DNA from: Myxococcales bacterium
GTDB lineage: Bacteria; Myxococcota; Myxococcia; Myxococcales; UBA5297
Assembly: GCA_049841135.1 (NCBI GenBank)
Contig: JASGHK010000008.1
Span: forward strand, 211,272-275,271
Length of the DNA stretch: 64,000 nucleotides
Reading direction: 5' to 3'
This document shows positions 1 to 64,000 of this stretch, in pieces (positions within the stretch are counted from its first letter, which is position 1; each line of letters begins with the position of its first letter). The notes under the pieces were generated by a model. It was not told where the DNA came from, ran no database searches, and was given only the letters and a program-made list of their open reading frames with translations. A program made the translations under genes and the position numbers.

Positions 1-1
1 C

Positions 2-280
2 ACCGACTGCACCGTGACCGTCACCTCGACCATCGCGCTCACCCAGGCCTACTGCCTCATCGCCACCAGCACCTGCGGCACCTCGACCGAGTGCTGCAGC
101 GGGTCCTGCAGCGGCGGCAAGTGCGCGATCGCCGCGACGGGCAAGGCTTGCCGCTCGGCCGACGAGTGCGTGAATGGCGGCTGCAACAACAACAAGTGCT
201 GCGACCTCGGCCCCACGTTCGGGTGCGACCAGACCGCCTGCTGCTACGGCTGCGACGGCGCGTACGACTACTGCCTCTGA
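2..280 (+). CDS. Cysteine-rich secreted protein, C-terminal fragment; the 5' end lies outside the window
   Basis: The reading frame is open from base 2 to a TGA at 278-280. The sequence is very Cys-rich (CCSGSCSGGKC, CNNNKCCDLG, CCYGCDG) and resembles the Cys-rich modules of the large secreted proteins further along the window. Confidence 0.4.
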   Translation, partial: TDCTVTVTSTIALTQAYCLIATSTCGTSTECCSGSCSGGKCAIAATGKACRSADECVNGGCNNNKCCDLGPTFGCDQTACCYGCDGAYDYCL

Positions 281-474
281 GCCGACGCGCCTCCGCGGCG
301 ATGCCGACCACCGGCCGGCACCGGGTCGTGGTCCTCGGCGGCGAACGCGGTCGGATTTCGAGTGCAGAAGGTATGTCGGTGGGTACCGACACACCTTCTG
401 CAGTCCGCAGCGACTCAAGACTCAAGGCCCGTCGACTCCACCAGGCCTACGCTCGCGCCGACCGCGGCGCTACC

Positions 475-1975
475 ATGGGGCCCGCCATGACCGCGCGCAC
501 CGTCTCCGACCTCCCCCAGCCCATCGTCCGCGCCGCCAGGCTCGCGCCGGTCCCCATGTACCTGCGCGCCATCTTCAGCCGGCTGCCCGAGCCGCTCTCG
601 CTCGACGCGGAGATTGGCGGCGCCCCCGAGCACATCCCGCTCGCGGCCCGCCAGCTGCTCAAGCTGGGCCTGCTCAGCGAGCAGCTCCAGCTGCGCTCGG
701 CCAGGCAGACCGACGACGGCGTCCTCAAGCTCACCATCTCGCGCAGCGGCAAGGCCTTCACCCCCACCCTCGACGAGCTTCTCCCGCGGCATCACCGTGG
801 TGGCCCAGGCCATCCTCGAGACGCTCTTCGCGCGCGCCGAGGCGAGCGCGATGCTGCAGACCTTCGCCTTCCAGTCCTCGAACCTGGCGACCCTGCGGAC
901 CATCACCAACTTCATGCTCGGGTCCACCGACGTGGACCAGGCGCTCTACATCCTGCTCTCGGGCATCACCTCCGGCTTCTCGCTGGGCTTCAACCGCGCC
1001 GCGCTCTTCGTCTGGGACCCCACCCGCAAGGCCTTCGTGGGCAGCAAGGCCATCGGCCCCTACGACGAGGCGGACGCGCACCGCATCTGGGAGGCCATCG
1101 AGGAGGAGGACAAGGACATCGAGGCCCTCATCCGCGACTACGCCCGGCGCAACTTCGACACCCGGTTCCAGCAGTACGTCCAGGGGCTGGAGCTGGCCCC
1201 GGCGGGCGGCGTGGCCGACGAGGTCACCCGCGCGCTGCTCTCCCCGCAACCGGTCCTCTTCCGCCAGGAGCTGGCCATCAACCCGGGCCTGAAGAAGCTC
1301 GGCGCCGGCGGCGAGTACGTCCTGGCCAGCCTCAAGCCGCACGGGCGGACGCTGGGCCTGGTCCTGTGCGACAACCGCTACAACCGCGCTCCGATCTTCG
1401 TCGACCAGCTGACCTACCTGTCCTTCTTCATCGACCAGACCGCGCTCGTCTGGGAGAACCTGGCGCTGCTCAAGAGCGTCGAGGAGCTGGCCCGCGTCGA
1501 CGCGCTGACCGGGACCTTCAACCGCCGCGAGCTCGAGAGCCGGCTGCGCTTCGAGCTGGCGCGCTGCCAGCGCCACGGCCGCCCCTGCTCGCTGCTCATC
1601 GCCGACGTCGACCTCTTCAAGCAGGTCAACGACCAGAAGGGCCACGAGGCCGGCGACGAGGTGCTGCGCCAGGTCGGCTCGCTCCTGCGCGAGGCGACCC
1701 GCGCCGACGACGTGGTGGGCCGCTACGGCGGCGACGAGTTCGTGGTGGTCATCCCCGAGGGCTCGCACGAGCACCTGGTGCCCTGCGCCCAGCGGGTGGG
1801 CGCGCTCGCCCAGGGCCGCGGCATCTCGCTCTCCATCGGCGGCGCGACCTGGCCGACCGACTGCGCCCAGCCCGCGGACCTGCTGTCCGCGGCGGACCAG
1901 TGCCTGTACCGGGCCAAGGCCGGCGGCCGCGGCTGCGCCTGCGTCCCTGGACAGGACCCGATTTCATACCGGTAG
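475..1975 (+). CDS. GAF-GGDEF diguanylate cyclase, frameshifted near nt 790; the frame 614/851..1975 holds the GAF and GGDEF parts
   Basis: The GGDEF signature RYGGDEFVV and the surrounding motifs LIADVDLFKQVNDQKGHEAGDEVL are present, with a GAF-like region upstream. A plausible N-terminal extension (MGPAMTARTVSDLPQPIVRA...) sits in another frame (ATG 475) and joins at about nt 780-800, which implies a 1-nt indel. An alternative in-frame ATG lies at 851. Confidence 0.7.
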
Positions 1976-2013
1976 CGCTAAAATCGCTGGCGCTGCCCAC
2001 CCTGGAGGCTCCG

Positions 2014-4983
2014 ATGCGCGCCTCGCACTGCTCCCTTGCCGCCTTCGCCACGGTCCTCCTGCTGGCCGGCGCCGCCCGCGCCGCCGAGGTCGACGCCTTC
2101 GGATTGGGCGACGGGAGCTGGGACGGGACGAGCCTCAATGGCGTCATCAACCGCGTCGCCGTCGTCACCGACAACATCACTGCAGGCACCAAGGCGCCCT
2201 TCGGCACCGCCGACGGCGCCGGCCCCGACAACTTCGCGGCCAACGACCTCGTCCTCCTGTGGCAGCCCACCGGCCTGTCCGCCGAGCCTCCGGTGAATCA
2301 GGCCACCACGCCGCTCGGCAGCGAGCGCGTCGGCCGCTGGGAGATCGCCCGGGTGGCGACCTTCAGCGGCAACAACATCACGCTGACCGCGGCGACGACC
2401 TACAGCTACACCGCCAACCGCGCGCAGGTCGTCCGCCTGCCCCAGTACGCCAACGTCAACGTCGCCGGCAGCAGCACGGTCAGCGCCACTCCCTGGAACG
2501 GCAAGCGCGGCGGCATCGTGGCGTTCCTCGCGACGGGCACGGTCACCGTCGCCGGGTCCATCTCCGCCGACGGCGCGGGCTTCCGTGGCGGTGCGGTGTG
2601 GGACAACGACCTCAACTCCGGGTGCAACAACGACTTCGGAAGCCGCGAGGACGGCTATGCCCAGAAGGGCGAGGGCGTCTACTGGGAGCTGTATCGCGCC
2701 AACGCGGGGGCCACCGACCACATGCAGGGCCGCAGCTCCATGGCCAACGCGGGCGGCGGCGGCGACTGCCACAACTCCGGTGGCGGCGGCGGCGGACACG
2801 CGACGCGCGGGGGCCAAGGCGGCAACTCTTGGGACAACGACCGCTCAGTGGGCGGGGCGGGCGGCGGCGCCCTCGACGACGTTCCGCCCGACCGGCTGGT
2901 CTTCGGCGGCGGCGGCGGCGCCGGCGAGGAGAACGACAACCACGGCACGGGCGGCGGTGCGGGCGGCGGCGTGGTCTTCATCCGCGCCAAGTCCCTGGCC
3001 GGCGCGGGCAGCGTCAACGCCAACGGGCAGACCGCCTCCAACACCAGCGGCGGTGGTGACGATGGCGCGGGCGGCGGCGGCGCAGGCGGAACGATTGTCG
3101 TTCGGCTGACCGAGACTGCGTCCTGCGGGGGCCTTTACGCCCGGGGTGGCAACGGCGGCAACGCCGCGGGCGGCTGCGGCAGCGGCGGCGGCGGCGCAGG
3201 CGGGCGCGTGTACCTGCAGGCCACCTCCATCGCTGCGTGCGCCACCACCGTCACTCCCGGCTCGGGCGGCACCGGCGGCAAGGCCGGCTCGACCGGCACG
3301 GCGGGGACCCCCGAGCCGCCTCCGCCCGGCGGCTACTGCTGGGCCGGCAGCACGGTCTGCGCCGCCCCGACCCCCAACTGCGACACCAACCTGGGCAGCT
3401 GTGCGGAGTGCGCGAGCAACGCTCAGTGCGCCTCGGTTTCGGGCAAGCCCATCTGCGACGCGGTGACCCGCACCTGCCGCGCCTGCACGGAAGCCGACTG
3501 CGACGGGACGTGGCGCTGCAACACGAACAGCGGCGGCTGCGTCGAGTGCCTGAGCAACGACGACTGCTCCAACCCGAGGCCCACCTGCTCGCCGACGTTG
3601 AGTTGTGTCGCCTGCACCAACAACGGCGACTGCACCATCGGCGCCAACCTCATTTGCCAGACCGCTCCCCCCTTCAACGGCAGCTGTACGGAGTGCGCGT
3701 TCGACGACGTCAACTACTGCGACTCGACCGAGCCGGCCTGCAACCTGACCCTCGGCACCTGCTCGACCTGCACCGGCGACCTGGGCGCGACCGGCGCCGT
3801 CGCCCCTTGCGCGACCACCGCCAAGCCCGCCTGCGGCAGCGACGCGCTGTGCTACCCATGCACGCCCGCGACGGCGGCGACGTGGTGCACCAACCCCGCC
3901 ACCCCGGCCTGCAGCACCTCGGACAAGACCTGTACCGCCTGTGACGCGGACAACAGCACGACCGGCGCGATCGCGCCTTGCCCGGCCACGACCGCTCCGG
4001 TCTGCACCTCCGGCCGGTGCTACCAGTGCTCGGCCGCCAAGCGTGCTCTGTGCGCCCTCGACAAGGCGTGCAGCACCAGCGGCACCTGCGGCGACTGCAC
4101 CGCCGACTACGGCAACGCCTCGGCTACGGCCCCCTGCCCCACCGACGCGCTGGCTTGGTGCGTCAGCGGCACCTGCCACGAGTGCACCTCGGGCCACCTG
4201 TCCCGCTGCGACACGTCCAAGCCCGCCTGCAGCTCGAGCGGCCTCTGCGCGAAGTGCGACTCGGACTTCGGCGACACCACCCATGACGCGCCCTGCCCGT
4301 ACGTCTCCCTCCCCGCCTGCGAGAGCAACGGCCAGTGCCTGGAGTGCAACGCGGACAACCGCTCCTTCTGCACCCCCGACGAGCCCGTCTGCCTCGCCAA
4401 CGCCACCTGCGGCTGCGACACCGACGCCGACTGCCGCTCGCTGGGCAACAACCTGCGACTGTGCGACGCGACGACCCACACCTGCTTCAACGGCTGCCGC
4501 GGCGGCGCAGACGACCTCTGCCCCGCCGGCCAGCACTGCAGCTCCACCGACACCACGCCAGGTAACTGCCTGATCGATCCCGGCGCCGACGCCGGCCTGC
4601 CGGACGCCGGTCCGCCGGATGCGGGCCAGCCGGACGCGGGTCCAGCGGACGGCGGTCTGGCCGATACGGGCACGAACGAAGACGCCGGCGCTGCCGACAC
4701 CGGCATCGTCGAGCCGCGGGATGCTGCCCTCCGTCCCGACGCGACCGTCGAGGAGGACGCCTCGGCTCTTCCGGACGCTGCGCTCGCCGAAGACTCGGGG
4801 GTCGTGGCTCCTCCGGACGCCGCGGTGGCCGACGACGGTGGAGCGCTCATCCGTAAGGACGCAGGCTCGGGGCCGGCGGTCTTCGATCTCGGCGGCTGCG
4901 GGTGCGCCAGCACCTCCGGGGCATCGATGGCGCCGTGGGCGCTGCTGGGCCTGGTGATGCTGGCGGCCCGACGCAGGAGCTGA
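2014..4983 (+). CDS. Large secreted protein: signal peptide, Gly-rich beta-helix-like region, about 25 Cys-rich repeat modules, a PDAG low-complexity linker and a MYXO-CTERM-type tail
   Basis: ATG 2014 has a GGAGG ribosome-binding site 5 nt upstream, followed by the signal peptide MRASHCSLAAFATVLLLAGAARA. Long GGGGxGG tracts are followed by repeated CxxCxxxxDC...C modules. The tail ends GGCGCASTSGASMAPWALLGLVMLAARRRS (Cys-Gly-Cys, hydrophobic helix, Arg cluster), which matches the MYXO-CTERM pattern. The six-frame ORF 91..4983 is an upstream read-through artefact. Confidence 0.8.
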   Translation: MRASHCSLAAFATVLLLAGAARAAEVDAFGLGDGSWDGTSLNGVINRVAVVTDNITAGTKAPFGTADGAGPDNFAANDLVLLWQPTGLSAEPPVNQATTPLGSERVGRWEIARVATFSGNNITLTAATTYSYTANRAQVVRLPQYANVNVAGSSTVSATPWNGKRGGIVAFLATGTVTVAGSISADGAGFRGGAVWDNDLNSGCNNDFGSREDGYAQKGEGVYWELYRANAGATDHMQGRSSMANAGGGGDCHNSGGGGGGHATRGGQGGNSWDNDRSVGGAGGGALDDVPPDRLVFGGGGGAGEENDNHGTGGGAGGGVVFIRAKSLAGAGSVNANGQTASNTSGGGDDGAGGGGAGGTIVVRLTETASCGGLYARGGNGGNAAGGCGSGGGGAGGRVYLQATSIAACATTVTPGSGGTGGKAGSTGTAGTPEPPPPGGYCWAGSTVCAAPTPNCDTNLGSCAECASNAQCASVSGKPICDAVTRTCRACTEADCDGTWRCNTNSGGCVECLSNDDCSNPRPTCSPTLSCVACTNNGDCTIGANLICQTAPPFNGSCTECAFDDVNYCDSTEPACNLTLGTCSTCTGDLGATGAVAPCATTAKPACGSDALCYPCTPATAATWCTNPATPACSTSDKTCTACDADNSTTGAIAPCPATTAPVCTSGRCYQCSAAKRALCALDKACSTSGTCGDCTADYGNASATAPCPTDALAWCVSGTCHECTSGHLSRCDTSKPACSSSGLCAKCDSDFGDTTHDAPCPYVSLPACESNGQCLECNADNRSFCTPDEPVCLANATCGCDTDADCRSLGNNLRLCDATTHTCFNGCRGGADDLCPAGQHCSSTDTTPGNCLIDPGADAGLPDAGPPDAGQPDAGPADGGLADTGTNEDAGAADTGIVEPRDAALRPDATVEEDASALPDAALAEDSGVVAPPDAAVADDGGALIRKDAGSGPAVFDLGGCGCASTSGASMAPWALLGLVMLAARRRS

Positions 4984-5160
4984 CGGGCGACGGCCCTTCC
5001 CCCTCCCAACTGCGGGAGGGGGCTCGTCCCCTGCCTTCCTCACCCTGGTCGGAGCGCTTCGCGCCACTGCCCGCGTGCTCGATGCACGCGGTTCGCCGGC
5101 GACGGCGATCATCACCGCGCCGCCGACCGCTCGAGCCGATCAGCTCCTCGCGCCGAGCAA

Positions 5161-5856
5161 CTACGCCGACGTGGCGCCGGACCCGTTGGGCCCCTCGCGC
5201 TTGCTGCGCGCGCGCTCGCGCAAGAACTCGACGACCGCCGGCAGGACGGAGATGAGCACGATGGCGATGATCACCACCGAGAAGTTCTTCTGCACCCAGG
5301 GCAGGTTCCCGAAGAACCAACCGGCGGCGATGCAGATGCCCACCCAGGCGACGCCGCCGATGGCGTTGTAGCTGATGAAGCGCCAGTAGCTCATCTCGCC
5401 GATGCCGGCGACGAAGGGGGCGAAGGTGCGGATGATGGGGATGAAGCGGGCGATGATGATCGTCTTGCCGCCGTGCCGCTCGTAGAAGGTGTGCGTCTTG
5501 TCCAGGTGCTTCTTGTTGATGAACTTGCCGAAGACCGCGGGGCCCATCTTCCGGCCGACCCAGTAGTTGACGGTATCGCCCAGGAACGCGGCCACCGTGA
5601 TGAGCGCGAAGAGCGCCAGCGCGGAGACCCCGGGGCTGATCGCGCCGTCGAGGGTGAACGAGCCCTTGGCGGCGAAGGCGCCGGTGGCGAAGAGCAGCGA
5701 GTCGCCGGGCAGGATGGGCATCACCACCAGGCCGGTCTCGCAGAAGATGACCAGGAACAGAACGAGGTAGGTCCAGCCCCCGAACATCTGGAGGGCCTGG
5801 TCCAAGTACTTGTCCAGGTGCAGGAAGATGTCGATGAAGGTCTTGATGAGTTCCAT
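5161..5856 (-). CDS. dedA: DedA/SNARE-associated family membrane protein
   Basis: 231 aa with multiple transmembrane helices. Typical DedA motifs are present (FGGWTYLVLFLVIFCETGLVVMPILPGDSLLFATGAFAA; RFIPIIRTFAPFVAGIG). Confidence 0.85.
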   Translation of the reverse strand: MELIKTFIDIFLHLDKYLDQALQMFGGWTYLVLFLVIFCETGLVVMPILPGDSLLFATGAFAAKGSFTLDGAISPGVSALALFALITVAAFLGDTVNYWVGRKMGPAVFGKFINKKHLDKTHTFYERHGGKTIIIARFIPIIRTFAPFVAGIGEMSYWRFISYNAIGGVAWVGICIAAGWFFGNLPWVQKNFSVVIIAIVLISVLPAVVEFLRERARSKREGPNGSGATSA

Positions 5857-6027
5857 GGAGTCCTTGAGCGCTTCGTTCGGCGTCTTGCCGAAGTAGTCGG
5901 TGGTCGGCCGGCTGCTTTGAAGGGCCCTCTTCTACCGGAAGGATGGAGCCCGGTACAGGAACAAGCCTTGGCCCGAGGCCGGACCCTCCCAACAAATCGG
6001 GCGCCGCCTCGATTCCCGGACGAGCAA

Positions 6028-6059
6028 GGGCCCGGACCGCGCGGTGGCGGTCCGGGCCC
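6028..6059 (-). terminator. GC-rich hairpin immediately 3' of the PFOR gene; candidate intrinsic terminator with no U-tract
   Basis: A perfect 13-bp inverted repeat gggcccggaccgc / gcggtccgggccc with a 6-nt loop, about 40 nt downstream of the PFOR stop on the minus strand. The lack of a U-tract is common in high-GC genomes. Confidence 0.35.
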
Positions 6060-6096
6060 CTAAAGCCTGCAGCCTAGAGCCTACAGCCTGCTTCTC

Positions 6097-9685
<3,589 letters not shown>

Positions 9686-9841
9686 TTACTGCCTCCGATG
9701 AAGGTTCTTCTGAAGCGACGCTTCCGGGCCTGGGGACGCCCGGTCGATGCGGTGTTTGTTGTGGGGGGAAGAAGGGCGAAAAGGGGCGTCGGTCCGGAGG
9801 GGAAGGAAGCGCCGGACCGAGGCCCCGTCGAAGTCTCTCTC

Positions 9842-10835
9842 TCAGTCGAAGCCGACGAGCATCTTGATGTACTGGCTGCGCTCGAAGGCCTGGGCCTCGG
9901 GGTTCTGCTTCTGGGACATCAGGCCGCGGATCTCGTCGATGGAGCCGTACTCCTTGGCGCGCATCCAGGCCTCCATCTCCGCCAGCATGTGGGCCAGGTG
10001 CTGCTCCTTGTTCTTGAACAGGGCCGAGCAGACCATCGCCACCCGGGCGCCCGCGAGGATCATCTTGATGGCCGTCTGGCCGTCGTGGATGCCGCCGGTG
10101 GCCGCCAGCTCGACGTTGCCGACGCGGCCGTTGAGCAGGCCGATCCACCGCAGCGCCAGGAGCGAGTCGTCCGGCTGCGACAGGTGCAGGCGGCTGACGG
10201 TCTTCATGGCGAAGATGTCGATGTTGGGCTGGTAGAAGCGGTTGAAGAGCACCGCCGCGTTGGCGCCGCGCTTGCCGAGCTCGTTGACGAAGTGGGGCAG
10301 CGAGGTGAAGGACGGGCTGAGCTTGATGGCCAGCGGGATCTTCACCGCGGCGCGGACCTCGGCCACCGTGTCCAGGTACTCCTTCTCCAGCTGGGCGCCG
10401 CTCTTGGCGGGGTCGACGGGCAGCGTGTAGAGGTTGAGCTCGAGCGCGTCGGCGCCGGCCTCGGCGATCTTCTTGGCGTACTTGCCCCACTTGCCGCCGT
10501 GCGCGCAGTTGAGCGAGGCGATGACCGGGATGTTGACCGCGCGCTTGGAGTCCTCGACCAGCTTGAGGTACTCGCCGGGGCCGACCTGGAAGTCGATGTC
10601 GGCGAACATCCGGGTGGCCTCGGCGCTGACGGCCTCCATGGAGCTTCAGGTCCTGGTTGAGCCTGGCGGCTTCGGCTTCGATCTGCTCCTCGAACACGGA
10701 CTTGAGGACCACCGCGCCGGCGCCGGCCTCCTGGAGCTTCTGGAGCTTCTCGGGCGAGTCGCACAGCGAGGAGCTGGAGACGACGAGCGGGTTGCGCAGC
10801 TTGAGGCCGAGGTAGGTGGTGGAGAGGCTGGTCAT
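9842..10835 (-). CDS. Dihydroorotate dehydrogenase-like (PyrD/DHPD family) FMN flavoprotein, frameshifted near nt 10635
   Basis: The N-terminal part MTSLSTTYLGLKLRNPLVVSSSSLCDSPEKLQKLQEAGAGAVVLKSVFEEQIE (start 10835) is in one frame. The C-terminal part (ORF 9842..10639: ...NIPVIASL...KIPLAIKLSP...ATGGIHDGQTAIKMILAGA) is in the +1 frame. The junction lies at ctgaagctccatggaggccgtc. Confidence 0.7.
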
Positions 10836-11063
10836 CGCGATGTTCCCCTTTTTGGCATTGCGTGATCGGCGACGTGGCGGGCGCAAGCTACCGCTTGGAC
10901 CGGCGTCCGCCAAGCGTTTCCCAAGGCTCCTCGAGGGTGTCCTGAAGGGCCCTGGGGCAGCCCTCGTCGAGCCCCTCCGCAACCACGCGTGCCGATTGAA
11001 GATTCCCGTCGGACGGACCGCTCGCCCCGACGGAGCGAACCGCCTGCCCGAAAGGGGCGGGTT

Positions 11064-11150
11064 GGGGCTTCGGGCTGCAGGCTTCGGGCTTCGGGCTTCG
11101 GGTCGGGTGAGGGTCAAGCCACCTGAGGTCCGAAGGCCGAAGCCCGCGGG
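11064..11150. repeat. REP-like intergenic repeat of the GGCTTCGGG family with palindromic arms
   Basis: The sequence reads ggggcttcgggctgcaggcttcgggcttcgggcttcgggtcgggtgagggtcaagccacctgaggtccgaaggccgaagcccgcggg. It shares the core GGCTTCGGG(N)GTCAAGCC with the repeats at 30898..31027 and 63509..63681. Confidence 0.5.
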
Positions 11151-12057
11151 CTATGGGTCGTTCGAGGCGGACGGACCGACCTGCCGGCCGGGCCCCGACA
11201 GCCGGGATTGCAGCCAGGCGCGAAGGTCGGGGTCGTTCTCGATCTGGGCCAGGTGCCGGGGCTCGACCTCGCTCCCGCGGCGCACCAGGGCCGCCACGGC
11301 GAAGGCCTTCAGGCGCAGGTCCGGGTCGCTCAAGGCCCGGTGGAGCGCGGCGTCGACCCGCTCGCCCACGAGCCACCCCATCAGGTCCAGCAGCGCGGTC
11401 CACCCGCTGCGCTCCTGCAGGTACTCGGCCTGGCGCTCCCAGCCCGAAGGCTCGGCGACGCGCAGCCGCTCGACCGCCGCCCGACGGGCCTCCTCGGCGG
11501 CGAGCACCCGCTCGACCTCACCCGACAGGCGCTCCAAGGAGAGCTCACCCTCGGCGCACAGCGCGCTGGCGGCGTCGCAGACCTCGGCCACCAGGGCGGG
11601 GTGCGCGACCAGGCCCAGCGCCGCGGGGAAGACCACGTCCAGGTGCCGCGGGTCGTCGAGCAGCGCGTCCAGGCCGACGGCAGGCAGCCTCGGCGCCGTG
11701 GCGGCTGGCCAGCGCGAGCCAGGCCTCCGCCGAGCGCCGGTCGCCGATGCGCAGCAGCAGGCGGAGCGCGTCGACCCGGGCCTTGGGCCCGTAGCGGGCG
11801 AAGGAGTCCTCCACCACCGGCACGTAGACCCGGCGCGGCGTGCGCGCGGCCGCCCAGAGGAGGTCGCAGGCCGTCTCCCGGCCGTCGGGACCGGGCGGCC
11901 AGGTCTCGGCCGCGGCCTGCAGCGCTCGCAGGGACTCGACGGTGTTCAGGCCCAGCCGGCTGTGGCTCATGAGGTCCGCGGCCGCGGCCGCGCGCTCGCC
12001 GGGCGCAGCGCTCCGGAGTGCCGCGAGGGCCTTGTCTAAGTCGAACCGCGCCGCCAT
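11151..12057 (-). CDS. Hypothetical protein with alpha-helical repeats, apparently frameshifted near nt 11690
   Basis: ORF 11545..12057 (MAARFDLDKALAALRSAAPGERAAAAADLMSHSRLGLNTVESLRALQAAAETWPP...) loses protein-like character after about 125 aa. ORF 11151..11636 in another frame (MVFPAALGLVAHPALVAEVCDAASALCAEGELS...) continues with similar composition. Reading the two as one gene requires an indel. Confidence 0.45.
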
Positions 12058-12138
12058 GACCTCGCCCCTGCCCCCGACGTCCGGGAACGTTCCCGAAGGC
12101 CGGCATTGTGCTCAAAGCGCCGCCGCGCCGCCAGCCTT

Positions 12139-12750
12139 TCAGGCCCAGCGCGCCACGAACGTCGACTCGGTGGGCGTCCAGCGCTCCAGGCTCACGTTCG
12201 GGCGGCGGGCGCGCGAGAGCTCGAGCGCGACCGTGAAGGCGACGGCCAGGCCCTGCGCTGCCTTCTCCCCGAAGAGCCGGTCGGGGTAGTCGAGCGCGAC
12301 GCGGGCGGTCAGCTCCTCGGAGCCCACGAGCTTGAGCCGCGAGCCGTGGTGGATGACGCCCCAGTAGGCCGACGAGAGCGCCAGCGCGAGCGTGGGGGAG
12401 GTGAAGTTCATCACCACGCGCATGACCGGGTTGGTGAACAGCTCGCGGTTCTTGGCCGCCATCCAGCGCGCGAACCCGGGCTCGTCGAGGCCCAACAGGT
12501 CGGCCACCGCGAAGATGCCCGCCCAGGAGACGACCTCGGGCACCCAGGCGCTGTTGGCCGGCGGGGTCAGGAAGAGCGCCTCGACCGGCGCCGGCAGGTC
12601 GGCGCCGCGCACCTTCTCGACCGGGACGCCCGCGGCGTAGCTGCGCACCAGCGTCCCCTTGGCCTTGCATTCCGGGTGGCTGTCCAGGCCCGCCGGGAGG
12701 CTCTGGAGGTGGTTGGCGAGCCATGCGAAGCGCTTGGTGTCGAAGGCCAT
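12139..12750 (-). CDS. Hypothetical protein of 203 aa with no recognised domain
   Basis: A clean ORF with protein-like composition (MAFDTKRFAWLANHLQSLPAGLDSHPECKAKGTLVRSYAAG...) and codon bias matching its neighbours. Confidence 0.55.
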   Translation of the reverse strand: MAFDTKRFAWLANHLQSLPAGLDSHPECKAKGTLVRSYAAGVPVEKVRGADLPAPVEALFLTPPANSAWVPEVVSWAGIFAVADLLGLDEPGFARWMAAKNRELFTNPVMRVVMNFTSPTLALALSSAYWGVIHHGSRLKLVGSEELTARVALDYPDRLFGEKAAQGLAVAFTVALELSRARRPNVSLERWTPTESTFVARWA

Positions 12751-12841
12751 AGGCGCGCAACCTTAGCGCTATCCGACGCGCTTTTCAGGGCTATCATCCG
12801 CGGCTTCCGGCGGGAGCGAGAGAGGGCGCGAGGGACGCGGC

Positions 12842-13651
12842 ATGGCACGGCGGCGCGAGAGCAAGTGGGAGCGAGCGGTGCGCGCCGCGGGGCCGAAGGG
12901 CAGCCTGCCGGTGGACAAGCCCGACTGGATCGGCCGGGCGCTGCCCCGCGCCGGCGTCCTGACTCCGCACGAGGCCGAGCGGGCCATCGTCGCCGGCCGG
13001 GTGCGCGTCGCCGGCCGGGTGGTGAAGGAGCCGCTGACCCTGCTCAAGCCGACCGACGAGGTCCGCCTCGACGGCAAGACCGTCTCGCTCGCGGCGCCCA
13101 CGCACGTGCTCGCCTTCCACAAGCCGAAGGGGTGCGTGGTCACGAACCGCGACGAGCTCGGCCGCACCACCGTGTTCGACCTGCTGGCCCGGGCGCTGCC
13201 CCCGGAGCTCTCGGGTTACGGCTGGCACGCGCTGGGGCGGCTCGACCTCGACACCACCGGCCTGCTCCTCTTCAGCAACGACGAGCGGCTGGTGGCTCAC
13301 GCGACGCTGCCGGAGACGCACCTGCCCAAGCGCTACCTCGCCACGGTCCTGGGCACGCCCACCGACGAGAAGCTCGCGCCGCTGCGCCGGGGCCTGAAGC
13401 TCGACGACGGCGAGGCGCGGCCGGCCAAGGCGAAGCTCCGCGGCGAGCACCAGGTGGCCCTGACGCTGACCGAGGGGCGGTTCCACCAGGTCAAGCGGAT
13501 GCTCTCGGCGGTCGGGCTGCCCGTGCGCGCGCTGCACCGCGAGGCGATTGGCGAGCTCGATCTCGACCTCCCCGAGGGCGGCTGCCGGCTGCTCACTGAA
13601 GAGGAAGTCGCGAGGAAGCTGAAGTTCGAGCACGGCCCGCGCAAAGCGTGA
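12842..13651 (+). CDS. RNA pseudouridine synthase, RsuA/RluB/RluF family
   Basis: An S4-like N-terminal region precedes the catalytic motif HALGRLDLDTTGLLLFSNDERL and FHQVKRML. A GAGGGA ribosome-binding site lies upstream of ATG 12842. Confidence 0.85.
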   Translation: MARRRESKWERAVRAAGPKGSLPVDKPDWIGRALPRAGVLTPHEAERAIVAGRVRVAGRVVKEPLTLLKPTDEVRLDGKTVSLAAPTHVLAFHKPKGCVVTNRDELGRTTVFDLLARALPPELSGYGWHALGRLDLDTTGLLLFSNDERLVAHATLPETHLPKRYLATVLGTPTDEKLAPLRRGLKLDDGEARPAKAKLRGEHQVALTLTEGRFHQVKRMLSAVGLPVRALHREAIGELDLDLPEGGCRLLTEEEVARKLKFEHGPRKA

Positions 13652-13855
13652 CAGCGGAATGGCCCTCCGAGGCCGGAGCCCGACACCCCGAGCCTGTCGG
13701 GGGGCCAGCCCTCAACCGTTCCGATCTATCCGCTGAGCGGTCGACGTTCCGGCGTCAGTCCGCTGAAGATAGGCAGGTACTTTGTGACATGAAATCCGCC
13801 CCTCGCGCGGGCCACCGGCGCGAGGCTCGGAACGAGTTGTGGCATCTTCTGCCGC

Positions 13856-14299
13856 GTGAATCGCCGGTCCCAGCTCCTGGTCCTCGCCGCCGTCGCCGCC
13901 TCGACTCCGGCGACGCTGGGCCTCGAGTCGCTGCTGCGCCTGCTCTTGCCCCCGGAGCTGGAGGAGATGCGGCTCTGGCTCAACCCGAAGGTCGCTCCGG
14001 TCGGCTGGGCGCTGGTGGCCCTCGCGGCGGCGTCGGTCCTCGTGGCCGTCTTCGCGCAGCGGCCCCTGCTCGCCTGGTTGCTGGCACGCGAGCGGCCCGC
14101 CTCGACGCCCGAGGCGGCTCGCACGGCCCAGGCGCGGCTGGCGACGCTGCTGCTGGCGACCTCCATCACCCAGGTCCCGGCGTTGCTGGCAACCGTCGCC
14201 TTCCTGTTCGGGGCCGACGCGCTCTCGACGTACCTGACCATCGGAATCGGGACCGTGGGCGTGCTGGCGCAGTGGCCGGCGCTGCAGCGCCTGAGGTAG
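13856..14299 (+). CDS. Small hypothetical membrane protein with 3-4 transmembrane segments
   Basis: 147 aa that are mostly hydrophobic helices (LVLAAVAAS..., WALVALAAASVLVAVFA, LLATVAFLFG, TIGIGTVGVLA). The protein has no homology anchor, so the call is tentative. Confidence 0.4.
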   Translation: MNRRSQLLVLAAVAASTPATLGLESLLRLLLPPELEEMRLWLNPKVAPVGWALVALAAASVLVAVFAQRPLLAWLLARERPASTPEAARTAQARLATLLLATSITQVPALLATVAFLFGADALSTYLTIGIGTVGVLAQWPALQRLR

Positions 14300-14362
14300 C
14301 GCCGGGCTCGCCTACTGCAAGCGCATCACCTGCTTCGAGTACGGCGCGTTGAGCCGGGCGCC

Positions 14363-16390
14363 TCAGCGGTCCTGCGATGCCGGGTCGCGCTCGATGGAGA
14401 CCTGCGGCTCGAACGCCGCCGACTCCAGGAAGCGCGTCGTGGCGTGGATGGCCTCCGGGCGGTGGAAGGCCAGGAAGTGCGTGTCCATGTCGTCGCCCGG
14501 CACGTCGTTGGTCCACTGCAGCAGGCCGCCGGTCGCGCCGCCCGGGAGGTTGCCCGCGAGCGGCGTCGCGCTCACCACCGCCATCCCGGACGCGCTCAGC
14601 TCCGGCCACGGTTGGACCAGCGGCGCGAGGAGCGGCACCCGCCCGGCGACCGCCAACGTCGCCGCCGTCGAGGCCGGGGTGAACACGTCGTGCATCCCGG
14701 ACGTGAGCAGGACGCTGGAGGGCGGCCCGAAGTCGGCGCGCGAGGCCCAATACGGCGCGTAGTTCACCGGATCGGTCACGTCGGTCAGCGTCTGGATGAG
14801 GGTGGCCACCGGGTGCAACTCGCTCAGCGGCTCGTCGGCCGAGCACCCGAGCACGAAGGAGAGCAGGGCCTGGATGTCCATCGGGTCCTTGCGCTCGACC
14901 AGCGTGCGAGAGAGGACGCCGCCGGTCCCCGAGAACCACCACGCGCCGACCCGCCGCTCGAAGGTCGCGGCCATGGCTCCGGCGATACCTCCCTGGGAGT
15001 GGCCGAAGAAGCCGATCCGGTCGGGCTCGAAGCAGATCTCCCTTCCGGTGGGGCTCTTGTCGGCGGGGACCCGGAGCGACTCGCGCACGAAGCGCGTCAG
15101 CTGGAAGGTGTCGACGGCCGCCTGCCGCGAGACCGACCTGGCGGACTCCGGGTTGAAGTAGTTGAAGCTCATCGCGTTCGCGTCGAACGCCTGGCCTTCG
15201 GCCCGTAGCCCGTGGAGCGGCAGGTCCAACCCGATGGCCGCCAGGCCACGCGCGGCGAGACGTCCTGCGACCCCGTCGTCGCGGAACGAGTACGCGTCGC
15301 CGCCCGTGCCGTGAGCCGCTTCCACGAGGCGGTAGCACGCGCCGCTGCGAGGCGGGTCGGCCGGGATGGTCAGCACGAAGCGCAGGTCTTCGTCGCGCAC
15401 GGGCTTGGGCGTTCCGGCCTCGAAGTGCAGCGCCCCGCCGGCCGTGGCGTACGGCACCTGCCCTTCCTGGTAGTTCTTGCCGGCGAAGCGGCCCTCCAGC
15501 ACCCAGTACGACGTCACCTCCCCCGGCCTCCACTCGAACGATTGCGAGAGGAACGTCCCCGCCGCCGCGCCGCGCGGGACCTGCCACGCATCGGCTCGCA
15601 GCTCGGGCGCCGGCTCCGACGCGAGCTGCTCGTGGATTGCCGCGAGCTGGGTCGTCACGGACTGGGTGGTGAAGACCGTGGCGACGACGATGCGCGAAGC
15701 GTTCGTTCCCTCGGTGCCGAGCCACTCGCGCACCGGCCGGTAGATCCCGACGAGCCGCTGGTACAGATCCACCGGAACCGCGGGCTGCACCTGCGGCGCG
15801 CGGGAGTCGCCCCTGAGCAGCGCCGCGAGGAGCGCAGGCTGCCGCAGGGCCCTGGAGTCCTTCGCCTTCAATCGGTCGTCGACGAGGAGCGCGTAGGTCG
15901 TCTTCTCCCGCAGCGGGAAGCCGGCGGCCGGCGCCACGGCCAGCGTGTTGGCCGCCAGGTACCTCCCCTTCTTCTCGTGAAGCTCCCAGCGCACCGGGCG
16001 GCGCTGTCCCAGCTCGGGAGAGCCCGCAGTCACGTCGACGATCTGCAGCGGCCCGTCGGCACTGAGGCCGGTCGGAAGGCTCGCGGGATCGAGGGCGCCG
16101 TCGAAGGCGACGTAGATCGCGCCGTTGGTGGAAAAGCCGTCGAGGCTCGCCGCCCCGAGCTGGGCGTAGGCCTCCACCAAGCTGGAGCGGGCGGCGTTGG
16201 GGAAGTCCGCGAACTTGGGCGCCCCCGCGGCGGTGCGCCGGTGGTCCGCGGGAAACGGAAAGGCGAGCCAGGTGCCGGCCGCGTCGTCGGCTTGCGGCGC
16301 CAGGGTCGGGTCGAACCTCGCGCTGACGCGGCCCGAGTCACACGCCGCCAGGCCGAGCGCCACCGCTGCCCACCGCCAGTCCCGCCGCAT
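14363..16390 (-). CDS. Secreted lipoprotein of the alpha/beta-hydrolase fold (serine esterase/lipase-like)
   Basis: The lipoprotein signal is MRRDWRWAAVALGLAACDSG (lipobox LAAC). The nucleophile elbow is FFGHSQGG (GxSxG). A GAGAGG ribosome-binding site lies upstream. Confidence 0.75.
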   Translation of the reverse strand: MRRDWRWAAVALGLAACDSGRVSARFDPTLAPQADDAAGTWLAFPFPADHRRTAAGAPKFADFPNAARSSLVEAYAQLGAASLDGFSTNGAIYVAFDGALDPASLPTGLSADGPLQIVDVTAGSPELGQRRPVRWELHEKKGRYLAANTLAVAPAAGFPLREKTTYALLVDDRLKAKDSRALRQPALLAALLRGDSRAPQVQPAVPVDLYQRLVGIYRPVREWLGTEGTNASRIVVATVFTTQSVTTQLAAIHEQLASEPAPELRADAWQVPRGAAAGTFLSQSFEWRPGEVTSYWVLEGRFAGKNYQEGQVPYATAGGALHFEAGTPKPVRDEDLRFVLTIPADPPRSGACYRLVEAAHGTGGDAYSFRDDGVAGRLAARGLAAIGLDLPLHGLRAEGQAFDANAMSFNYFNPESARSVSRQAAVDTFQLTRFVRESLRVPADKSPTGREICFEPDRIGFFGHSQGGIAGAMAATFERRVGAWWFSGTGGVLSRTLVERKDPMDIQALLSFVLGCSADEPLSELHPVATLIQTLTDVTDPVNYAPYWASRADFGPPSSVLLTSGMHDVFTPASTAATLAVAGRVPLLAPLVQPWPELSASGMAVVSATPLAGNLPGGATGGLLQWTNDVPGDDMDTHFLAFHRPEAIHATTRFLESAAFEPQVSIERDPASQDR

Positions 16391-16455
16391 GGCCGCCTCT
16401 CTGAGTCAGCGGCTCGCGGCGGGATGGGGACAGCCGGTGATGTCGGAGCGCGCCG

Positions 16456-18216
16456 CTAAGCCTGGTTCTTCTTCAGGATCCCCTCGATGCCGCCGCGCGC
16501 GATGGGGTGGTAGCCGTCGGCGTTGCGCTCGAAGCAGCGGCGAGCGTTGGGCCGGGTGGCCTCGACCTTCACGAGCGCGGTGTACAGAGGCTTGAGGTAC
16601 TTCATGCGCCCCACCTTGCCCAGTACCTCCTCCACCTTGGGGATCGCCGCCTCGTAGCCGGAGATCGCCGCGAGGCCGAGCCAGGAGACGAGCACCTCGT
16701 AGTTGCCGCTCTTGCTCAGCGAGAAGCGGCGGTCCAGCTCCTCGCACAGCACCTTGGGCGCCGGGTGCGGCAGGGCCTCGAGGTAGAGCGACCACTCGGC
16801 GGGGGTCCAGCTCTTGGCCAGGTCGTCGGCCGGCGCCTTGGCCCCGATCGCCTGCAGCGCCTCGAGCTTGGTGCTGACCGCCTTGGGCGCGTTGGCGGGG
16901 ATGCCCGGGCCGTCGATCCACTCGGTCGCGTTCACCTTCTCCAGCACGCCCGGGAGCTTGTCCTGCACGAAGCAGGTGAAGTCCTCGGTGGTGATCGACT
17001 TGAAGCGGAAGGCCTCGATGTACTGGCGCAGGAAGGCGTCGAAGGCCGGGCGGCCCACCGCCTCCTCGATGGTGCGCAAGAAGAGGTATCCCTTCTCGTA
17101 CGGCACCTGCGAGTACGCCTCGTCGGGGTCGACGCCGGCGAAGTCGGTGCGTAGCCGCGTCCACTCCGGGTGGTCCTTGAAGTCGGCGATGGCCTTCTCC
17201 AGGCTCTGGCGGCCCAGCGCTGCGTGCAGCCCGCTGACCTCCTTGCCCTCCAGCGCCTCCTGGATGCGCCGCTCGGCCCAGACCGTGAAGCCCTCGTTGA
17301 GCCAGAAGTGGTCGGCGTTGGCGTTGGTGACGAGGTTGCCGGTCCAGCTGTGCGCCAGCTCGTGCGCGAGCACGTTGACCAGCGAGCGGTCCCCGGCGAG
17401 CAGCGTGGGCGTCAGGAAGGTCAGCCGCGGGTTCTCCATGCCGCCGTACGGGAAGCTGGGCGGCATGGTGAGGATGTCGAACCGGTCCCAGTCGTAGGGG
17501 CCGAAGAGCTTCTCGGCGGCGAGGATCATCTTGTCGACGTCCTCGAACTCCCACTTGGCCTTCTCGACGATCTCCGGCTCGGCCCAGACGCGCGAGCGCG
17601 GGCCGACGTCGCGGGAGACCAGGTGCCCAACGGCGAGGGCGAAGAGGTACGGCGGAATGGCCTGCGGCATCTCGAAGACGTCGACGGCGAGCTTGCCCTT
17701 CTCGTCGCGGCGGACGGCGCCGGCGGCCATCACCGCCTTGAGCTCGACGGGGACGGTCACCTCGGCCTGGTAGCGGACGCGCACCCGCGGCGAGTCCTGC
17801 AGCGGGACGACGGACCGGGCATGGATGGACTGGCACTGGCTGAACAGGAACGGGTGCTTGCCGCCGGCGGTCTGCGCCGGGGTGAGCCACTGCAGCGCGG
17901 TGGCCTGCGGCGAGGTCCGGTAGGCGATGCGCAGCGCCCGGGTGCCCTTGGGCAGGTTCACGCGCAGGCGCGAGCCGAGGACGGGCTCGGCAGCGGCGAG
18001 CTCGTAGGCGAGCTTCTCGCCGCTCTCGGCGAAGACGCCGTGGATGGTCAGGTCGCGGGTGTCGAGATCGAGCGGGCCTTCGCCGGGCGACTCGAGCTCG
18101 AGCCGGGCCTCGGCCTCGATGACCTTGGCGTCGAAGTCGACGCGGGCCTTCCAGCCCAGGCGGGTGACCTGCGGTTGAGCGGCGTCGGCGTACGAGTGCG
18201 GATCGAGGCGGGCCAT
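16456..18216 (-). CDS. M1-family zinc aminopeptidase, leukotriene-A4-hydrolase-like
   Basis: The zinc motif is HELAHSWTGN...LNEGFTVWAE, which gives HEXXH-(18)-E. GAMEN-like GGMENP and a C-terminal LTA4H-type helical domain are present. An AAGGAG ribosome-binding site lies upstream. The overlapping ORF 16406..18259 is rejected as an artefact. Confidence 0.85.
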   Translation of the reverse strand: MARLDPHSYADAAQPQVTRLGWKARVDFDAKVIEAEARLELESPGEGPLDLDTRDLTIHGVFAESGEKLAYELAAAEPVLGSRLRVNLPKGTRALRIAYRTSPQATALQWLTPAQTAGGKHPFLFSQCQSIHARSVVPLQDSPRVRVRYQAEVTVPVELKAVMAAGAVRRDEKGKLAVDVFEMPQAIPPYLFALAVGHLVSRDVGPRSRVWAEPEIVEKAKWEFEDVDKMILAAEKLFGPYDWDRFDILTMPPSFPYGGMENPRLTFLTPTLLAGDRSLVNVLAHELAHSWTGNLVTNANADHFWLNEGFTVWAERRIQEALEGKEVSGLHAALGRQSLEKAIADFKDHPEWTRLRTDFAGVDPDEAYSQVPYEKGYLFLRTIEEAVGRPAFDAFLRQYIEAFRFKSITTEDFTCFVQDKLPGVLEKVNATEWIDGPGIPANAPKAVSTKLEALQAIGAKAPADDLAKSWTPAEWSLYLEALPHPAPKVLCEELDRRFSLSKSGNYEVLVSWLGLAAISGYEAAIPKVEEVLGKVGRMKYLKPLYTALVKVEATRPNARRCFERNADGYHPIARGGIEGILKKNQA

Positions 18217-18354
18217 GCCGTGGCTCCTTGCTTGAGAGACTTCGGTTCGACTGCGCCAAAGCGGGGTGGGTCAGAGGAGGCTCTGTCTATAGCGCCCTTC
18301 GCCCCGCCGCTGCACTCGCTGCTTCTGCGCGCGCCGCAGTTCGTCTGCCAGCCG

Positions 18355-19839
18355 TTAGCGCTGGGTCCGCACGGCCTGGAGCACCATCCGCTTGCCGCCC
18401 CGGTCCACCTCGAGGCGCACCCGGGTCCCGGGCCGTCCGGGAATCCGTGCGTGCGCCGCGCTGAGCGTCGCGACCGCGGCGCCGTCGACGGCCACGATCC
18501 GGTCCTCCGGCTCGAGCCCGGCGCGCGCCGCGCCGCTGTGGCGCATCACGTCCTCCACGTAGACGCCGCCGGGTCGCTCGCGGAGCACCACGCCGATGTA
18601 GCCCGGCGCGGGCCGCTGGATCTCCAGCTCGACGCGCAGCTTCGCCGACCCCGCCGCCGCCTGGGCGAACGCATGCCGCACCTCGCGGGCCTCGGCGCGT
18701 CCGCTGACGACGTAGCTGCCAGGCTCGACCCGCTCGAAGCGGAAGCGACCGTCAGGGCCCGAGCGCGCCTGGCGCACCAGCTCGCGGTCTCGACGCCAGT
18801 CGCTCGAGCCGCGCAGCCAGAGCTCGACGCCTGCGAGCGGCTTGCCGTCGGCGGCGTCCACCAGCAGGCCCTCGACGTCCTCGACGACGGTGAGCTGGCG
18901 GCGCGCGAGGTCCAGCCGCAGCTGCGCCACGACCTCGGTGCGCGCCTGGCCCGAGGCCTCGGAGAGGAAGATGTGGCCGCGCTCGGCGTGCGGCGGCAGC
19001 TCCACCTCCACCACGTCCAGGTAGCTGGCGAAGGCCGGCGCCGCGGCCAGGTAGGCCTCGCCCGGCGGCATCAGCGCGCCCACGTCGTCCGCGTAGAAGA
19101 GATCGTTGGGGACCTCGCAGCCCGCCTCGGCGCCGCGGTTGACGAAGGCCCGCACCACCGACAGCCGCGAGCCCTTCACCTGCGCCGCGGGGATGAGCAG
19201 CGAGACCTGGGCCAGGCAGTCGCGGTGGAGCGCGGGGGCGACGCCCGAGAGCGGCAAGGTCAACCGGGGATGGAGCGCGGGCGCGGAGGGGTCGGGCAAG
19301 AACGCCGCCGCCGTCTTCTCCAGCGCCGGCCAGGCGATGGAGAAGGCGTCGCGGGCGGCCGGCTTGAACGGCGCAGCGGTCTTCTTCGCGAAGTCGAGGC
19401 GCACGCCTCCGTCGGGCTGGAGCGGTGGGCCCACCAAGAGCCGCAGCGTCGAAGGCGAACCCGGGACGTCGGCCTGGAAGAAGACGGTGGCCTCGGCGCC
19501 GTCGCCGGAGAGTCCTTCGAGCGAGCCCACCGGCGTCAGCAGGTGCACCAGCCCTGACTCGTCGAGCGCGCGGAACCATCCGTCGCGGGGCGCCGGCGCG
19601 CCCTTGCCCGCGACCGGTGCCGAGAAGGTGGCCTTGAGCAGGAGCTTGCTGCGTGGCGCCCCGGGTCGCAACTCGACCGCGTCGACGGTGAGCTTGGAGT
19701 AGCAGCGCGGCGGATCGCCTGGGATGGGCAGGCGGGTCGCCAGGGACAGACCCGACGGCATCAGCGTGACCGGTTCGGCCGAGACGCCGGCGCACGGGAG
19801 CAGCACGAGAGCGGCGGCGATGGTCCGGAGGAGGCGCAT
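18355..19839 (-). CDS. Secreted protein with a carboxypeptidase-regulatory-like beta-sandwich and a C-terminal PDZ domain
   Basis: The signal peptide is MRLLRTIAAALVLLPCAGVSA. The beta-sandwich region reads GKPLAGVELWLRGSS...GPDGRFRFERVEPGSYVVS and the PDZ-like region reads GLEPEDRIVAVDGAAV...GTRVRLEVDRGGKRMVL. Confidence 0.65.
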   Translation of the reverse strand: MRLLRTIAAALVLLPCAGVSAEPVTLMPSGLSLATRLPIPGDPPRCYSKLTVDAVELRPGAPRSKLLLKATFSAPVAGKGAPAPRDGWFRALDESGLVHLLTPVGSLEGLSGDGAEATVFFQADVPGSPSTLRLLVGPPLQPDGGVRLDFAKKTAAPFKPAARDAFSIAWPALEKTAAAFLPDPSAPALHPRLTLPLSGVAPALHRDCLAQVSLLIPAAQVKGSRLSVVRAFVNRGAEAGCEVPNDLFYADDVGALMPPGEAYLAAAPAFASYLDVVEVELPPHAERGHIFLSEASGQARTEVVAQLRLDLARRQLTVVEDVEGLLVDAADGKPLAGVELWLRGSSDWRRDRELVRQARSGPDGRFRFERVEPGSYVVSGRAEAREVRHAFAQAAAGSAKLRVELEIQRPAPGYIGVVLRERPGGVYVEDVMRHSGAARAGLEPEDRIVAVDGAAVATLSAAHARIPGRPGTRVRLEVDRGGKRMVLQAVRTQR

Positions 19840-20073
19840 CCGGCCGGAGAGCCTAGCAGGCCGCCCCTGTCGGTTGCCGGCACCGCCTCGCGGAGGTTTG
19901 CGCCGGCCTTCCTGTCACCGCCGAACCTGTCAGCCGTCAGCATTGACAGGGGCCATGCCAGGCAAGGGCGTGGTCCAGCCGCGTTTTCCCCAGTCAATCC
20001 AGCGCGCCGCTGATGGCACGACGGATGCTCAGGGATCGGCGACCTTCTCGCTGTCATTTCTTCCGGAGCGACC

Positions 20074-20766
20074 ATGCCTCCCGTCACCCGCACCACGACC
20101 GGCTCCAACACCGTTGCGACCTCGACTGATCGCCCCGTCCTGCGCAAGGGCGCGCATGGCACCGCAGTGCGCGAGCTGCAGACGTTGCTCAAGGCCAAGG
20201 GCTACGACGTCTCGGTGGACGGCAGCCTGGGCTCGGGGACCGACCGCGCAGTCCGCGAGTTCCAGAAGTCGCAGGGGCTGCCCGCGGACGGGGTCGTCGG
20301 GCCCAAGACCTGGAAGCTCCTCGCCGGCGAACAGGGCGTCACCACCACGACGCCTCCGACTTCGCCCGCCTCACGCGCGCGCCTGGGCACCGGAAGCCCC
20401 AGCATCGACTTCAACGGCACGCCCCATACCCGGATCGAAGGGCGCGCGGCCAACTCGAAGATCTCCCTGGCCGGCTTCAACCCGATGACCCAGGACGGCA
20501 TCGCCCTGACGACCACCCAGGCCCGGCAGCTGGGCGTGAAGGTCGGCGACACCGTCACCATCCGCGACCGCGTGACCGGCGACACCTACGAGGCCACCTT
20601 CCACGACAGCGCCGGCAGCAAGCGCAAGGACCAGCTCGAGCACTTTGAGGTCAGCCCCGCGCTGGCCGACCGGCTAGGCATCAGCTACCGCACCCGTTCG
20701 GGCCGCATCGTCGATGCGGTCACCAATGGCGAGGAAGTCCGCGGCCGCTTCTGCATCGAGGGCTGA
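20074..20766 (+). CDS. Protein with a peptidoglycan-binding (PG_binding_1-like) domain
   Basis: The motif LRKGAHGTAVRELQTLLKAKGYDVSVDGSLGSGTDRAVREFQKSQGLPADGVVGPKTWKLL is typical of the domain. An uncharacterised domain follows at the C-terminus. Confidence 0.6.
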   Translation: MPPVTRTTTGSNTVATSTDRPVLRKGAHGTAVRELQTLLKAKGYDVSVDGSLGSGTDRAVREFQKSQGLPADGVVGPKTWKLLAGEQGVTTTTPPTSPASRARLGTGSPSIDFNGTPHTRIEGRAANSKISLAGFNPMTQDGIALTTTQARQLGVKVGDTVTIRDRVTGDTYEATFHDSAGSKRKDQLEHFEVSPALADRLGISYRTRSGRIVDAVTNGEEVRGRFCIEG

Positions 20767-20842
20767 CGAGGACCTTCGGGACCTGCGAGGCATCCCGGAG
20801 TATCGTGGGCCTGTTCGACAGCCCACTCCTCAGGAGCTTCCG

Positions 20843-21916
20843 ATGCGCCGCCGTGTCCTCCCCTTCCGCCTGCTTCTGGCTGGCTCGCTGTGCGCCGTCT
20901 TCGCCGCGAGCTGGTTCACCGGCTGTGGCGAGCAGCCCTCGGGGCAAACCGACACCGGCATCGTCGTCGCAGCGGACGCTTCCGTTCCCAGCGACGCGGC
21001 GGCCTTCCCTGCCGATGCCTCGGGCGAGGCGCTCGATGCATCGGCCCCTCCCGCGGATGCCACCGCGACACCGGCAGACGCGACGACGACCCCACTGGAT
21101 TCCTCCATCGCCGAGCCAGGTGACGCGTCACCCGGCCCCGATGCGACGGCCATCGAGTCCCCCGACGCGACCGAAATCGAGCCGCCGGACGCGACCACCA
21201 CCGAGCCGCCCGACGCGACGACGGTCGAGCCGTCGGACGCGACCACCGTCGAGCCGCCGGACGCCGCGACGGGAAACGGCGACGCCGGAGTGACCGTGCC
21301 GCTGCCCGGCTTCGGAGCCATCAGCGGGACGTGTGGCGTGCTCGACACCGAGCTGACCGACAGCGACCCGCACTACTTCGAGAACCACATCGACTTCGGC
21401 ACCGACCCGTATGACGACCCGGCGGACCGCCCGCAGCTGACCACGGGAGGCCAGACGATGATCACGCTCCCCAATGCCGGTGGCAGCTCCGGAAACTCGG
21501 AGGCGTTCTCCTTCGAGATGCTCGCCCGCTGCGAGCTGGCGAACCTCTACAAGACCGAGACGCAGATCACCTACGACATCACCGGCAAGATCACCGACCT
21601 CGAAGTCTTCATGGACGGCTACAAGATTGGCGTGAGCGTCGTGCGCGCCATGAGCTACCCCGAGACCGCTCCCTACACACTCGCCCAGGCGAAGTCGAAG
21701 CTCGAGAGCAAGCTCAGCGACATCAAGGCCAGCACGCTCAACGTCTCCGCTGCCGACAAGTGGGTGAAGCAGGTGCTCTACGTCTGGGCGCAGACGCAGA
21801 CCCACGCCGACACGGTGAACCAGGCCTACCAGCAGATCGACGCGGCGACGAAGGCCGACACCATCGTCATCGTCACCGTCAGCGACGGCGCCGACTCCTG
21901 GATCTACTTCCAGTAG
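20843..21916 (+). CDS. Lipoprotein with an (E/S)PPDATT-type acidic repeat linker and an uncharacterised C-terminal domain
   Basis: ATG 20843 follows a good AGGAG ribosome-binding site. The signal and lipobox are MRRRVLPFRLLLAGSLCAVFAASWFTGC. The linker shows 5-6 repeats (IEPPDATTTEPPDATTVEPSDATTVEPPDAATG). Confidence 0.65.
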   Translation: MRRRVLPFRLLLAGSLCAVFAASWFTGCGEQPSGQTDTGIVVAADASVPSDAAAFPADASGEALDASAPPADATATPADATTTPLDSSIAEPGDASPGPDATAIESPDATEIEPPDATTTEPPDATTVEPSDATTVEPPDAATGNGDAGVTVPLPGFGAISGTCGVLDTELTDSDPHYFENHIDFGTDPYDDPADRPQLTTGGQTMITLPNAGGSSGNSEAFSFEMLARCELANLYKTETQITYDITGKITDLEVFMDGYKIGVSVVRAMSYPETAPYTLAQAKSKLESKLSDIKASTLNVSAADKWVKQVLYVWAQTQTHADTVNQAYQQIDAATKADTIVIVTVSDGADSWIYFQ

Positions 21917-22064
21917 CCGCAGAGCGCCTTTCGCAACCCTGCGAGATGACGCCGGAATCCGGCGATTCGTGAAATCCCGTTTTCCAAGGCCCCGGATTCA
22001 CTGAGAATTTCGGGCTCGGCCCGCATCCATTATATGCGGGAACCCGAGCCCCCCCCCACCTGGT

Positions 22065-24662
22065 CTACCGGGGACTCGGTCCCGCCTTCTCCGCCAGCCA
22101 CCGCTCGATCCAGCCACGCCGGAAGGCATCCTCCGCTCCCTGCAACAGCGCGAGCGACTGGCGTGCGATCCCCAGCGCGGAGTTGCGGTCCTCGCCCGTC
22201 TCCCACAGGGCCATCGCCAGCGCCATGTCGCAGAAGACGCGCGGGTAGACGTCGGGGTGCCCAGAGGCGGTCTTCGCGGCCTCCTTCGCCAAGGGCAGCG
22301 CCTCCTTCGCCCGGCCCTGGCGGACCAGGACGCGCGCCTGTCCGGCGCGGATCTCCGCACGCAGCATCTCGTCGTCGCCGGTCAAGGCCGCGAGCGCCGC
22401 GGCGTAGGTCACCCCGGCCTCCTCCAGCCGGCCGAGGTCCTCGAGGGCCTCGCCTTCGACGAGCCCCAGCCAGGCGGCATACGCACCCGGCTCCTCGCCG
22501 ACGGACCGCAACAGCTTGCGCGCCTCGCCCACCGCCTGGAGCGCCTCGGACGAGCGCCCGAGGTTCGACTGCACGATGGCGAGGTTCCCCCAGGTCGCGG
22601 CGGCGTGGACCGGCTGCTTGAAGGGATCCCTCTCGTAGAGCTCGAGCGCCCGCCGGTACTCGGCTGCGGCGCGCGTCCGCTCGCCAGCCACTTCCAACGC
22701 TGCGGCGTAGTCGTTGAGGGCGTCCCCGAGCTGGTCGACCCCGTAGAGCTCGCCGGTCAGCTCCGCCATCTTCGCGCAGTGGGGGAGCGCCTCCTTCTTG
22801 AGCTGCGGCTCAACTCGAGCGGAGTAGGCGTTGCAGAACGCCAGCTCCACGTCGATGGCGAGCCGGCGCGGGCTGCCCGTCCGCTCCAGCCAGGCCTGGG
22901 CATCGAGCGCGGCCTCGGTCGCCTCCGCGCCACGGAACAGGTTGACCGCGAGCGCGGAGGCCAGCCGGGCGCGCGCGCTGAGGCTGGCCTCGTCGTCCCC
23001 GGAGCGGTCCGCGTCGCGGACGGCCTCGCGCAGGACCCGCACCGACTCCTCGACCTCGCCGCGGCTGCCGAGGGCCATCGAGCGCAGCTCCAGCAGCGCG
23101 GCCGCTTCGGCCCACGCGCCCTCGGCCTCGAACCGGGGCACCGTCTCGGCGGTGCGCTGTAGGACGTCGGCGTGCTGCCCCGACTCCAGCGCCAGCTGCA
23201 CCTCCACCACCAGCCGCTGCTGCTCGGTCCGCAAGTCAGAAGCGATCCGGCGAGGCCGGCGCGAGCGCTCCACGCACTCCGCCGGCGCGAGCAGCTGCAG
23301 CAGCAGCCGCCGCGTGACGCCCCCCAGGTCCGGCGACGGCCGCTCGAGCCGGCTCACGACCCCCTCCGCCCTCAGCTCCGAGCGGCCCAGGCAGCGCAGC
23401 TCCTCGGCGTTCTGGGCCCCGGCGCGCTGGGCCCGGCAGGCCTGCTCCTGGGCGACACCCCAGGCACGGGCATCGGCGTCGAGCGCCGCGAGCGTGGCCG
23501 CGAGCGCCTCCGGGGCCAGCCCTGCGGCCCTCAAGTTGGCGGAGACGCCTTCGCGGCGAGCGGGGCTCCAGCGCCGCTGCACGGCGGCTCGCGCCTCGCG
23601 GCCGCACAGCGTCTGCTGCCGGTAGAGCCAGGCGCCGGAAGCGCCGACCAGGCCCACGGCCAGGAACACCGAGACCGCCCGGGCCGCCGCGCGCCGGACC
23701 TTCGCGGCCGGGTCGCGGCGCAGCTCGCGCAAGAGATCGGCGAGCGACGGGAAGCGGTCCGCGGGCTGCCGGGAGAGGCCGCGCGCGAGCACCTGCCGCA
23801 GGTGGGCCGGGACCGCCTTGGGCAGCGCGGACAGGTCGGGGGCGCCCAAGAGCACGCTGGCCCGCAGCGACTCGAAGTCGTTGCCCGCGAAGGGCAGACG
23901 CCCGGCGAGCGCCTCGAACAGCGCCGCGCAGAGGCTGAACTGGTCGGTGCGGGCGTCGGTGGGGTTGCCCACGAACTGCTCGGGGGCCATGTACGCCGGC
24001 GTCCCCGCAACCGTGCCGCCGACGGTCACCTCCACCGAGGTCCTGGGCGCCACCGCGCGGGCGACCGAGCCCTCTCCCGCGTCGCGGGGCTCGACCCGGG
24101 CCAGCCCGAAGTCGGTGACGCGCACGCGCCCCAGGCGGTCCACCAGCACGTTCTGTGGCTTGAAGTCGCGGTGCACCAACCCGGCCGCGTGGGCCGCCGC
24201 CAACCCCTCTCCGGCGGTGGCGAAGGCGTCCACGATCTGCCGGACGCTGCGCTCGGAGGAAGCTAGCCACTGCGCCAGCGTCTGGCCGTCCACGAGCTCC
24301 ATGGCCAGGAAGACCTGCTCGCCGTAGAAGCCCGCGTCGTAGACCGTCACCGCGTTGGGGTGGTTCAGGCGGGCCATCGCCTGCGCCTCGCGCAACAGGC
24401 GCGCCCGGGCCACCTCCGCGCCCGCGGAGTCCACCTTGAGGAGCTTGAGCGCGACCTTGCGGTTGAGCTCGGGGTCGTAGGCGGCGTAGACCGCGCCCAT
24501 GCCGCCCTCGCCGACGAGCTCCAGCACCAGGTAGCGGCCCACGGCGGTGCCGCGGGCGAGCCCGGGGGCAGCGCTCGCGCGCTCGCCGGAGACGGCGGTG
24601 TCGGCGAGCGAGGTCCGCGCGGGGGCCGACGGGGGCGGGGCGAGTGGGTCCGGGGCGGCCAC
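22065..24662 (-). CDS. Ser/Thr protein kinase with one transmembrane helix and a C-terminal TPR array
   Basis: Hanks kinase motifs are present: GEGGMGAVYAAYD, VALKLL, HRDFKPQNVLVD, DFGLA and a PE-containing APE segment. A transmembrane segment VSVFLAVGLVGASGAWL is followed by about 450 aa of TPR-like helices. The GTG start lies 3 nt after the MCP stop, which suggests the two genes are co-transcribed. Confidence 0.85.
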   Translation of the reverse strand: MAAPDPLAPPPSAPARTSLADTAVSGERASAAPGLARGTAVGRYLVLELVGEGGMGAVYAAYDPELNRKVALKLLKVDSAGAEVARARLLREAQAMARLNHPNAVTVYDAGFYGEQVFLAMELVDGQTLAQWLASSERSVRQIVDAFATAGEGLAAAHAAGLVHRDFKPQNVLVDRLGRVRVTDFGLARVEPRDAGEGSVARAVAPRTSVEVTVGGTVAGTPAYMAPEQFVGNPTDARTDQFSLCAALFEALAGRLPFAGNDFESLRASVLLGAPDLSALPKAVPAHLRQVLARGLSRQPADRFPSLADLLRELRRDPAAKVRRAAARAVSVFLAVGLVGASGAWLYRQQTLCGREARAAVQRRWSPARREGVSANLRAAGLAPEALAATLAALDADARAWGVAQEQACRAQRAGAQNAEELRCLGRSELRAEGVVSRLERPSPDLGGVTRRLLLQLLAPAECVERSRRPRRIASDLRTEQQRLVVEVQLALESGQHADVLQRTAETVPRFEAEGAWAEAAALLELRSMALGSRGEVEESVRVLREAVRDADRSGDDEASLSARARLASALAVNLFRGAEATEAALDAQAWLERTGSPRRLAIDVELAFCNAYSARVEPQLKKEALPHCAKMAELTGELYGVDQLGDALNDYAAALEVAGERTRAAAEYRRALELYERDPFKQPVHAAATWGNLAIVQSNLGRSSEALQAVGEARKLLRSVGEEPGAYAAWLGLVEGEALEDLGRLEEAGVTYAAALAALTGDDEMLRAEIRAGQARVLVRQGRAKEALPLAKEAAKTASGHPDVYPRVFCDMALAMALWETGEDRNSALGIARQSLALLQGAEDAFRRGWIERWLAEKAGPSPR

Positions 24663-24665
24663 GCG

Positions 24666-26777
24666 CTACACCTTGAACCTGCGCACCTCGTCGCGCAGCA
24701 CCTCGGCCTGCTGCGCCAGGGTGTCGATGGCCCGCTCCAGCTCCTTCATCGACAGGTTCTGCTGGTCGGCGACGCCCTTGATGGACTCCACGGCGCGCAT
24801 CACCTGCTCGCTGCCCTTGGTCTGCTCCTTCTGGGCGTTGTTCAGGTGGGTGACCATCTCGTTGATGTTCTCGATGGAGTGCGTGATCTGCTTGCTGCCG
24901 CGCGCCTGCTCCTGGCTCGAGCGCTCGACGTGCTTGGTGATCGACTTCATCTTCTCCGCCGACTTCATGATCTGCTCGCTGCCCTTGGCGAGCTCGGCGG
25001 TGGACTTGGCGATCTGCTGCACGGTCTGGTCGATGCGGTTGATGGCGTTGGTCACCTGCTTGCTGCCGCGGGCCTGCTCCACCGTCGCCCGGGCGATGGC
25101 CTTGACCATCTGCGTGGCCTTGGCGGACGAGTCGCTGATCTTCTTGAGCGCCCCGCTGGTGTCGCCGCCCAGGCGCACGCCGTCGTCGACGGCCTTGACG
25201 CCGCGCTCCATGGCCTCGATGGCGTTCTTGGACTCGTCCTGGACGCCCTTGATCAGCGCGCTGATCTCCTTGGTCGAGGCGCCGGTGCGCTCGGCCAGGT
25301 CCTTGATCTCGTCGGCGACCACCGCGAAGCCCTTGCCGTGCTCGCCGGCCTGGGCGGCGATGATGGCGGCGTTGAGGGCCAAGAGGTTGGTCTGCTCGGC
25401 GACGTCGTCGATGACGTTGAGGATGTTGCCGATGGTGCCGATCTTCTTGCCCAGGCTCTCGATGACCTCCGCGGCCTGCTTGGAGGACTCCTTGATCTTG
25501 TCGATGCCGACCAGCGTCTTCTGCAGCGTGAGCACGCCGAAGTTGGCGTCCTCGCTCACCGTCTCCGAGAGCCGCGCGGTCTCGTTGGCGTTGGTCTCCA
25601 CCTGGCCGATGGAGACGTCCATCTCGTTCATCGACGAGCTGGTCTCGCCGGAGGAGGAGGACAGCTCCTCGATGTTGGCGGCGACCTCGCGGATGGAGAA
25701 GGTCATCTGCCCGATGGCGGCGGTGGTCTCCTCGACGCTGGCGGACAGGCCCTGGATGTTCTCGGCCACCTCGTTGTTGGTGGCGGCCATCTCCATGATC
25801 GAGGTGCTGCTCTCCTCGGCGCTGCCGGCCAGGACCTCCACGTTCTCGGCGATGGACTTGAGGCTGGCGATCATCTCCTCCATCGAGCTGGAGGTCTCGT
25901 CGACGCTCTGGGCGGTGGTCGCCGCGCCCTTGGCCACCACGTCGCCGGTGTGGCTGATCTTCTCGATGACCGTGGCCACCGACTCGCTGACGCCCTTCAC
26001 GCGCGAGAGCGTGGTCCGCAGGTTCTCGCCGGTGCGGTTGAGCGCGTCGGAGAGCTGGCCGAACTCGACCCCGCCGATGCCCTTGACCTGCTCGGTCAGG
26101 TCGCAGTCGCTGATCTTCTTCGCCACGCCCATCATCGACTCCAGCGGCGCGGTGATGAACTGCCGGCTGATGAAGGCCAGCACCACGAAGAACACGATCA
26201 CGCCGACCACGAAGACGACGACCATGGTGGACAGCACGCTGCCCAGCACCGCCGTCACCTGCCGGTCGGAGAGCAGCACCACCGCGTAGCCCACCACCCG
26301 CTCGTCGCTGGCGCCCAGCTGGTCGATGCGCCGCTCGCGGGCGGCTTGCGCATAGAGGATGTGGCCGGTGCCCAGGTCGGCCGGCTCGTCGGTGCGCTCG
26401 AAGGTGCGGCCGCGCTTGCGCGACTCGTCCACCAGCGCCCGCAGCCGGGCCAGCGCCGCCTCCGACAGCGCCGGGTCCACGCCGCTGGTGGCGGTGATGC
26501 TGAAGTCCGACTTGACCAGGATGACGTGCCCCTCGCTCGAGGAGAGCTGCACCGAGCGCATCGCCTCGGCGCCCTGCAGCTCGCTCTGGAAGGGCAGCGC
26601 GCTGCGCTCGGCCAGCGAGCGGGCGAGGTCGGCGCCGCGGGCGTTGAGGCTGGCGCGCAGCGAGTCCTTGACCCGGCTGGTGACGAACCAGGCGGTGGTG
26701 ATGAGCAGCACCGCCAGCAGCAGGCTGAACGAGCCGAAGATGATGTTGCGCAGCTTGGCGCGGTGCAGCCAGCTCAT
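24666..26777 (-). CDS. Methyl-accepting chemotaxis protein with HAMP and MCP signalling domains
   Basis: Two transmembrane helices flank a periplasmic region. A HAMP domain precedes the highly conserved MCP signalling hairpin (…[33 protein letters not shown]…) and heptad methylation helices. A GGAAGAGG ribosome-binding site precedes ATG 26777. Confidence 0.85.
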
Positions 26778-26838
26778 GTGGACCTCTTCCCGGCGCGACG
26801 AGTCTAAGGGAGGCGATGGGCGCCGGAAGCGCGCCATC

Positions 26839-27762
26839 CTACTGCACCTGGACCGCTTCTTTGAGCGCCTCCTGCGGCAGGCTGACGCCCAGCGCCCGCG
26901 CCGTGCCCAGGTTGACGACCAGCTTGAAGCGCGGCTGCGCGGCCGAGAGCTCGCCGGGCTTCTTGCCCTCCGACAGCGCGCGCGCCAGCCGCGCCGCCTC
27001 GATGCCCACCGCCTCGAAGTCCGGCGAGAGAGACAGCAGCGCGCCGCGGCGCACGAACTCGTCGCTGAAGGCCACCAGCGGCACGCGCTTGGCCATGGCC
27101 GACTCCAGCATCAGCCGGAAGGTGTCGGCGGTGACCACGGTGGGGTCGGCCAGCAACCAGAGCGCCTGCGCCCGGGGCAGCACCTCGCGCAGCGCCTCGG
27201 GGAAGGCCGCCGCCGAGCTCGCCGGCGCGGCGACGAGGGAGAGCGAGAGCGCCTCGGCCGCAGCCTGGGCCTCCTTGACCTCGGCGCTCGACCGCGCCGG
27301 GTTGTAGACCAGGCCCACGGTCTTGGCCGCGGGCAGCAGCCGCTTGAGCTCGGCGAGCTGGACCTTGGCGGGGATCTCCAGGGGGACGCCGACCAGGTTG
27401 GGCCCGCCGACGCCGTTGGCCTTGGCATCCAGGACCATGCAGTAGACGACCGGCACCCCCGCGAGCTCCTGCGCCGCCTTGGCCGCGCGCGCGCCCACCG
27501 CCACCACCAGCTGCGGGCGCTCGGCCTGGACCCGCGCGAGCGCGTCCTCCTCGAACTCCATCACGTGCGTCGCCACCGGACCGTCCCAGGCGCGCTTGAA
27601 CGCCGCCAGGGCCTGCTGGTACGGGGCGGCGCTCTGGGCGACGAGGGCGCTCACGCGCGGCGGAGCAGCCCGGGCCGGCAGCGGCCAAGCCAGGGCGGCC
27701 GCGGCGAGGAGCGCGGCGGCGGCGAGTCTCGAAGCAGCCCCCCCGGAGATGCGTGGGCGCAT
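26839..27762 (-). CDS. Periplasmic substrate-binding protein of the uncharacterised ABC-type transport/sensor family (PF04392-like)
   Basis: ATG 27762 follows a GGGAGAG ribosome-binding site. The signal peptide is [32 protein letters not shown]. The architecture …[25 protein letters not shown]…GLVYNP…[19 protein letters not shown]… is typical of this family. The six-frame ORF 26839..30849 is an artefactual fusion. Confidence 0.7.
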
Positions 27763-27899
27763 CGGAGGCTCTCCCAGGTGCACGGGCGAAGTGCGGATCT
27801 TCATAGCTGCCCGCGCTCCCGAAGTCGATAGCCGCCCGCCCCACCCGAATAGGAGAGCGCCCGCACGGCCGGCTGGCCATGCGGGCGCCCTGGAGTGGG

Positions 27900-30797
27900 C
27901 TACTGGCAGTAACCCGAGTTCATGCCGCCGGTGGTGCAGGTGCCGCTGGCGCAGTAGTTGCCCAGGCAGCAGCGCTGGGTCGTCGCGCCGCAGCTCTGGC
28001 ACTGGTTCTGGGCGCAGATGAAGCCGGTGCCGCACCAGGCACCGCCGGTGCCGGGGCAGCAGGCCTGTCCGGAGCCGCCGCAGGCGACGCACACCTGGTT
28101 GAAGTTCGAGGTCGTGTAGGCCTCGGTGCAGCCGTTGATGGGGCAACGGTCCTCGCCCAGGCCGCCGCAGGGATCGCCCTGGCTCTCGCAGCTGCCCTGG
28201 ACGCAGGCCCCCTCGCCGCCGGTGCAGGCCGCGCCGCTGGCGAGGCAGAGGCCGTCGCGGTCGCAGCACCCGCCCCCTTCGCAGGCGATGCCGTCGCAGC
28301 AGGGCTGCCCGGCTCCGCCGCAGGCCTGGCAACGGTCGCCGTTGTTGGCCGCCGGCGCGCAGACCGTGCCCGCCGCGGTGCAGAAGTCGCTGCCGCGCTG
28401 GCTGACGCAGCAGGCCTGGCCGAGCCCGCCGCAGGTGGTGTTGCCGGAGGTGCACCCCGTGGCGCCGCAGGTGCCGAAGGCGCCGGTGCAGGCGGCCCCC
28501 GAGGCCACGCAGACCGAGCCCGAGCAGCAGCTGGTGCCGCCGCAGGTGGCGTCCGGGCAGCAGGCCTTGCCGTCGGAGCCGCACTCGACGAACTGGCCGC
28601 TGGAGCAGATGAGCCCGGAGGCCGAGCCCGAGGCCCCGTCGGGGACGCAGGTGTTGCTGGCGGTGTCGACGCAACCGCCGCCCACGCAGGTCGGCGGGGT
28701 GCCCGGGCAGGGCGCCTGGAAGGGCCCGCCGCAGGACTCGCACGCGCCGCTGGCGCCGCACACCGCGCCGGTGCCGCAGGCCGCGCCGGGGGCGACACAG
28801 GCGCCGCCGGTGCAGCAGCCGCCGGTGCAGCTGTTGCCGGCGCAGCAGGCGTTGCCCACGACGCCGCAGGTCTTGCAGGTGCCGCCCTGGCAGGTGGTGC
28901 CCGCCGCGGTGCAGGTGCTGAGCAGGCAGCAGGGACCGTCCAGGCCGCCGCAGGTCCCGCAGGCGCCGTCGGTGCAGGTGGCGCCGCCGGTGCAGGTGCC
29001 GCCGGGGGCGATGCAGGTGCCATTGGTGACGGCGGTGGCTCCGACGCAGCAGCCGCCGGTCTCGCAGCCGTTGTTGGCGCAGCAGGCGCTGCCCGCCGTG
29101 CCGCAGGCCGCGCAGGTCCCCAGGGCGTTGCAGATCGCCCCGGTGTTGCAGGCCCGGCCGGAACAGCAGGGGCTGCCGGCGGCGCCGCAGGAGACGCAGG
29201 TGTTGTTGTTGCAGACGTTGCCCGTGCCGCAGGCGCCGCCCGCGCAGCAGGGCCCGCCCGCCGTTCCGCAGGCCGTGCAGGTGCCCCCGCTGCAGACGTT
29301 GCCGGCCGAGCAGGCGCCGCCCGCGCAGCAGGGCTGGGTGGCGCCGCCGCAGGCCTCGCAGGTGCCGTTGACGCAGCGGCCGCCGGCGGCGCAGGCGTTG
29401 TTGGCGCAGCAGCCCTCGCCGACCGCACCGCAGTGCGTGCAGGTGTTGAGGGCGGTGCAGGTGGAGCTGGCGGCGCAGGTGCGGCCGACCGCCACGCAGG
29501 TCTTGTTGGCGGGGTCGGTGGTGTTGCAGCAGCCGGTGTTGCAGGCGTCGCCGGCGCAGCAGGGCTGGCCGGGGCCGCCGCAGCCGGCGCAGGCGCCTCC
29601 CGCCAGGCAGAGATCGCCGTCGGAGCAGGCCGAGCCGACGTTGATGCAGCGGCCGTTGCCGTTCACGTCGCAGCAGCCGGCGGTGCAGGCGTCGCCCGGG
29701 CAGCAGACCTCGCCCGCGCCGCCGCAGTTCTGGCAGGTGCCGTTGCGGCAGGAGGTGCCGGCGGCGGTGCAGGTGTTGTTCGCGCAGCAGGCCGAGCCGG
29801 CCGTGCCGCAGGTGGCGCAGGTGCCCAGGGTGCACAGCGTGCTCGGGGCGGTGCAGACGGTGGGCGGCATCCCGCAGCAGGTCTCGCCCGTGCCGCCGCA
29901 GGTGCCGCAGGCACCGGCGGCGCAGGTGCCGCCGCTGGGGCAGGCGGAGCCGGAGGCGACGCAGGTGCCGCTGTAGCAGCAGCCGCCGGTCTCGCAGGTG
30001 TTGGCCGCGCAGCAGGCCTCGCCCGCGCCGCCGCAGTTGGCGCAGGTGCCGTTGCGGCAGACGAGGTCGGCCCCGGTGCAGGTGTTGCCGGCGCAGCAGG
30101 CGTCGCCGACCGAGCCGCAGACGACGCACAGGCCGGCGCGGCAGGTGGCGCCGGCGGCGGTGCAGGTGTTGCCCTCGCAGCAGGGCTCGCCGCCCGCGCC
30201 GCAGGCGGCGCACTGGCCGGTCGAGCCGCAGACGAGGCCCGTGCCGCACTCCTGCGCGCCGCCGGTGCAGCAGGCCTGGCCGGCGCCGCCGCAGGGCGGG
30301 GCCGCGCAGGTCCCGGCGGTGCAGACCTGGCCGCCGCCGCAGCTCTGGCCCTCGGCGAGGCAGGAGCCGCCCGAGCAGCAGGCGTTCCCGGTGCAGGTGT
30401 TGCCGCCGCAGCAGGTCTGGCCAGGCGCGCCGCAGGGGACGCACTGGCCGCTCGCGTTGCACAGGCCGCCGCCGGTGCAGACGTTGCCCGGACAGCAGAA
30501 CTGGCCGTTGGCGCCGCACTCGCCGGCGTCGTAGTCGATGGAGGCGTCGGGCGGGACGATCGGGTCGGCGTCCGGGAGGTCGACGACGGTCGCGTCGGGC
30601 GTCTCGACCACGCCGGTGTCGCCGGCCACCACGATCGCGGCGTCGCCCGGCAGCGTTCCGGTGTCGCCGGCCGTGACGATGCCGGTGTCGGAGGTGCTGC
30701 CCCCGCCGTCGGCGACGTAGGGCGCCACGGGCTCGGCGCAGCCAGCAGCCATCACCAGCGCGAGACAGGCTCGCGCCAGAAGCTTTCGCGTCTCCAT
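27900..30797 (-). CDS. Giant Cys/Gly-rich tandem-repeat lipoprotein of 965 aa with about 30 CGxxGQxCCxGNxC-type modules
   Basis: A GGGAGG ribosome-binding site lies upstream and the signal and lipobox are METRKLLARACLALVMAAGC. An acidic PDA/TG-rich linker precedes about 750 aa of roughly 25-aa modules such as CGAPGQTCCGGNTCTGNACCSGGSC and CGGAGEVCCPGDACTAGCC. The last module is ...CQSCGATTQRCCLGNYCASGTCTTGGMNSGYCQ. Confidence 0.8.
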   Translation of the reverse strand: METRKLLARACLALVMAAGCAEPVAPYVADGGGSTSDTGIVTAGDTGTLPGDAAIVVAGDTGVVETPDATVVDLPDADPIVPPDASIDYDAGECGANGQFCCPGNVCTGGGLCNASGQCVPCGAPGQTCCGGNTCTGNACCSGGSCLAEGQSCGGGQVCTAGTCAAPPCGGAGQACCTGGAQECGTGLVCGSTGQCAACGAGGEPCCEGNTCTAAGATCRAGLCVVCGSVGDACCAGNTCTGADLVCRNGTCANCGGAGEACCAANTCETGGCCYSGTCVASGSACPSGGTCAAGACGTCGGTGETCCGMPPTVCTAPSTLCTLGTCATCGTAGSACCANNTCTAAGTSCRNGTCQNCGGAGEVCCPGDACTAGCCDVNGNGRCINVGSACSDGDLCLAGGACAGCGGPGQPCCAGDACNTGCCNTTDPANKTCVAVGRTCAASSTCTALNTCTHCGAVGEGCCANNACAAGGRCVNGTCEACGGATQPCCAGGACSAGNVCSGGTCTACGTAGGPCCAGGACGTGNVCNNNTCVSCGAAGSPCCSGRACNTGAICNALGTCAACGTAGSACCANNGCETGGCCVGATAVTNGTCIAPGGTCTGGATCTDGACGTCGGLDGPCCLLSTCTAAGTTCQGGTCKTCGVVGNACCAGNSCTGGCCTGGACVAPGAACGTGAVCGASGACESCGGPFQAPCPGTPPTCVGGGCVDTASNTCVPDGASGSASGLICSSGQFVECGSDGKACCPDATCGGTSCCSGSVCVASGAACTGAFGTCGATGCTSGNTTCGGLGQACCVSQRGSDFCTAAGTVCAPAANNGDRCQACGGAGQPCCDGIACEGGGCCDRDGLCLASGAACTGGEGACVQGSCESQGDPCGGLGEDRCPINGCTEAYTTSNFNQVCVACGGSGQACCPGTGGAWCGTGFICAQNQCQSCGATTQRCCLGNYCASGTCTTGGMNSGYCQ

Positions 30798-30897
30798 TTT
30801 TCGGACCTCCCGAGGCTTGGTTCCTCGCTGCTCCGGGCCGGCAGTCCACGGAGCGGACGAAGGCGAGGATACCCCCGGGGCCGTCCCCGGCCTAACA

Positions 30898-31027
30898 AGG
30901 GCTTCGGGCTGCGGGCTTCGGGCTTCGGGTCAAGCCGCGGGTAGAGGTTCTCGAGGGCGTTGCCCGCGTTGTCCCCGGTCAGCTCGCCCGAAGTCCCGAA
31001 GTCCCGAAGTCCCGAAGCCCGAAGCCC
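30898..31027. repeat. REP-like palindromic intergenic repeat (GGCTTCGGG family) between the Cys-rich lipoprotein and the MVP-like gene
   Basis: The sequence reads gcttcgggctgcgggcttcgggcttcgggtcaagccgcggg ... cccgaagtcccgaagtcccgaagtcccgaagcccgaagccc. The two arms are inverted complements that could form a long hairpin. It shares the core with 11064..11150 and 63509..63681. Confidence 0.55.
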
Positions 31028-41289: not shown

Positions 41290-41642
41290 GCGAGCCTCCG
41301 CAGCAGTTCCGCGAGCTCGGCAACGTCGAGCCCCTCGATGCGAAGCCCGCGCGGCCCATGCACGACCAGGCGGCTCGGAACGGGAACAGCAGCGACGGGC
41401 TCGTCTTCCACGACGACTGGAGCGAGCAGCGCGCGTTCCCGCCTGCTCCACCGCCCCAGCGTCAGTGCCCCGAGCCCAAGCCGGTCCGCGGCTGCCTGGG
41501 CGCTCTCGCCCGTCGCCAGCAGGGCGCGATAGCACGCCACCGCTTCCTGTCGCAGTTCCTCAGGCAGGGGCCGCAGTCCGGACGCATGCCCGAACTGCTC
41601 CCGCTGCTGCCTGACCCGCTCCGCCCGTTGCTTCACGTCCAT
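41286..41642 (-). CDS. tnpA: IS66 Orf1 (TnpA) of copy 1
   Basis: 118 aa in the first position of the IS66 operon (MDVKQRAERVRQQREQFGHASGLRPLPEELRQEAVACYRALL...), with helix-turn-helix-like features. Confidence 0.8.
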   Translation of the reverse strand: MDVKQRAERVRQQREQFGHASGLRPLPEELRQEAVACYRALLATGESAQAAADRLGLGALTLGRWSRRERALLAPVVVEDEPVAAVPVPSRLVVHGPRGLRIEGLDVAELAELLRRLA

Positions 41643-41879
41643 CGCGCGTGCCTCCTTGGGAGTTCACGCGCGAATACCGCGGCCTGGCGAAGGCTACGAG
41701 ACGGGGACGGGCGAGGACGTACGATTCGTCCATCGATCGCGGGCGCCCCGTTGGGCCCGCTCCAGGACCTTACGGAGCAGGCTCGTGGGCGCCCAGCCCC
41801 CGTGGGGCGCTTCGTCGCCTGGGCGGGCAGGACCTCACGCCGGACGGCCCCTCCGCGCCGCGCTGCCCAGCTTTCCAAG

Positions 41880-42140
41880 GTGAGCTTGGACGGGCTGATC
41901 TCCGAGGGGAGCCTGCGCGCAGCCGTCCAGTTCCTGGTCCGGCTCGTCGAGACCGCCGGGGCGATCATCATCTTCGCGGGCGCCGCCACGGGCTTCGCCC
42001 GCTTCCTGCTGGTCGCCGCGCTGCGGCGCAACCCCTCGCTGTTCACGCCGGTCCGCCTCGACGTGGGGCGGTTCCTCGCCTTGGGGCTCGAGTTCCAGCT
42101 CGCCTCGGACCTGTTGCGCACGGCCGTGGCCCCTCCTTGA
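41880..42140 (+). pseudogene. DUF1622-like small membrane protein gene, C-terminally truncated by the tandem repeat array
   Basis: From GTG 41880 the sequence reads SLDGLISEGSLRAAVQFLVRLVETAGAIIIFAGAATGFARFLLVAALRRNPSLFTPVRLDVGRFLALGLEFQLASDLLRTAVAPP*. It matches the DUF1622 pattern (…GR.L.LGLEF.LAADI.RT…) but stops abruptly where the first repeat unit begins. Confidence 0.5.
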
Positions 42141-42662
42141 AAATCCGCCCCGCCGCGCCCGCCCGAGACCTGTCACACGCCGAGGACCTGTCCCACGTGG
42201 GACAGGTCTCTCCCTTTGGAAACTCGCCCCGCCGCGCCCGCCCGAGACCTGTCACACGCCGAGGACCTGTCCCACGTGTGCCAGGTCTCTCCCTCGGGAA
42301 ACTCGCCCCGCCGCGCTCGCCCGAGACCTGTCACACGCCGAGACCTGTCACACGCCGAGGACCTGTCACACGCCGAGGACCTGTCCCACGTGGGACAGGT
42401 CTCTCCCTCTGGAAATCGGAAATCCGCCCCGCCGCGCTCGCCCGAGACCTGCCACACGCCGAGGACCTGTCACACGTGTGGCAGGTCTCTCCCTCTGGAA
42501 ATCCGCCCCGCCGCGCTCGCCCGAGACCTGTCACACGCCGAGGACCTGTCACACGTGTGGCAGGTCTCTCCCTCTGGAAATCCGCCCCGCCGCGCTCGCC
42601 CGAGACCTGTCACACGCCGAGGACCTGTCACACGTGTGGCAGGTCTCTCCCTCTGGAAATCC
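42141..42662. repeat. Tandem array of about 79-bp units, 6.1 units on this side, each holding a CACGTG-centred near-perfect palindrome and 18-bp internal sub-repeats
   Basis: The consensus unit is GGAAATCCGCCCCGCCGCGCTCGCCCGAGACCTGTCACACGCCGAGGACCTGTCACACGTGTGGCAGGTCTCTCCCTCT. Units start at 42141, 42218, 42297 (115 bp, with two extra GACCTGTCACACGCCGAG copies), 42411 (86 bp), 42497, 42576 and 42655. The seventh unit is split by IS66 copy 2 after its first 8 bp. Confidence 0.9.
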
Positions 42663-42757
42663 GTACGTCCTCGCCCGTCCCCGTCTGGCGGAGGGCGCCA
42701 GGGGCGCGTATTCGCGCGCGCGTGCGAGGCCGGCGCCGCGCGCCGGCGGCGTAGTGG

Positions 42758-44269
42758 TCAGGGCTGGGGCACGGCGGCCGCGTGCTCGTGCGGCAGCGGC
42801 ATTGGCTGGTGCGTGAGGCGCGCGATGACCGCAGCCTTGAGGTAGGCGCGCGGGTCTACGCGGTGGAGCTTGCAGGTCTCCATCAGCGTGTACATCAGCG
42901 CCGCCACCTCAGCGCCGCGCTCGGATCGAGAGCCGTAGTGGTTCTTGCGCCCGAGCACCACGCCGCGCAGCGAGCGTTCGGCGAAGTTGTTGTCGAGCGG
43001 CACGAGCGGGTCAGCCAGGAAGACCGTCAGCCCCTTCCACTGGCCCTGCATGTACTTGATCGCCTCGGCCAGGCCGCTCGACGGCAGCACCATCGCGAGC
43101 GTCCGGTTTCCCCACCGCTCGATGTCCTCGATGACCTGGGTGGACTTCTCCGCGCGCAGACGGGCGCGCTGAGCCAGGCCCTCGGCGCCATTGGAAGCGA
43201 CCTCGCCCTCGATTCGATAGAGCTCTGCGATCAGTCCCAGGATCTCCGAGACCGGCTGCGGAAAGTTCTTCTCGACCTCCAGGAATTTTCGGCGCGCATG
43301 CGGCCAGCAAGAAGCGAGCCGGAAGCTGGGGCCGTCACGCGACTGCGCCAAGCTCGAGTAGACGCTGTAGCCGTCAGCCATCACCGTGCCGCGATAGCCG
43401 GCCAGCAGCTCGCGGGCCACCTGCGCGCCGCGCGAGGGGTCGATGTGGTGGTAGACCGCGCGGCTCGAGCAGATGGTCCAGTCGTACCACCACTCGCTGC
43501 CCTTCTCGCCGCGCGCAGCCATCTTGCGCCAGCGCGTCTCGTCGGCGTGGACCACGGCGTCTGTCAGCACCAGCGCCCGCAGCCGCGGTCGTAGCGGCTC
43601 GAGGACCGCCGCCAGCGCCTCGAGGTAGTCCCACAGCGTCTGGGAGTCGGTCACCAGTCCGTCGCGCTTCATGGCGCGGCACTGCCGCTCCAGCGGCTGG
43701 TGGTCGGTGTACTTGTCCACGGCGATGCCGATGGCGAAGTCGATGGAGTAGCGCGCCCCCTCGAAGAGCTTGAGCGGGCCGGGCGCGGTGACGATGCACT
43801 CGTTGCAGGAGCAGCGGTACTTCTGCCGCAGGTGCTTGTGCAGCTCGAAGCGGCGGTGGACGACAGTGATCTCCTCGGAGGGCTCAAACTCGCCCTTCAT
43901 CGGATTGAGCGTCCCGCCGCACTTTTCACACTGGAGCTGGTCCTCGCCGAGCGCCCAGATGCGCTCGATGGACGGCAGGGCCGGCTGCTCCCGGCGGCCG
44001 TGACCCGTCTGCGGCTTTTTCGCCGCCGAGGTCGGCTCGCCGCGGCGCTCCGACGACGAGGGCGCGAAGAGCTTCTCGTTCTGGAGCGCGAGCTGCCGCT
44101 GCAGCTTCTCGAGCTCGAGCTGCAGCGCCTTGGTGTCGCCGCCCTTGAGCGCGGTCAGCTCGGCGAGCACCTCGGCGATGCGCCGGTGCAGGTGCCGGTT
44201 CTCGGCCTCGAGGAGTATCGCCGCTTGCCGCAGCACCTCGATGTTCTTCTCGCGCTCAAGGGAGACCAA
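42758..44269 (-). CDS. tnpC: IS66-family transposase (TnpC) of copy 2
   Basis: The 503-aa product is identical to that of 39355..40866. Confidence 0.9.
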   Translation of the reverse strand: MVSLEREKNIEVLRQAAILLEAENRHLHRRIAEVLAELTALKGGDTKALQLELEKLQRQLALQNEKLFAPSSSERRGEPTSAAKKPQTGHGRREQPALPSIERIWALGEDQLQCEKCGGTLNPMKGEFEPSEEITVVHRRFELHKHLRQKYRCSCNECIVTAPGPLKLFEGARYSIDFAIGIAVDKYTDHQPLERQCRAMKRDGLVTDSQTLWDYLEALAAVLEPLRPRLRALVLTDAVVHADETRWRKMAARGEKGSEWWYDWTICSSRAVYHHIDPSRGAQVARELLAGYRGTVMADGYSVYSSLAQSRDGPSFRLASCWPHARRKFLEVEKNFPQPVSEILGLIAELYRIEGEVASNGAEGLAQRARLRAEKSTQVIEDIERWGNRTLAMVLPSSGLAEAIKYMQGQWKGLTVFLADPLVPLDNNFAERSLRGVVLGRKNHYGSRSERGAEVAALMYTLMETCKLHRVDPRAYLKAAVIARLTHQPMPLPHEHAAAVPQP

Positions 44270-44302
44270 AGCGCGACCAAGCTAACGCATGAGGGGCGAA
44301 GG

Positions 44303-44692
44303 TCAACCGCTCGCCGGGGAAGCTTTCGCCTGCGCCGCGAGCGTGAACGGCGCCGGGCTCAGCGCGACCCTGCCGACCAGCTCGCTGCCCTCCAGGAAGA
44401 GCGCCAGCTCGCTCGTCGTCATCCGCATCACCCCGTCTGGCCCCAGCCGTTTCCACGGAGCAGCGAAGAGCTGGTTCTCGAGCCGCTTGGCGAAGATGCA
44501 CAGGCCGGTGCCGTCCCAAAAGAGCACCTTTGCCCGCCGTCGGTTCTTGCTCACGAACAGGAACATGTCGCCCGAAAGCGCGTCGCGCTTGAGCTGCAGC
44601 GAGACGAGCGCGTGCAGGCTGTCGAACGACTTGCGCATGTCCGTCGGCGTTCCGCAGGCGAACACCGAGATTTGCCGAGTCGAGCCGATCAC
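44303..44692 (-). CDS. tnpB: IS66 Orf2 (TnpB) of copy 2
   Basis: It is identical in position and sequence to 40900..41289, offset by 3403 bp. Confidence 0.85.
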   Translation of the reverse strand: MIGSTRQISVFACGTPTDMRKSFDSLHALVSLQLKRDALSGDMFLFVSKNRRRAKVLFWDGTGLCIFAKRLENQLFAAPWKRLGPDGVMRMTTSELALFLEGSELVGRVALSPAPFTLAAQAKASPASG

Positions 44693-45045
44693 GCGAGCCT
44701 CCGCAGCAGTTCCGCGAGCTCGGCAACGTCGAGCCCCTCGATGCGAAGCCCGCGCGGCCCATGCACGACCAGGCGGCTCGGAACGGGAACAGCAGCGACG
44801 GGCTCGTCTTCCACGACGACTGGAGCGAGCAGCGCGCGTTCCCGCCTGCTCCACCGCCCCAGCGTCAGTGCCCCGAGCCCAAGCCGGTCCGCGGCTGCCT
44901 GGGCGCTCTCGCCCGTCGCCAGCAGGGCGCGATAGCACGCCACCGCTTCCTGTCGCAGTTCCTCAGGCAGGGGCCGCAGTCCGGACGCATGCCCGAACTG
45001 CTCCCGCTGCTGCCTGACCCGCTCCGCCCGTTGCTTCACGTCCAT
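44689..45045 (-). CDS. tnpA: IS66 Orf1 (TnpA) of copy 2
   Basis: It is identical to 41286..41642. Confidence 0.8.
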   Translation of the reverse strand: MDVKQRAERVRQQREQFGHASGLRPLPEELRQEAVACYRALLATGESAQAAADRLGLGALTLGRWSRRERALLAPVVVEDEPVAAVPVPSRLVVHGPRGLRIEGLDVAELAELLRRLA

Positions 45046-45125
45046 CGCGCGTGCCTCCTTGGGAGTTCACGCGCGAATACCGCGGCCTGGCGAAGGCTAC
45101 GAGACGGGGACGGGCGAGGACGTAC

Positions 45126-45208
45126 GGAAATCCGCCCCGCCGCGCTCGCCCGAGACCTGTCACACGCCGAGGACCTGGCACACGTGTGCCAGGTCCCTCC
45201 CTCTGGAA
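45126..45208. repeat. Distal remainder of the tandem-array unit interrupted by IS66 copy 2
   Basis: The sequence reads ggaaatccgccccgccgcgctcgcccgagacctgtcacacgccgaggacctggcacacgtgtgccaggtccctccctctggaa. It continues the unit that starts at 42655. Confidence 0.85.
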
Positions 45209-45223
45209 TTCTGGCGGCCGCAC

Positions 45224-47245
45224 TCAGCGCTCCAGCGGGGCGCGCTCGAGCACCAGCGTCGTCCACTGCTCCGTCAACGAGAGCCCCGGCACGGTGACCG
45301 AGCCGTCGGCCGCGGCCTGGACCTCTCCGCTGGCTTCGCCGAACGACCAGCGGACGCGCTCGCCAGGCAGACAGCGGAAGGACTGCGTGCGGCGCGGGGT
45401 GACGTCGACCTGGAGCGGAAGAGACCCATCGAGCCGGTCTCCGGTGGTCGGGTAGCCGGGGCGCGGGGACGGGCCGCCGGGGCCGTCCTCGGCGCGGAGC
45501 GGGAGCTCGAGCCGTTCCGGCGTGTCCACGATCTTCGTGGGATCCCAGCGCGCCGAACGGTTGATGCCCCCGGCGATCTCGCCCGACCACCCGGTGTCGC
45601 CGGCAACGGAGACCTTGCCCGCGTATCCGTTCTCGGCGTCCCAACTGCGCTTGCCGTTGCCGCTGCCGTCGCCGGGGTCGCGATCGATGGAGCAGCGAGT
45701 GAAGGCCGGGAACGCCTGGTCGCGGCGCAGGTCCTTGCCGGGATCCCAGGTTCCGAACCAATCGCCCAGGACCGGGTCCGGACGCGTGTGCCCGCCTTCA
45801 TCCCATAGCGCGAGGTGGCCGATGTGCTCCTGCTGCAAGGTCTGAAGGAACGAGTGGGCCGTGAGCGGGCTGGGCTTGACCGCTGCGCTGAAGAGGATGG
45901 TCGTGTCGTCCTTGCCGTGCCAGACCGCGAGGAACTGGTCCCGGGCCTCGGCCTGCGTCGAGAGCACCCGGGTGAGATCGAGCCAATCCCAGATGCCGAC
46001 GCCGTCGCCGCCTTCCAGGCCTTGCTCCGGCGTTCCCCAGAGTTCGGAGAGGGTCTTCATCCGGCTCGGCCGGTGATGCCTGGGGACGGTCTGCGCGGCG
46101 GTGGCCTTCACGAAGCTGAAGTGGCGCGCGTAGAGCAGACCGATCGCGAGCGCCCCGGCGCCGCCCATCGAGCCACCGTTGAGCCAGACGCGCTCTGGAT
46201 CCGCTCCGGGGTACGTGCGCAGGACGTAGTCGAGCAGGTGCATCACCCGCCGGGCCGTGTACGGCTGGACGCGGCCACCCTCCGGGCCGGCGCCCGGAAG
46301 CAGCTCCGAGTAGCCCCACCAGTAGGTGTTCATCGGGTCGTGCGGGTAGAGCCGGAACTCCTTGCTGCTCCCGACGGCGGGCCCGGGGGCGTCGGCGTCG
46401 AAGGCGTGCAGCCGCACCTGCACCGGCATCGGCGCCTCCGCGCTCGCTGCGGAGGGGACCACGAGCTCGGCCTCGAAGCTGCGGCCGGCGTAGCCGGGGC
46501 TGTCGAGGAAAGCGTCGGTCTTCTGGCGCAGCGTGACGACGCTCCAGCCGTTCCCCGCCTGGCGGCGGACCACCACTGGGTCTTCCGGATGGATCGTGTC
46601 GTCCACCACCAGCTCGAGGCTGGCCTCGGCCTGGGCAAGGCCATCGCTGGCGGTCACCTGGACCCGATAGGAGCGCCCGCCCTGGATGAAGGTGGGCCGA
46701 AAGGTGATCCGTCTCGACTGCTCGTCCCATCGCGCCCCAGGCGGCAGGCCGGCGACCCACACTCGCAGCGGGTCCTGGTCGAAGTCGGAGAGGTCCAGTC
46801 CGATGACGCTGGTCTCCTCCTCCGCGATCTCCACCCGCGCGGGAGCACGGATGACCGGAACCGAGTTGCCGACCTCGATCGAAATCGCCGGCGAGCCCAC
46901 CGCCGCGTCACCGCCCAGGGCCAGCTCGTGCGTTCCCCGGCGCAGAGCCGGCAGATCCACCACGAGCTCGTCCGGCGAGAGCCGGTGCGAAGGACAAGCC
47001 ACCCCGTCGAGGAGGACACCCGTTCCGGCTCCGAAGCCGTCTCCGTCCAGGCTCACCGCCCCAGGCACCCCGCCCGGGACGGCGGGCGGGCGCACATTGC
47101 GGAGCTGGGCCGCCGACGCCGGGTCGACAGGCCCCGCTGCGCCGGCGTCAGTCGCCGAGCCGCCAGGCGCATGCCCGCGCCCATGGCACGCGACCATCAG
47201 TAGCGACGAGAGCAGGACCGGCCATGACCCCGAACGGACGACCAT
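45224..47245 (-). CDS. Secreted protein with Ig-like/IPT N-terminal domains and an alpha/beta-hydrolase (esterase-like) C-terminal domain
   Basis: The signal peptide is MVVRSGSWPVLLSSLLMVAC. A serine-hydrolase elbow WLNGGSMGGAGA (GxSxG) is present, and the N-terminal half is rich in beta strands. Confidence 0.65.
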   Translation of the reverse strand: MVVRSGSWPVLLSSLLMVACHGRGHAPGGSATDAGAAGPVDPASAAQLRNVRPPAVPGGVPGAVSLDGDGFGAGTGVLLDGVACPSHRLSPDELVVDLPALRRGTHELALGGDAAVGSPAISIEVGNSVPVIRAPARVEIAEEETSVIGLDLSDFDQDPLRVWVAGLPPGARWDEQSRRITFRPTFIQGGRSYRVQVTASDGLAQAEASLELVVDDTIHPEDPVVVRRQAGNGWSVVTLRQKTDAFLDSPGYAGRSFEAELVVPSAASAEAPMPVQVRLHAFDADAPGPAVGSSKEFRLYPHDPMNTYWWGYSELLPGAGPEGGRVQPYTARRVMHLLDYVLRTYPGADPERVWLNGGSMGGAGALAIGLLYARHFSFVKATAAQTVPRHHRPSRMKTLSELWGTPEQGLEGGDGVGIWDWLDLTRVLSTQAEARDQFLAVWHGKDDTTILFSAAVKPSPLTAHSFLQTLQQEHIGHLALWDEGGHTRPDPVLGDWFGTWDPGKDLRRDQAFPAFTRCSIDRDPGDGSGNGKRSWDAENGYAGKVSVAGDTGWSGEIAGGINRSARWDPTKIVDTPERLELPLRAEDGPGGPSPRPGYPTTGDRLDGSLPLQVDVTPRRTQSFRCLPGERVRWSFGEASGEVQAAADGSVTVPGLSLTEQWTTLVLERAPLER

Positions 47246-47348
47246 TCGCCAGCGAAGATGGCGTCCGCCGCCGCGCTTGGCGCGCCCCCGATGAGCTTCA
47301 GCCCCGGCCCGCGGCGGCCCCCTGTCGGCCGTCCGCCGTCACGCGTGG

Positions 47349-47729
47349 TCAAGCGCAGTAGCGGCCGAGCTCGGTCAGCAGCCGGTCGAGGTTCACCGGC
47401 TTGAGCAGGAAGCGCTCGATGCCCATCGCCCGGGACCTCGCCGCGAGGTCCGCGTCTCCGGACAGAGCTACCACCGGCACGTGGGCGAGCGCGGGGTCGC
47501 GCAGCTGGGTCTCGCGGAACTGCTGGCCGTCCATCACCGGCATGCGCAGGTCGAGCAGGATCACGTCCGGGAGCGGCCCGCCGCTGCGCAGCGACCGCAG
47601 GGCCTCGGCGCCGTTGGCCGCGGTGGTGACCCGGTAGCCGCCGTCCTCGAGCACGAACTCGAGCGACCAGCGGATGTCCGCGTCGTCGTCCACGATCAGC
47701 ACCAGCCCGGTTCGGTCGGGCGCGCTCAT
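47349..47729 (-). CDS. Single-domain response regulator (CheY-like receiver)
   Basis: The sequence MSAPDRTGLVLIVDDDADIRWSLEFVLEDGGYRVTTAANGAEAL...DVILLDLRMPVMDG...LLKP carries the conserved D-D...D...T...K receiver pattern. Its ATG overlaps the histidine kinase stop (ATGA). Confidence 0.85.
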   Translation of the reverse strand: MSAPDRTGLVLIVDDDADIRWSLEFVLEDGGYRVTTAANGAEALRSLRSGGPLPDVILLDLRMPVMDGQQFRETQLRDPALAHVPVVALSGDADLAARSRAMGIERFLLKPVNLDRLLTELGRYCA

Positions 47730-49405
47730 GCCGCGCTCGGCCCCTGGAGCGGCAGCTCGACCGTGAAAGTGGTGAAGCGGTCGGGCACGCTCTCGGCGTG
47801 GATGGTGCCGCCCTGGCTCTCCACGAGGTGGCGCGCGATGTACAGCCCGAGCCCCAGGCCGCCGTAGGAGCGCGAGGACACCGCGCGGGAGAACTTCTCG
47901 AAGACGTGCGGCAGGTCCTGCGAGGCGATGCCGATGCCGTGGTCGGTCACCTGGAGGCGGGCGGTGGTGCCCGCGGGGTCGACGCCGATCTCGATGGGCC
48001 GGCCGGGCCCGAACTTGACCGCGTTGGAGAGGATGCTGGTGACGACGTGGTCGAGCTTGGCGGCGTCCCAGCGGCCCGGCAGGGTCGCGGGCGCGCGCAG
48101 GCGGATCTCGCAGCCGGCGTCGGAGAAGGCCGGCCGCAGGCGCTCGGCGACGGCGCGCACGATGGCCGCCAGGTCCGTCTCCCCCAGCTGCAGCCCGAGG
48201 TTGTCGAGGTGGATGCGCCCCACGGTGAGCATCTGGTCGACCAGCCCCGCCAGGCGCGTGCACTCGCGCTCCAGGAGCGCCCAGATGGCGTCCTGCCGCG
48301 CCGCGGGCAGGTTCGAGGCCCCGCGGCGCAGCCCCTGCTGGAGCGTGAGCAGCAGCGAGGTCACCGGCGTGCGCAGCTCGTGCGAGGCGACGGAGAGGAA
48401 CTCGTCGCGCAGGCGCACCGCCTCCTGGGCCTGCTCGAAGAGCCGCGCGTTCTCCACCGCCAGCGCGGCGCGCCGGGCGACCTCCTCGGCCAGCCCGACG
48501 CGGTGCTCGTCGAAGACGAAGTCCGGCCGGCTGGAGACGAAGGTGATGGCCCCCAGCGCGCTGCCGTGCAAGACGAGCGGGACCGCGATCAGGGAGCGCG
48601 CCCCCAGGCGCCCGATGATCTCCTTGATCCTCGCGTCGGCGCCGTGGGCGACCAGCACCTCCTCGTTCAGCTCCGACAGCATGACCGTCCGCTTGCCCTC
48701 CACCGCCCGGGCGGCCGGATACCGCCCCGCGACATGGCGCGCGGACAGCTCCTCGAGCAGCCACGCCTTGCCAGGGTCCGCGTGGCTGCCGGCGACACGG
48801 CGCAGCTGCGGGCCCTCGACCACGTCGATGACGCACCAGTCCGCCAGGAAAGGGATGGCCAGGCGAGCGAGGCGGCCGAGCGTGCCGTGGTAGTCCAGCG
48901 ACTCGGTCAGGAGCCGCGAGGCCTCGGCCAGGAAGGCGGCGGCCGCCGCCGCGCGCTGGCTGTCCGCGGCGAAGGCCTTGCTCCTGCCCAGCTCGTGCAA
49001 GAGCGTCCCGGTCACCCGGGTGTAGTCGGCGCGGGTGTTCTGCAGGTCGTGCCTCAGGCGGTCCGCCAGCCAGTCCATCTCCACGCCCTTCTCCCGGAGC
49101 GCTCCCGCCGTCTCGATCGCCCCCAGGCAGGCCTCGAGCAGGCTGCGCAGCGACGGCAGCGCCTCGGTCGGCGCGGTCAGGTGCCAGAAGAGCCGGCCGA
49201 GCCGGGTCTGCGTCACCTGCGGCGCCGGGGTGATGAGCACGCCCTGGAGGCGGTCGCGCGCGTCGGGAAGGACCTGGAAGACCTCCTGCGCGCTCTGCGC
49301 GTGGAGCGCCAGCGGACCGCCGCCCAGCAGGTGCCTCTTGGTCACGGCGCAGGCCTCGAAGCCCTCGGGCACCGGCCGGACCGAGCTCAGGAAGCGCAGG
49401 CTCAT
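47726..49405 (-). CDS. Cytoplasmic GAF-domain sensor histidine kinase
   Basis: A GAF region is followed by HisKA (LRDEFLSVASHELRTPVTSL) and HATPase_c (VTDHGIGIASQDLPHVFEKFSRA...GGLGLGLYIARHLVESQGGTIHAES). ATG 49405 overlaps the stop of the FIST gene. Confidence 0.85.
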   Translation of the reverse strand: MSLRFLSSVRPVPEGFEACAVTKRHLLGGGPLALHAQSAQEVFQVLPDARDRLQGVLITPAPQVTQTRLGRLFWHLTAPTEALPSLRSLLEACLGAIETAGALREKGVEMDWLADRLRHDLQNTRADYTRVTGTLLHELGRSKAFAADSQRAAAAAAFLAEASRLLTESLDYHGTLGRLARLAIPFLADWCVIDVVEGPQLRRVAGSHADPGKAWLLEELSARHVAGRYPAARAVEGKRTVMLSELNEEVLVAHGADARIKEIIGRLGARSLIAVPLVLHGSALGAITFVSSRPDFVFDEHRVGLAEEVARRAALAVENARLFEQAQEAVRLRDEFLSVASHELRTPVTSLLLTLQQGLRRGASNLPAARQDAIWALLERECTRLAGLVDQMLTVGRIHLDNLGLQLGETDLAAIVRAVAERLRPAFSDAGCEIRLRAPATLPGRWDAAKLDHVVTSILSNAVKFGPGRPIEIGVDPAGTTARLQVTDHGIGIASQDLPHVFEKFSRAVSSRSYGGLGLGLYIARHLVESQGGTIHAESVPDRFTTFTVELPLQGPSAA

Positions 49406-50565
49406 CCGCGCTCCCCGAGCAGCAGCAGCACGTAGGTCATGTTGTGGGCGTAGGTCGGGGTGTAGCGGCCGTTCTCCTTGAGGGGGCCGAACTCCGCGAA
49501 GGACGGGAAGCCGACGAGCGGCAGGCCCCGCGGGAAGACGCTCGAGAGGGCGCGCACCTCGTGGTCGATCTGGTCGCCCAGCAGCCACTTGCGGCCCGCG
49601 CAGCTGACCACCAGCGCCGCCGCCGGCTGGAAGTCCAGGGTGCGCGCGCTCTCGGCGATGGCGTAGACCTCACGGACCAGGTCCTCCGGCTCGGCCACGC
49701 AGACCCCCACCCGCTGCCCCTCGGCGATGCCCCCGTACAGGGCCAGCCCGCCGCCGGGCTTGTCGAACTCGGGGATCACCGAGCGCAGCCGCCGGAGCCC
49801 CGGGTGGACGCCGTCGAGGATGGCCAGCGACACGATGCCCCGGTCGGTCCGCAGCGCCGGCTTGCCCGTCTCGCGCTCGACGAAGTCCATCGCCGGCAGG
49901 TCGTCGATGCGCGCCAGGCGGGTCCCCGCGGCCTCGGTGACCCGCCCCGGCGAGCCGATGGTGCGCAGCGCGTTGCCGACCGTGATGTCGAAGGCGAGGT
50001 CCCCGTAGGCCCCCAGCAGCACCAGCGCGTCCTCGAGCACCTCGTCTCCCGAGTACACGAAGCAGCGCTGCAGGCGGTCGTCGTCCGCGGCCAGGCCCCC
50101 GACCAGCGGCACGCGGGTGCCCAGGCCCAGCGCCTCTTCGATCCTCGAGCTGTCGGTCCGGAAGTCGGAGGCCATGAAGAGCAGGGCCGGCTCGCCGCCC
50201 GGCCCCGACTCGCGCAGCCGCTGCAGGCACTGGCGGGTCGCGCCCACGGGGTCGGCCCCCACGCCCCGCGCCTGCGCGGTGACCCAGCGCACCCGGCCCT
50301 CCGTGCTCACCCCCAGCGCCGCGGCGCCGTAGTGGCTGACCCGCGCCGACTCGTAGACGCCGTCGCCGCTGTTGCCCACGACGACCACGCGCTCGTCCTC
50401 CAGCGCGTCGTGCAGGCCCGCGAGCAGGTCCGAGTTCTCGCCGCAGTAGTGGATGCTGGTGAAGAGGAACGCCACCTCGGGGCTCACCGGCTTGAGCGCC
50501 TCGCCGAGGCTGACCCCGGCGCGGTACGGGTCCGACGTGGAGGTGCTGGCGGACAAGGCGAGCAT
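49402..50565 (-). CDS. FIST-domain sensory protein (FIST_N + FIST_C)
   Basis: The 387-aa protein shows the typical FIST signatures (…ALLFMASDFR…; …VGFPSFAEFGP…) and no transmembrane helices. It is the first gene of the FIST / histidine kinase / response regulator operon. Confidence 0.7.
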   Translation of the reverse strand: MLALSASTSTSDPYRAGVSLGEALKPVSPEVAFLFTSIHYCGENSDLLAGLHDALEDERVVVVGNSGDGVYESARVSHYGAAALGVSTEGRVRWVTAQARGVGADPVGATRQCLQRLRESGPGGEPALLFMASDFRTDSSRIEEALGLGTRVPLVGGLAADDDRLQRCFVYSGDEVLEDALVLLGAYGDLAFDITVGNALRTIGSPGRVTEAAGTRLARIDDLPAMDFVERETGKPALRTDRGIVSLAILDGVHPGLRRLRSVIPEFDKPGGGLALYGGIAEGQRVGVCVAEPEDLVREVYAIAESARTLDFQPAAALVVSCAGRKWLLGDQIDHEVRALSSVFPRGLPLVGFPSFAEFGPLKENGRYTPTYAHNMTYVLLLLGERG

Positions 50566-50718
50566 TGGGTTGCGTCCGCGTCACGCCCCCAACCCGTCGG
50601 AACTCGCGTGGCGCCCTCTGCGCGTCGGCCACCCGTGACGCGCTGAAACGAATATTGGCAATCCCGAGGCGGCGGCAACCTGCGCGGCGCGCTCGCCGGG
50701 CTCGGGGCCACCGCCCGT

Positions 50719-50925
50719 TCAAGGCGTCGACGAGGAGGCGACCGGCGACGCCACCCCCGGCAGCCCGCCCCCGGCGGCGGCGAGCTCCAGCGCCCTCTCC
50801 AGCTCCGACGGGTCGACCGGCTTGGTGAAGTGCAGGTCGCAGCCAGCCTGCGCGCAGCGGCGCTGGTCCTCGGCCCGCCCGTAGCCCGAGACCGACCCGG
50901 GGGACCTCTCGGCGCGAAGGAACAT
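50719..50925 (-). pseudogene. Orphan fragment encoding only the C-terminal third of a receiver domain
   Basis: The sequence MFLRAERSPGSVSGYGRAEDQRRCAQAGCDLHFTKPVDPSELERALELAAAG matches the alpha4-beta5-alpha5 end of REC domains (…A…GADDYLTKP.D..EL…). No N-terminal half is present. Dispersed repeat scars flank it. Confidence 0.4.
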
Positions 50926-51100
50926 CGAAGGCGGTCATGCCGTCGAGCAAGCCAGAGGGTGCGCCCCTCGAGTAGGACTGCGGGGCTATCGCTGGCGGTC
51001 ACCTGGACTGATGGGAGCGCCCGCCCTGGATGAAGGTGGCCGAAAGGTGATCTTCCTCGACCGCTCGTCCCATCGCGCCCCCGGCGGCAGGCCGGCGACC

Positions 51101-52177
51101 CTACGACGCAGCGAAAGTGTCGGGGAGCTTGGGCCGGTCCGGCGCCGTCCCGAAGCGGGCCTTGAGCGCCGGGCCGAAGGCGCACCGGACGATCAGCGCC
51201 CCCAGCGCCGGCCATGCACCCTCCAGCCATGAGAGGAGCCGGGTGCCCCAGCCCATCACCGTCCGCGGCCGGCGGGCGAGCAGCGCCTGCAGCACCACGT
51301 CCGCCACGCGCTCGGGCGGGACCAGCTTCGTCCCCATCCGCGCCCACAGGTCCGCGAAGGGCCGCTCGGCGGCGGTGTCCGCGGGCGCCGGACAGACGTA
51401 GGCCAGGCGCACGTCCACCCCTTCGATCGCCAGCTCGCGGTTGAGCGCCTCGCAGAACCCCGCCAGCCCCGCGCGGGCGGCGACGTCCGCGGCGTAGTAC
51501 GGCAAGGCCAGGCGCCCGTCACCGAAGCCCCCGACCAGTGCCAGCGTGCCGCCGGGCGCGACGCGGCCCACCAGCGCGCGGGCGAGCAGCATCGGCGCCC
51601 GCAGATCCACCTGCAGCTGGGCGTCGATGTCCGCCACGTCGTGCTGGGCGAACGGCTTGCGCACGTCCACGCCCGCCGCGGACACGACGTGGTGGACGGT
51701 GCCCAGCCGCTGCGCCACCGACTCGATCTGCGCGGCATCGGCGAGGTCCACGGGGTGCGCCTGCGCGCCCAGCTCGGCGGCGAGCGCGGCGAGCTTCTCG
51801 GCATCGCGGCCGACGAGCAGGAGCTCACCCCCTTCGCGACGCACCGCTCGCGCGATCGCGCCGCCCAACCCTCCGGTCGCTCCAAAGACCGCGACGCGCC
51901 GACCGGCGAAGCTCTTCCCGGTGCGGACCTTGGGCGCCCGGAACTTCGCGATCACCTCGGCGCCCAGGTAGAAGCCGCCGACCCAGAAGAGCAGCTCGCC
52001 CGCGGCCAGGCAGGCGGCCCCGAGGGCCACGCGCGTCGCGGCCTCCACGGGGAGGAACGGCACGACCAGGAAGGCCGCGAACCAGACCGGGAAGGACGCC
52101 ACCACCGCGGTCCAGGCGGCCGCGCGCAGGGCGCGCCGCAGCGCGCTCGGCGCCGCAGGTCGAGGGGAGGTGCTCAT
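51101..52177 (-). CDS. Short-chain dehydrogenase/reductase family oxidoreductase with an N-terminal membrane anchor of about 70 aa
   Basis: ATG 52177 follows an AGGGGAGG ribosome-binding site and overlaps the TetR stop (ATGA). Two transmembrane helices precede the Rossmann motif VAVFGATGGLGGAIARAV and SDR body. The long six-frame ORF 51101..52858 is an artefactual N-terminal extension. Confidence 0.75.
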   Translation of the reverse strand: MSTSPRPAAPSALRRALRAAAWTAVVASFPVWFAAFLVVPFLPVEAATRVALGAACLAAGELLFWVGGFYLGAEVIAKFRAPKVRTGKSFAGRRVAVFGATGGLGGAIARAVRREGGELLLVGRDAEKLAALAAELGAQAHPVDLADAAQIESVAQRLGTVHHVVSAAGVDVRKPFAQHDVADIDAQLQVDLRAPMLLARALVGRVAPGGTLALVGGFGDGRLALPYYAADVAARAGLAGFCEALNRELAIEGVDVRLAYVCPAPADTAAERPFADLWARMGTKLVPPERVADVVLQALLARRPRTVMGWGTRLLSWLEGAWPALGALIVRCAFGPALKARFGTAPDRPKLPDTFAAS

Positions 52178-52751
52178 TTCGACCTCCCCTTCTTCTGGCT
52201 CGCACGGGCCCGCGGCGGCGTTCGGGGTTTGGGTTCTGGCTGGGCGATGGCGAGCAGGCGGTCGGCGAGCTTCGCCCGGTCCGAGTCGGACGGCGGCGCC
52301 ATGTCGAGCAGGTCCGCGTACCAAAGACCGTCCAGGGCCAGGCGCACCAGCAGCGCCGTGGTCCGGTCGCCGGTGCACGCCTCCAGCGCCCGGTCCCACT
52401 CGGAGTACCTCTTCCGGAAGGGCTCGAGCAGCGCCGGGGCATGGGCGACGGCCGCCACCAGGCTCGCGGAGAGCGCCTCGTCGGCCGGGTCGGCCTCTTC
52501 CAGCGAGGCGCGCACGTACCGCTCCAGCATCCCGTCGGCGGGCCCGGTCAGGCGGGCCTCGAAGCGCCGCACCAGCCGCTCGACGAGCGCGGCCACCAGC
52601 GCCTCCTTGCTGGGGAAGTGGTAGAGGACGCCGCCCTTGCTGGTGGCCGACTCCGCGGCGACGGCGTCCAAGGTCAGGCAGGCCGATCCGTCGCGGCGGA
52701 CGACCCGGGCGGCTGCGTCCAGGAGCTCTCTCTCCGACTCGGTCGAGGCAT
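52174..52751 (-). CDS. TetR-family transcriptional regulator, with an apparent 1-nt frameshift in a (GA)n run near 52726-52734
   Basis: The helix-turn-helix reads …RELLDAAARVVRRDGSACLTLDAVAAESATSKGGVLYHFPSKEAL and is followed by a TetR C-terminal domain. The in-frame stretch has no start codon. ATG 52751 (MPRPSRR...) falls into frame if one base is added in gagagagag, which gives MPRPSRREELLDAAARVV.... Confidence 0.7.
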
Positions 52752-52823
52752 GGCGAAACGATACCGTCCAGACGGTACAGTTTCAACCGATTCGCCGGAC
52801 CCGAACGAGAGAGCAGCCAGCGC

Positions 52824-53723
52824 TCAGTGGAAAGCGATTTGGAAGGTCTTGTTGGCATCGACGGTCTGCCCGTCCAGGCAGTAGGACGCCACGCAGGTTC
52901 CGGTCGGGTCGTTCAGCTCGCGGGCGCCGGACCAGGCCTCGCCGTAGAGCACGTAGCTCTGGCCCTGCGGAATCAGGGCGAACTTGGGGAAGACGCACTC
53001 GCTGTCGACGCAGGAGCTGAAGTCGAAGGCATAGGCCGAGCGGAAGACCTGGTTGACCTTCGGGTCGTCGTCGATGCGGCTGCGCGTCGTCGCGTCCTTG
53101 CAGTTGCCCAGGGCCTGCAACTGCGAGCAGTTGATCGTCGAGCCGTCGGGGCGGCGGGAGTCGACGAAGCGCACCACCGCCGACTGGGGCTTGGAGCTGC
53201 CCGTGAGCGTCCCGCCGACGACCAGCCGGATGCCGACCTGGGAGGTGATGGCGTCGCCGCGATAGGTCGCCGCGCCCGGCGCCTTGCAGTAGCCGCCCAG
53301 GCACACGTCGGTGACCATCTCGTCCACGATGTCCCCGCAGATGCTCTGCCGGGAACAAGGCTTGGGCGGCGGCGGCGCGCAGGCGCTCGCCGTGGCGCAG
53401 TCCGAGTCGGCGCAGTCGGTCATTCCGTCGGCGTCGGAGTCCACCGCGTCGGTGCAGTTGGTCTCGTGCGTGTCCGCGGTGCAGACCCCGGAGACGCAGG
53501 TCTTGCCCGTCGCGCAGAAGCCGCAGTGGACGTCCCGGTCCTGGCCGCAGCGGTCGGTCGCCTGGATGCGCTGGCAGTCCTTGCCTTGCGCCTGGCACAG
53601 CTCTTCGGCGGACTCGGGTTCGCACAGCGCGGCGTCGGGCGAGCCCGTGCTCTCGGTGCTGCAGGCGGCGAAGGCGGCGACGAGAAGAAGGAGGACGAGG
53701 CGCGAGGTGCCGCGGCTGGGCAT
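52824..53723 (-). CDS. Cys-rich secreted lipoprotein with no recognised domain
   Basis: The signal and lipobox are MPSRGTSRLVLLLLVAAFAACS. The protein has many paired cysteines (CEPESAEELCQAQGKDCQRIQATDRCGQDRDVHCGFCATGKTCVSGVC...). Confidence 0.6.
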   Translation of the reverse strand: MPSRGTSRLVLLLLVAAFAACSTESTGSPDAALCEPESAEELCQAQGKDCQRIQATDRCGQDRDVHCGFCATGKTCVSGVCTADTHETNCTDAVDSDADGMTDCADSDCATASACAPPPPKPCSRQSICGDIVDEMVTDVCLGGYCKAPGAATYRGDAITSQVGIRLVVGGTLTGSSKPQSAVVRFVDSRRPDGSTINCSQLQALGNCKDATTRSRIDDDPKVNQVFRSAYAFDFSSCVDSECVFPKFALIPQGQSYVLYGEAWSGARELNDPTGTCVASYCLDGQTVDANKTFQIAFH

Positions 53724-53888
53724 AAACAATCTCCGATGCGTTCCCCCGGTGGCCCGCCCCATTGTGCCAAAAGAGCGCTCTGCCGTTCATTCCTTCTTTG
53801 AGAGGCGATTGGGAATGGCCGCGCGGCGCAGATCACGAGCGCTGGCGCTCCCGCCGCGCGAGCCCGTCGATTCCGAGGAAGACCTTGC

Positions 53889-54593
53889 CTACGGCCGCGC
53901 CTTGGCCGGCACCGCCACCTCGTCGGCCAGCACCACCTTCACGTCCCAGAGGCAGTCCTTCTCCTCGCTGGCCTTGGGCTCGAGCTTGCCGATCCAGGGG
54001 AGCTGCGCCAGGTCCTCGGCGACGAGCTTGGCGCCCTTGAGCGCGAACTCCTTCTGCCGGGTGCAGTACTCGATGCGGCTCGGGCCGGCGTCCACGGTCA
54101 GCTTCGGGCCGAGCCACACCACCGTCACGTCCCTCTTTCGGTTCTGGTCGATGAGGAAGTCGAGCAGGTAGTGCAGGCTGCGCGGCTTGACGGCCTTGCC
54201 CTGCAGGATCACGCCGATCCGCTTCTCGCAGCCGCCGAGGCGGCAGTAGTACGCGCCCGACTCGAGCATCGCGCCCGGGGCGTCGGACTTGACCACCATC
54301 GCCCGCTCGGCGGTGACCTGCAGCTTCGCCTGGTAGTCCTTCTTCAGTCCCTTGCAGGCGGGGCCGGTGCAGCCGGTGGCCTTCACCGAGATCGTGTCCC
54401 CGTCGAGCGTCCAGGTGCCGGCGACGTGCGTCTTGCCGGCCTTCTCGACCAGCTCCGAGCGGTACCGGTTCTCCGAGTCGAAGGCCACGTAGTGCTCCGC
54501 GTTGCCGATCTCCGCGCCGTCGACGAAGTCCGTGACGGTCGGCGTGGGCACGGCCGCGAGCAGGACGGCGGCAAGCAGGTGCGAGGCGTTCAT
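53889..54593 (-). CDS. Secreted hypothetical protein
   Basis: ATG 54593 gives MNASHLLAAVLLAAVPTPTV (signal peptide). The rest is a clean ORF with protein-like composition. Confidence 0.55.
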   Translation of the reverse strand: MNASHLLAAVLLAAVPTPTVTDFVDGAEIGNAEHYVAFDSENRYRSELVEKAGKTHVAGTWTLDGDTISVKATGCTGPACKGLKKDYQAKLQVTAERAMVVKSDAPGAMLESGAYYCRLGGCEKRIGVILQGKAVKPRSLHYLLDFLIDQNRKRDVTVVWLGPKLTVDAGPSRIEYCTRQKEFALKGAKLVAEDLAQLPWIGKLEPKASEEKDCLWDVKVVLADEVAVPAKARP

Positions 54594-54682
54594 GGGCTTC
54601 CCCCAGGATCGAGACGAGGTCCCGATAGGACCACGCCGCGCGCGGGGCCGACAAGCCGGCTGGCTGGCTGAAAGCAGCCGGG

Positions 54683-57600
54683 TTGCGCGGGTCCTTCTGG
54701 CGCCGGACACTGCCGCTGGCGGTCGGGCCAGACGCGCACCCTTCGGGCCCCGGAGACCTCGTGACGCTCTCTCAGACCCTGGCCAGCTACCTGCCGCGGA
54801 TGGTCGTCGACTTCGTCGCGCGCCGCCCGCGAACCGAGGCGGCCGACGCAGCCGAGCAGCTCTTCCCGGCGGCGGTGATGCTCGCCGACGTCTCCGGTTT
54901 CACCCGGCTCGCCGAGCGCCTGCAACAGCAGGGTCCGGCCGGGGCCGAGTCGCTCACCCGCATCCTCAACGCCTACTTCACCCCGCTCATCGAGCGGATC
55001 CACGCCCGCGGCGGCGACGTCGTGAAGTTCGCCGGCGACGCGATGATGGTGCTCTGGCCGGCGACGAGCCCCGCGGACCTCGGCCCCTGCGTGCGCGCCG
55101 CCGCGCTCTGCGGCCTGGAGCTGCAGGACTGGTCGCGGCACGGCCAGACGGCGCCCGCGGACGAGCAGCTCTCGCTCAAGGTGTCCATCAGCGCGGGGAC
55201 CATGCGCCTGTGCCACGTCGGCGGCGTCGCCGGCCGCTGGGAGCTGCTGGTCACCGGCGAGCCGCTCGCCGCGCTCAACCATGTGACGCACGGCGCCCAG
55301 CCCGGCCGCGTGCTGGTCACCCTGGACGTCGCGCAGCGGCTCCCCGGCGCGCACCTGGCCAAGAGCGGCGAAGGGGACTCCTCCTTCCTCGACGCCCTGC
55401 CGGACCCGGTCGCCGCCTCCTCGCCGGCGACGATCCCGGATGCTGCCCCGGCCGGCATCGAGGACGGCCTGCGCGCCTACCTCCCCAGGGCCGTGCTCGA
55501 CCGCCTGGACCAGGCGAGCTTCCTGTCCGAGCTGCGCACCGCGACGGTGATGTTCGTCAACTTCCCCAACGCCACCTACCAGACGCCGCTCGCCCGCGCG
55601 CACCTCATCGCCCAGCTGCTGCAATCCACGCTCGACAAGCACGAGGGCACGCTCAACAAGCTCTCGGTCGACGAGAAGGGCGTCTCGATGGTGGCGGCCT
55701 TCGGCCTGCCGCCCCGGGTCCACGAGGACGATCCGGCGCGGGCGGTGGCGACCGCGCTCTCGCTGCACGAGGAGCTGGCCCGGCTGTCCGTCGTGCACGC
55801 CATCGGGCTGACCACCGGCCGCGTCTTCTCGGGCGTCGTCGGCAGCCCCGAGCGGCGCGAATACACCGTCATGGGCGACTCGGTGAACCTGGCCGCGCGC
55901 CTGATGCAGGCCGCCAAGGGCGACGTCCTGGCGGACGAGGCGACCGCGTCCGCAGCCCGCTCGCGCGCCACCTTCGAGGCCGTCCCGCCGCTCACCGTCA
56001 AGGGCAAGTCCGAGCCCATCCCCGCCTTCCGGCCGACCGCGCTCGTCCAGCGCTCGGTCGCCGCAGCCGCTGCCGCCTCGGGGGCCCCGACGATGATTGG
56101 CCGGGAAGCGGAGCGCGCCCGGGCGGCCGCCGCGCTCTCGGCGCTCGAGGACGCCTCCGCCCGCTCCGGCCTGCTCCTCGTCGAAGGCGAGGCCGGCATC
56201 GGCAAGTCGGTCTTCGTCGCGCAGATCCGCGCCGACGCCGGGCAACGGGGCCTGCGCACCGTCGTCGGCTGGGGCGACGCCGTGGAGTCCGCCAGCCCCT
56301 ACTTCGCCTTCCGCGCCGCCCTCAAGGACCTCGCCGGACCGGGTTCGCTCGACGAGCGCCGGGCGCGACTGCTCGACCTGCTCGACGGCGACTCCGCCGC
56401 GCTCGCCCTGGCGCCGCTGCTCAACGCCGTCGTGCCCCTGGGCCTGCCGGAGACGCCGTTCATCACCGAGATGGCGGGCGCCCTGCGCGCCGACAACACC
56501 CGCGATCTGCTCCTGCGCCTGTTCGCAGGCGCCGCGCGGCGGGCCCGGACGGTCGTCTTGCTGGAGGATGCGCACTGGCTCGACTCCGCCTCGCTGGCGC
56601 TGGTGCTCGCGCTCCACCGCCAAGTCCGGCCGCTCCTCTTGATCGTCTCCACCCGTCCAGTGCCCGACCCCGCGCCGCCCGAGCTTCCGCGCGCTCGCCG
56701 ACGCCGCCGGGCCGAGCCGCCTCGTGCTCGAGCCGCTCTCTGGCGAGCAGACGACCAGCCTCGTCTGCCGCCGCCTGGGCGTCGACGCGCTGCCGCCCCA
56801 GGCCGCCCGCCTCATCCAGGAGCGCGCCGCCGGCCACCCGTTCTTCAGCGAGGAGCTGGCCTTCGCGCTTCGCGACTCGGGGGCGTTGAAGATCGCCGGG
56901 CGCCGCTGCGAGAGCTCGCCGGCGGAGCCGACGCGCTCCTGGGAGCGGGCCTGCCCGAGACCGTGCAGGGCATCATCTCCAGCCGCGTCGATCGCCTGCC
57001 GCCCGCCGAGCAGCTGACCCTGAAGGCCGCCAGCGTCGTGGGCCGGGTCTTCGGCCTGGACGTGCTGGAGGCCATCCACCCCCAGCAGCCCGAGCGCGCG
57101 CCCCTCTCCGATCAGCTCTCCCGGCTCGAGAAGCTGGACCTGACCCCGCTCGACTCCCCGGTGCCGGTGCCGACCTACCTCTTCAAGCACGTGGTCACGC
57201 ACCAGGTGGTCTACGACTTGATGCTCTTCTCGCAGCGGGCCGAGCTGCACGGCCAGGCAGCGCGCTGGTACGAGGAGAACCGCGCGCAGGAGCTGGCCGC
57301 ACACGCTCCGCTGCTCGCCCACCACTGGAGCCGGGCCGGCGACCCGGCGAAGACGCTGGGCTACCTGGAGAAGGCGGGCGAGCAGGCGCTGCAGAGCGGC
57401 GCCTACGCCGAGGCGCGGCGCTTCCTGGCCGAGGCCGACCGGCTCGACCGCGAGAACCCATCCCTGCTCGCAGGTCGCGAGGCCAGCCTCCGCCGCGCAC
57501 GCCGGCAGCGCCTGCGGGGAGACGCCGAGCTGTGCCTGGGCAACCTCGCCGAGAGCCGCGCGCACCTGCTCGAGTCCGTCCGGCTCCTGGGCTCGCCGCT

Positions 57601-58867
57601 CCCCGCTTCGCGGCTGAGGTGGGCGATGGCGCTGGCCGGCCATGCCCTGCGCCAGCTCGCCCAGCGCCTGCTGCGCCGCCCGCCCGAGGCCGACGCCTTC
57701 CGGCGCGAGTGCGCCAACGAGGCGGCGCAGGCCTATGAGCGGCTGGGGCCGGTCTGCATCTTCTTCAACCTCCCGCCCGACGCCTTGTTCTGCTCGCTGG
57801 CGGGGACCAACCTCGCCGGCCGCGTCGGGCCCTCGGGGGTGCTCGCCAAGGCCTTCGCCAACTTCGCCATCGGCCTCTCGGTCGCTCCGCTGCCCGCCCT
57901 GGCCGAGCGCTATGCGCGCCTTGCGCTCTCCCAGCTCGGTCCGGCGACCCCGGTGGGCGCCGAGGCCTGGGTCCAGGAGATGGTCGCCCTGTTCTGCACC
58001 GGCGCCGGCCGCTGGGACGAGGCGGTCGCAGGCTTCCGCCGGGGCGCGCAGCTGCACCAGACCCTGGGGGATCGGCGTCGCCAGGAGGAGTGCGAGCTGA
58101 TCCTCGCCGTCATCGGCCACCTGCGCGGCGACCTCGCGGGCTCGCTGGCGAGTGCCCGGGAGGTGGCCGAGACCGCCGGCCGGCGCGAGGACCGGCACAT
58201 GCTGGGCGGCAGCGGCGCCATGGTCGGCCTCTCGCTGCACCGCCTGGGCCGGTTCGACGAGGCTGCGGCCACGGCCGAGCAGGCCGCCGGCAACGCCCGG
58301 CAGGTCCGCGCCCGCCCCGAGCTCATCTGGGCGCTGGGGGTGCAGTCCGCGGCGGAGCTGGCCCGCGGCGAACGGGAGCGGGCCCTCGCCGCCGCCCAGG
58401 AGGCGGTGCGGACCATGGCCGGCCTGATGCCCACCGCGGCCTGGGTCCTCGAGGGCTACGCCTGCACCGCCGAGACCCTGCTCCGCCTGGCCTCGGAGCG
58501 ACCGGAGCTCGACGGCCTCGCCCGCGAGGCGTTCGCCGGCGTCGAGCGGTGCGCCAGGAGCTTCCCGTGGCTGCGGGCGCGCCGGGCCTACCTGGAGGGG
58601 CTTCGGGCGGACCTCGCCGGGGACCGGGAGAAGGGCACTCGCCACCACCTCCGGGCGGTCACCGCGGCCCAGGCGCTGGGGAGCCTCGTCGACGAGGCCC
58701 TGGCGCTGCAGGCCATCGTCCTCCTCCCCCGGCCGGAGAGGCCGCTCGCCGCCCCGCTCGCCGCCCCGGACCGGCGGGAGCGCCTGCGCGAGATCGAGCG
58801 GCGCACCGGCCTCGTCCTCCCCTTGGACCCGGCCTTGGCAGGGTCTCGGGACCAGGCGATCTCCTGA
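54683..58867 (+). CDS. Multidomain signalling protein: two tandem class-III cyclase homology domains, a STAND/AAA ATPase and a long TPR-like C-terminus. Two compensating 1-nt frameshifts lie near 56660-56690 and 56895-56915
   Basis: Cyclase homology domain 1 reads LADVSGFTRLAE...GGDVVKFAGDAMMVLWP. Cyclase homology domain 2 reads ATVMFVNFPN...AAFGLPP...GLTTGRVFSGVVGSPERREYTVMGDSVNLAARLM. The Walker A motif is GEAGIGKSVFV. Between 56690 and 56910 the conserved STAND segment RALADAAGPSRLVLEPLSGEQTTSLVCRRLG...AAGHPFFSEELAFALRDSGAL lies in the +1 frame (ORF 56724..57017) while the main frame reads nonsense (PELPRARRRRRAEPPRARAALW...). The main frame then resumes, followed by about 600 aa of helical repeats. 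Confidence 0.8.
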   Translation: MRGSFWRRTLPLAVGPDAHPSGPGDLVTLSQTLASYLPRMVVDFVARRPRTEAADAAEQLFPAAVMLADVSGFTRLAERLQQQGPAGAESLTRILNAYFTPLIERIHARGGDVVKFAGDAMMVLWPATSPADLGPCVRAAALCGLELQDWSRHGQTAPADEQLSLKVSISAGTMRLCHVGGVAGRWELLVTGEPLAALNHVTHGAQPGRVLVTLDVAQRLPGAHLAKSGEGDSSFLDALPDPVAASSPATIPDAAPAGIEDGLRAYLPRAVLDRLDQASFLSELRTATVMFVNFPNATYQTPLARAHLIAQLLQSTLDKHEGTLNKLSVDEKGVSMVAAFGLPPRVHEDDPARAVATALSLHEELARLSVVHAIGLTTGRVFSGVVGSPERREYTVMGDSVNLAARLMQAAKGDVLADEATASAARSRATFEAVPPLTVKGKSEPIPAFRPTALVQRSVAAAAAASGAPTMIGREAERARAAAALSALEDASARSGLLLVEGEAGIGKSVFVAQIRADAGQRGLRTVVGWGDAVESASPYFAFRAALKDLAGPGSLDERRARLLDLLDGDSAALALAPLLNAVVPLGLPETPFITEMAGALRADNTRDLLLRLFAGAARRARTVVLLEDAHWLDSASLALVLALHRQVRPLLLIVSTRPVPDPAPPELPRARRRRRAEPPRARAALWRADDQPRLPPPGRRRAAAPGRPPHPGARRRPPVLQRGAGLRASRLGGVEDRRAPLRELAGGADALLGAGLPETVQGIISSRVDRLPPAEQLTLKAASVVGRVFGLDVLEAIHPQQPERAPLSDQLSRLEKLDLTPLDSPVPVPTYLFKHVVTHQVVYDLMLFSQRAELHGQAARWYEENRAQELAAHAPLLAHHWSRAGDPAKTLGYLEKAGEQALQSGAYAEARRFLAEADRLDRENPSLLAGREASLRRARRQRLRGDAELCLGNLAESRAHLLESVRLLGSPLPASRLRWAMALAGHALRQLAQRLLRRPPEADAFRRECANEAAQAYERLGPVCIFFNLPPDALFCSLAGTNLAGRVGPSGVLAKAFANFAIGLSVAPLPALAERYARLALSQLGPATPVGAEAWVQEMVALFCTGAGRWDEAVAGFRRGAQLHQTLGDRRRQEECELILAVIGHLRGDLAGSLASAREVAETAGRREDRHMLGGSGAMVGLSLHRLGRFDEAAATAEQAAGNARQVRARPELIWALGVQSAAELARGERERALAAAQEAVRTMAGLMPTAAWVLEGYACTAETLLRLASERPELDGLAREAFAGVERCARSFPWLRARRAYLEGLRADLAGDREKGTRHHLRAVTAAQALGSLVDEALALQAIVLLPRPERPLAAPLAAPDRRERLREIERRTGLVLPLDPALAGSRDQAIS

Positions 58868-58974
58868 CCCGTGGGCGTTCGCCCCCGAACGTGATATTTG
58901 CCTGTAGCTTCTAAGCTCTTCGACGATCCCGGCGGCGCATCGCCCGTCCGGGTGCCACACGAGGGAAGCGGACC

Positions 58975-61878
58975 ATGACCAGACTCTCGGTGCTCCAAGC
59001 GGCGTTTGCCCTGTCGCTTTCGCTGTCCGTCGCCGGTTGCACCGGTGCGGGCGAGTCGCCCAACGTGCTCAGCGCACCTCTCCCCGCCGCGGCGGCGCAG
59101 CCCGTCGGCACCCGGTCCTTCGCGCTCGCCGCCAACGGCGAGGCGTGTACCGCCGGCGCCGACTGCACCAGCGACTTCTGCGTGGACGGTGTCTGCTGCA
59201 ACGAAGCCTGCGGCGGCGGCGCCACCGACGACTGCCAGGCCTGCAGCGTCGCCGCGGGCGCTGCGGCCGACGGCACCTGCAGCGCGCGGGCGGCGACCAC
59301 CGTGTGCCGGGCCTCGGCGGGCGACTGCGACCTCGCCGAGACCTGCGACGGCACCGCCGTGCTCTGCCCGGCCGACCAGTTCCAGCCCGCGAGCCACGAG
59401 TGCCGGGGCGCGCAGGCCAGCGACCTGTGCGACCTGCCCGAGACCTGCTCCGGCACCAGCGCGGCCTGCCCGGCCGACCAGGTGGTGAGCGCCGGCACCT
59501 CCTGCCGCCCCGCCGCCGACCTCTGCGACCTCCCCGAGGCCTGCGACGGGACCTCCAAGGCCTGCCCCGCCGACCAGGTGACGAGCGCCGGCACCTCCTG
59601 CCGCCCCGCCGCCGACGTCTGCGACCTCCCCGAGGCCTGCGACGGAACCGCCAAGGCCTGCCCCGCGGATCGGTTCCAGCCTGCGAGCCACGTGTGCCGG
59701 AGCGCACAGGCCGGCGACCTGTGCGACCAGGCCGAGACCTGCACCGGCACCAGCGCGGCCTGCCCGGCCGACCTGGTGAAGAGCGCCGGCGTCTCCTGCC
59801 GCGCCGCCGCCGGCCTCTGCAATCTCCCCGAGGCCTGCGACGGGACCTCCAAGGCCTGCCCCGCCGACGTGCTGCAGGCCTCCGGCTTCGAGTGCCGCGC
59901 GGCCCTGGCGACCAACCTGTGCGACCTGGCCGAGGTCTGCGACGGAGCCAGCGCCGCCTGCCCTGCCGACCTGGTGAAGCCCGCCAATACCGTCTGCCGC
60001 GCCGCCGCCGGCGACTGCGACGTCGCCGAGAAGTGCGACGGCACCGCCAAGGCCTGCCCGGTCGAGAAGTTCGTGGCCTCGACCGTCACCTGCCGCCCCT
60101 CGTACGGGGACTGCGACGTGGGGGAGAACTGCCCCGGCAACGCCGCCGACTGCCCGGCCGACAAGATCAAGGTCAAGGGCAGCGTCTGCCGCGCGGCCCT
60201 GCCCACCGAGCCGTGCGACGCGCCCGAGACCTGCGACGGCGTGGGCATCACCTGCCCGGCGGATCTCGTGAAGCCCGCCAACACCGTCTGCCGCGCCGCG
60301 GTGACCGGCGGCTGCGACGTGGCCGAGAACTGCGACGGCACCGCCAAGACCTGCCCCACCGACGCCTTCGCCACGGTCAACACCCTCTGCCGCCCCGCCG
60401 CCGGCGACTGCGACGTGCCCGAGGTCTGCACCGGGACCACCGCCACCTGCCCGACCCCCGACGTCAAGAAGCCGTCGGGCACCGAGTGCCGGGCCTCGCA
60501 GGGCCCGTGCGACCCGGCGGAGGCGTGCACCGGGAGCTCCGCCGCCTGCCCGGCGGACAAGCTCTCGCCGGGGAGCACCGTCTGCCACCCGGCCAACGGC
60601 GCCTGCGACGCGGTGGAGAACTGCACCGGCACCTCGGCGGCCTGCCCCGCCGACCTGCCCAAGGCCCAGGGGCTCCCCTGCCGCGCCGCCGCGGGCCCGT
60701 GCGACCTCGTCGAGACCTGCGACGGCGTGGTCCGGGAGTGCCCCGCCGACGTCCTCCGCTCCGCGGGCTTCGAGTGCCGGGCGGCCTTGGGCATCTGCGA
60801 CGTCGCCGAGCAGTGCACCGGCGCCTCGGCGCAGTGCCCGGCCAACGTGGTCGAAGCCCAGGGCAAACCCTGCCGTCCCAAGGCCGGCGACTGCGACTTC
60901 GCCGAGGAGTGCGACGGCGTCAGCGGCGCCTGCCCGGCCGACCGGATGGTGGCCCTGGGCACCGAGTGCCGCGCGGCCGACGGCGACTGCGACTTCGCCG
61001 AGTACTGCACCGGCACCAGCAACGAATGCCCGGCCGATGCGGTGAAGAACAGCACCATGGTGTGCCGCGTCGCGGCCGGCCCGTGCGACCTGCCCGACCA
61101 CTGCGACGGCCAGGTCAAGACCTGCCCCGCCGACGCCCTGGCCGGCCCCGAGGTCGTCTGCCGCGCCGCCGGCGGCGACTGCGACCTGGCCGAGAGCTGC
61201 ACCGGCACCTCCGCCGACTGCCCGACCGACGAGGTCAAGCCGTCGACGGTCGAGTGCCGTGCCTCCTCCGGCGTGTGCGACCTCGCCGAGTCGTGCGACG
61301 GCAAGTCGGCGCGCTGCCCGTCCAACGCCCTCAAGCCCACCGGCCAAGGCTGCCCCGGCGACGGCACCTGCCAGCAGGGCCACTGCGATCACCTGCCCGT
61401 CTCCACCGACGACGAGTACAGCACCCTGGCCGGCGAGGCCCTCGTGGTCGACGCGGCGCAGGGCCTGCTCTCCAACGACGCCGACGCGGACAGCGACGCG
61501 CTCAGCGTGGTGCTGGAGACCGAGCCCGGGCACGGCCGCCTGAGCCTGAAGCAGGACGGCTCCTTCCGCTACGAGCCGGACCACGCCTTCCTGGGCACGG
61601 AGACCTTCACCTACCGGGCGAGCGACGGCTTCGGCAAGGGCGCGGTGGCGACGGTGACCATCACCGTGAAGCCTCAGCCGCTGGACGCCAGCGTCGAGCC
61701 GGTCGACGCCGCGATGCCGGTGGACGCCTCCGCTCCGGACGCGGCGATCGCGGGCGCGGACGCGGGCGAGCCGCGCTTCTCCGGCGGCTGCAGCTGCGCG
61801 AGCGCGGCGGCGGGCCCGGCGATGGGCATCCTCCTGCTGGCCTTCGCCCTGCCGATGATCGGCCGGCGCCGGAAGTAA
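58975..61878 (+). CDS. Giant Cys-rich tandem-repeat lipoprotein of 967 aa: about 45 copies of a 20-aa CRxAxGxCDxxExCxGxSxxCPAD module, an Ig/cadherin-like domain and a MYXO-CTERM tail
   Basis: A GAGGGAAG ribosome-binding site lies upstream and the signal and lipobox are MTRLSVLQAAFALSLSLSVAGC. The repeats include CRASAGDCDLAETCDGTAVLCPADQF, CRPAADLCDLPEACDGTSKACPADQV and similar. A beta-sandwich domain follows (…LSNDADADSDALSVVLETEPGHGRLSLKQDGSFRYEP…TFTYRASDG…). The tail ends FSGGCSCASAAAGPAMGILLLAFALPMIGRRRK. Confidence 0.85.
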   Translation: MTRLSVLQAAFALSLSLSVAGCTGAGESPNVLSAPLPAAAAQPVGTRSFALAANGEACTAGADCTSDFCVDGVCCNEACGGGATDDCQACSVAAGAAADGTCSARAATTVCRASAGDCDLAETCDGTAVLCPADQFQPASHECRGAQASDLCDLPETCSGTSAACPADQVVSAGTSCRPAADLCDLPEACDGTSKACPADQVTSAGTSCRPAADVCDLPEACDGTAKACPADRFQPASHVCRSAQAGDLCDQAETCTGTSAACPADLVKSAGVSCRAAAGLCNLPEACDGTSKACPADVLQASGFECRAALATNLCDLAEVCDGASAACPADLVKPANTVCRAAAGDCDVAEKCDGTAKACPVEKFVASTVTCRPSYGDCDVGENCPGNAADCPADKIKVKGSVCRAALPTEPCDAPETCDGVGITCPADLVKPANTVCRAAVTGGCDVAENCDGTAKTCPTDAFATVNTLCRPAAGDCDVPEVCTGTTATCPTPDVKKPSGTECRASQGPCDPAEACTGSSAACPADKLSPGSTVCHPANGACDAVENCTGTSAACPADLPKAQGLPCRAAAGPCDLVETCDGVVRECPADVLRSAGFECRAALGICDVAEQCTGASAQCPANVVEAQGKPCRPKAGDCDFAEECDGVSGACPADRMVALGTECRAADGDCDFAEYCTGTSNECPADAVKNSTMVCRVAAGPCDLPDHCDGQVKTCPADALAGPEVVCRAAGGDCDLAESCTGTSADCPTDEVKPSTVECRASSGVCDLAESCDGKSARCPSNALKPTGQGCPGDGTCQQGHCDHLPVSTDDEYSTLAGEALVVDAAQGLLSNDADADSDALSVVLETEPGHGRLSLKQDGSFRYEPDHAFLGTETFTYRASDGFGKGAVATVTITVKPQPLDASVEPVDAAMPVDASAPDAAIAGADAGEPRFSGGCSCASAAAGPAMGILLLAFALPMIGRRRK

Positions 61879-61936
61879 CGAAGAGAGCCGTTCCGCAGTG
61901 ACGCAGAGCCCCGCCCCGCGCGGGGCTCTGCCATTT

Positions 61937-63487
61937 TCAGGTCCCCTTCTTCACGCACCGCTCGCAGAGCGACCGCGGCCGCTCGAGCCCGCCGCCGTCG
62001 AGCGTCGCGCCGGGAGCACCACAGGGCTCGCACCGGCCCTCCAGCGCCGCGTCGATGAGCACCAGCCTCTTCGCGTCCCCGGTCGCCTGGCCCTCGAGCT
62101 GCTCGAGCTCCAGCTGGCGCTGCCGGCGCGAAGGCCCAAGCCGTCGGTTGATCTCCTCGAAGGCCCGCTCGACCGACCTCTCCGAGCCGGGCAGGGGGAA
62201 CAGCGCGTCGGGCTCGCACCACGACGACGGCCCGCAAAGGCCGGTGACCGCGTCGATGGACATCGAGAAGCGCCCGTCCTCGACGTCGTAGGACCAGGGC
62301 GGGACCCCGGCCTGCCGGAGCTGGAGCTCGAACTGCTCGGCGAGCGCGGTGTCGATGGAGAGCGACGTCACCCCCGCGGCCGTGCAGGTCGCCATCCAGT
62401 GGGAGTCGTCCCGGGGCTCGACTTGCGCGCCGCGGCCCGTCCGCTTGTAGCCGAGCAGCACCAGCCGAAGGGAACGGTCCCGGCAGTCCTGCGCGATCTG
62501 CTCCAGGTCCTCGGGGTTGGCGACCGGCGTCCCGAGCACCACGTGGATCGCCGGAAGCCAGACGCTCTGGCTGGCGCGTGGATGGTTGCGCACCCGGTCG
62601 CTGACGAGCTTGACCTCGTCCGAAGCCTGGACAGAGTAGGCCCAGGCCACCCTGCTCCACTCGACGTCCTTGGCGCGGTGCTGCTCGTCCATCCACTCCA
62701 GCCTGCGAGTGGTGAAGGCCGCGCGCATGCCCGCCTTCTGGATGGCCGCGAGGATGGCGTGGAAGTCGGGATGCTCGGTCGGCTCGCCGCCGCCGAGGAC
62801 CACCTCGAAGACCTGCGCCTCCTTGAGCCTCTCGACGATCGGAAGGATGGCCGAGAGCGGAGCGTGCCGGCCGTCGGGGCGCGAGTCCTGGTAGCAGTAC
62901 GCACAGCCGGCCTCGCAGCGCTCGGTGATCTTCAGGTCCACGAGCTCCGGCCAGGTCGAGCGGAACGGGAGGACGTGCGGGTCGGCCGCCCGTGCGAAGG
63001 AGAAGCGGGCCTTGGTCCCCCGGTAGCTCTCCATCACGGTCCAGAAGCCGAGCGGATCGCGCCGGACGCGAGCGTCGCCGAAGTCGGCGGGATCGAGCCC
63101 CTGGTCGAAGTCGCTCTCCGGGTGCGGAAAGCCGTCGCCGCCGCCGAGGATGACGACGCCCTCCTTCATGGCCCAGCGCGCGATCTCCGCCAGCAGCTCC
63201 GGCGGGCCCGACCACTGCGTTTGATGGTTGACCCGCCCTTCGCCGACCGGCCCACCCAGCAACCCGGTCAGCTCGCCCGCCAGCCCCGCTCCATCCAGCT
63301 GCAGGCGCAGGTACGGCCGCTTGGCTTCCGGCGAGGCGAGCAGGAAGTGCTCGTCGTGGTACTCGTGCCCCTCCACCAGGTTCTCGTCCTTGCGGCCGGG
63401 CAGGAAGATGACGCTGTGCGCCGAGGACGAGTTGGTGGCGAACCCGAGCCGCAGGCTATGGAGGAAGAGGTGGGGAGGGCCGGACAT
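61937..63487 (-). CDS. Radical SAM protein with a long N-terminal extension and a Cys-rich C-terminus
   Basis: The radical SAM motif CEAGCAYCYQ (CxxxCxxC) sits about 230 aa from the N-terminus, with a GGE-like VLGGGEPT motif downstream. The C-terminus reads CEPCGAPGATLDGGGLERPRSLCERCVKKG. The start is uncertain, at ATG 63487 or nearby. Confidence 0.65.
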   Translation of the reverse strand: MSGPPHLFLHSLRLGFATNSSSAHSVIFLPGRKDENLVEGHEYHDEHFLLASPEAKRPYLRLQLDGAGLAGELTGLLGGPVGEGRVNHQTQWSGPPELLAEIARWAMKEGVVILGGGDGFPHPESDFDQGLDPADFGDARVRRDPLGFWTVMESYRGTKARFSFARAADPHVLPFRSTWPELVDLKITERCEAGCAYCYQDSRPDGRHAPLSAILPIVERLKEAQVFEVVLGGGEPTEHPDFHAILAAIQKAGMRAAFTTRRLEWMDEQHRAKDVEWSRVAWAYSVQASDEVKLVSDRVRNHPRASQSVWLPAIHVVLGTPVANPEDLEQIAQDCRDRSLRLVLLGYKRTGRGAQVEPRDDSHWMATCTAAGVTSLSIDTALAEQFELQLRQAGVPPWSYDVEDGRFSMSIDAVTGLCGPSSWCEPDALFPLPGSERSVERAFEEINRRLGPSRRQRQLELEQLEGQATGDAKRLVLIDAALEGRCEPCGAPGATLDGGGLERPRSLCERCVKKGT

Positions 63488-63508
63488 GGTTCTACCCATA
63501 TGATCGTT

Positions 63509-63681
63509 GCGGGCCGCAGCGTGACGGCCGGACGGACGCTTCGGGACGGGCACTGGCGGCTTGACCCGAAGCCCGAAGCCCTACTTCGGGTGCGGGCCGC
63601 GGCGTGACGGCCGGAGGGACGCTGCGGGACCGGCACTGGCGGCTTGACCCGAGGCCCGAAGCCCGCAGCCCGAAGCCCCTC
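63509..63681. repeat. Two tandem, roughly 80-bp copies of a REP-like element (GGCTTCGGG family) with the core ggcggcttgacccgaagcccgaagccc
   Basis: The region reads gcgggccgcagcgtgacggccggacggacgcttcgggacgggcactggcggcttgacccgaagcccgaagccc followed by a second, more diverged copy. The core is the reverse complement of the one at 30921-30939. Confidence 0.55.
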
Positions 63682-63756
63682 TTCTCACGTTGGACCCGGG
63701 CGATGGACGCTGCCATTCTTGTCCGCGCCGCGACCGCGGCCCAACCGGAGGCCTCG

Positions 63757-64000
63757 ATGCAACGCCCAGGACCGACTGCCCGCCTCGCCCTCTTCCTCGC
63801 CCTTCCGCTCGCGCTCGCCGCCTGCGCCGGCACGCCCAAGCGGCCCGCCGCCCCGCACACCTTCGAGCCCGACGCCAAGCTCATCCTCGTCGAGTCCGCG
63901 CCCATCGAGACCACGCTCGACCACCCCGACGTGCCCAACGCCTACGAGGTGTGGGTGGAGATGATCAACTCGGCCACGCGCTCGGTGGACATCGCGCAGT
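63757..64000 (+). CDS. Lipoprotein, possibly with a PLD-like domain; 5' partial, runs off the end of the window
   Basis: A GGAGG ribosome-binding site lies 5 nt before ATG 63757. The signal and lipobox are MQRPGPTARLALFLALPLALAAC. The segment ...LVESAPIETTLDHPDVPNAYEVWVEMINSATRSVDIAQ resembles the start of PLD-superfamily domains. Confidence 0.45.
   Translation, partial: MQRPGPTARLALFLALPLALAACAGTPKRPAAPHTFEPDAKLILVESAPIETTLDHPDVPNAYEVWVEMINSATRSVDIAQ

Follow-up and report, generated by a model that had tools for sequence, protein, structure and literature searches.

The minus-strand gene at 27900..30797 of the window (the whole stretch of 64,000 nt that was analyzed) encodes a 965-aa protein composed largely of 24 cysteine-rich modules, the last seven of which form a cassette that about 40 relatives share, collinearly and at their C termini. 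By our sequence and profile searches, the module family is uncatalogued, being absent from Pfam and NCBIfam and without a relative in the PDB. We propose that the product is an exported, lipid-anchored envelope protein of a myxobacterium in which an acidic tether carries a disulfide-rich stalk of modules and a conserved C-terminal binding tip, a reading for which we judge the chances to be evenly balanced.

The gene, its putative export signal, and its linker

The ORF starts at an ATG that is the first start past the upstream stop and is preceded, 8 nt before, by a Shine-Dalgarno-like GGGAGG read from the sequence (30806..30811, minus strand); it ends with a TAG stop codon (27900..27902, minus strand). 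Its GC content by codon position is 0.57/0.76/0.97, the third-position value (GC3) is even along the whole gene, and the translation contains 176 Cys (18.2%) and 203 Gly (21%) residues. Neither promoter nor terminator consensus sites were found in the intergenic DNA to the neighbors on either side. The ORF is a genuine protein-coding gene, in the frame given in the earlier note: the reading frame is supported by a GC3 of 0.97 and by homologs in which the Cys columns are kept, in-frame fusions to known domains being among them.

The chance that the Cys-rich frame is a by-product of another frame, such as the plus-strand Pro/Gln-rich ORF at 28120..29976, is negligible. On the opposite strand, shadow ORFs (619 and 186 aa) do have high GC3, which is again 0.97 for the one at 28120..29976; open antisense frames are, however, to be expected at 76% GC where third positions are shared. 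The plus-strand frame stops at 29976 and lacks a signal peptide, whereas the minus-strand frame stays open over 965 aa, has a ribosome-binding site and a lipobox, and keeps its Cys columns in 75 and in 819 homologs (31–48% identity), some of which carry Pfam domains in the same frame. Based on the stop at 29976 and the Cys residues conserved in minus-strand homologs, the antisense ORF was rejected as a true gene.

By inspection of the translation, residues 1–19 (METRKLLARACLALVMAAG; 30741..30797, minus strand) form a putative signal peptide with a basic n-region (R4, K5, and R9), a hydrophobic core, and small residues at positions −1 to −3. A lipobox-like MAAGC follows LLA..CLALV, and Cys20 (30738..30740, minus strand), with Ala at +2, is the predicted acylated N terminus of the mature protein on the basis of translation and composition. 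The Gly at −1 and Ala at −2 fit [LVI][ASTVI][GAS]-C; the residue at −3 is Ala, not Leu, Val, or Ile, and this fits solely the relaxed PROSITE-type rule. A lipobox-like motif is present at residues 11–45 in at least 113 of 200 family members, and the 965-aa protein is probably a lipid-anchored lipoprotein. The MYXO-CTERM tail (TIGR03901; Cys motif, transmembrane helix, and Arg-rich tail), which both other Cys-rich proteins of the window match, is absent here, as the protein ends in ...GGMNSGYCQ and has no NCBIfam match. The earlier description of the product as a lipoprotein lacking MYXO-CTERM is supported, with lipidation as a prediction.

Residues 21–93 (30519..30737, minus strand) form a Cys-free acidic linker with a net charge of −15, 11% Pro, and degenerate repeats of the GDTG type; DNA repeats with a period of 21–24 nt lie within it at 30607..30690. 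The pLDDT of this linker is <50 in AlphaFold2, and homologs have similar D/A/G/P-rich linkers after the lipobox.

Two module sizes and a conserved C-terminal cassette

In residues 94–965, C-x6-CC occurs 22 times, compared with 6.8 (maximum 16) in 2000 shuffles, and CGxxGxxCC occurs 19 times, compared with 0.3 (maximum 4). Where about 30 modules of 25 aa had been counted before, we identified 24 modules, of which 13 are short (27–37 aa, 6 Cys, framework C-CC-C-C-C), 8 are long (45–51 aa, 10 Cys, framework C-CC-C-CC-C-C-C-C), and 3 are variants. The Cys spacing of the short module is C-x6-CC-x4-C-x5-6-C-x4-C, and adjacent modules are parted by two-residue spacers with no conserved cleavage motif. 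Neither the two sizes nor a conserved seven-module C-terminal cassette, which defines an orthologous group, had been recognized in the earlier note.

Based on the module map, the AlphaFold2 models, and DNA periods, residues 94–688 (28734..30518, minus strand) are an array of 17 modules and the proposed stalk. The order of its short (S) and long (L) modules is S L S S S L S S L L S S S S L S L, and its composition is 21% Cys, 22% Gly, 38% A/T/S/N, 0.5% aromatic, and 7.4% aliphatic residues. The DNA of the array repeats itself every 81, 84, and 162 nt, with 70–76% identity between repeats.

Residues 689–965 (27903..28733, minus strand), as delimited by homolog alignments and a cassette HMM, are the seven-module cassette and the proposed distal head. 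The module order is fixed (variant, L, S, L, variant, S, S), 3.6% of residues are aromatic, and the motifs DFCT, CTAP(Y/F)T, and (W/Y)CG are conserved. The cassette aligns collinearly from end to end, at 40–45% identity, with P0183, P0091, P0090, P0001, and other relatives. With its HMM, the window protein scores 252.9 bits, and 38 other proteins exceed 100 bits; matches that cover at least 80% of the HMM length number 53, in 51 proteins, and 41 of them end no more than 15 aa from the C terminus. In most of these relatives, a signal peptide and linker alone (45–135 aa) precede the cassette, compared with 688 aa in the window protein.

A profile search with the S and L modules found 819 representatives, and all family members are unnamed hypothetical proteins. 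The window protein has the features that define this family, namely tandem S (6-Cys) and L (10-Cys) modules with the seven-module cassette at the C terminus. The whole protein matched nothing in Pfam or NCBIfam at E ≤ 1, and searches of Pfam at E ≤ 10 with single modules and the cassette returned solely DUF7107 and Dickkopf_N, at 8–12 bits versus thresholds of 24.6–25. When the protein and the S+L profile were searched against PDB sequences, the best E value was 0.03, to LDL-receptor class A repeats, a match that was judged compositional. Literature searches for a description of the CGxxGQxCC repeat found nothing, and no further module copy is present elsewhere in the window. The repeat family is, as had been stated, distinct from those of the two other Cys-rich window proteins; that at 58975..61878 has Disintegrin-type repeats, a different module. 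This module family marks a gap in domain catalogs because it is missing from Pfam, NCBIfam, and the PDB yet is modeled confidently.

Predicted disulfide pairing and fold, and proposed architecture

Every module has an even number of Cys residues (174 in total), and across the family (630 short and 372 long modules) Cys losses come in pairs: (8,10) 17 times, (2,6) 6 times, (2,6,8,10) 5 times, and (1,3) 4 times and 2 times, the co-loss counts being small for (1,3) and for (2,5) of the short module. Cys6 was also lost singly, 33 times from short modules and 11 times from long ones, and these losses may be alignment slips. Because the count per module is even and losses are paired across the family, the cysteines behave as disulfide partners. 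From the sequences, we infer the pairing 1–3, 2–5, 4–6 for the short module and 1–3, 2–6, 4–7, 5–9, 8–10 for the long module, which would make a ladder of each.

The local module fold is predicted with confidence by AlphaFold2. The S5-L6 model (pLDDT 93.6, pTM 0.73) has solely short two-stranded hairpins, and pLDDT in the full-length model is mostly 80–94 for residues 110–650; the cassette is of low confidence in that model (pLDDT <50 for residues 723–913). DSSP analysis of both models showed isolated two-stranded hairpins. The best Foldseek matches were non-significant ones to knottins, with target-normalized TM-scores of 0.4–0.65 over 22–32 columns, and the full-length model had a weak match to wheat germ agglutinin (E = 3). 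Neither a solenoid nor a granulin was among the fold-search matches.

These data bear on two other readings of the repeats. The Cys content of 18% is the sole point in favor of a metallothionein-like envelope protein, in which reduced cysteines would chelate Cu, Zn, or Cd or act as a redox buffer. This reading is very unlikely, as the putative lipoprotein signal would export the protein into an oxidizing compartment, the cysteines are even in number per module and lost in specific pairs, AlphaFold2 models a defined hairpin fold with confidence in the absence of a ligand, and C-x-C clusters of the metallothionein type are lacking, the spacings being CC and C-x4-6-C. We find it scarcely credible that the protein binds ice, minerals, or surfaces through a flat face rich in Thr and Asn, or that it is an insect-antifreeze-like β-solenoid. 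The 11 occurrences of TCT and the 38% A/T/S/N content of the array would suit this reading, but TCT does not hold a fixed position in all modules. The antifreeze-like coil or β-solenoid raised earlier also finds no support, given the period, which is 27–51 aa (81, 84, and 162 nt) in place of the 12–13-aa TCTxSxxCxxAx coils of the Tenebrio antifreeze β-helix, the short two-stranded hairpins that alone make up the models, and fold searches without a solenoid.

In the proposed tether, stalk, and head architecture, the protein would most likely be located in the outer membrane or be surface-associated. The acylated Cys20 would be followed by a 73-aa acidic disordered tether and then by 24 abutting mini-domains almost without a hydrophobic core, the fold of which would be held by up to 87 disulfides. 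A short module would be a small β-hairpin unit with three disulfides, and a long module would be the same unit with one extra Cys and a three-Cys extension, for five disulfides. Because the modules abut with two-residue spacers, the array is predicted to be a stiff, protease-resistant rod of tens of nanometers. Its 17 modules would serve as a stalk of variable length, and the last seven, as a position-specific cassette and the conserved core of the orthologous group, probably carry the binding activity at the distal tip, the ligand possibly being matrix or glycan. A stalk role is supported by relatives in which the lipobox is followed by the array and then by a distal CBM9_1 domain (P0022) or distal PA14/DUF4215 domains (P0029), and by others in which the modules are fused to subtilase and FG-GAP proteins; fibro-slime is also among the fusion partners.

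Cleavage of a polyprotein precursor into small disulfide-rich peptides (toxins or signals), as with progranulin or cyclotide precursors, would be in keeping with the module size of 27–50 aa, the weak structural likeness to knottin toxins and cyclotides, and a predicted connectivity like that of mini-granulin (PMC7463432). We give this reading very little credence, given that the two-residue spacers have no conserved cleavage motif, the protein is predicted to be lipid-anchored, the cassette keeps its module order, as a single folded unit would be expected to, and the array is part of multidomain proteins in relatives.

It is also unlikely that binding is spread over the whole array, as in a multivalent lectin or an adhesin for matrix, with a sugar of exopolysaccharide, peptidoglycan, or the prey cell wall bound by every module. 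Such a protein would be likened to the tandem hevein domains of wheat germ agglutinin, the weak Foldseek match; several fusion partners are carbohydrate-related or adhesive (CBM9_1, PA14, fibro-slime, and FG-GAP), and the gene for homolog P0001 sits after glycosyltransferase genes. Hevein-type and most CBM sites, however, depend on aromatic stacking, and the array, with 0.5% aromatic residues, has neither the aromatic/Ser sugar site of hevein/CBM18 nor a Pfam match to CBM18 or any other CBM, and the structural matches are non-significant.

Beyond the tether, stalk, and head, it is possible, though doubtful, that the S and L modules are an undescribed prokaryotic disulfide-ladder mini-fold, an independent counterpart of the granulin hairpin stack. 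Used 24 times with ∼87 disulfides, it would build a rigid surface rod of ∼50 nm, the length of which is tuned by module duplication, and the seven-module tip would be a new recognition head for cell-cell, cell-matrix, or predator-prey contact. If this is true, few known proteins would be as densely cross-linked.

Downstream on the same strand are genes for an SBP (PF04392), an MCP, and a Ser/Thr kinase with TPR, in agreement with the earlier note; the gap to the SBP gene, given there as 138 bp, measures 137 nt if that gene starts at the ATG at 27762 and 95 nt if it starts at the ATG at 27804. No conserved operon was found at 15 related loci, the neighbors of which differ. At 13 of these, tblastn with the window SBP, MCP, vault-like, and WGR proteins gave generic kinase-domain similarity alone, and the other two (L014 and L015) were assessed by gene lists. 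The suggested functional link to the SBP-MCP-kinase genes is unsupported because no SBP, MCP, or vault-like homolog is present at any of the 15 loci. The stalk and head reading likewise draws no support from conserved gene neighbors at these loci. DUF1552/PSD gene pairs, which are numerous in such genomes, are found near three homologs (L003, L010, and L011) and not near the window gene.

In myxobacteria, gliding, kin recognition, predation, and fruiting-body formation all rely on surface proteins, many of which bear Cys-rich repeats. The pattern of a conserved head on a stalk of variable length provides a concrete, genetically testable hypothesis, and the module, as a small and probably very stable scaffold, may be of interest to protein engineers. 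Because the family is rare and no conserved neighborhood points to a function, the finding carries modest practical weight.

Comparison with known Cys-rich repeat systems

The TraA repeats (TIGR04201) and the Myxococcus cysteine-rich repeat (TIGR02232/Pfam DUF4215) are likewise short, tandem, Cys-rich repeats of the myxobacterial envelope that are presumed to be oxidized. A rigid stalk that presents a distal binding domain is the role put forward for the repeats in TraA (PMC3325183), and this working principle of stalk and distal head would be common to the 965-aa protein. There is no sequence relationship, as the TIGR04201, TIGR02232, and DUF4215 HMMs are unmatched at E ≤ 1. The predicted anchor is an N-terminal lipid, whereas TraA has MYXO-CTERM, so the polarity would be reversed, with the head at the C terminus. 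In addition, the modules described here have 6 or 10 Cys residues with CC doublets, and the proposed head consists of variant modules in place of a PA14 domain. DUF4215 is found in relative P0029, in a segment separate from the modules.

The rod-forming eukaryotic arrays of EGF-like, LDL-receptor class A, disintegrin, and Dickkopf_N domains have a similar beads-on-a-string extracellular architecture. The sole sequence or profile hints were to LDL-receptor class A and disintegrin in the PDB (E = 0.03–0.2) and to Dickkopf_N and DUF7107 in Pfam (8–12 bits). The present modules differ from these domains in lacking a Ca-binding acidic cluster and in their Cys spacing, and the scores are far below thresholds. 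Inhibitor cystine knot and DDH peptides (spider toxins, cyclotides, DkTx, and LaIT1) resemble the short module in having ∼30 aa, six Cys residues with a CC doublet, and a C-terminal β-hairpin; there was no significant fold match, and the pairing predicted above is not the 1–4, 2–5, 3–6 knot of knottins.

The granulin or knottin comparison drawn in the earlier note does not extend to family membership, as there is no Pfam match and the Cys spacing differs. The 12-Cys framework of granulin (PF00396; C-C-CC-CC-CC-CC-C-C) is lacking, and the granulin spacing is C-x5-6-C-x5-CC-x8-CC versus C-x6-CC-x4-C-x5-6-C-x4-C here. Unlike progranulin, the protein is bacterial, predicted to be lipid-anchored, and without linkers for proteolytic release. 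As a structural analogy, the comparison stands, given the predicted connectivity and the weak Foldseek matches to knottins: both systems would have tandem, small, core-less modules with CC doublets, in which hairpins are pinned by a ladder of overlapping disulfides. The paired losses at (1,3), (2,5)/(2,6), and (8,10), small as the counts are, are compatible with the granulin ladder, which begins 1–3, 2–5, 4–7. The connectivity of half-granulin (mini-granulin) is 1–3, 2–5, 4–6 (PMC7463432), and the pairing predicted for the short module would equal this pattern.

Reading frame and surroundings of the Cys-repeat gene

The gene under study (27900..30797, minus strand) had been read in an earlier note as encoding a 965-aa protein, and this open reading frame was borne out, running from 30797 to a TAG stop at 27900. 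There is no start codon between the upstream in-frame stop and its ATG, and GGGAGG lies 8 nt 5' of the ATG. GC content at codon positions 1, 2, and 3 is 0.57, 0.76, and 0.97, and GC3 is 0.93–0.99 in each 100-codon block, in agreement with neighboring genes (0.91–0.99). The product (the window protein) contains 176 Cys (18.2%) and 203 Gly (21%), and aromatic residues are nearly absent. As proposed, its N terminus (METRKLLARACLALVMAAG followed by C, Cys20) resembles a lipoprotein signal, and it has no C-terminal sorting tail of the MYXO-CTERM type. In Myxococcus lipoprotein sorting, Lys at +2 bears on location, and its absence here suggests that the window protein is placed in the outer membrane or at the surface.

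Two long antisense open reading frames (28120..29976 and 29977..30534, plus strand) are rich in Pro, Gln, and Ala and have a GC3 of 0.97–0.99. They were rejected as the true gene because they are stop-interrupted and lack a signal peptide and because homologues conserve the Cys-rich frame; they are the expected shadow frame, with third positions in common with the real gene. Gene callers that rely on GC3 alone could annotate the wrong strand at 28120..30534. Since the Cys-rich frame is kept in homologues, some of which run on in frame into Pfam domains, the repeats are not an out-of-frame translation of another gene.

The gene map places three genes downstream on the same strand, as described previously: an ABC_sub_bind periplasmic binding protein (SBP, 26839..27801), an MCP with a HAMP domain (24666..26837), and a Ser/Thr kinase with TPRs (22065..24665). 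The gap to the SBP gene, given earlier as 138 bp, is 137 nt or, with the alternative SBP start, 95 nt. No promoter or terminator consensus was detected on either side of the gene under study. A functional link to these three genes was not supported, as the neighborhood is not conserved in 15 related loci, where the neighbors include glycosyltransferases, a thioredoxin, sigma factors, DUF1552/PSD pairs, and a fatty-acid desaturase. When the window SBP, MCP, vault-like, and WGR proteins were compared by tblastn with 13 related loci, no match was found (neighbors in the other two, L014 and L015, were judged from gene lists), and the window kinase showed only generic kinase-domain similarity to the related loci. 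A DUF1552 (HXXSHH) gene lies within 1–8 kb of the homologue in loci L003 (60..1532, called by sequence inspection only), L010 (2916..6807), and L011 (3915..7107), with a PSD/PSCyt gene beside it in the latter two; no such pair lies beside the window gene. DUF1552/PSD pairs are numerous in such genomes, so this proximity may be chance.

Upstream lies a major-vault-protein-like (vault-like) gene (31030..33250, minus strand) with an MVP shoulder domain (E = 6e-29) and Vault_3. Near 31171 its frame seems to move by one base, owing to a sequencing error or a true frameshift: GC3 of the listed open reading frame falls from 1.0 to about 0.5, and the alternative frame has a plausible end, TKNLSPLAILGGTSVAEVMERLLKSLPIGVGGSPAEPAAARPLPGKK, with a stop near 31030. 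With the end so corrected, the apparent 46-nt overlap with the start codon of the window gene vanishes. The spacer between the two genes is roughly 230 nt, and spacer positions 30898..31028 hold a perfect 17-nt inverted repeat (GGGCTTCGGGCTTCGGG at 30913–30929 and CCCGAAGCCCGAAGCCC at 31011–31027, 81 nt between), which could form a large hairpin with the role of a terminator or REP-like element, as well as three tandem CCCGAAGT octamers (30987–31018). The product of 34647..36146 (plus strand), a gene divergent to the vault-like gene, joins a WGR domain to a WD40 beta-propeller; such proximity (within 3 kb) of two "eukaryote-like" proteins is unusual. A lipoprotein-like open reading frame (33836..34492, plus strand; MTRTFQALAVSVVLAGC) begins a different Cys-rich protein and after ∼90 codons seems to go on in another frame (34084..34482; CRPWDCNTSCAKTCSCTNGRWDCNTECW); GC3 of this region is under coding level, and the gene may be frameshifted or in decay. 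An IS66-family transposase gene occurs twice (39259..40878 and 42662..44281, 508 aa each, 3403 nt apart), with a 300-nt stretch over the 3' ends 100% identical and a tandem array of 79-nt period (42062..42700) between the copies.

Two module sizes and a conserved cassette

In residues 94–965, C-x6-CC occurs 22 times, compared with 6.8 (maximum 16) in 2000 composition-preserving shuffles, and CGxxGxxCC occurs 19 times, compared with 0.3 (maximum 4). These data demonstrate that the module motifs are repeated far beyond chance. Modules were cut at the CG..G..CC anchor and checked with HMMs made from the window protein's own modules. The repeats had been described as about 30 units of about 25 aa; we found 24 modules of two sizes, and both examples quoted at that time are the starts of long modules. 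Thirteen are short (S; 27–37 aa, 6 Cys, consensus CGxxGQPCCxGxxCxxGxxCxxGxC), eight are long (L; 45–51 aa, 10 Cys, consensus CGxPGxxCCxGxxCxxGGCCxxxxCVAxGxxCxxxGxCxxGxC), and three are variants (residues 689–738, 877–905, and 936–965, with 6, 4, and 6 Cys, respectively). Judged by spacing, an L module is an S module with one additional Cys, which makes a second doublet, and a three-Cys C-terminal extension. Only two residues lie between the last Cys of one module and the first of the next, and the Cys count is even in all 24 (total 174). A Cys-free linker of 73 aa (net charge −15, 11% Pro) precedes the 17-module array (residues 94–688). Because the repeats at the DNA level (periods 81, 84, and 162 nt) are only 70–76% identical, the array is not a recent or assembly-generated duplication.

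The remaining seven modules (the cassette, residues 689–965, 277 aa) align end to end, at 40–45% identity, with C-terminal portions of numerous family members. The aligned relatives have a common module order (variant, L, S, L, variant, S, S). Conservation extends beyond Cys (DFCT, CTAP-Y/F-T, and W/Y-CG), alongside indels specific to modules. This fixed order, together with two-residue spacers devoid of cleavage motifs, argues against a polyprotein that releases peptides. Aromatic residues make up 3.6% of the cassette versus 0.5% of the array. At least 80% of a cassette HMM was covered in 51 of 201 retrieved proteins, 41 of 53 matches at this coverage end ≤15 aa from the C terminus, and 39 proteins, the window protein included, scored >100 bits. 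Most cassette proteins are ∼330 aa and consist of signal peptide, lipobox, acidic linker, and cassette. The cassette is preceded by 45–135 aa in most, 214–411 in a few, and 688 in the window protein, the largest such expansion within this set. Given these short relatives, the gene is best seen as belonging to a small orthologous group of cassette lipoproteins, with 17 additional S and L modules inserted into it. A word-indexed search with the cassette only returned just unnamed metagenomic singletons (≤48% identity).

The window protein had zero Pfam or NCBIfam matches at E ≤ 1; single modules matched Pfam DUF7107 and Dickkopf_N at only 8–12 bits (cut-offs about 25 bits). A PDB sequence search with the window protein gave no match, and an S+L profile gave compositional matches only (E = 0.03–0.2). 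A word-indexed search of 5.8 billion proteins returned 75 homologues, the closest with ≤38% identity over most of the length and ≤48% over short parts, all named "hypothetical protein" except one "fibro-slime domain-containing protein" and one "unnamed protein product". A profile made solely from six S-L pairs of the window protein matched 819 cluster representatives among 1.84 billion proteins at E ≤ 0.001 (245 at E ≤ 1e-10, 12 at E ≤ 1e-30). A scan of species-representative genomes found seven loci with family members, all in MAGs; five carry myxobacterial labels (Archangium, Polyangia, Sandaracinaceae, Myxococcaceae, and Polyangiaceae) and two are labeled only uncultured (delta)proteobacteria. 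The family is narrow and rare in distribution, and its genomic context is not conserved.

The window itself is myxobacterial, since the 2014..4983 (plus strand) product scores 345 bits (cut-off 275) against the AgmC N-terminal model (adventurous gliding motility) and both other Cys-rich proteins have MYXO-CTERM tails. The claim of a distinct repeat family was upheld, as both of those proteins differ from the window protein: the 2014..4983 product by its AgmC match, and that of 58975..61878 (plus strand) by 18 Disintegrin-type repeats and a bacterial cadherin/Big_9 domain.

More than half of the family members have a lipobox near the N terminus. In some relatives, modules are combined with known extracellular domains, namely CBM9_1 (P0022 and five others), PA14 and DUF4215 (P0029 and others), subtilase (P0057 and others), or FG-GAP (P0015), and in the CBM9 and PA14 relatives the array sits between lipobox and distal domain. 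Two proteins, P0008 and P0020 (1178 and 1275 aa), have a ∼650-aa N-terminal domain without a Pfam match, six to eight short family modules, and a different Cys repeat (C..C..G..CG...DGCGG...CG.C); they end in a MYXO-CTERM-like tail, so the family module also occurs in C-terminally anchored proteins.

Predicted fold and disulfide pairing

The full-length AlphaFold2 model (51 aligned sequences) has a mean pLDDT of 60.5, with most modules in residues 110–650 at 80–94 and the linker and most of the cassette <50, the latter probably because few sequences in that alignment bear a cassette. Modeling of the adjacent pair S5-L6 (73 aa, 71 aligned S-L pairs) gave a pLDDT of 93.6 and a pTM of 0.73, with hairpins at the C-terminal end of both units. 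Secondary structure in the full-length model is limited to short two-stranded hairpins, so the suggested beta-solenoid was not recovered. An antifreeze-type solenoid is likewise disfavored by these hairpins and by the 27–51-aa period.

HMM alignments of 630 S and 372 L modules were used to predict disulfide partners from the joint absence of Cys. In L modules, Cys8 and Cys10 are jointly absent 17 times, Cys2 and Cys6 six times, and Cys1 and Cys3 twice; Cys2, 6, 8, and 10 are all absent five times, the form of the variant at 689–738, which is conserved in homologues P0001 and P0002. In S modules, Cys1 and Cys3 are jointly absent four times and Cys2 and Cys5 once. Single losses (S Cys6, 33 times; L Cys6, 11 times) are probably alignment slips at variable loops. 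Combined with the spacing correspondence of S and L, the joint losses lend modest support to an overlapping ladder, 1-3, 2-5, 4-6 in S and 1-3, 2-6, 4-7, 5-9, 8-10 in L. The predicted S pairing is the one published for half-granulin ("mini-granulin") peptides (1-3, 2-5, 4-6; PMC7463432), and of the resemblances suggested earlier (granulin, knottin, or antifreeze), that to granulin may hold as a structural analogy. Loss of Cys in pairs, their even number per module, the confidently modeled hairpins, and export by a lipoprotein signal all argue against metal binding as thiolates.

Proposed role and known systems

We propose that the window protein is an exported, lipid-anchored envelope protein whose fold would be held by disulfides, not by a hydrophobic core. 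In this model, the array would act as a spacer that fixes the distance from the membrane and the cassette as the functional tip, or predicted head. Consistent with such a stalk-and-head design, CBM9 and PA14 relatives carry the array between the anchor and a distal domain, the array modules ahead of the invariant cassette vary in number, and the surface of the array is bland and free of aromatics. From typical sizes of such mini-domains, the length can be roughly estimated as 50 nm.

Myxobacterial surface proteins with Cys-rich tandem repeats are known as a kind. Neither the module family nor its two-size architecture nor the conserved cassette is present in Pfam, NCBIfam, or PDB, and our literature search found no description of them. 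The window protein is an unusually expanded member built on a clean, confidently modeled, uncatalogued mini-fold. A stalk role has been proposed for the Cys-rich repeats of TraA (PMC3325183), which are unrelated to those of the array but share its proposed role. The polarity is reversed, as the window protein has an N-terminal lipid anchor and a C-terminal predicted head, and, unlike that of TraA, this head is itself built of variant modules.

Follow-up and report, generated by a model that had tools for sequence, protein, structure and literature searches.

A pair of probably independent IS66-family insertions at a palindromic tandem array in an uncultured myxobacterium

Introduction

Works by Han et al. 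2001 and Gourbeyre et al. 2010 are said to be the references for the IS66 family of insertion sequences, including IS66 of Agrobacterium and IS679 of Escherichia coli. The element presented here resembles both in its gene order (tnpA-tnpB-tnpC, with tnpA a candidate), the overlap between this candidate and tnpB, the TnpB_IS66 and DDE_Tnp_IS66 domains, the 8-bp target-site duplication, the length of about 2.5 kb, and the inverted repeats that begin with GTA. The usual inverted-repeat start in the family is GTAAGCG, compared to GTACG in the present element. The 8-bp target duplication of IS66 is cited in PMC6778807, and the transposition mechanism of the family is still poorly characterised (PMC12898284).

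In Agrobacterium tumefaciens pAt15955, recombination between direct IS66 copies resulted in a deletion, giving the Δ270 derivative (PMC6778807). As in the locus studied here, the segment is bordered by IS66 copies in direct orientation, neither of which shares its 8-bp duplication with the other, and recombination in pAt15955 leaves one IS with mismatched flanks. The deletion was observed there; in our case the interval measures 940 bp and the deletion is a prediction.

Families of REP, BIME and REPIN sequences comprise hundreds of dispersed copies and have an associated RAYT transposase. Among IS elements, IS1397 and ISKpn1 target REP/BIME palindromes, a subject reportedly treated by Tobes and Pareja 2006. 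The array described below is similar to BIME-2/REP arrays of enterobacteria in its tandem palindromic units located between convergent genes and in the presence of an inserted IS. It also resembles MIRU/VNTR minisatellites, which are intergenic tandem repeats of 50-100 bp variable in copy number and internal length, with an apparent origin in slippage or unequal exchange common to both. Tandem units with an inverted repeat and directly repeated short motifs are further known from sopC of plasmid F and from other repeated centromere or iteron arrays. REPINs of Pseudomonas (PMC3116915) represent an additional comparison system.

Here we describe a locus in a metagenome-assembled genome (MAG; locus tags QM765_) of a Myxococcales bacterium, in a window of 64,000 nucleotides (the whole stretch of DNA analysed, to which all positions refer). 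The structure is probably the result of two independent simple insertions by a new IS66-family member, both in intergenic surroundings that had decayed beforehand and that include a locally amplified hairpin minisatellite.

Results and discussion

Anatomy of the paired elements and family assignment

Features of the locus are listed in Table 1. The initial annotation had proposed two near-identical IS66 copies, each with its own 8-bp target-site duplication, and its boundaries proved exact to the base, with both duplications, GATTCGTC and GGAAATCC, perfect on both sides. The copies are in direct orientation, spaced by 940 bp and 99.84% identical. Four mismatches separate copy 1 from copy 2 (40233 A/G, 40705 T/C, 40915 C/G and 41269 C/T), all of them synonymous, and the TnpC protein is identical; the probability that four of four random substitutions are all silent is ~0.01-0.03.

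Table 1. Coordinates of the features identified at the locus
Feature	Position	Strand	Remarks
Body of 235-aa membrane-protein gene, distantly DUF4337-like	38555..39259	-	reconstruction; cut from start codon by copy 1
Copy 1 target-site duplication GATTCGTC	left 39252..39259, right 41723..41730		
IS66-family copy 1, 2463 bp	39260..41722	-	boundaries, 24/24 terminal inverted repeat, Pfam TnpB_IS66 + DDE_Tnp_IS66
Copy 1 tnpC, DDE transposase, 503 aa	39355..40866	-	PF03050; copy 2 counterpart 42758-44269
Copy 1 tnpB, 130 aa, GTG start	40900..41292	-	PF05717 E=7e-27; copy 2 counterpart 44303-44695
Copy 1 tnpA, 118 aa	41286..41642	-	ORF; copy 2 counterpart 44689-45045
ATG (41733-41731) and codons 2-4 of membrane-protein gene	41723..41733	-	stranded beyond copy 1
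DUF1622 gene, truncated after residue 84 of ~124	41886..42140	+	TGA stop from first array unit
Minisatellite units 1-6 and first 9 bases of unit 7	42138..42662		units 79 bp; unit 3 = 121 bp
17/18-bp sub-repeat (GAG(G)ACCTGTCACACGCC) expanded to four copies inside unit 3	42321..42390		
7-bp tandem duplication, GGAAATC followed by GGAAATCC, unit 3/4 border	42411..42425		same register as copy 2 target duplication
Copy 2 target-site duplication GGAAATCC	left 42655..42662, right 45126..45133		left: first bases of array unit
IS66-family copy 2, 2463 bp	42663..45125	-	4 synonymous differences vs copy 1
Unit 7 remainder (with duplicated GGAAATCC) and degenerate start of further unit (TGGAATTC)	45126..45211		
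Esterase/depolymerase-like gene, 673 aa, convergent	45224..47245	-	ORF; weak Pfam Esterase, weak NCBIfam

The first 24 of 24 bases of the terminal inverted repeats match (GTACGTCCTCGCCCGTCCCCGTCT), starting with GTACG, and beyond this point the match becomes patchy, extending to ~57 bp at 79%. All three genes are intact in both copies, and the tnpA stop overlaps the GTG start of tnpB as GTGA. In Pfam, TnpC matches PF03050 (E=1.2e-74) together with zf-IS66 and DDE_Tnp_IS66_C, while in NCBIfam it matches NF033517 (transpos_IS66) with 338 bits (cut-off 180), and TnpB matches NF033819 (IS66_TnpB) with 90.7 bits (cut-off 50). TnpA differs from the family in having no match above threshold to any Pfam family model and none to NCBIfam models; its sole hit is a sub-threshold HTH_23 (Pfam, E=0.008), although as the first ORF of the operon it occupies the expected place. 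TnpC, TnpB, the 8-bp duplication and the inverted repeats all fit membership in the IS66 family. The sequence is new: comparison with IS66 members carried on plasmids gave no more than scattered stretches of 70-76% DNA identity, and the element represents a previously undescribed member.

A third copy was not found within the 64-kb window. In the source MAG, an identical TnpA is recorded under four accessions on three contigs and an identical TnpC has a third accession, revealing at least two additional copies with the same IS proteins. Outside this sample, the closest transposase (P0210) shares at least 90% amino acid identity and belongs to an element 88% identical in DNA; the next nearest foreign one (P0090) is 84% identical in amino acids. 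Because the extra copies in the MAG encode identical proteins, the observations fit a recent expansion of this element in the Myxococcales genome, consistent with the recent burst that had been suggested from the few SNPs.

Probable independence of the two insertions

The distance from start to start of array units across copy 2 is 2550 bp, equal to 2463 + 8 + 79, and the array is therefore perfectly in phase once copy 2 and one duplication are removed. This locates copy 2 inside a 79-bp unit, as had been proposed. When copy 1 is taken out, a 235-aa membrane-protein gene that the initial annotation had missed regains its start. Homologues extend over the restored N-terminus (P0002 is 61% identical across 100% of the reconstructed query), which includes a conserved R-x-EL-x-AT motif upstream of an internal Met, from which the NCBI annotation begins a protein of just 207 aa (P0001). 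On the strength of these alignments, the gene interrupted by copy 1 can be regarded as real. Copy 1 ends 416 bp before the array, in agreement with the estimate of about 400 bp, and the DUF1622 gene described as its neighbour is indeed close by, but the insertion itself lies within codons 2-4 of the divergent membrane-protein gene.

The data support separate insertions of copies 1 and 2: their 8-bp duplications differ, and removal of each IS restores a separately recognisable feature. The restored array phase and the restored ORF, taken together, are not explicable by tandem or assembly duplication. The outer flanks of the pair differ as well (GATTCGTC versus GGAAATCC), whereas a composite transposon would be bracketed by a target duplication of its own or would occur at more than one site. 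Since the outer flanks are unlike and the duplications belong to the individual IS copies, the two-IS structure was assembled on the spot and was not brought in whole. Mobilisation of the interval as a composite transposon, with a gene fragment and repeats as cargo, could be put forward as pure conjecture.

As the source is a MAG, it might be asked if cells having an IS at site 1 only and others having it at site 2 only were joined in a single consensus, given that reads overlapping in the 940-bp unique segment could link haplotypes. This is very unlikely. The junctions of both copies are clean and their duplications perfect, four SNPs keep the copies apart and they have not been collapsed, and the 1.65 Mb contig suggests long reads, which would normally span 6 kb. 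Even in a chimera of this kind, both insertions would remain real population events.

In the scenario of two simple insertions, a recently multiplied element would have inserted twice, 940 bp apart and in the same orientation. Copy 1 hit codons 2-4 of the membrane-protein gene, detaching its start codon and promoter, and copy 2 the most AT-rich octamer (GGAAATCC) of one array unit.

The truncated DUF1622 gene and the 79-bp array

Loss of the DUF1622 3' end at the array border, noticed previously, is borne out by the Pfam match (PF07784), limited to profile positions 1-52 of 78, and by homologues of 124 aa, which align over residues 1-83 only. In tblastn searches of the whole window, the lost C-terminus was not recovered, and neither was the 81-aa partner that is conserved downstream of DUF1622. 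On the other side, the stop codon of the esterase-like gene is located 12 nt beyond the array.

The array is comprised of seven units of 79 bp, one of them extended to 121 bp, between convergent genes. In each unit a 13-mer is present three times, twice in direct and once in inverted orientation, and a pair of these copies makes up a 24-bp palindrome centred on CACGTG. Allowing up to two mismatches, the 13-mer GACCTGTCACACG has 24 matches in the window (expectation 1.9), all but one of them inside the array. No other copy of the unit is present in the 59 kb of flanking DNA within the window. The array is non-coding: as 79 mod 3 = 1, an ORF running along it reads successive units in each of the three frames.

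Relatives of the array were sought in several collections. The degenerate palindrome gave 22 single chance matches in a set of one genome per species, with nothing shared beyond the palindrome. An exact 26-mer was absent from viral and metagenome contigs, and comparison with plasmids, phages and Rfam produced no match. A looser motif of two 13-mers disclosed 14 metagenome loci, all of them unrelated 18- or 21-bp repeats, mostly coding; the rejected candidates include L034 and an array beside an enoyl-reductase-like ORF (L035). When translated as an ORF and compared with 1.84 billion proteins, the array matched only P0335, a spurious hit to a low-G+C satellite-like repeat ORF. Derivation of the unit from the lost DUF1622 3' end was also rejected, as no frame is similar.

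These results separate the array from the described systems. In contrast to REP, BIME and REPIN families, it is confined to a single locus in the window and has no relative in the collections searched; a RAYT (Y1 transposase) gene was not seen among the window ORFs scanned. The inserted IS, which is of another family than IS1397 and ISKpn1, occupies the spacer that separates palindromes and not a hairpin loop. MIRUs occur at many loci per genome and frequently include short ORFs in phase with flanking genes, whereas the present array was seen at one locus and is out of frame (79 bp). Similarity to sopC concerns form only, the context here being chromosomal with no partition or replication genes seen nearby.

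A functional role in cis was considered, according to which the array would act as a bidirectional hairpin terminator, an mRNA stabiliser, or a binding array for a dimeric protein (sopC/parS-like or operator-like). The position between convergent genes would suit such a role, the most perfect palindrome (unit 7) lying 24 nt beyond the point where the esterase-like reading frame stops. Predicted RNA folds are stable on the plus strand (z ~ -2.8), and the three 13-mer copies per unit resemble iterated protein-binding sites. In addition, two of the 12 palindrome pairs exhibit compensatory changes on both sides (U-A/U-G/G-C and A-U/C-G). However, 33 of 500 shuffles reach the observed covariation score and the units are not independent, so that constraint on the palindrome is only weakly suggested, and hairpin-templated repair can keep palindromes symmetric without selection. 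Hairpins are not followed by a U-tract or T-run, and a consensus terminator scan of 38000-46000 returned zero sites. Partition, replication or cognate regulator genes were not seen in the part of the window scanned. Together with the lack of an Rfam match and of conservation in any other genome searched, these observations make a cis-acting function unlikely.

In our reading, the array is a minisatellite specific to this lineage. Its most probable origin is a piece of 3' intergenic DNA with a hairpin, amplified locally when slippage or unequal exchange took place at the GGAA(A/T)TC short repeat that bounds every unit. Amplification would have accompanied or followed the deletion by which DUF1622 lost its last 40 codons together with the downstream partner gene. 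The closest loci with homologues of the membrane protein and of DUF1622 (L037, L040 and L042) are not syntenic with the window, and an empty-site relative was not found; for this reason, the order of deletion, amplification and insertions is an inferred one.

Clustering of insertions and target choice

Genome G+C content is 72%, and both target octamers have four G+C or fewer, a property of 13.9% of octamers in the IS-free window. Assuming ~5 copies in a genome of ~10 Mb, the probability of two insertions within 1 kb under uniform targeting is ~2e-3, and some targeting or local hopping is therefore likely. Insertions may have been tolerated at a locus already non-functional, the element may prefer relatively AT-rich octamers, which are rare in this genome, or both could have contributed to the clustering.

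Alternatively, one copy might be a direct daughter of the other, pasted into a nearby site. The distance of 940 bp, the shared orientation and the 99.84% identity would be explained in this way, as would a proximity improbable under uniform targeting, and one IS66-family member is reported to transpose while the donor copy stays behind (PMC12898284). On the other hand, copies with identical proteins on other contigs could equally be donors, and exclusively synonymous differences would be expected of slightly different transposition-competent lineages more than of neutral decay following a hop from next door, an argument that with n=4 weighs weakly against a local hop. We consider direct descent possible, although doubtful.

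A further alternative assumes that the IS66 transposase is drawn to the array hairpins or to the GGAAATCC spacer, with repeated insertion there and an excision footprint left behind. The 7-bp duplication at 42411-42425 corresponds to two target duplications minus one base, in another unit but in the register of copy 2, and a random 7-bp duplication would fall in that register in ~2 of 79 cases. The outer borders of the array are likewise located in this segment, the two target octamers are AT-rich by the standards of the genome, and targeting of REP/BIME palindromes is known for other IS families. Nevertheless, copy 1 is outside the array, and GATTCGTC shares just the G......C ends with GGAAATCC. 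Mimicry of the array unit by the IS ends was examined and rejected (similarity not significant, P>0.28). Slippage in an unstable repeat would by itself account for a duplication of 7 bp.

Among metagenome contigs, related IS copies (L038, L044-L048) have heterogeneous flanks, without arrays or matching duplications, which speaks against attraction to the array; these contigs are short, maybe chimeric, and probably represent collapsed short-read assemblies, hence they are uninformative on target preference. The 7-bp duplication hints at target reuse or an excision footprint. Attraction of the transposase to the array is improbable on balance, and it is quite improbable that the array is a recurrent landing pad in which the duplication is a scar, left when the transposase cut out an earlier insertion at the homologous octamer and the ends were joined. 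The preferred reading remains that of two simple insertions in a decayed region.

Recombination potential and significance

Homologous recombination between the two copies would take out one IS along with the DUF1622 fragment and all array units but one of the seven. Array deletion by this route had been predicted in the initial annotation, and pAt15955 provides a precedent, but the loss would not include the entire array. By analogy, a deletion of this kind might occur in the future; the IS pair is a foreseeable hotspot for the loss of 3.4 kb and may also complicate assembly.

Overall, the locus follows standard IS behaviour, and what might go beyond routine annotation is the orphan palindromic minisatellite and the possible footprint. 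It adds a new and apparently active member to the IS66 family, from an uncultured myxobacterium, and it illustrates cleanly how IS copies can cluster where a locus has decayed: one gene has lost its start and one repeat array is cut in two. Should further copies of the element also reside in such units, this would reveal a target preference in the IS66 family. If true, the landing pad and the scar would represent the first sequence evidence of structure-guided targeting and footprinted excision for this family.

Two copies of an IS66-family element

Direct reading of positions 38400-46400, together with repeat detection, bore out all coordinates of the initial annotation, which had described two near-identical IS copies around a palindromic tandem array. 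Scripted comparison delimits two 2463-bp segments in direct orientation with 99.84% identity, mismatched at 4 positions, and no third copy in the window. Their inverted repeats start with 24 identical bases (GTACGTCCTCGCCCGTCCCCGTCT) and continue patchily to about 57 bases.

Positions of the features described, in window coordinates
Feature	Position	Strand	Sequence or remark
IS copy 1	39260-41722
IS copy 2	42663-45125
Target duplication, copy 1	39252-39259 + 41723-41730		GATTCGTC
Target duplication, copy 2	42655-42662 + 45126-45133		GGAAATCC
Mismatches between copies	40233, 40705, 40915, 41269		positions in copy 1; in copy 2, +3403
Membrane-protein gene body	38555-39259	-
Restored start codon (ATG)	41733-41731	-
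DUF1622 ORF	41886-42140	+
Palindromic array	42138-42662 + 45126-45211		split by copy 2
Outer array borders	42138; 45204		TGAAAATCC; TGGAATTC
Border of units 3 and 4	42411-42425		GGAAATC-GGAAATCC, 7-bp tandem duplication
Esterase-like gene	45224-47245	-
Tandem repeats	28818-30220		81-84 bp units
Vault-protein homologue	30752-33547	-	931 aa
WGR and WD40 protein	34452-36146	+	564 aa
Tandem repeats	59325-60456		96/294-bp units
tRNA-Gly(CCC) call (ARAGORN)	61953-62051	-	99 nt; probably a false positive
Short tandem repeat	63508-63664		83-bp unit x1.9, 93% identity

Each copy carries three ORFs of 118, 130 and 503 aa on the minus strand; the stop codon of the first and the GTG start codon of the second overlap in GTGA. 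The 130-aa product matches TnpB_IS66 (Pfam, E=7e-27) and the 503-aa product DDE_Tnp_IS66 (E=1e-74), as well as the zinc finger and the C-terminal motif of IS66; the NCBIfam equivalog models IS66_TnpB and transpos_IS66 score well over their cut-offs. The sole match of the 118-aa protein is a sub-threshold helix-turn-helix. Because these domain matches are combined with a target duplication of 8 bp, the IS66 value (PMC6778807), the element is assigned to the IS66 family, whose defining features it shows. It is a previously unknown member of this family and behaves as the family is known to. The nearest transposases outside its own genome are the metagenome protein P0210 (at least 90% identity) and P0090 (84%). 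The element encoding P0210 (locus L038) is 88% identical to the window IS in DNA, and IS66 members on plasmids match in DNA only in short patches of 70-76%.

Exact cluster-member look-up returned the identical TnpC under three accessions, two being copies 1 and 2, and the identical TnpA under four accessions, spread over three contigs; two transposase fragments came up as well. At least four IS copies with identical encoded proteins are thus present in the genome, which is expected of a recent expansion and consistent with the recent burst proposed initially. Copies in the MAG lie near proteins MGC4114802-4804 and MGC4117604-7606, with a fragment at MGC4122456. All four differences between copies 1 and 2 are synonymous, so that the three proteins are identical in both. 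Of all single substitutions possible in the element, 23% would be synonymous and 8% would fall outside coding sequence; four random changes would all be silent with a probability of about 0.01 (0.025 if only transitions are considered). With n=4, the synonymous pattern is a hint that weakly favours ancestry in copies that differed slightly and could still transpose, as against neutral decay following a hop from one neighbour to the other.

Independent insertions and an interrupted gene

Deletion of each IS with one duplication restores the array phase for copy 2 and an ORF for copy 1, in agreement with the earlier view that the insertions were independent. Array unit starts on either side of copy 2 lie 2550 bp apart, equal to 2463 + 8 + 79, and removal of copy 2 with one duplication therefore gives the exact repeat phase. 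For copy 1, in silico joining of 39259 to 41731 produces a 235-aa ORF. The closest non-self homologue of this protein, P0002, shows 61% identity at 100% coverage. In an alignment of 12 homologues, a conserved R-x-EL-x-AT-x-x-x-A-L motif precedes the internal Met taken as the start by NCBI. The disrupted gene is QM765_47730 (protein 100% identical), on a 1.65-Mb contig of a Myxococcales MAG; one source gives one homologue, P0060, the label DUF4337. Since the restored N-terminus is shared with homologues, copy 1 occupies codons 2-4 of a real membrane-protein gene, cutting off its start codon and promoter. The initial annotation had placed copy 1 next to the DUF1622 gene and had missed this interruption. 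The IS genes and the decapitated gene run in the same direction, and read-through from the IS giving an N-terminally shortened membrane protein is conceivable. The sequence is that of a MAG, and its consensus could, with low probability, join two sub-populations with one insertion each; both insertions would be real all the same.

Truncation of the DUF1622 gene at the array border

The claim that the DUF1622 gene has lost its 3' end at the array border was substantiated. The ORF matches profile positions 1-52 of 78 (Pfam), and alignment with homologues of about 124 aa is confined to residues 1-83, the last nucleotide being 42134. After LLRTAVAP, homologues continue with SFEEIGKLAAVAAIRT, and the window has a P and a stop codon from the first array unit. 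By tblastn, the missing 40 residues are absent from the entire window, as is a conserved 81-aa gene found downstream of DUF1622 in the related loci L040 and L042. Because both are missing, the array border marks a deletion or rearrangement breakpoint. In both relatives the hydrophobic 81-aa ORF (6375-6620 in each) overlaps and follows DUF1622, and the arrangement suggests that the two form a two-gene unit. The convergent 673-aa esterase-like gene is probably intact, since it has its own stop codon, 12 nt short of the array.

Structure and origin of the palindromic array

The array comprises seven units, six of 79 bp and one, unit 3, of 121 bp, the surplus consisting of two additional 17/18-bp sub-repeats and a 7-bp duplication. 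Units are laid out as GGAAATCC, a G+C-rich stretch, GAGACCTGTCACACG, CC, GAG, the palindrome GACCTGTCACAC/GTGTGGCAGGTC, and TCTCCCTCT. The 13-mers number 23 in the array and 1 elsewhere in the window (up to 2 mismatches; chance expectation 1.9). A unit length of 79 bp is not divisible by 3, so that one ORF crosses the array in all three frames, and the array is therefore non-coding.

Units 1-3 and 4-7 form two sub-types. Palindrome pairs are changed on both sides in 2 of 12 cases (T-A/T-G/G-C and A-T/C-G), with unit 2 intermediate. Because 33 of 500 shuffles reach the covariation score and units are not independent of one another, this makes a weak case that the palindrome may be under constraint. 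The minimum-energy RNA fold is an alternative 15-bp helix of the first 13-mer with the right arm, for which no covariation across units was found. A scan of 38000-46000 for intrinsic terminators was empty, the hairpins lack a T-run after them, and Rfam gave no match to the array.

No relatives of the array were found among one genome per species, in viral contigs, in metagenome contigs (exact 26-mer and a looser two-motif pattern), or in plasmids or phages, and no solo unit occurs elsewhere in the window. A search of the translated array against 1.84 billion proteins gave a single match, which was spurious. REP, BIME and REPIN families consist of dispersed copies, whereas the array is a single locus within the window; on these grounds the term that suits it best is locus-specific minisatellite, an orphan with palindromic units.

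Both outer borders fall in the same short segment that delimits all units, the pattern expected if two short direct repeats, spaced by 79 bp, underwent illegitimate exchange and so started the tandem duplication. The palindrome closest to perfect is the one adjoining the stop of the esterase-like gene, and from this we infer that the proto-unit was the 3' hairpin region of that gene. We likewise infer the order of events (deletion, amplification, insertions), since none of the homologous loci compared offered a syntenic empty site.

The window holds other repeats. Two long tandem arrays have periods that are multiples of 3 and are apparently coding; consensus units of the one at 59325-60456 seem to encode Cys-rich repeats of the C-D-L-P-E-x-C-D-G type, and the region of 58.9-61.9 kb is without a clean single ORF, with 2 stop codons in the translated frame. 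The 83-bp repeat lies where two predicted ORFs meet, and the tRNA call falls at the 3' terminus of a high-GC3 ORF (61937-63580). Elsewhere in the window, one protein of this myxobacterial MAG has a Major Vault Protein shoulder and vault repeats (Pfam PF11978, E=8e-29, PF17795, PF17796), and another has both a WGR domain and a WD40 beta-propeller.

Target choice and clustering of insertions

Both target octamers contain 4 G+C, a count of 4 or fewer being found in only 13.9% of octamers of the IS-free window; with two sites, this suggests that the IS may prefer AT-richer octamers. The duplication at the border of units 3 and 4 amounts to the copy 2 target octamer twice with one base lost, and lies in another unit in the register of that octamer; the chance that a random 7-bp duplication takes this register, judged post hoc, is about 2/79. 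An earlier IS insertion and excision may have left it as a scar, or it may have come from slippage in an unstable repeat. Recurrent, structure-guided IS66 targeting of the array, leaving an excision footprint, we regard as quite improbable. A similarity test detected no resemblance between the IS ends and the array unit, and related elements in short metagenome contigs, with heterogeneous flanks and no matching duplications, are uninformative on targeting.

Two insertions less than 1 kb apart would arise under uniform targeting with a probability of about 2e-3 (assuming ~5 copies and a ~10-Mb genome). Because such a pair is improbable, the clustering must owe something to tolerance of hits in a locus already dead, to a local hop or to regional preference.

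Another retrieved locus, L039 (606-1090; same junction in L043), retains 365 bp from the end of an 89%-identical IS66 relative. A 12-bp repeat of its own tip (GCGAGGACGTAC) follows the tip, and beyond this come two direct repeats of 24 bp, likewise spaced by 79 bp, around a CACGTG-centred palindrome. These repeats are without sequence similarity to the window array and lie directly upstream of what may be the N-terminus of an IS91-like zinc-binding transposase.

Consequences for the locus

Outer flanks of the two copies differ, and the structure was therefore not brought in as a composite transposon; the cargo between the copies has no evident value. As long, nearly identical direct repeats, the pair forms a standard substrate for RecA-dependent deletion. 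Recombination would leave a single IS between GATTCGTC and GGAAATCC; the 3403 bp lost would take with them the start codon of the membrane-protein gene, the DUF1622 fragment and six units of the array. The same deletion outcome has been documented for IS66 in Agrobacterium (PMC6778807).

Follow-up and report, generated by a model that had tools for sequence, protein, structure and literature searches.

A palindrome-bearing 79-bp tandem array split by an IS66-family insertion in a Myxococcales genome, plausibly a private minisatellite

Strain-to-strain variation in copy number is the hallmark of minisatellites, and the mycobacterial MIRU-VNTRs are dispersed over about 40 loci and contain small ORFs coupled to the flanking genes. 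The pneumococcal BOX element is modular, with boxA and boxC flanking a variable number of boxB copies (PMC3049150); it is dispersed, bounded by terminal inverted repeats and present in more than 100 copies per genome. REP, BIME and REPIN sequences are GC-rich extragenic palindromes that are often clustered, often found between convergent genes and hit by insertion sequences (PMC3333891, PMC3116915, PMC1525189). On the F plasmid, sopC comprises 12 direct repeats of 43 bp, in each of which SopB binds a 16-bp inverted repeat (PMC3177203). Moreover, template switching at quasi-palindromes creates and maintains perfect hairpin arms and produces coordinated changes in both arms without selection (PMC8794818, PMC7202029).

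The array described here lies on a 1.65-Mb chromosomal contig of a metagenome-assembled Myxococcales genome, within an analysed stretch of 64,000 nucleotides (the window; 71.6% GC), where it forms non-coding DNA between two convergent genes. Another repeat family, unrelated and dispersed, has about five copies in the window; it consists of (GGGCTTC)n and then GGGTCAAGCC. An original prediction, made from the sequence alone, had placed seven units of 79 bp at 42141-42662; our analysis bore out the existence of the feature and the accuracy of its sequence-level description, and showed that its boundaries and meaning had been misread. The array and the genes that flank it are arranged as follows:

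41880-42140, + strand: truncated DUF1622 gene, 86 aa, reading into the array
42139-42662, + strand: left part of the array, U1 to U6 and the first 8 nt of U7
42139-42217: U1
42218-42296: U2
42297-42417: U3, 121 nt, lengthened by two additional 17/18-nt sub-repeats and one additional GGAAATC
42325-42390, + strand: expanded block of four direct 13-mer copies in U3, sub-repeat CCGAG(G)ACCTGTCACACG, 17/18 nt
42418-42496: U4
42497-42575: U5
42576-42654: U6
42655-42662: first 8 nt of U7, to the left of IS66-family copy 2
45126-45211, + strand: right part of the array, U7 at 45126-45204 and then the partial start of an eighth unit, GGAATTC, at 45205-45211
45224-47245, - strand: convergent esterase/alpha-beta hydrolase gene, its stop 12 nt from the right edge of the array

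Tandem Repeats Finder detected the 79-nt period at 42146-42354 (2.7 copies, 94% matches) and at 42418-42663 (3.1 copies, 99% matches), and the consensus of the latter was identical to the one originally proposed. The count of seven units for the interval 42141-42662 was not confirmed: it contains six complete units and only the first 8 nt of the seventh, which is found complete at 45126-45204 with 94% identity to the reference unit. Period-18 sub-arrays were detected as well, the largest at 42321-42390 (4.0 copies, 96% matches). With up to two mismatches allowed, the 13-mer GACCTGTCACACG occurs 24 times in the window against 1.9 expected, a count reached in none of 100 shuffles, and 23 of these occurrences fall inside the array. 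In register, each unit begins with a 26-nt head, GGAAATCCGCCCCGCCGCGC(T/C)CGCCC, followed by the dinucleotide GA, one direct copy of the 13-mer, the spacer CCGAG and the 24-nt palindrome GACCTG.C.CACGTG.G.CAGGTC, in which the second direct copy forms the left arm, and it closes with a 9-nt tail, TCTCCCTCT. Each unit carries at least two direct copies of the 13-mer, 18 nt apart, and one inverted copy, in agreement with the original prediction.

Other details of that description were also confirmed: the four direct copies in U3 start at 42325, 42342, 42360 and 42378 (spacings of 17, 18 and 18 nt), and the extra GGAAATC follows the palindrome and tail of this unit at 42411-42417. The units differ in length only by whole repeats, with gains of 17 and 18 nt within U3 and of 7 nt at 42411-42417. 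The nested slippage that had been proposed at two scales extends to three periods, of 7, 17/18 and 79 nt. Aligned in register, the seven units show a mean column identity of 96%; U4 to U6 are nearly identical to one another, and U1, U2 and U7 are more diverged. At its start the array reads G(G/A)AAATCC and at its end the partial GGAATTC; its GC content is 0.70, and it contains no AT-rich stretch. Its units adjoin directly, with no spacers, and no cas domains were seen in the neighbouring ORFs scanned, in keeping with the earlier statement that this is not a CRISPR array. Head-to-tail units of some 10-100 bp with high identity to one another, and length increments of whole repeats as left by slippage or unequal exchange, are the properties of minisatellite or VNTR loci, and both were found here.

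Each unit contains one palindrome:

42185-42208, no strand assigned: U1, 24 nt, GACCTGTCCCACGTGGGACAGGTC, perfect and CACGTG-centred
42264-42287: U2, chimeric, 2 positions unpaired
42378-42401: U3, perfect
42464-42487: U4, one T/G position
42543-42566: U5, one T/G position
42622-42645: U6, one T/G position
45172-45195: U7, perfect, of a different sequence, GACCTGGCACACGTGTGCCAGGTC

The original prediction of perfect palindromes in units 1 and 3 was borne out, and U7 adds a third one, so that U1, U3 and U7 are perfect palindromes of two different sequences; the length would be 28-30 bp if the GAGACC/GGTCTC extension were counted. Variation is confined to two symmetric pairs of positions, 53/64 (T-A, T-G or G-C) and 55/62 (A-T or C-G), and it is symmetric, with T-A and C-G in U1 and U3 versus G-C and A-T in U7. 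This covariation is weak, as 29 of 500 shuffles equal it and there are only six distinct rows. The U2 palindrome joins a left arm of the U1 type to a right arm of the U7 type, which indicates recombination between unit variants and not conservation. We infer that the symmetric differences are best explained by template switching within the hairpins together with recombination between variants, instead of by selection on a binding site; template switching could also produce the weak covariation.

The position 42662, which had been taken as the right end of the array, is the end of an insertion sequence. In the ORF list one set of genes recurs at an offset of 3,403 bp, which corresponds to two copies of a 2,463-bp IS66-family element:

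39260-41722, - strand: IS66-family copy 1, about 150 bp upstream of the DUF1622 start
42663-45125, - strand: IS66-family copy 2, 2,463 bp, splitting the array, with target duplication GGAAATCC
42758-44269: TnpC of copy 2 (PF03050, 1.2e-74)
frame of 44303-44938: TnpB of copy 2 (PF05717, 2.6e-26)
44689-45045: TnpA-like HTH gene of copy 2

The copies differ at 4 of 2,463 nt. Both have perfect 24-nt terminal inverted repeats, GTACGTCCTCGCCCGTCCCCGTCT, and each is flanked by its own 8-bp target duplication, GATTCGTC at 39252-39259 and 41723-41730 for copy 1 and GGAAATCC at 42655-42662 and 45126-45133 for copy 2, the right-hand copy of the latter being the first 8 nt of the complete U7. The TnpA, TnpB and TnpC genes, the 8-bp duplications and the terminal inverted repeats are those of the IS66 family, and weak zf-IS66 and IS66_C matches were also present; the middle ORF was called in a long frame of 211 aa, with the TnpB match only at residues 92-187. 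IS66 terminal repeats typically start with GTAAGCG, whereas those of this element start with GTACGTCC. Because copy 2 sits at a unit boundary, 42662 marks the end of the IS and not that of the array, which resumes at 45126. The two copies are independent insertions, since their target duplications differ (the two target sequences are unrelated to each other), and a composite transposon formed by them was rejected on the same grounds. The 79-bp unit showed no similarity to the ends of IS66. In the NCBI annotation, only three proteins separate the DUF1622 fragment (MGC4122152) from the esterase (MGC4122156; the 578-aa version is MGC4122156.1), and as these correspond to the IS genes, nothing is annotated in the array. 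What can be shown to be invasive at this locus is the IS66-family insertion and not the array, for which invasiveness had been proposed: no second copy of the unit was found in the window or in the public collections searched, and the units lack target duplications and terminal repeats of their own.

The proposal of an invasive array drew on the gene at its left edge. This gene matches positions 1-52 of the 78 in the DUF1622 Pfam profile, and its product has 86 aa, where those of more than 100 homologs have about 124 aa. Colinearity with these extends to residue 85 (...LRTAVAP), after which the homologs continue with [S/T]FEEIGKLAAVAAIRTALNFFL and the present gene with Pro-stop; the TGA (42138-42140) overlaps U1, which reads GAAAATCC in place of GGAAATCC. 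Two related DUF1622 loci have an overlapping ORF of about 80 aa after the gene, and this ORF is absent beside the array. The gene is truncated at the array edge, as had been noted; that the array replaces its C-terminus is descriptive only, and the loss of the 3' part and of the 80-aa ORF is as compatible with a deletion or rearrangement as with an insertion. A derivation of the 79-bp unit from the DUF1622 gene was unsupported, with alignments at background level: the coding sequence CGCCTCGGACCTGT (42101-42114) resembles the sub-repeat CGCCGAGGACCTGT at a 77-nt spacing, the local alignment of the upstream 181 nt with the unit scored 25, a value equalled by 21 of 333 real control windows, and the missing 3' part of an intact homolog (L010) scored 17 against a background mean of 17.1, a comparison of limited power given the 75% protein identity of this homolog.

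Searches for further copies led us to regard the unit as single-locus in the 64-kb window and in the public collections searched. Sensitive blastn and nhmmer found no second copy in the other ~63 kb of the window, only weak GC-rich matches. Dispersed repeats are detectable at this scale, because the heptamer family has about five copies in the same window, and in this respect the 79-bp unit does not behave like a dispersed repeat. Among 185,579 representative genomes there were five matches, each to a single palindrome in a coding sequence, in unrelated taxa and with dissimilar flanks, and the JGI metagenomes gave one chance match inside a coding region; these six were rejected as unit copies, since single matches within genes are of the order expected by chance for 20-23 specified bases. 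No copies of the unit were present in IMG/VR or, by blastn, among the plasmids and phages of PLSDB and INPHARED. Translation of the unit in three phases had no match among 5.8 billion protein clusters, a search that is blind to the array of the source MAG, which was not PGAP-called. As the 79-nt period is not a multiple of 3 and shifts the frame in every unit, and translation finds nothing, the array is non-coding and a coding repeat was rejected. In the literature, the motif occurred only in an unrelated paper on human cells. The flanking proteins each occur in a single assembly.

Comparison of orthologous loci, which had been suggested as a way to see variation in array length, gave a different result: no unit-like sequence lies downstream of the esterase gene in either of two relatives, whose esterases are 69% (L007) and 61% (L011) identical. 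In the closer one, a related MAG (L007-L009), a major-vault-protein-like gene follows the esterase after 229 bp; in the window this distance is about 12 kb. Homology to the intergenic region of the relative is confined to 45256-45212 and 33387-33176, which delimits the following segment:

33388-45211, no strand assigned: extra segment of about 11.8 kb, missing between the orthologous esterase and MVP genes in L007

It contains a WGR-WD40 protein gene, uncharacterised ORFs, both IS66 copies, the DUF1622 fragment and the array, which is its outermost right edge, and its composition is similar to that of the surroundings. The idea of a discrete mobile element ending in the array was not supported. 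No direct or inverted repeat common to both edges scored above shuffled sequences (best score 21 versus a shuffled mean of 22.5), neither edge has a tRNA, and the segment contains no integrase or transposase except those of IS66. Together, these results show that the segment does not look like a discrete element.

With a probability of roughly 0.55, we favour the interpretation that the array is a private non-coding minisatellite, seen in one assembly, and that slippage or unequal recombination built it up from a segment beside the esterase gene that contained a hairpin. The founder would have been a non-coding segment of about 79 bp directly downstream of that gene, with a hairpin-forming palindrome of some 24 bp. 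A first duplication may have taken place between short flanking direct repeats, GGAAATC ... GGAATTC; the partial GGAATTC at the end of the array and G(G/A)AAATCC at its start are as expected for a tandem duplication of this kind. Slipped-strand mispairing or unequal recombination would then have expanded the array to seven units, and the same process may have acted at two smaller periods, on the 17/18-nt sub-repeat and on the 7-nt GGAAATC. The near-identity of the central units and the divergence of those at the edges is the pattern expected of a recent local expansion. Later, an IS66-family element would have transposed into a unit boundary, and the 3' end of the DUF1622 gene was probably lost in a separate deletion or rearrangement whose endpoint adjoins U1, the array itself not being mobile. 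Any function is probably incidental, for example that the hairpins impede read-through between the convergent genes. Some observations weigh against the minisatellite interpretation: the two co-varying symmetric positions in the palindrome could reflect selection for dyad symmetry, and the location of the array exactly at the edge of the 11.8-kb segment could mean that it belongs to an inserted element.

Among the alternatives, a dispersed palindromic family of the REP, BIME or MITE type, private to this lineage, of which the locus would be one cluster with others outside the window, is unlikely. A palindromic GC-rich core in extragenic DNA between convergent genes would suit such a family, as would the truncated gene at the array edge and the location at the edge of a lineage-specific segment, and the copy searches covered only the window and the public collections. 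An insertion sequence within a unit also recalls REPs, which are known IS targets; however, this targeting has been described for IS3, IS110, IS4, IS256 and IS5 and not for IS66 (PMC1525189), and the two IS66 copies used unrelated targets. Further evidence against this alternative is that no second copy, even a degenerate one, exists in the other 63 kb, where the heptamer family has about five copies, and that nothing was found in the species representatives, the JGI metagenomes or IMG/VR. The units adjoin one another and have neither target duplications of their own nor terminal inverted repeats, the head (GGAAATCCGCC...) and the tail (...TCTCCCTCT) not being inverted repeats of each other, which speaks against the MITE-like element proposed earlier. 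Finally, no RAYT (Y1 transposase) gene was recognised among the ORFs at 30752-39178 and 47726-52858, and the only transposase genes nearby are those of IS66.

It is rather improbable that the array is a cis-acting protein-binding site, whether centromere-like, iteron or operator, with a dimeric protein bound to the CACGTG palindrome and its half-sites. Each unit does offer a dyad-symmetric 24-mer together with direct copies of the half-site, the variation is restricted to two symmetric positions that co-vary between U1/U3 and U7, and the architecture resembles that of sopC (PMC3177203). Nevertheless, among the ORFs scanned at 30752-39178 and 47726-52858 we recognised no partition, replication or regulator genes, ParA/ParB, Rep and transcription factors included; the lack of a rep gene and of an AT-rich stretch likewise separates the array from an iteron origin. 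The spacings of 18 and 79 nt do not appear to be multiples of the helical repeat, the U2 palindrome is a mismatched chimera and those of U4-U6 are imperfect, and the covariation, equalled as often by shuffles as given above and drawn from six distinct rows, is weak. The array is also interrupted by an IS, and the absence of the motif from all other genomes searched argues against a conserved regulon or centromere family. The operator array of the original prediction found no positive support in these data.

Equally doubtful is a role at the RNA level, as a bidirectional terminator, an insulator, a 3'-end stabiliser of the convergent transcripts or a structured ncRNA. REP and BIME elements act in this way in enterobacteria, and the last palindrome begins 28 nt beyond the esterase stop codon. 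Folding of the unit in both orientations, as had been suggested, gave a stable structure on one strand only: on the + strand, the first direct copy and the inverted copy form a 15-bp stem (-31.9 kcal/mol, z = -2.9), for which long-stem model there was no covariation support, and on the - strand the fold was no better than shuffles (z = -0.4 to -1.1). In agreement with the + strand fold, the T/G position in the palindromes of U4-U6 would be a G-U wobble on this strand only. On the other hand, a scan of 41600-45400 for intrinsic terminators gave no terminator-like sites and no T-tract, since after the palindromes the + strand reads TCTCCCTCT and the - strand CTCGGCG, and the same scan detected no sigma-70 promoter at the array. 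By eye, U7 contains TGGCAC in CTGGCACACGTGTGCC, a candidate sigma-54 promoter element that was set aside, as its GG-to-GC spacing seems to fall short by one base and no other unit has the element. A search of 38000-47000 against Rfam 15 (cmscan, E <= 1) gave no match to the array, only an unrelated weak match to DnaX at 46945, so the structured RNA considered earlier gained no positive support. Furthermore, nothing is conserved in the relatives, and one hairpin would be enough for termination, leaving the seven units in need of a separate explanation.

It is quite improbable that the array serves an unrecognised system of the 11.8-kb segment, whose edge it forms, as a cis-acting site, or that it is the founding cluster of a new family of hairpin repeats private to this uncultured Myxococcales lineage. 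In the first case it could be a centromere-like, a recombination/attachment or an end-binding site, its palindrome and half-sites read by an uncharacterised protein encoded at 33.9-39.2 kb. An assembly artefact, in the array as a whole or in its unit count, is very improbable: the source is a metagenome-assembled genome and tandem repeats are error-prone in assemblies, but the 1.65-Mb contig resolves two 99.8%-identical IS copies of 2.46 kb that lie 3.4 kb apart and both have an intact target duplication of their own, which would imply long reads, and the units carry distinct and internally consistent variants and not random errors.

If the minisatellite interpretation is true, the array has little importance beyond its locus, as one more bacterial minisatellite. 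It might then be of use in strain typing or as a population marker for this uncultured myxobacterium, and it would be a tidy case of nested slippage (at the 7-, 17/18- and 79-nt periods) and an example of coordinated change in palindrome arms with no evident selection. An overlooked IS66 insertion and a neighbouring rearrangement gave rise to both the apparent end of the array and the notion that it had invaded a gene. The array would be of interest only if dispersed copies, a fixed and conserved array or a specific binding protein were found.

Set against the systems described at the outset, the array differs from the REPs in having direct half-site copies, a 26-nt non-palindromic head and a strict 79-bp period, and neither the hundreds of dispersed copies nor the RAYT association of these sequences was seen in the collections and ORFs scanned; it shares with them a short extragenic palindrome, of 24 nt, in each unit. 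Its likeness to sopC (tandem units of equal length, one dyad-symmetric site in each, no spacers) is an architectural resemblance only, as sopC adjoins sopAB on a plasmid, whereas the array is chromosomal, the neighbouring ORFs contain no ParA or ParB domains, and its palindromes are variable or chimeric and accompanied by extra direct half-sites. With BOX it shares a non-coding modular repeat with a variable tandem internal module and predicted stem-loops, although here the unit itself is tandem at a single locus, with no family members in the databases searched. The likeness to VNTR loci extends to head-to-tail non-coding units of 40-100 bp, to gains of whole units that fit slippage or unequal recombination, and to central units that are homogenised while those at the edges are more diverged; compared with MIRU, the array is seen at one locus and combines a long palindrome with nested sub-repeats of 7 and 17/18 nt. 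In summary, the array is closest in behaviour to the bacterial VNTR minisatellites and in modular architecture to BOX, and its layout resembles that of sopC.

The esterase-MVP interval differs between this genome and a related metagenome-assembled genome (whose esterase is 69% identical) by a segment of ~11.8 kb, window 33388-45211, which is missing from the related locus L007. This segment contains a gene for a WGR-WD40 protein (34647-36146), several ORFs without a family match, the insertion sequences, the truncated DUF1622 gene and the 79-bp array. We looked for an integrase, a tRNA at its edges and flanking repeats, and found none of them.

The two IS66-family elements in the segment are in direct orientation, 3.4 kb apart:

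39260-41722: IS66-family element, 2,463 bp
42663-45125: IS66-family element, 2,463 bp

They share 99.8% identity, and the 8-bp target duplication is intact around each of them; this suggests that the copies arose by independent, recent transpositions. Recombination between the two copies would remove the DUF1622 fragment together with six units of the array.

The DUF1622 reading frame (41880-42845, + strand) runs into the array, and its sole stop before 42845 is the TGA at 42138-42140. This stop is present because the first array unit has GAAAATCC in place of GGAAATCC, a difference of a single base; without this change the truncated protein would gain a tail of ~235 aa encoded by the array and the insertion sequence. 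The array also showed a strong strand asymmetry, with a GC skew of -0.21 (window 42000-42599) versus ~+/-0.05 in the windows around it. Its + strand is C-rich, and therefore the - strand has several G-runs in each unit.

Other repeats are found in the window. An intergenic dispersed family, unrelated to the 79-bp array and present at ~5 copies in the 64 kb, is made up of (GGGCTTC)n heptamers in tandem with GGGTCAAGCC after them, or of the reverse complement of this arrangement. Its copies and the long coding tandem repeats are:

11065-11120: heptamer repeat
30899-30935: heptamer repeat
30987-31030: heptamer repeat
63553-63590: heptamer repeat
63636-63680: heptamer repeat
28755-30220 and 59325-60456: long tandem repeats within coding sequence, periods of ~81-84 and 96/294 nt

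At 30899-31030, where the vault-protein gene has its 3' end close by, the heptamer repeats occur in two facing orientations and could form a long hairpin. An 83-bp tandem duplication at 63508-63664 (1.9 copies, 93% matches) has the heptamer repeat inside it, and is a further case of nested tandem repeats in the same genome. As for the coding repeats, the abundance of TGC codons in their unit consensuses suggests that they encode cysteine-rich repeat proteins.

The vault-protein gene is conserved in the related genome, where it lies next to the esterase gene. Three independent assemblies of that organism (L007, L008 and L009) all stop ~450 bp downstream of the esterase gene, within the vault-protein gene, and this suggests a repeat or coverage problem at this gene in that lineage. 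The bacterial protein that this gene encodes in our window (30752-33481, - strand, start likely near 33195) is homologous to the major vault protein of eukaryotes and carries an MVP_shoulder domain (7e-29) and the Vault_3 and Vault_4 repeat domains.

Follow-up and report, generated by a model that had tools for sequence, protein, structure and literature searches.

The Chloroflexus cyclases described in 2004 by Kobayashi, Buck and Levin reportedly combine two catalytic domains with a C-terminus like that of mammalian soluble adenylyl cyclase (sAC, ADCY10). Rv0386 has one cyclase domain and MalT none, and both end in a LuxR-type HTH. Membrane adenylyl cyclases have twelve spans, carry Asp and not Thr at the base-reading position, and are regulated by Gs-alpha and forskolin. 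As summarised in PMC11006738, the sAC-like cyclases of Chloroflexus aurantiacus (original report: Kobayashi, Buck & Levin 2004, Dev Genes Evol 214:503) keep the functional domain structure of sAC and one of them is activated by bicarbonate; a Chloroflexus sAC-like cyclase is listed as class IIIb (PMC2613629). [quoted passage not shown] In the mammalian bicarbonate site, roles have been described for Lys95 and Arg176 (PMC12250328, PMC12867704). This site is not conserved in all animal sACs, and the sea-urchin enzyme, which has Asn at the Arg176 position, is regulated by pH, not by bicarbonate (PMC12867704).

The locus described here lies in a window of 64,000 nt, the whole stretch of Myxococcales DNA that was analysed. 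Based on the domain identities, the complementary conserved residues, the predicted sAC-like fold of the cyclase pair and the STAND and TPR fold, the product of the gene is probably a cytosolic, sAC/ADCY10-type adenylyl cyclase with a STAND/TPR regulatory half. The open reading frame runs from 54683 to 58867 on the + strand (1394 codons), and residues are numbered from its first codon. The TTG at 54683 is the most upstream start possible; judging from the sequence, the gene probably starts at the GTG at 54761 and stops at 58867. This GTG is preferred because a GGAG (54752-54755) lies five nt upstream, the N-termini of homologues align to V27 of the open reading frame, and the identical NCBI protein ('adenylate/guanylate cyclase domain-containing protein [Myxococcales bacterium]', 1368 aa, 100% identity) begins there. 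The features are as follows.

54761-58867, + strand: sAC-type cyclase gene, complete, from its probable start (deposited product 1368 aa)
54842-55396, + strand: cyclase homology domain 1, C1-like, about aa 54-238 (PF00211, sAC C1 match)
55454-56047, + strand: cyclase homology domain 2, C2-like, about aa 258-455 (best Pfam stretch aa 287-444; sAC C2 match)
56096-57187, + strand: STAND nucleotide-binding oligomerisation module, with P-loop NTPase, helical domain and winged helix (Pfam, AlphaFold2, Foldseek)
56186-56209, + strand: Walker A motif GEAGIGKS of the STAND module
56558-56578, + strand: Walker B motif LLEDAHW of the STAND module
56684-56914, + strand: segment read in the wrong frame (frame comparison, GC3, DNA alignments)
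56832-56846, + strand: STAND GxP motif GHPFF, present in the true frame and lost in the deposited frame
57188-58864, + strand: alpha-solenoid resembling TPR arrays, with about 26 helices in about 560 aa (AlphaFold2, Foldseek)

Pfam analysis of the whole protein places Guanylate_cyc (PF00211) in two stretches (E 1.5e-16, 60.9 bits overall), and domain 1 by itself also exceeds the Pfam cut-off of 21.9 (32.8 bits, E 6.5e-8), which bears out the two cyclase homology domains per chain of the original prediction. The scores of both Guanylate_cyc stretches and of AAA_16 are far above chance level. All four motifs on which that prediction relied were located, with LADVSGFT at aa 67, KFAGDAMM at aa 115, MFVNFPN at aa 290 and GDSVNLAARLM at aa 398. 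As it had claimed, domain 1 holds both metal-binding Asp residues, D69 and D119, each found in 119/119 homologues; it also has K115 and lacks the Asn/Arg transition-state pair, with A196 and H200 at those positions. Domain 2 has indeed lost the first metal Asp (N293) and retains the transition-state residues N402 and R406, along with K326 and the class IIIb Thr, T395. Among the same 119 homologues, N293 is found in 95, K326 in 103, T395 in 111, N402 in 116 and R406 in all, and degeneracy at the lost positions (the Asn/Arg of C1 and the first Asp of C2) extends across the family. Lys and Thr at the base-reading positions are the class IIIb adenylyl-cyclase signature (PMC2613629; PMC3383692; PMC12250328). 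In the alignment to sAC, D69, K115 and D119 take the places of D47, K95 and D99, and K326, T395, N402 and R406 those of K334, T405, N412 and R416. Sequence and structural model together support domains 1 and 2 as a C1/C2-type pseudo-heterodimer with complementary losses and a single predicted active site.

By both lines of evidence, the nearest known relative is mammalian sAC. In a phmmer search of the PDB, the best match of domain 1 is sAC C1 (E 2e-13), while domain 2, for which a comparison with cyclase models had been proposed, matches sAC C2 (E 7e-22 over 190 aa) in addition to the Pfam model. BLASTP gives domain 1 71 bits to sAC C1 versus 15 bits to sAC C2, and domain 2 98 bits to sAC C2 versus 25 bits to sAC C1; these cross-matches, like the match between domains 1 and 2 themselves, are near noise. 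The AlphaFold2 model of the cyclase pair (pLDDT 90, pTM 0.90) superimposes on the whole sAC catalytic core with a TM of 0.82/0.80 and E 6e-34 in Foldseek (targets including 8co7 and 5iv4, about 460 columns), and its top 24 matches are all sAC. The model thus predicts an intramolecular C1-C2 pseudo-heterodimer fold as in sAC. No membrane-span-like segment was detected in the protein, no hydrophobic 19-residue window scoring above 1.62. The bicarbonate-binding pair is not complete, K115 being present and the Arg176 equivalent being N199; this position is Arg in only 6/119 homologues and Gly or Ser in most bacterial ones. Because of this Asn, mammalian-style bicarbonate activation cannot be assumed.

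Downstream of the cyclase pair, Pfam identifies AAA_16 at aa 472-654 (E 7.6e-18), with weak NACHT and nSTAND matches. AlphaFold2 was run on the sequence after repair of the reading frame (see below) and yielded a pLDDT of 92.3; top Foldseek matches of the C-terminal half are the STAND-TPR protein 6mfv, Apaf-1, CED-4 and MalT (8bob). The AAA_16 match and these structural matches corroborate the proposed coupling of a STAND ATPase to the cyclases. The Walker A, Walker B and GxP motifs are near-invariant (63 homologues for the Walker motifs). By sequence and predicted fold, the module belongs to the MalT-like clade of STAND NTPases, having AAA_16, Walker A and B, GHPFF in the repaired frame and a repeat sensor. 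The predicted helical array is also recovered, as an all-helical solenoid (pLDDT >90, 92) whose Foldseek matches are the TPR proteins LGN, OGT and APC and the TPR sensor of 6mfv. Pfam TPR_12 is sub-threshold in the query (21 bits vs 30), whereas homologues carry TPR_12, TPR_2 and TPR_MalT, TPR_12 being significant there. The solenoid is presumably a sensor or autoinhibitory domain. No HTH family was found by Pfam at E<=0.1, either in the whole protein or in the C-terminal 937 aa, in agreement with the predicted lack of a DNA-binding domain.

In the proposed working of the enzyme, domains 1 and 2 would fold together within one chain, and residues from both would make up one active site where the domains meet. 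Domain 1 would supply the two Asp for two metal ions, whereas in domain 2 Lys and Thr would read the adenine, and Asn and Arg would stabilise the transition state; from this we infer ATP as the substrate. The second, pseudo-symmetric site is degenerate and may be free to serve as a regulatory pocket, as with bicarbonate in sAC and forskolin in membrane cyclases. Regulation most likely comes from the STAND NTPase together with the TPR solenoid, working as a nucleotide-dependent switch gated by a ligand. With ADP bound, at rest, this half would keep the cyclase at low activity, and binding of a signal may lead to nucleotide exchange, oligomerisation or opening and to more cAMP. We infer the ligand and this direction of regulation by analogy with MalT and Apaf-1, given that purified sAC had no nucleotide effect via its P-loop (PMC12802110).

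The original prediction called the tandem arrangement uncommon in bacteria, which does not hold. Using the tandem-domain query, at least 3,537 clusters (50% identity, E<=1e-30) were found to carry the architecture, so homologues with the same fusion, for which a search had been suggested, are plentiful; at least 555 loci with it are present in species-representative genomes. The query is one member of a known and very large family, which is enriched in bacteria of filamentous or social habit such as Myxococcota, Chloroflexota and Cyanobacteria, and some genomes hold several tandem paralogues. Homologue length is constant at about 1350 aa, sequence is well conserved among the homologues examined, and no conserved gene neighbour was found across 81 loci. 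The large family, constant length and lack of a conserved neighbour fit a self-contained sensor-effector protein.

The STAND module contains a compensated double frameshift that went unseen in the original prediction. Surplus nucleotides, a C at 56684 and AG at 56913-56914, enclose aa 668-743 of the deposited frame (LPRARRRRRAEPP...), 76 Arg/Pro-rich residues that read as nonsense. The true frame reads FRALADAAG...GHPFFSEELAFALRD...GRRCE. In a three-frame translation, the alternative frame is 62% identical to a homologue (P0002, E 1e-30) whereas no match was obtained with the annotated frame. The phase of GC3 shifts near 56690 and is restored near 56915, DNA alignments with two relatives show a +1 and a +2 indel in the query, and a close relative is intact in frame across the segment. 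With both indels removed, a 1393-aa protein with zero stops results. Judged from these frame comparisons, the 76 aa at 668-743 are not genuine protein sequence; in the deposited protein, the two compensating indels scramble the STAND helical domain and the switch would be broken. Either the assembly is wrong here or the gene mutated very recently. That the indels are real, the GxP-bearing helical domain having recently been turned into 76 Arg/Pro-rich residues and the enzyme deregulated or unstable, is a serious but tentative possibility. It is favoured by the two relatives without the indels, by the 229 nt spacing of the indels, which jointly restore the frame, and by the location of neither in a homopolymer run. 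Moreover, nowhere else in the stretch comparable with relative L002, roughly 11 kb, does the frame depart over a long range, which speaks against a generally error-ridden assembly. However, the shifted segment in its correct frame is 81% identical to L002, equal to its flanks, its original-frame GC3 is still 0.97, and no gene region evolves faster than in L002. With no decay in the segment, an assembly or polishing artefact fits equally well.

As to function, the Dictyostelium sAC homologue is said to be a guanylyl cyclase, and class III enzymes can switch substrate with few changes, so a cyclase for another nucleotide (guanylyl, or cCMP/cUMP of the Pycsar type) has to be weighed. Domain 1 gives weak PADLOC PycC matches (E 6e-15 to 2e-4); these reflect generic class III similarity, far below the sAC match. 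Guanylyl cyclases have Glu/Cys where the query has Lys326/Thr395, the class IIIb pair specific for adenine, and no Pycsar effector gene adjoins, the neighbours being without PADLOC matches. Such a substrate is therefore improbable. Pycsar as a system (PycC plus effector) was rejected, with only generic PycC matches (best E 5.7e-15) and no neighbour conserved across loci. Equally doubtful is an immune or conflict sensor, in which the STAND-TPR half would recognise a phage or foreign protein, prompting the cyclase to give a cAMP alarm signal. Antiviral Avs proteins are among the STAND NTPases with TPR sensors, a faint Avs2 match exists (E 0.007), and STAND conflict systems are common in lineages like those in which the family is enriched (PMC7159879). 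Nevertheless, the 81 loci share no effector or other neighbour, length and sequence are well conserved among the homologues examined, tandem paralogues are typical of signalling expansions, and sAC, the homologue in eukaryotes, serves as a metabolic sensor. Finally, a catalytically dead nucleotide binder, such as the class III cyclase-like ATP-binding protein of P. aeruginosa (PDB 6yii), is highly improbable: 6yii is among the structural matches (TM 0.56), but active sAC matches much better (TM 0.82), and the full residue set for one active site is present and conserved family-wide. An adenylyl cyclase of the sAC type remains the preferred reading.

Among known systems, a TOMM system kinase/cyclase fusion (TIGR03903) was rejected, its score of 102.5 bits falling short of the 705.75 cut-off; the match is confined to the STAND region (aa 755-917) and the kinase domain is absent. 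The resemblance to Rv0386 and MalT noted in the original prediction stands in part. Like the Rv0386/Rv1358/Rv2488c type (cyclase-AAA_16-TPR-LuxR) and MalT, the query places a TPR-like sensor after a STAND NTPase of MalT type (AAA_16). Unlike them, it has two complementary cyclase domains and no HTH, and it does not share the need of a single-domain cyclase to dimerise for activity. An Rv0386/MalT-type LuxR-family regulator was therefore rejected, the LuxR/GerE HTH being absent (Pfam E<=0.1), and sAC is closer in architecture. The likeness to the C1/C2 arrangement of mammalian adenylyl cyclases is right as to the pseudo-heterodimer, and the membrane enzymes ADCY1-9 use the same principle, with the metal Asp in C1 and Lys/Asn/Arg in C2. 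They are, however, far weaker matches than sAC. VC1 matches domain 1 at E 0.02 and IIC2 matches domain 2 at E 0.18 (PDB phmmer), and the cyclase-pair model gives a TM of only 0.70 to the AC9 soluble domains. The Asp base-reader, the twelve spans and the Gs-alpha/forskolin regulation were not seen in the query. A membrane cyclase was thus rejected on the lack of a span-like segment and on VC1/IIC2 matches of only E 0.02-0.2.

Chloroflexaceae genomes hold members of the query family, 37-42% identical to the query over the cyclase pair and with Gly at the Arg176 position where the query has Asn; the characterised C. aurantiacus enzymes are likened to the query, which comes from a Myxococcales MAG, by description. 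The closest counterpart is sAC. Identity over the catalytic core is only 24% and the sizes differ (1368 aa for the query vs 187 kDa for sACfl; PMC12802110), but the tandem C1-C2 at the N-terminus of one sAC chain has a domain-for-domain counterpart in the query. Both proteins are soluble, the query having no hydrophobic segment that scores as a membrane span, and the long C-terminal part of sACfl is predicted to contain a STAND P-loop NTPase (PMC12802110), a likeness by description. C2 has Asn at its first metal position in either protein, and every catalytic residue of sAC (D47, D99 / K334, T405, N412, R416), together with Lys95, is shared by the query.

The cyclase gene is a real open reading frame on the + strand (54683..58867) of a window with a G+C content of about 72%, based on the ORF list and the translation. 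Its product is 100% identical to the NCBI entry 'MAG: adenylate/guanylate cyclase domain-containing protein [Myxococcales bacterium]' of 1368 aa. This NCBI protein begins at GTG 54761, which is likely the true start because GGAG precedes it at 54752-54755 and the N-termini of homologues agree with it; residues are numbered here from the start of the ORF. The antisense ORF 54590..58960 (1456 aa) was discarded as a high-GC shadow, given its low-complexity translation and the homology lying entirely on the + strand. Pfam identifies Guanylate_cyc in two stretches of the product (domains 1 and 2), of which domain 1 clears the curated cut-off by itself, and AAA_16 at aa 472-654. The motifs behind the original prediction of a tandem C1/C2-type pair, LADVSGFT, KFAGDAMM, MFVNFPN and GDSVNLAARLM, are indeed located at aa 67, 115, 290 and 398. 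The product scores far under the cut-off of the TOMM kinase/cyclase equivalog, and no paralogues of the gene were found within the window.

When each domain was searched separately against all PDB sequences, the best match for both was human soluble adenylyl cyclase ADCY10 (sAC), with domain 1 matching C1 residues 38-175 (E 2e-13) and domain 2 matching C2 residues 262-460 (E 7e-22). Bacterial cyclases with one domain come next (E 1e-8 to 1e-6), and the membrane-cyclase domains VC1 and IIC2 attain no better than E 0.02-0.2. As scored by pairwise BLASTP, the comparison shows a positional correspondence: domain 1 gives 71 bits to C1 versus 15 to C2, and domain 2 gives 98 bits to C2 versus 25 to C1, while the two domains give just 20 bits to each other. 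On these scores, the duplication and the division of labour are older than the split between the bacterial lineage and the eukaryotic enzyme. The closest known family is not the Rv0386/MalT-like one to which the architecture was first likened; it is the sAC type, of which the protein is a myxobacterial member.

The pair was modelled with AlphaFold2 (aa 27-480, built on 63 homologues), yielding a pLDDT of 90.2 and a pTM of 0.90. In a Foldseek search against the PDB, the 24 best matches are all catalytic cores of human sAC, aligned along the entire length of both domains (TM 0.82/0.80, rmsd 3.3-3.7 Å, 24% identity, E 6e-34), with the soluble domains of membrane AC9 ranking behind (TM 0.70, 16% identity). 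From this superposition over both domains, their mutual placement is predicted to be that of the sAC pseudo-heterodimer.

For the residue count, the query was aligned with 119 homologues and the sAC fragments. Both metal-binding aspartates of C1, sAC D47 and D99, correspond to D69 and D119 and are kept in 119 of 119 homologues, and Lys95 corresponds to K115 (114 of 119). Where C1 would carry the Asn and Arg of the transition state, the query has A196 and H200, and these positions vary across the family. In domain 2, the first metal position is N293, Asn in 95 of the 119 homologues and likewise Asn in sAC, while sAC K334, T405, N412 and R416 correspond to K326, T395, N402 and R406, kept in 103, 111, 116 and 119 of 119, respectively. 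The catalytic residues proposed originally map onto sAC C1 and C2 in a complementary pattern. Judged from this alignment, the complementary loss is conserved and exactly one complete predicted active site remains. Lys and Thr at the base-reading positions are the signature of class IIIb adenylyl cyclases, which has been tied to inorganic-carbon responsiveness (PMC2613629, PMC3383692). What Asp47, Asp99 and Thr405 do in sAC is set out in PMC12250328.

Behind the pair, a Walker A motif (GEAGIGKS, aa 502-509) and a Walker B motif (LLEDAHW, aa 626-632) are nearly invariant in the family. A model of the C-terminal 937 aa, after repair of the reading frame (see below), has a pLDDT of 92.3 and a pTM of 0.90 and consists of an alpha/beta NTPase, a helical and winged-helix region and a solenoid of about 26 helices. 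Its best PDB matches include 6mfv (a STAND protein with a TPR sensor), Apaf-1, CED-4, MalT (8bob) and Orc1/Cdc6, as well as the TPR proteins LGN and OGT. Taken together, the Walker motifs, the model and the PDB matches bear out the STAND ATPase with a TPR-like array of the original prediction, and the core of that interpretation, a C1/C2 pseudo-heterodimer coupled to such a module, is supported. The stated absence of a DNA-binding domain also agrees with Pfam, which found none in the whole protein or in the C-terminal 937 aa.

Part of this half is out of frame in the deposited sequence. ORF residues 668-743 run LPRARRRRRAEPP...; of these 76 aa, 23 are Arg and 14 are Pro, and the stretch has no match. 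Translated in another frame, this DNA gives FRALADAAGPSRLVLEPLSGEQTTSLVCRRLGVDALPPQAARLIQERAAGHPFFSEELAFALRDSGALKIAGRRCE, which is 62% identical to the next homologue, P0002 (E 1e-30), and the codon position with peak G+C changes phase at about 56690 and reverts at about 56915. DNA alignments to two relatives trace the cause to one surplus C at 56684 and a surplus AG 229 nt further on, at 56913-56914; the frame is intact both in the locus of P0002 (L001) and in that of the closest relative, a Myxococcales MAG (L002, 82.5% nucleotide identity). The public NCBI protein thus includes 76 Arg/Pro-rich residues that are out of frame, a point for annotation. Since the GxP motif of the STAND helical domain (GHPFF) falls inside this segment, the switch of the deposited protein would be damaged. 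Once put in frame, the segment shares 81% identity with L002, equal to its flanks, and no region of the gene evolves faster than in L002, which would make the indels either an assembly artefact or very recent. They form the only long-range frame excursion in the approximately 11 kb comparable with L002, where short compensating gap pairs were counted as alignment noise at 78% identity.

The tandem-domain region was searched against 1.84 billion cluster representatives, and at least 3,537 proteins match it at E<=1e-30. Among the best 150 of these, nearly all align over the whole pair at their own N-terminus, and the majority have between 1250 and 1450 aa (1250-1450 aa). Scanning a single genome for each species gave at least 555 loci, distributed over Myxococcota (cultured Archangium and Cystobacter), Chloroflexota (Herpetosiphon aurantiacus, many Chloroflexaceae, Anaerolineales), Microcoleus, Sericytochromatia, Planctomycetota, Verrucomicrobiota, Acidobacteriota and Gammaproteobacteria, with several paralogues on a single contig in some genomes. 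Therefore, the architecture is not uncommon in bacteria, contrary to what had been assumed. That thousands of bacterial homologues share this overall layout points to an origin of the C1/C2 duplication in bacteria. One predicted protein outside the window, P0153, has 5195 aa, about four times the family's length (4 x ~1300 aa), and four separate stretches matching the tandem pair; it may be a genuine giant fusion, or else four neighbouring paralogues in tandem that were read through as a single gene.

The genes and elements around the cyclase gene are as follows.

Features near the cyclase gene (window positions)
39259-41723 and 42662-45126: IS66-family transposase element, two direct copies of 2465 nt, 99.8% identical
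47726..49669, minus strand: GAF histidine kinase, upstream
49402..50565, minus strand: FIST-domain sensor protein, adjoining the GAF kinase
Minus strand: short-chain dehydrogenase, upstream
Minus strand: TetR regulator, upstream
52824..53762 and 53889..54710, minus strand: two genes without Pfam matches, upstream and divergent
58975-61878, plus strand: surface protein of 967 aa, downstream, with 20 Pfam Disintegrin matches (E 3e-112)
Minus strand: radical SAM gene, after the surface protein gene

All-against-all ORF clustering of 81 loci revealed no conserved neighbours beyond close relatives; the gene order is common only to L002, and the recurrent clusters (ABC transporter, P450, VIT/rubrerythrin, DUF1786) were dismissed as few and unrelated. 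The 967-aa protein, which adjoins the cyclase solely in the query and L002, has a cadherin-like/Big_9 domain at aa 807-899 and a C-terminal MYXO-CTERM sorting signal, and has the appearance of a myxobacterial surface protein with cysteine-rich repeats. The gene at 52824-53762 has a sub-threshold match to the 'acidic double-disulfide repeat', and a 44%-identical homologue lies directly upstream of the cyclase at L001, which may reflect lineage synteny rather than a functional link. The GAF kinase and the FIST protein (47726-50565, minus strand) form a further signalling pair near the cyclase. Each IS66 copy encodes a 507-aa transposase (39355..40878 and 42758..44281, minus strand); an array of tandemly repeated units, each about 80 nt long and 85-96% identical, lies between the copies at 42135-42663, with one more unit directly after the second copy (45126-45208).

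The protein seems to act as a sensor-effector on its own. It may respond to inorganic carbon or pH, since the class IIIb Thr is present. In human sAC, bicarbonate activates the enzyme by sitting between Lys95 and Arg176 and thereby freeing Asp99 (PMC12250328). The query retains the Lys and has Asn199 at the Arg176 position, where the bacterial family, Chloroflexaceae included, mostly has Gly or Ser; a sea-urchin sAC with Asn there has pH, not bicarbonate, as its regulator (PMC12867704). Judging from these residues, the mammalian bicarbonate mechanism cannot be assumed. A bolder reading takes the STAND-TPR half as an immune-like or danger sensor, as in Avs/NLR proteins, which would convert detection of a foreign or stress-derived molecule into a cAMP alarm, with animal sAC descending from such a sensor and its C-terminus being a relic ligand receptor. 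This reading, which would apply to the whole of a very large family found in bacteria of social and filamentous habit, we regard as highly improbable. Defence was rejected as the main explanation on the PADLOC results, which consist of generic PycC matches and a faint Avs2 match.

Relatives of this kind have been described before. The Chloroflexus enzymes of Kobayashi et al. reportedly combine two catalytic domains with a C-terminus like that of sAC. As quoted in later papers, a Chloroflexus enzyme of the sAC kind was found in 2004 to be bicarbonate-activated (Kobayashi et al., via PMC11006738; PMC2613629), and the title given for that study states that the functional domain structure of sAC is conserved in bacteria (via PMC11006738). 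The cyclase gene is otherwise an ordinary member of a recognised family, of interest mainly because it may offer a bacterial model for the unexplained C-terminal part of full-length sAC (sACfl). After C1 and C2, sACfl is described as carrying an autoinhibitory region and a predicted P-loop STAND domain, and its activity is about 3-fold below that of the truncated C1-C2 form (PMC12802110). According to the same 2025 biochemical study, no regulator specific to the full-length isoform was found (PMC12802110). With both halves confidently modelled and the Walker and GxP motifs highly conserved, the bacterial family could be tractable for asking what the switch senses and how the cyclase is controlled. 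The C-terminal half of sACfl is likened here to the STAND-TPR half by its description (PMC12802110).
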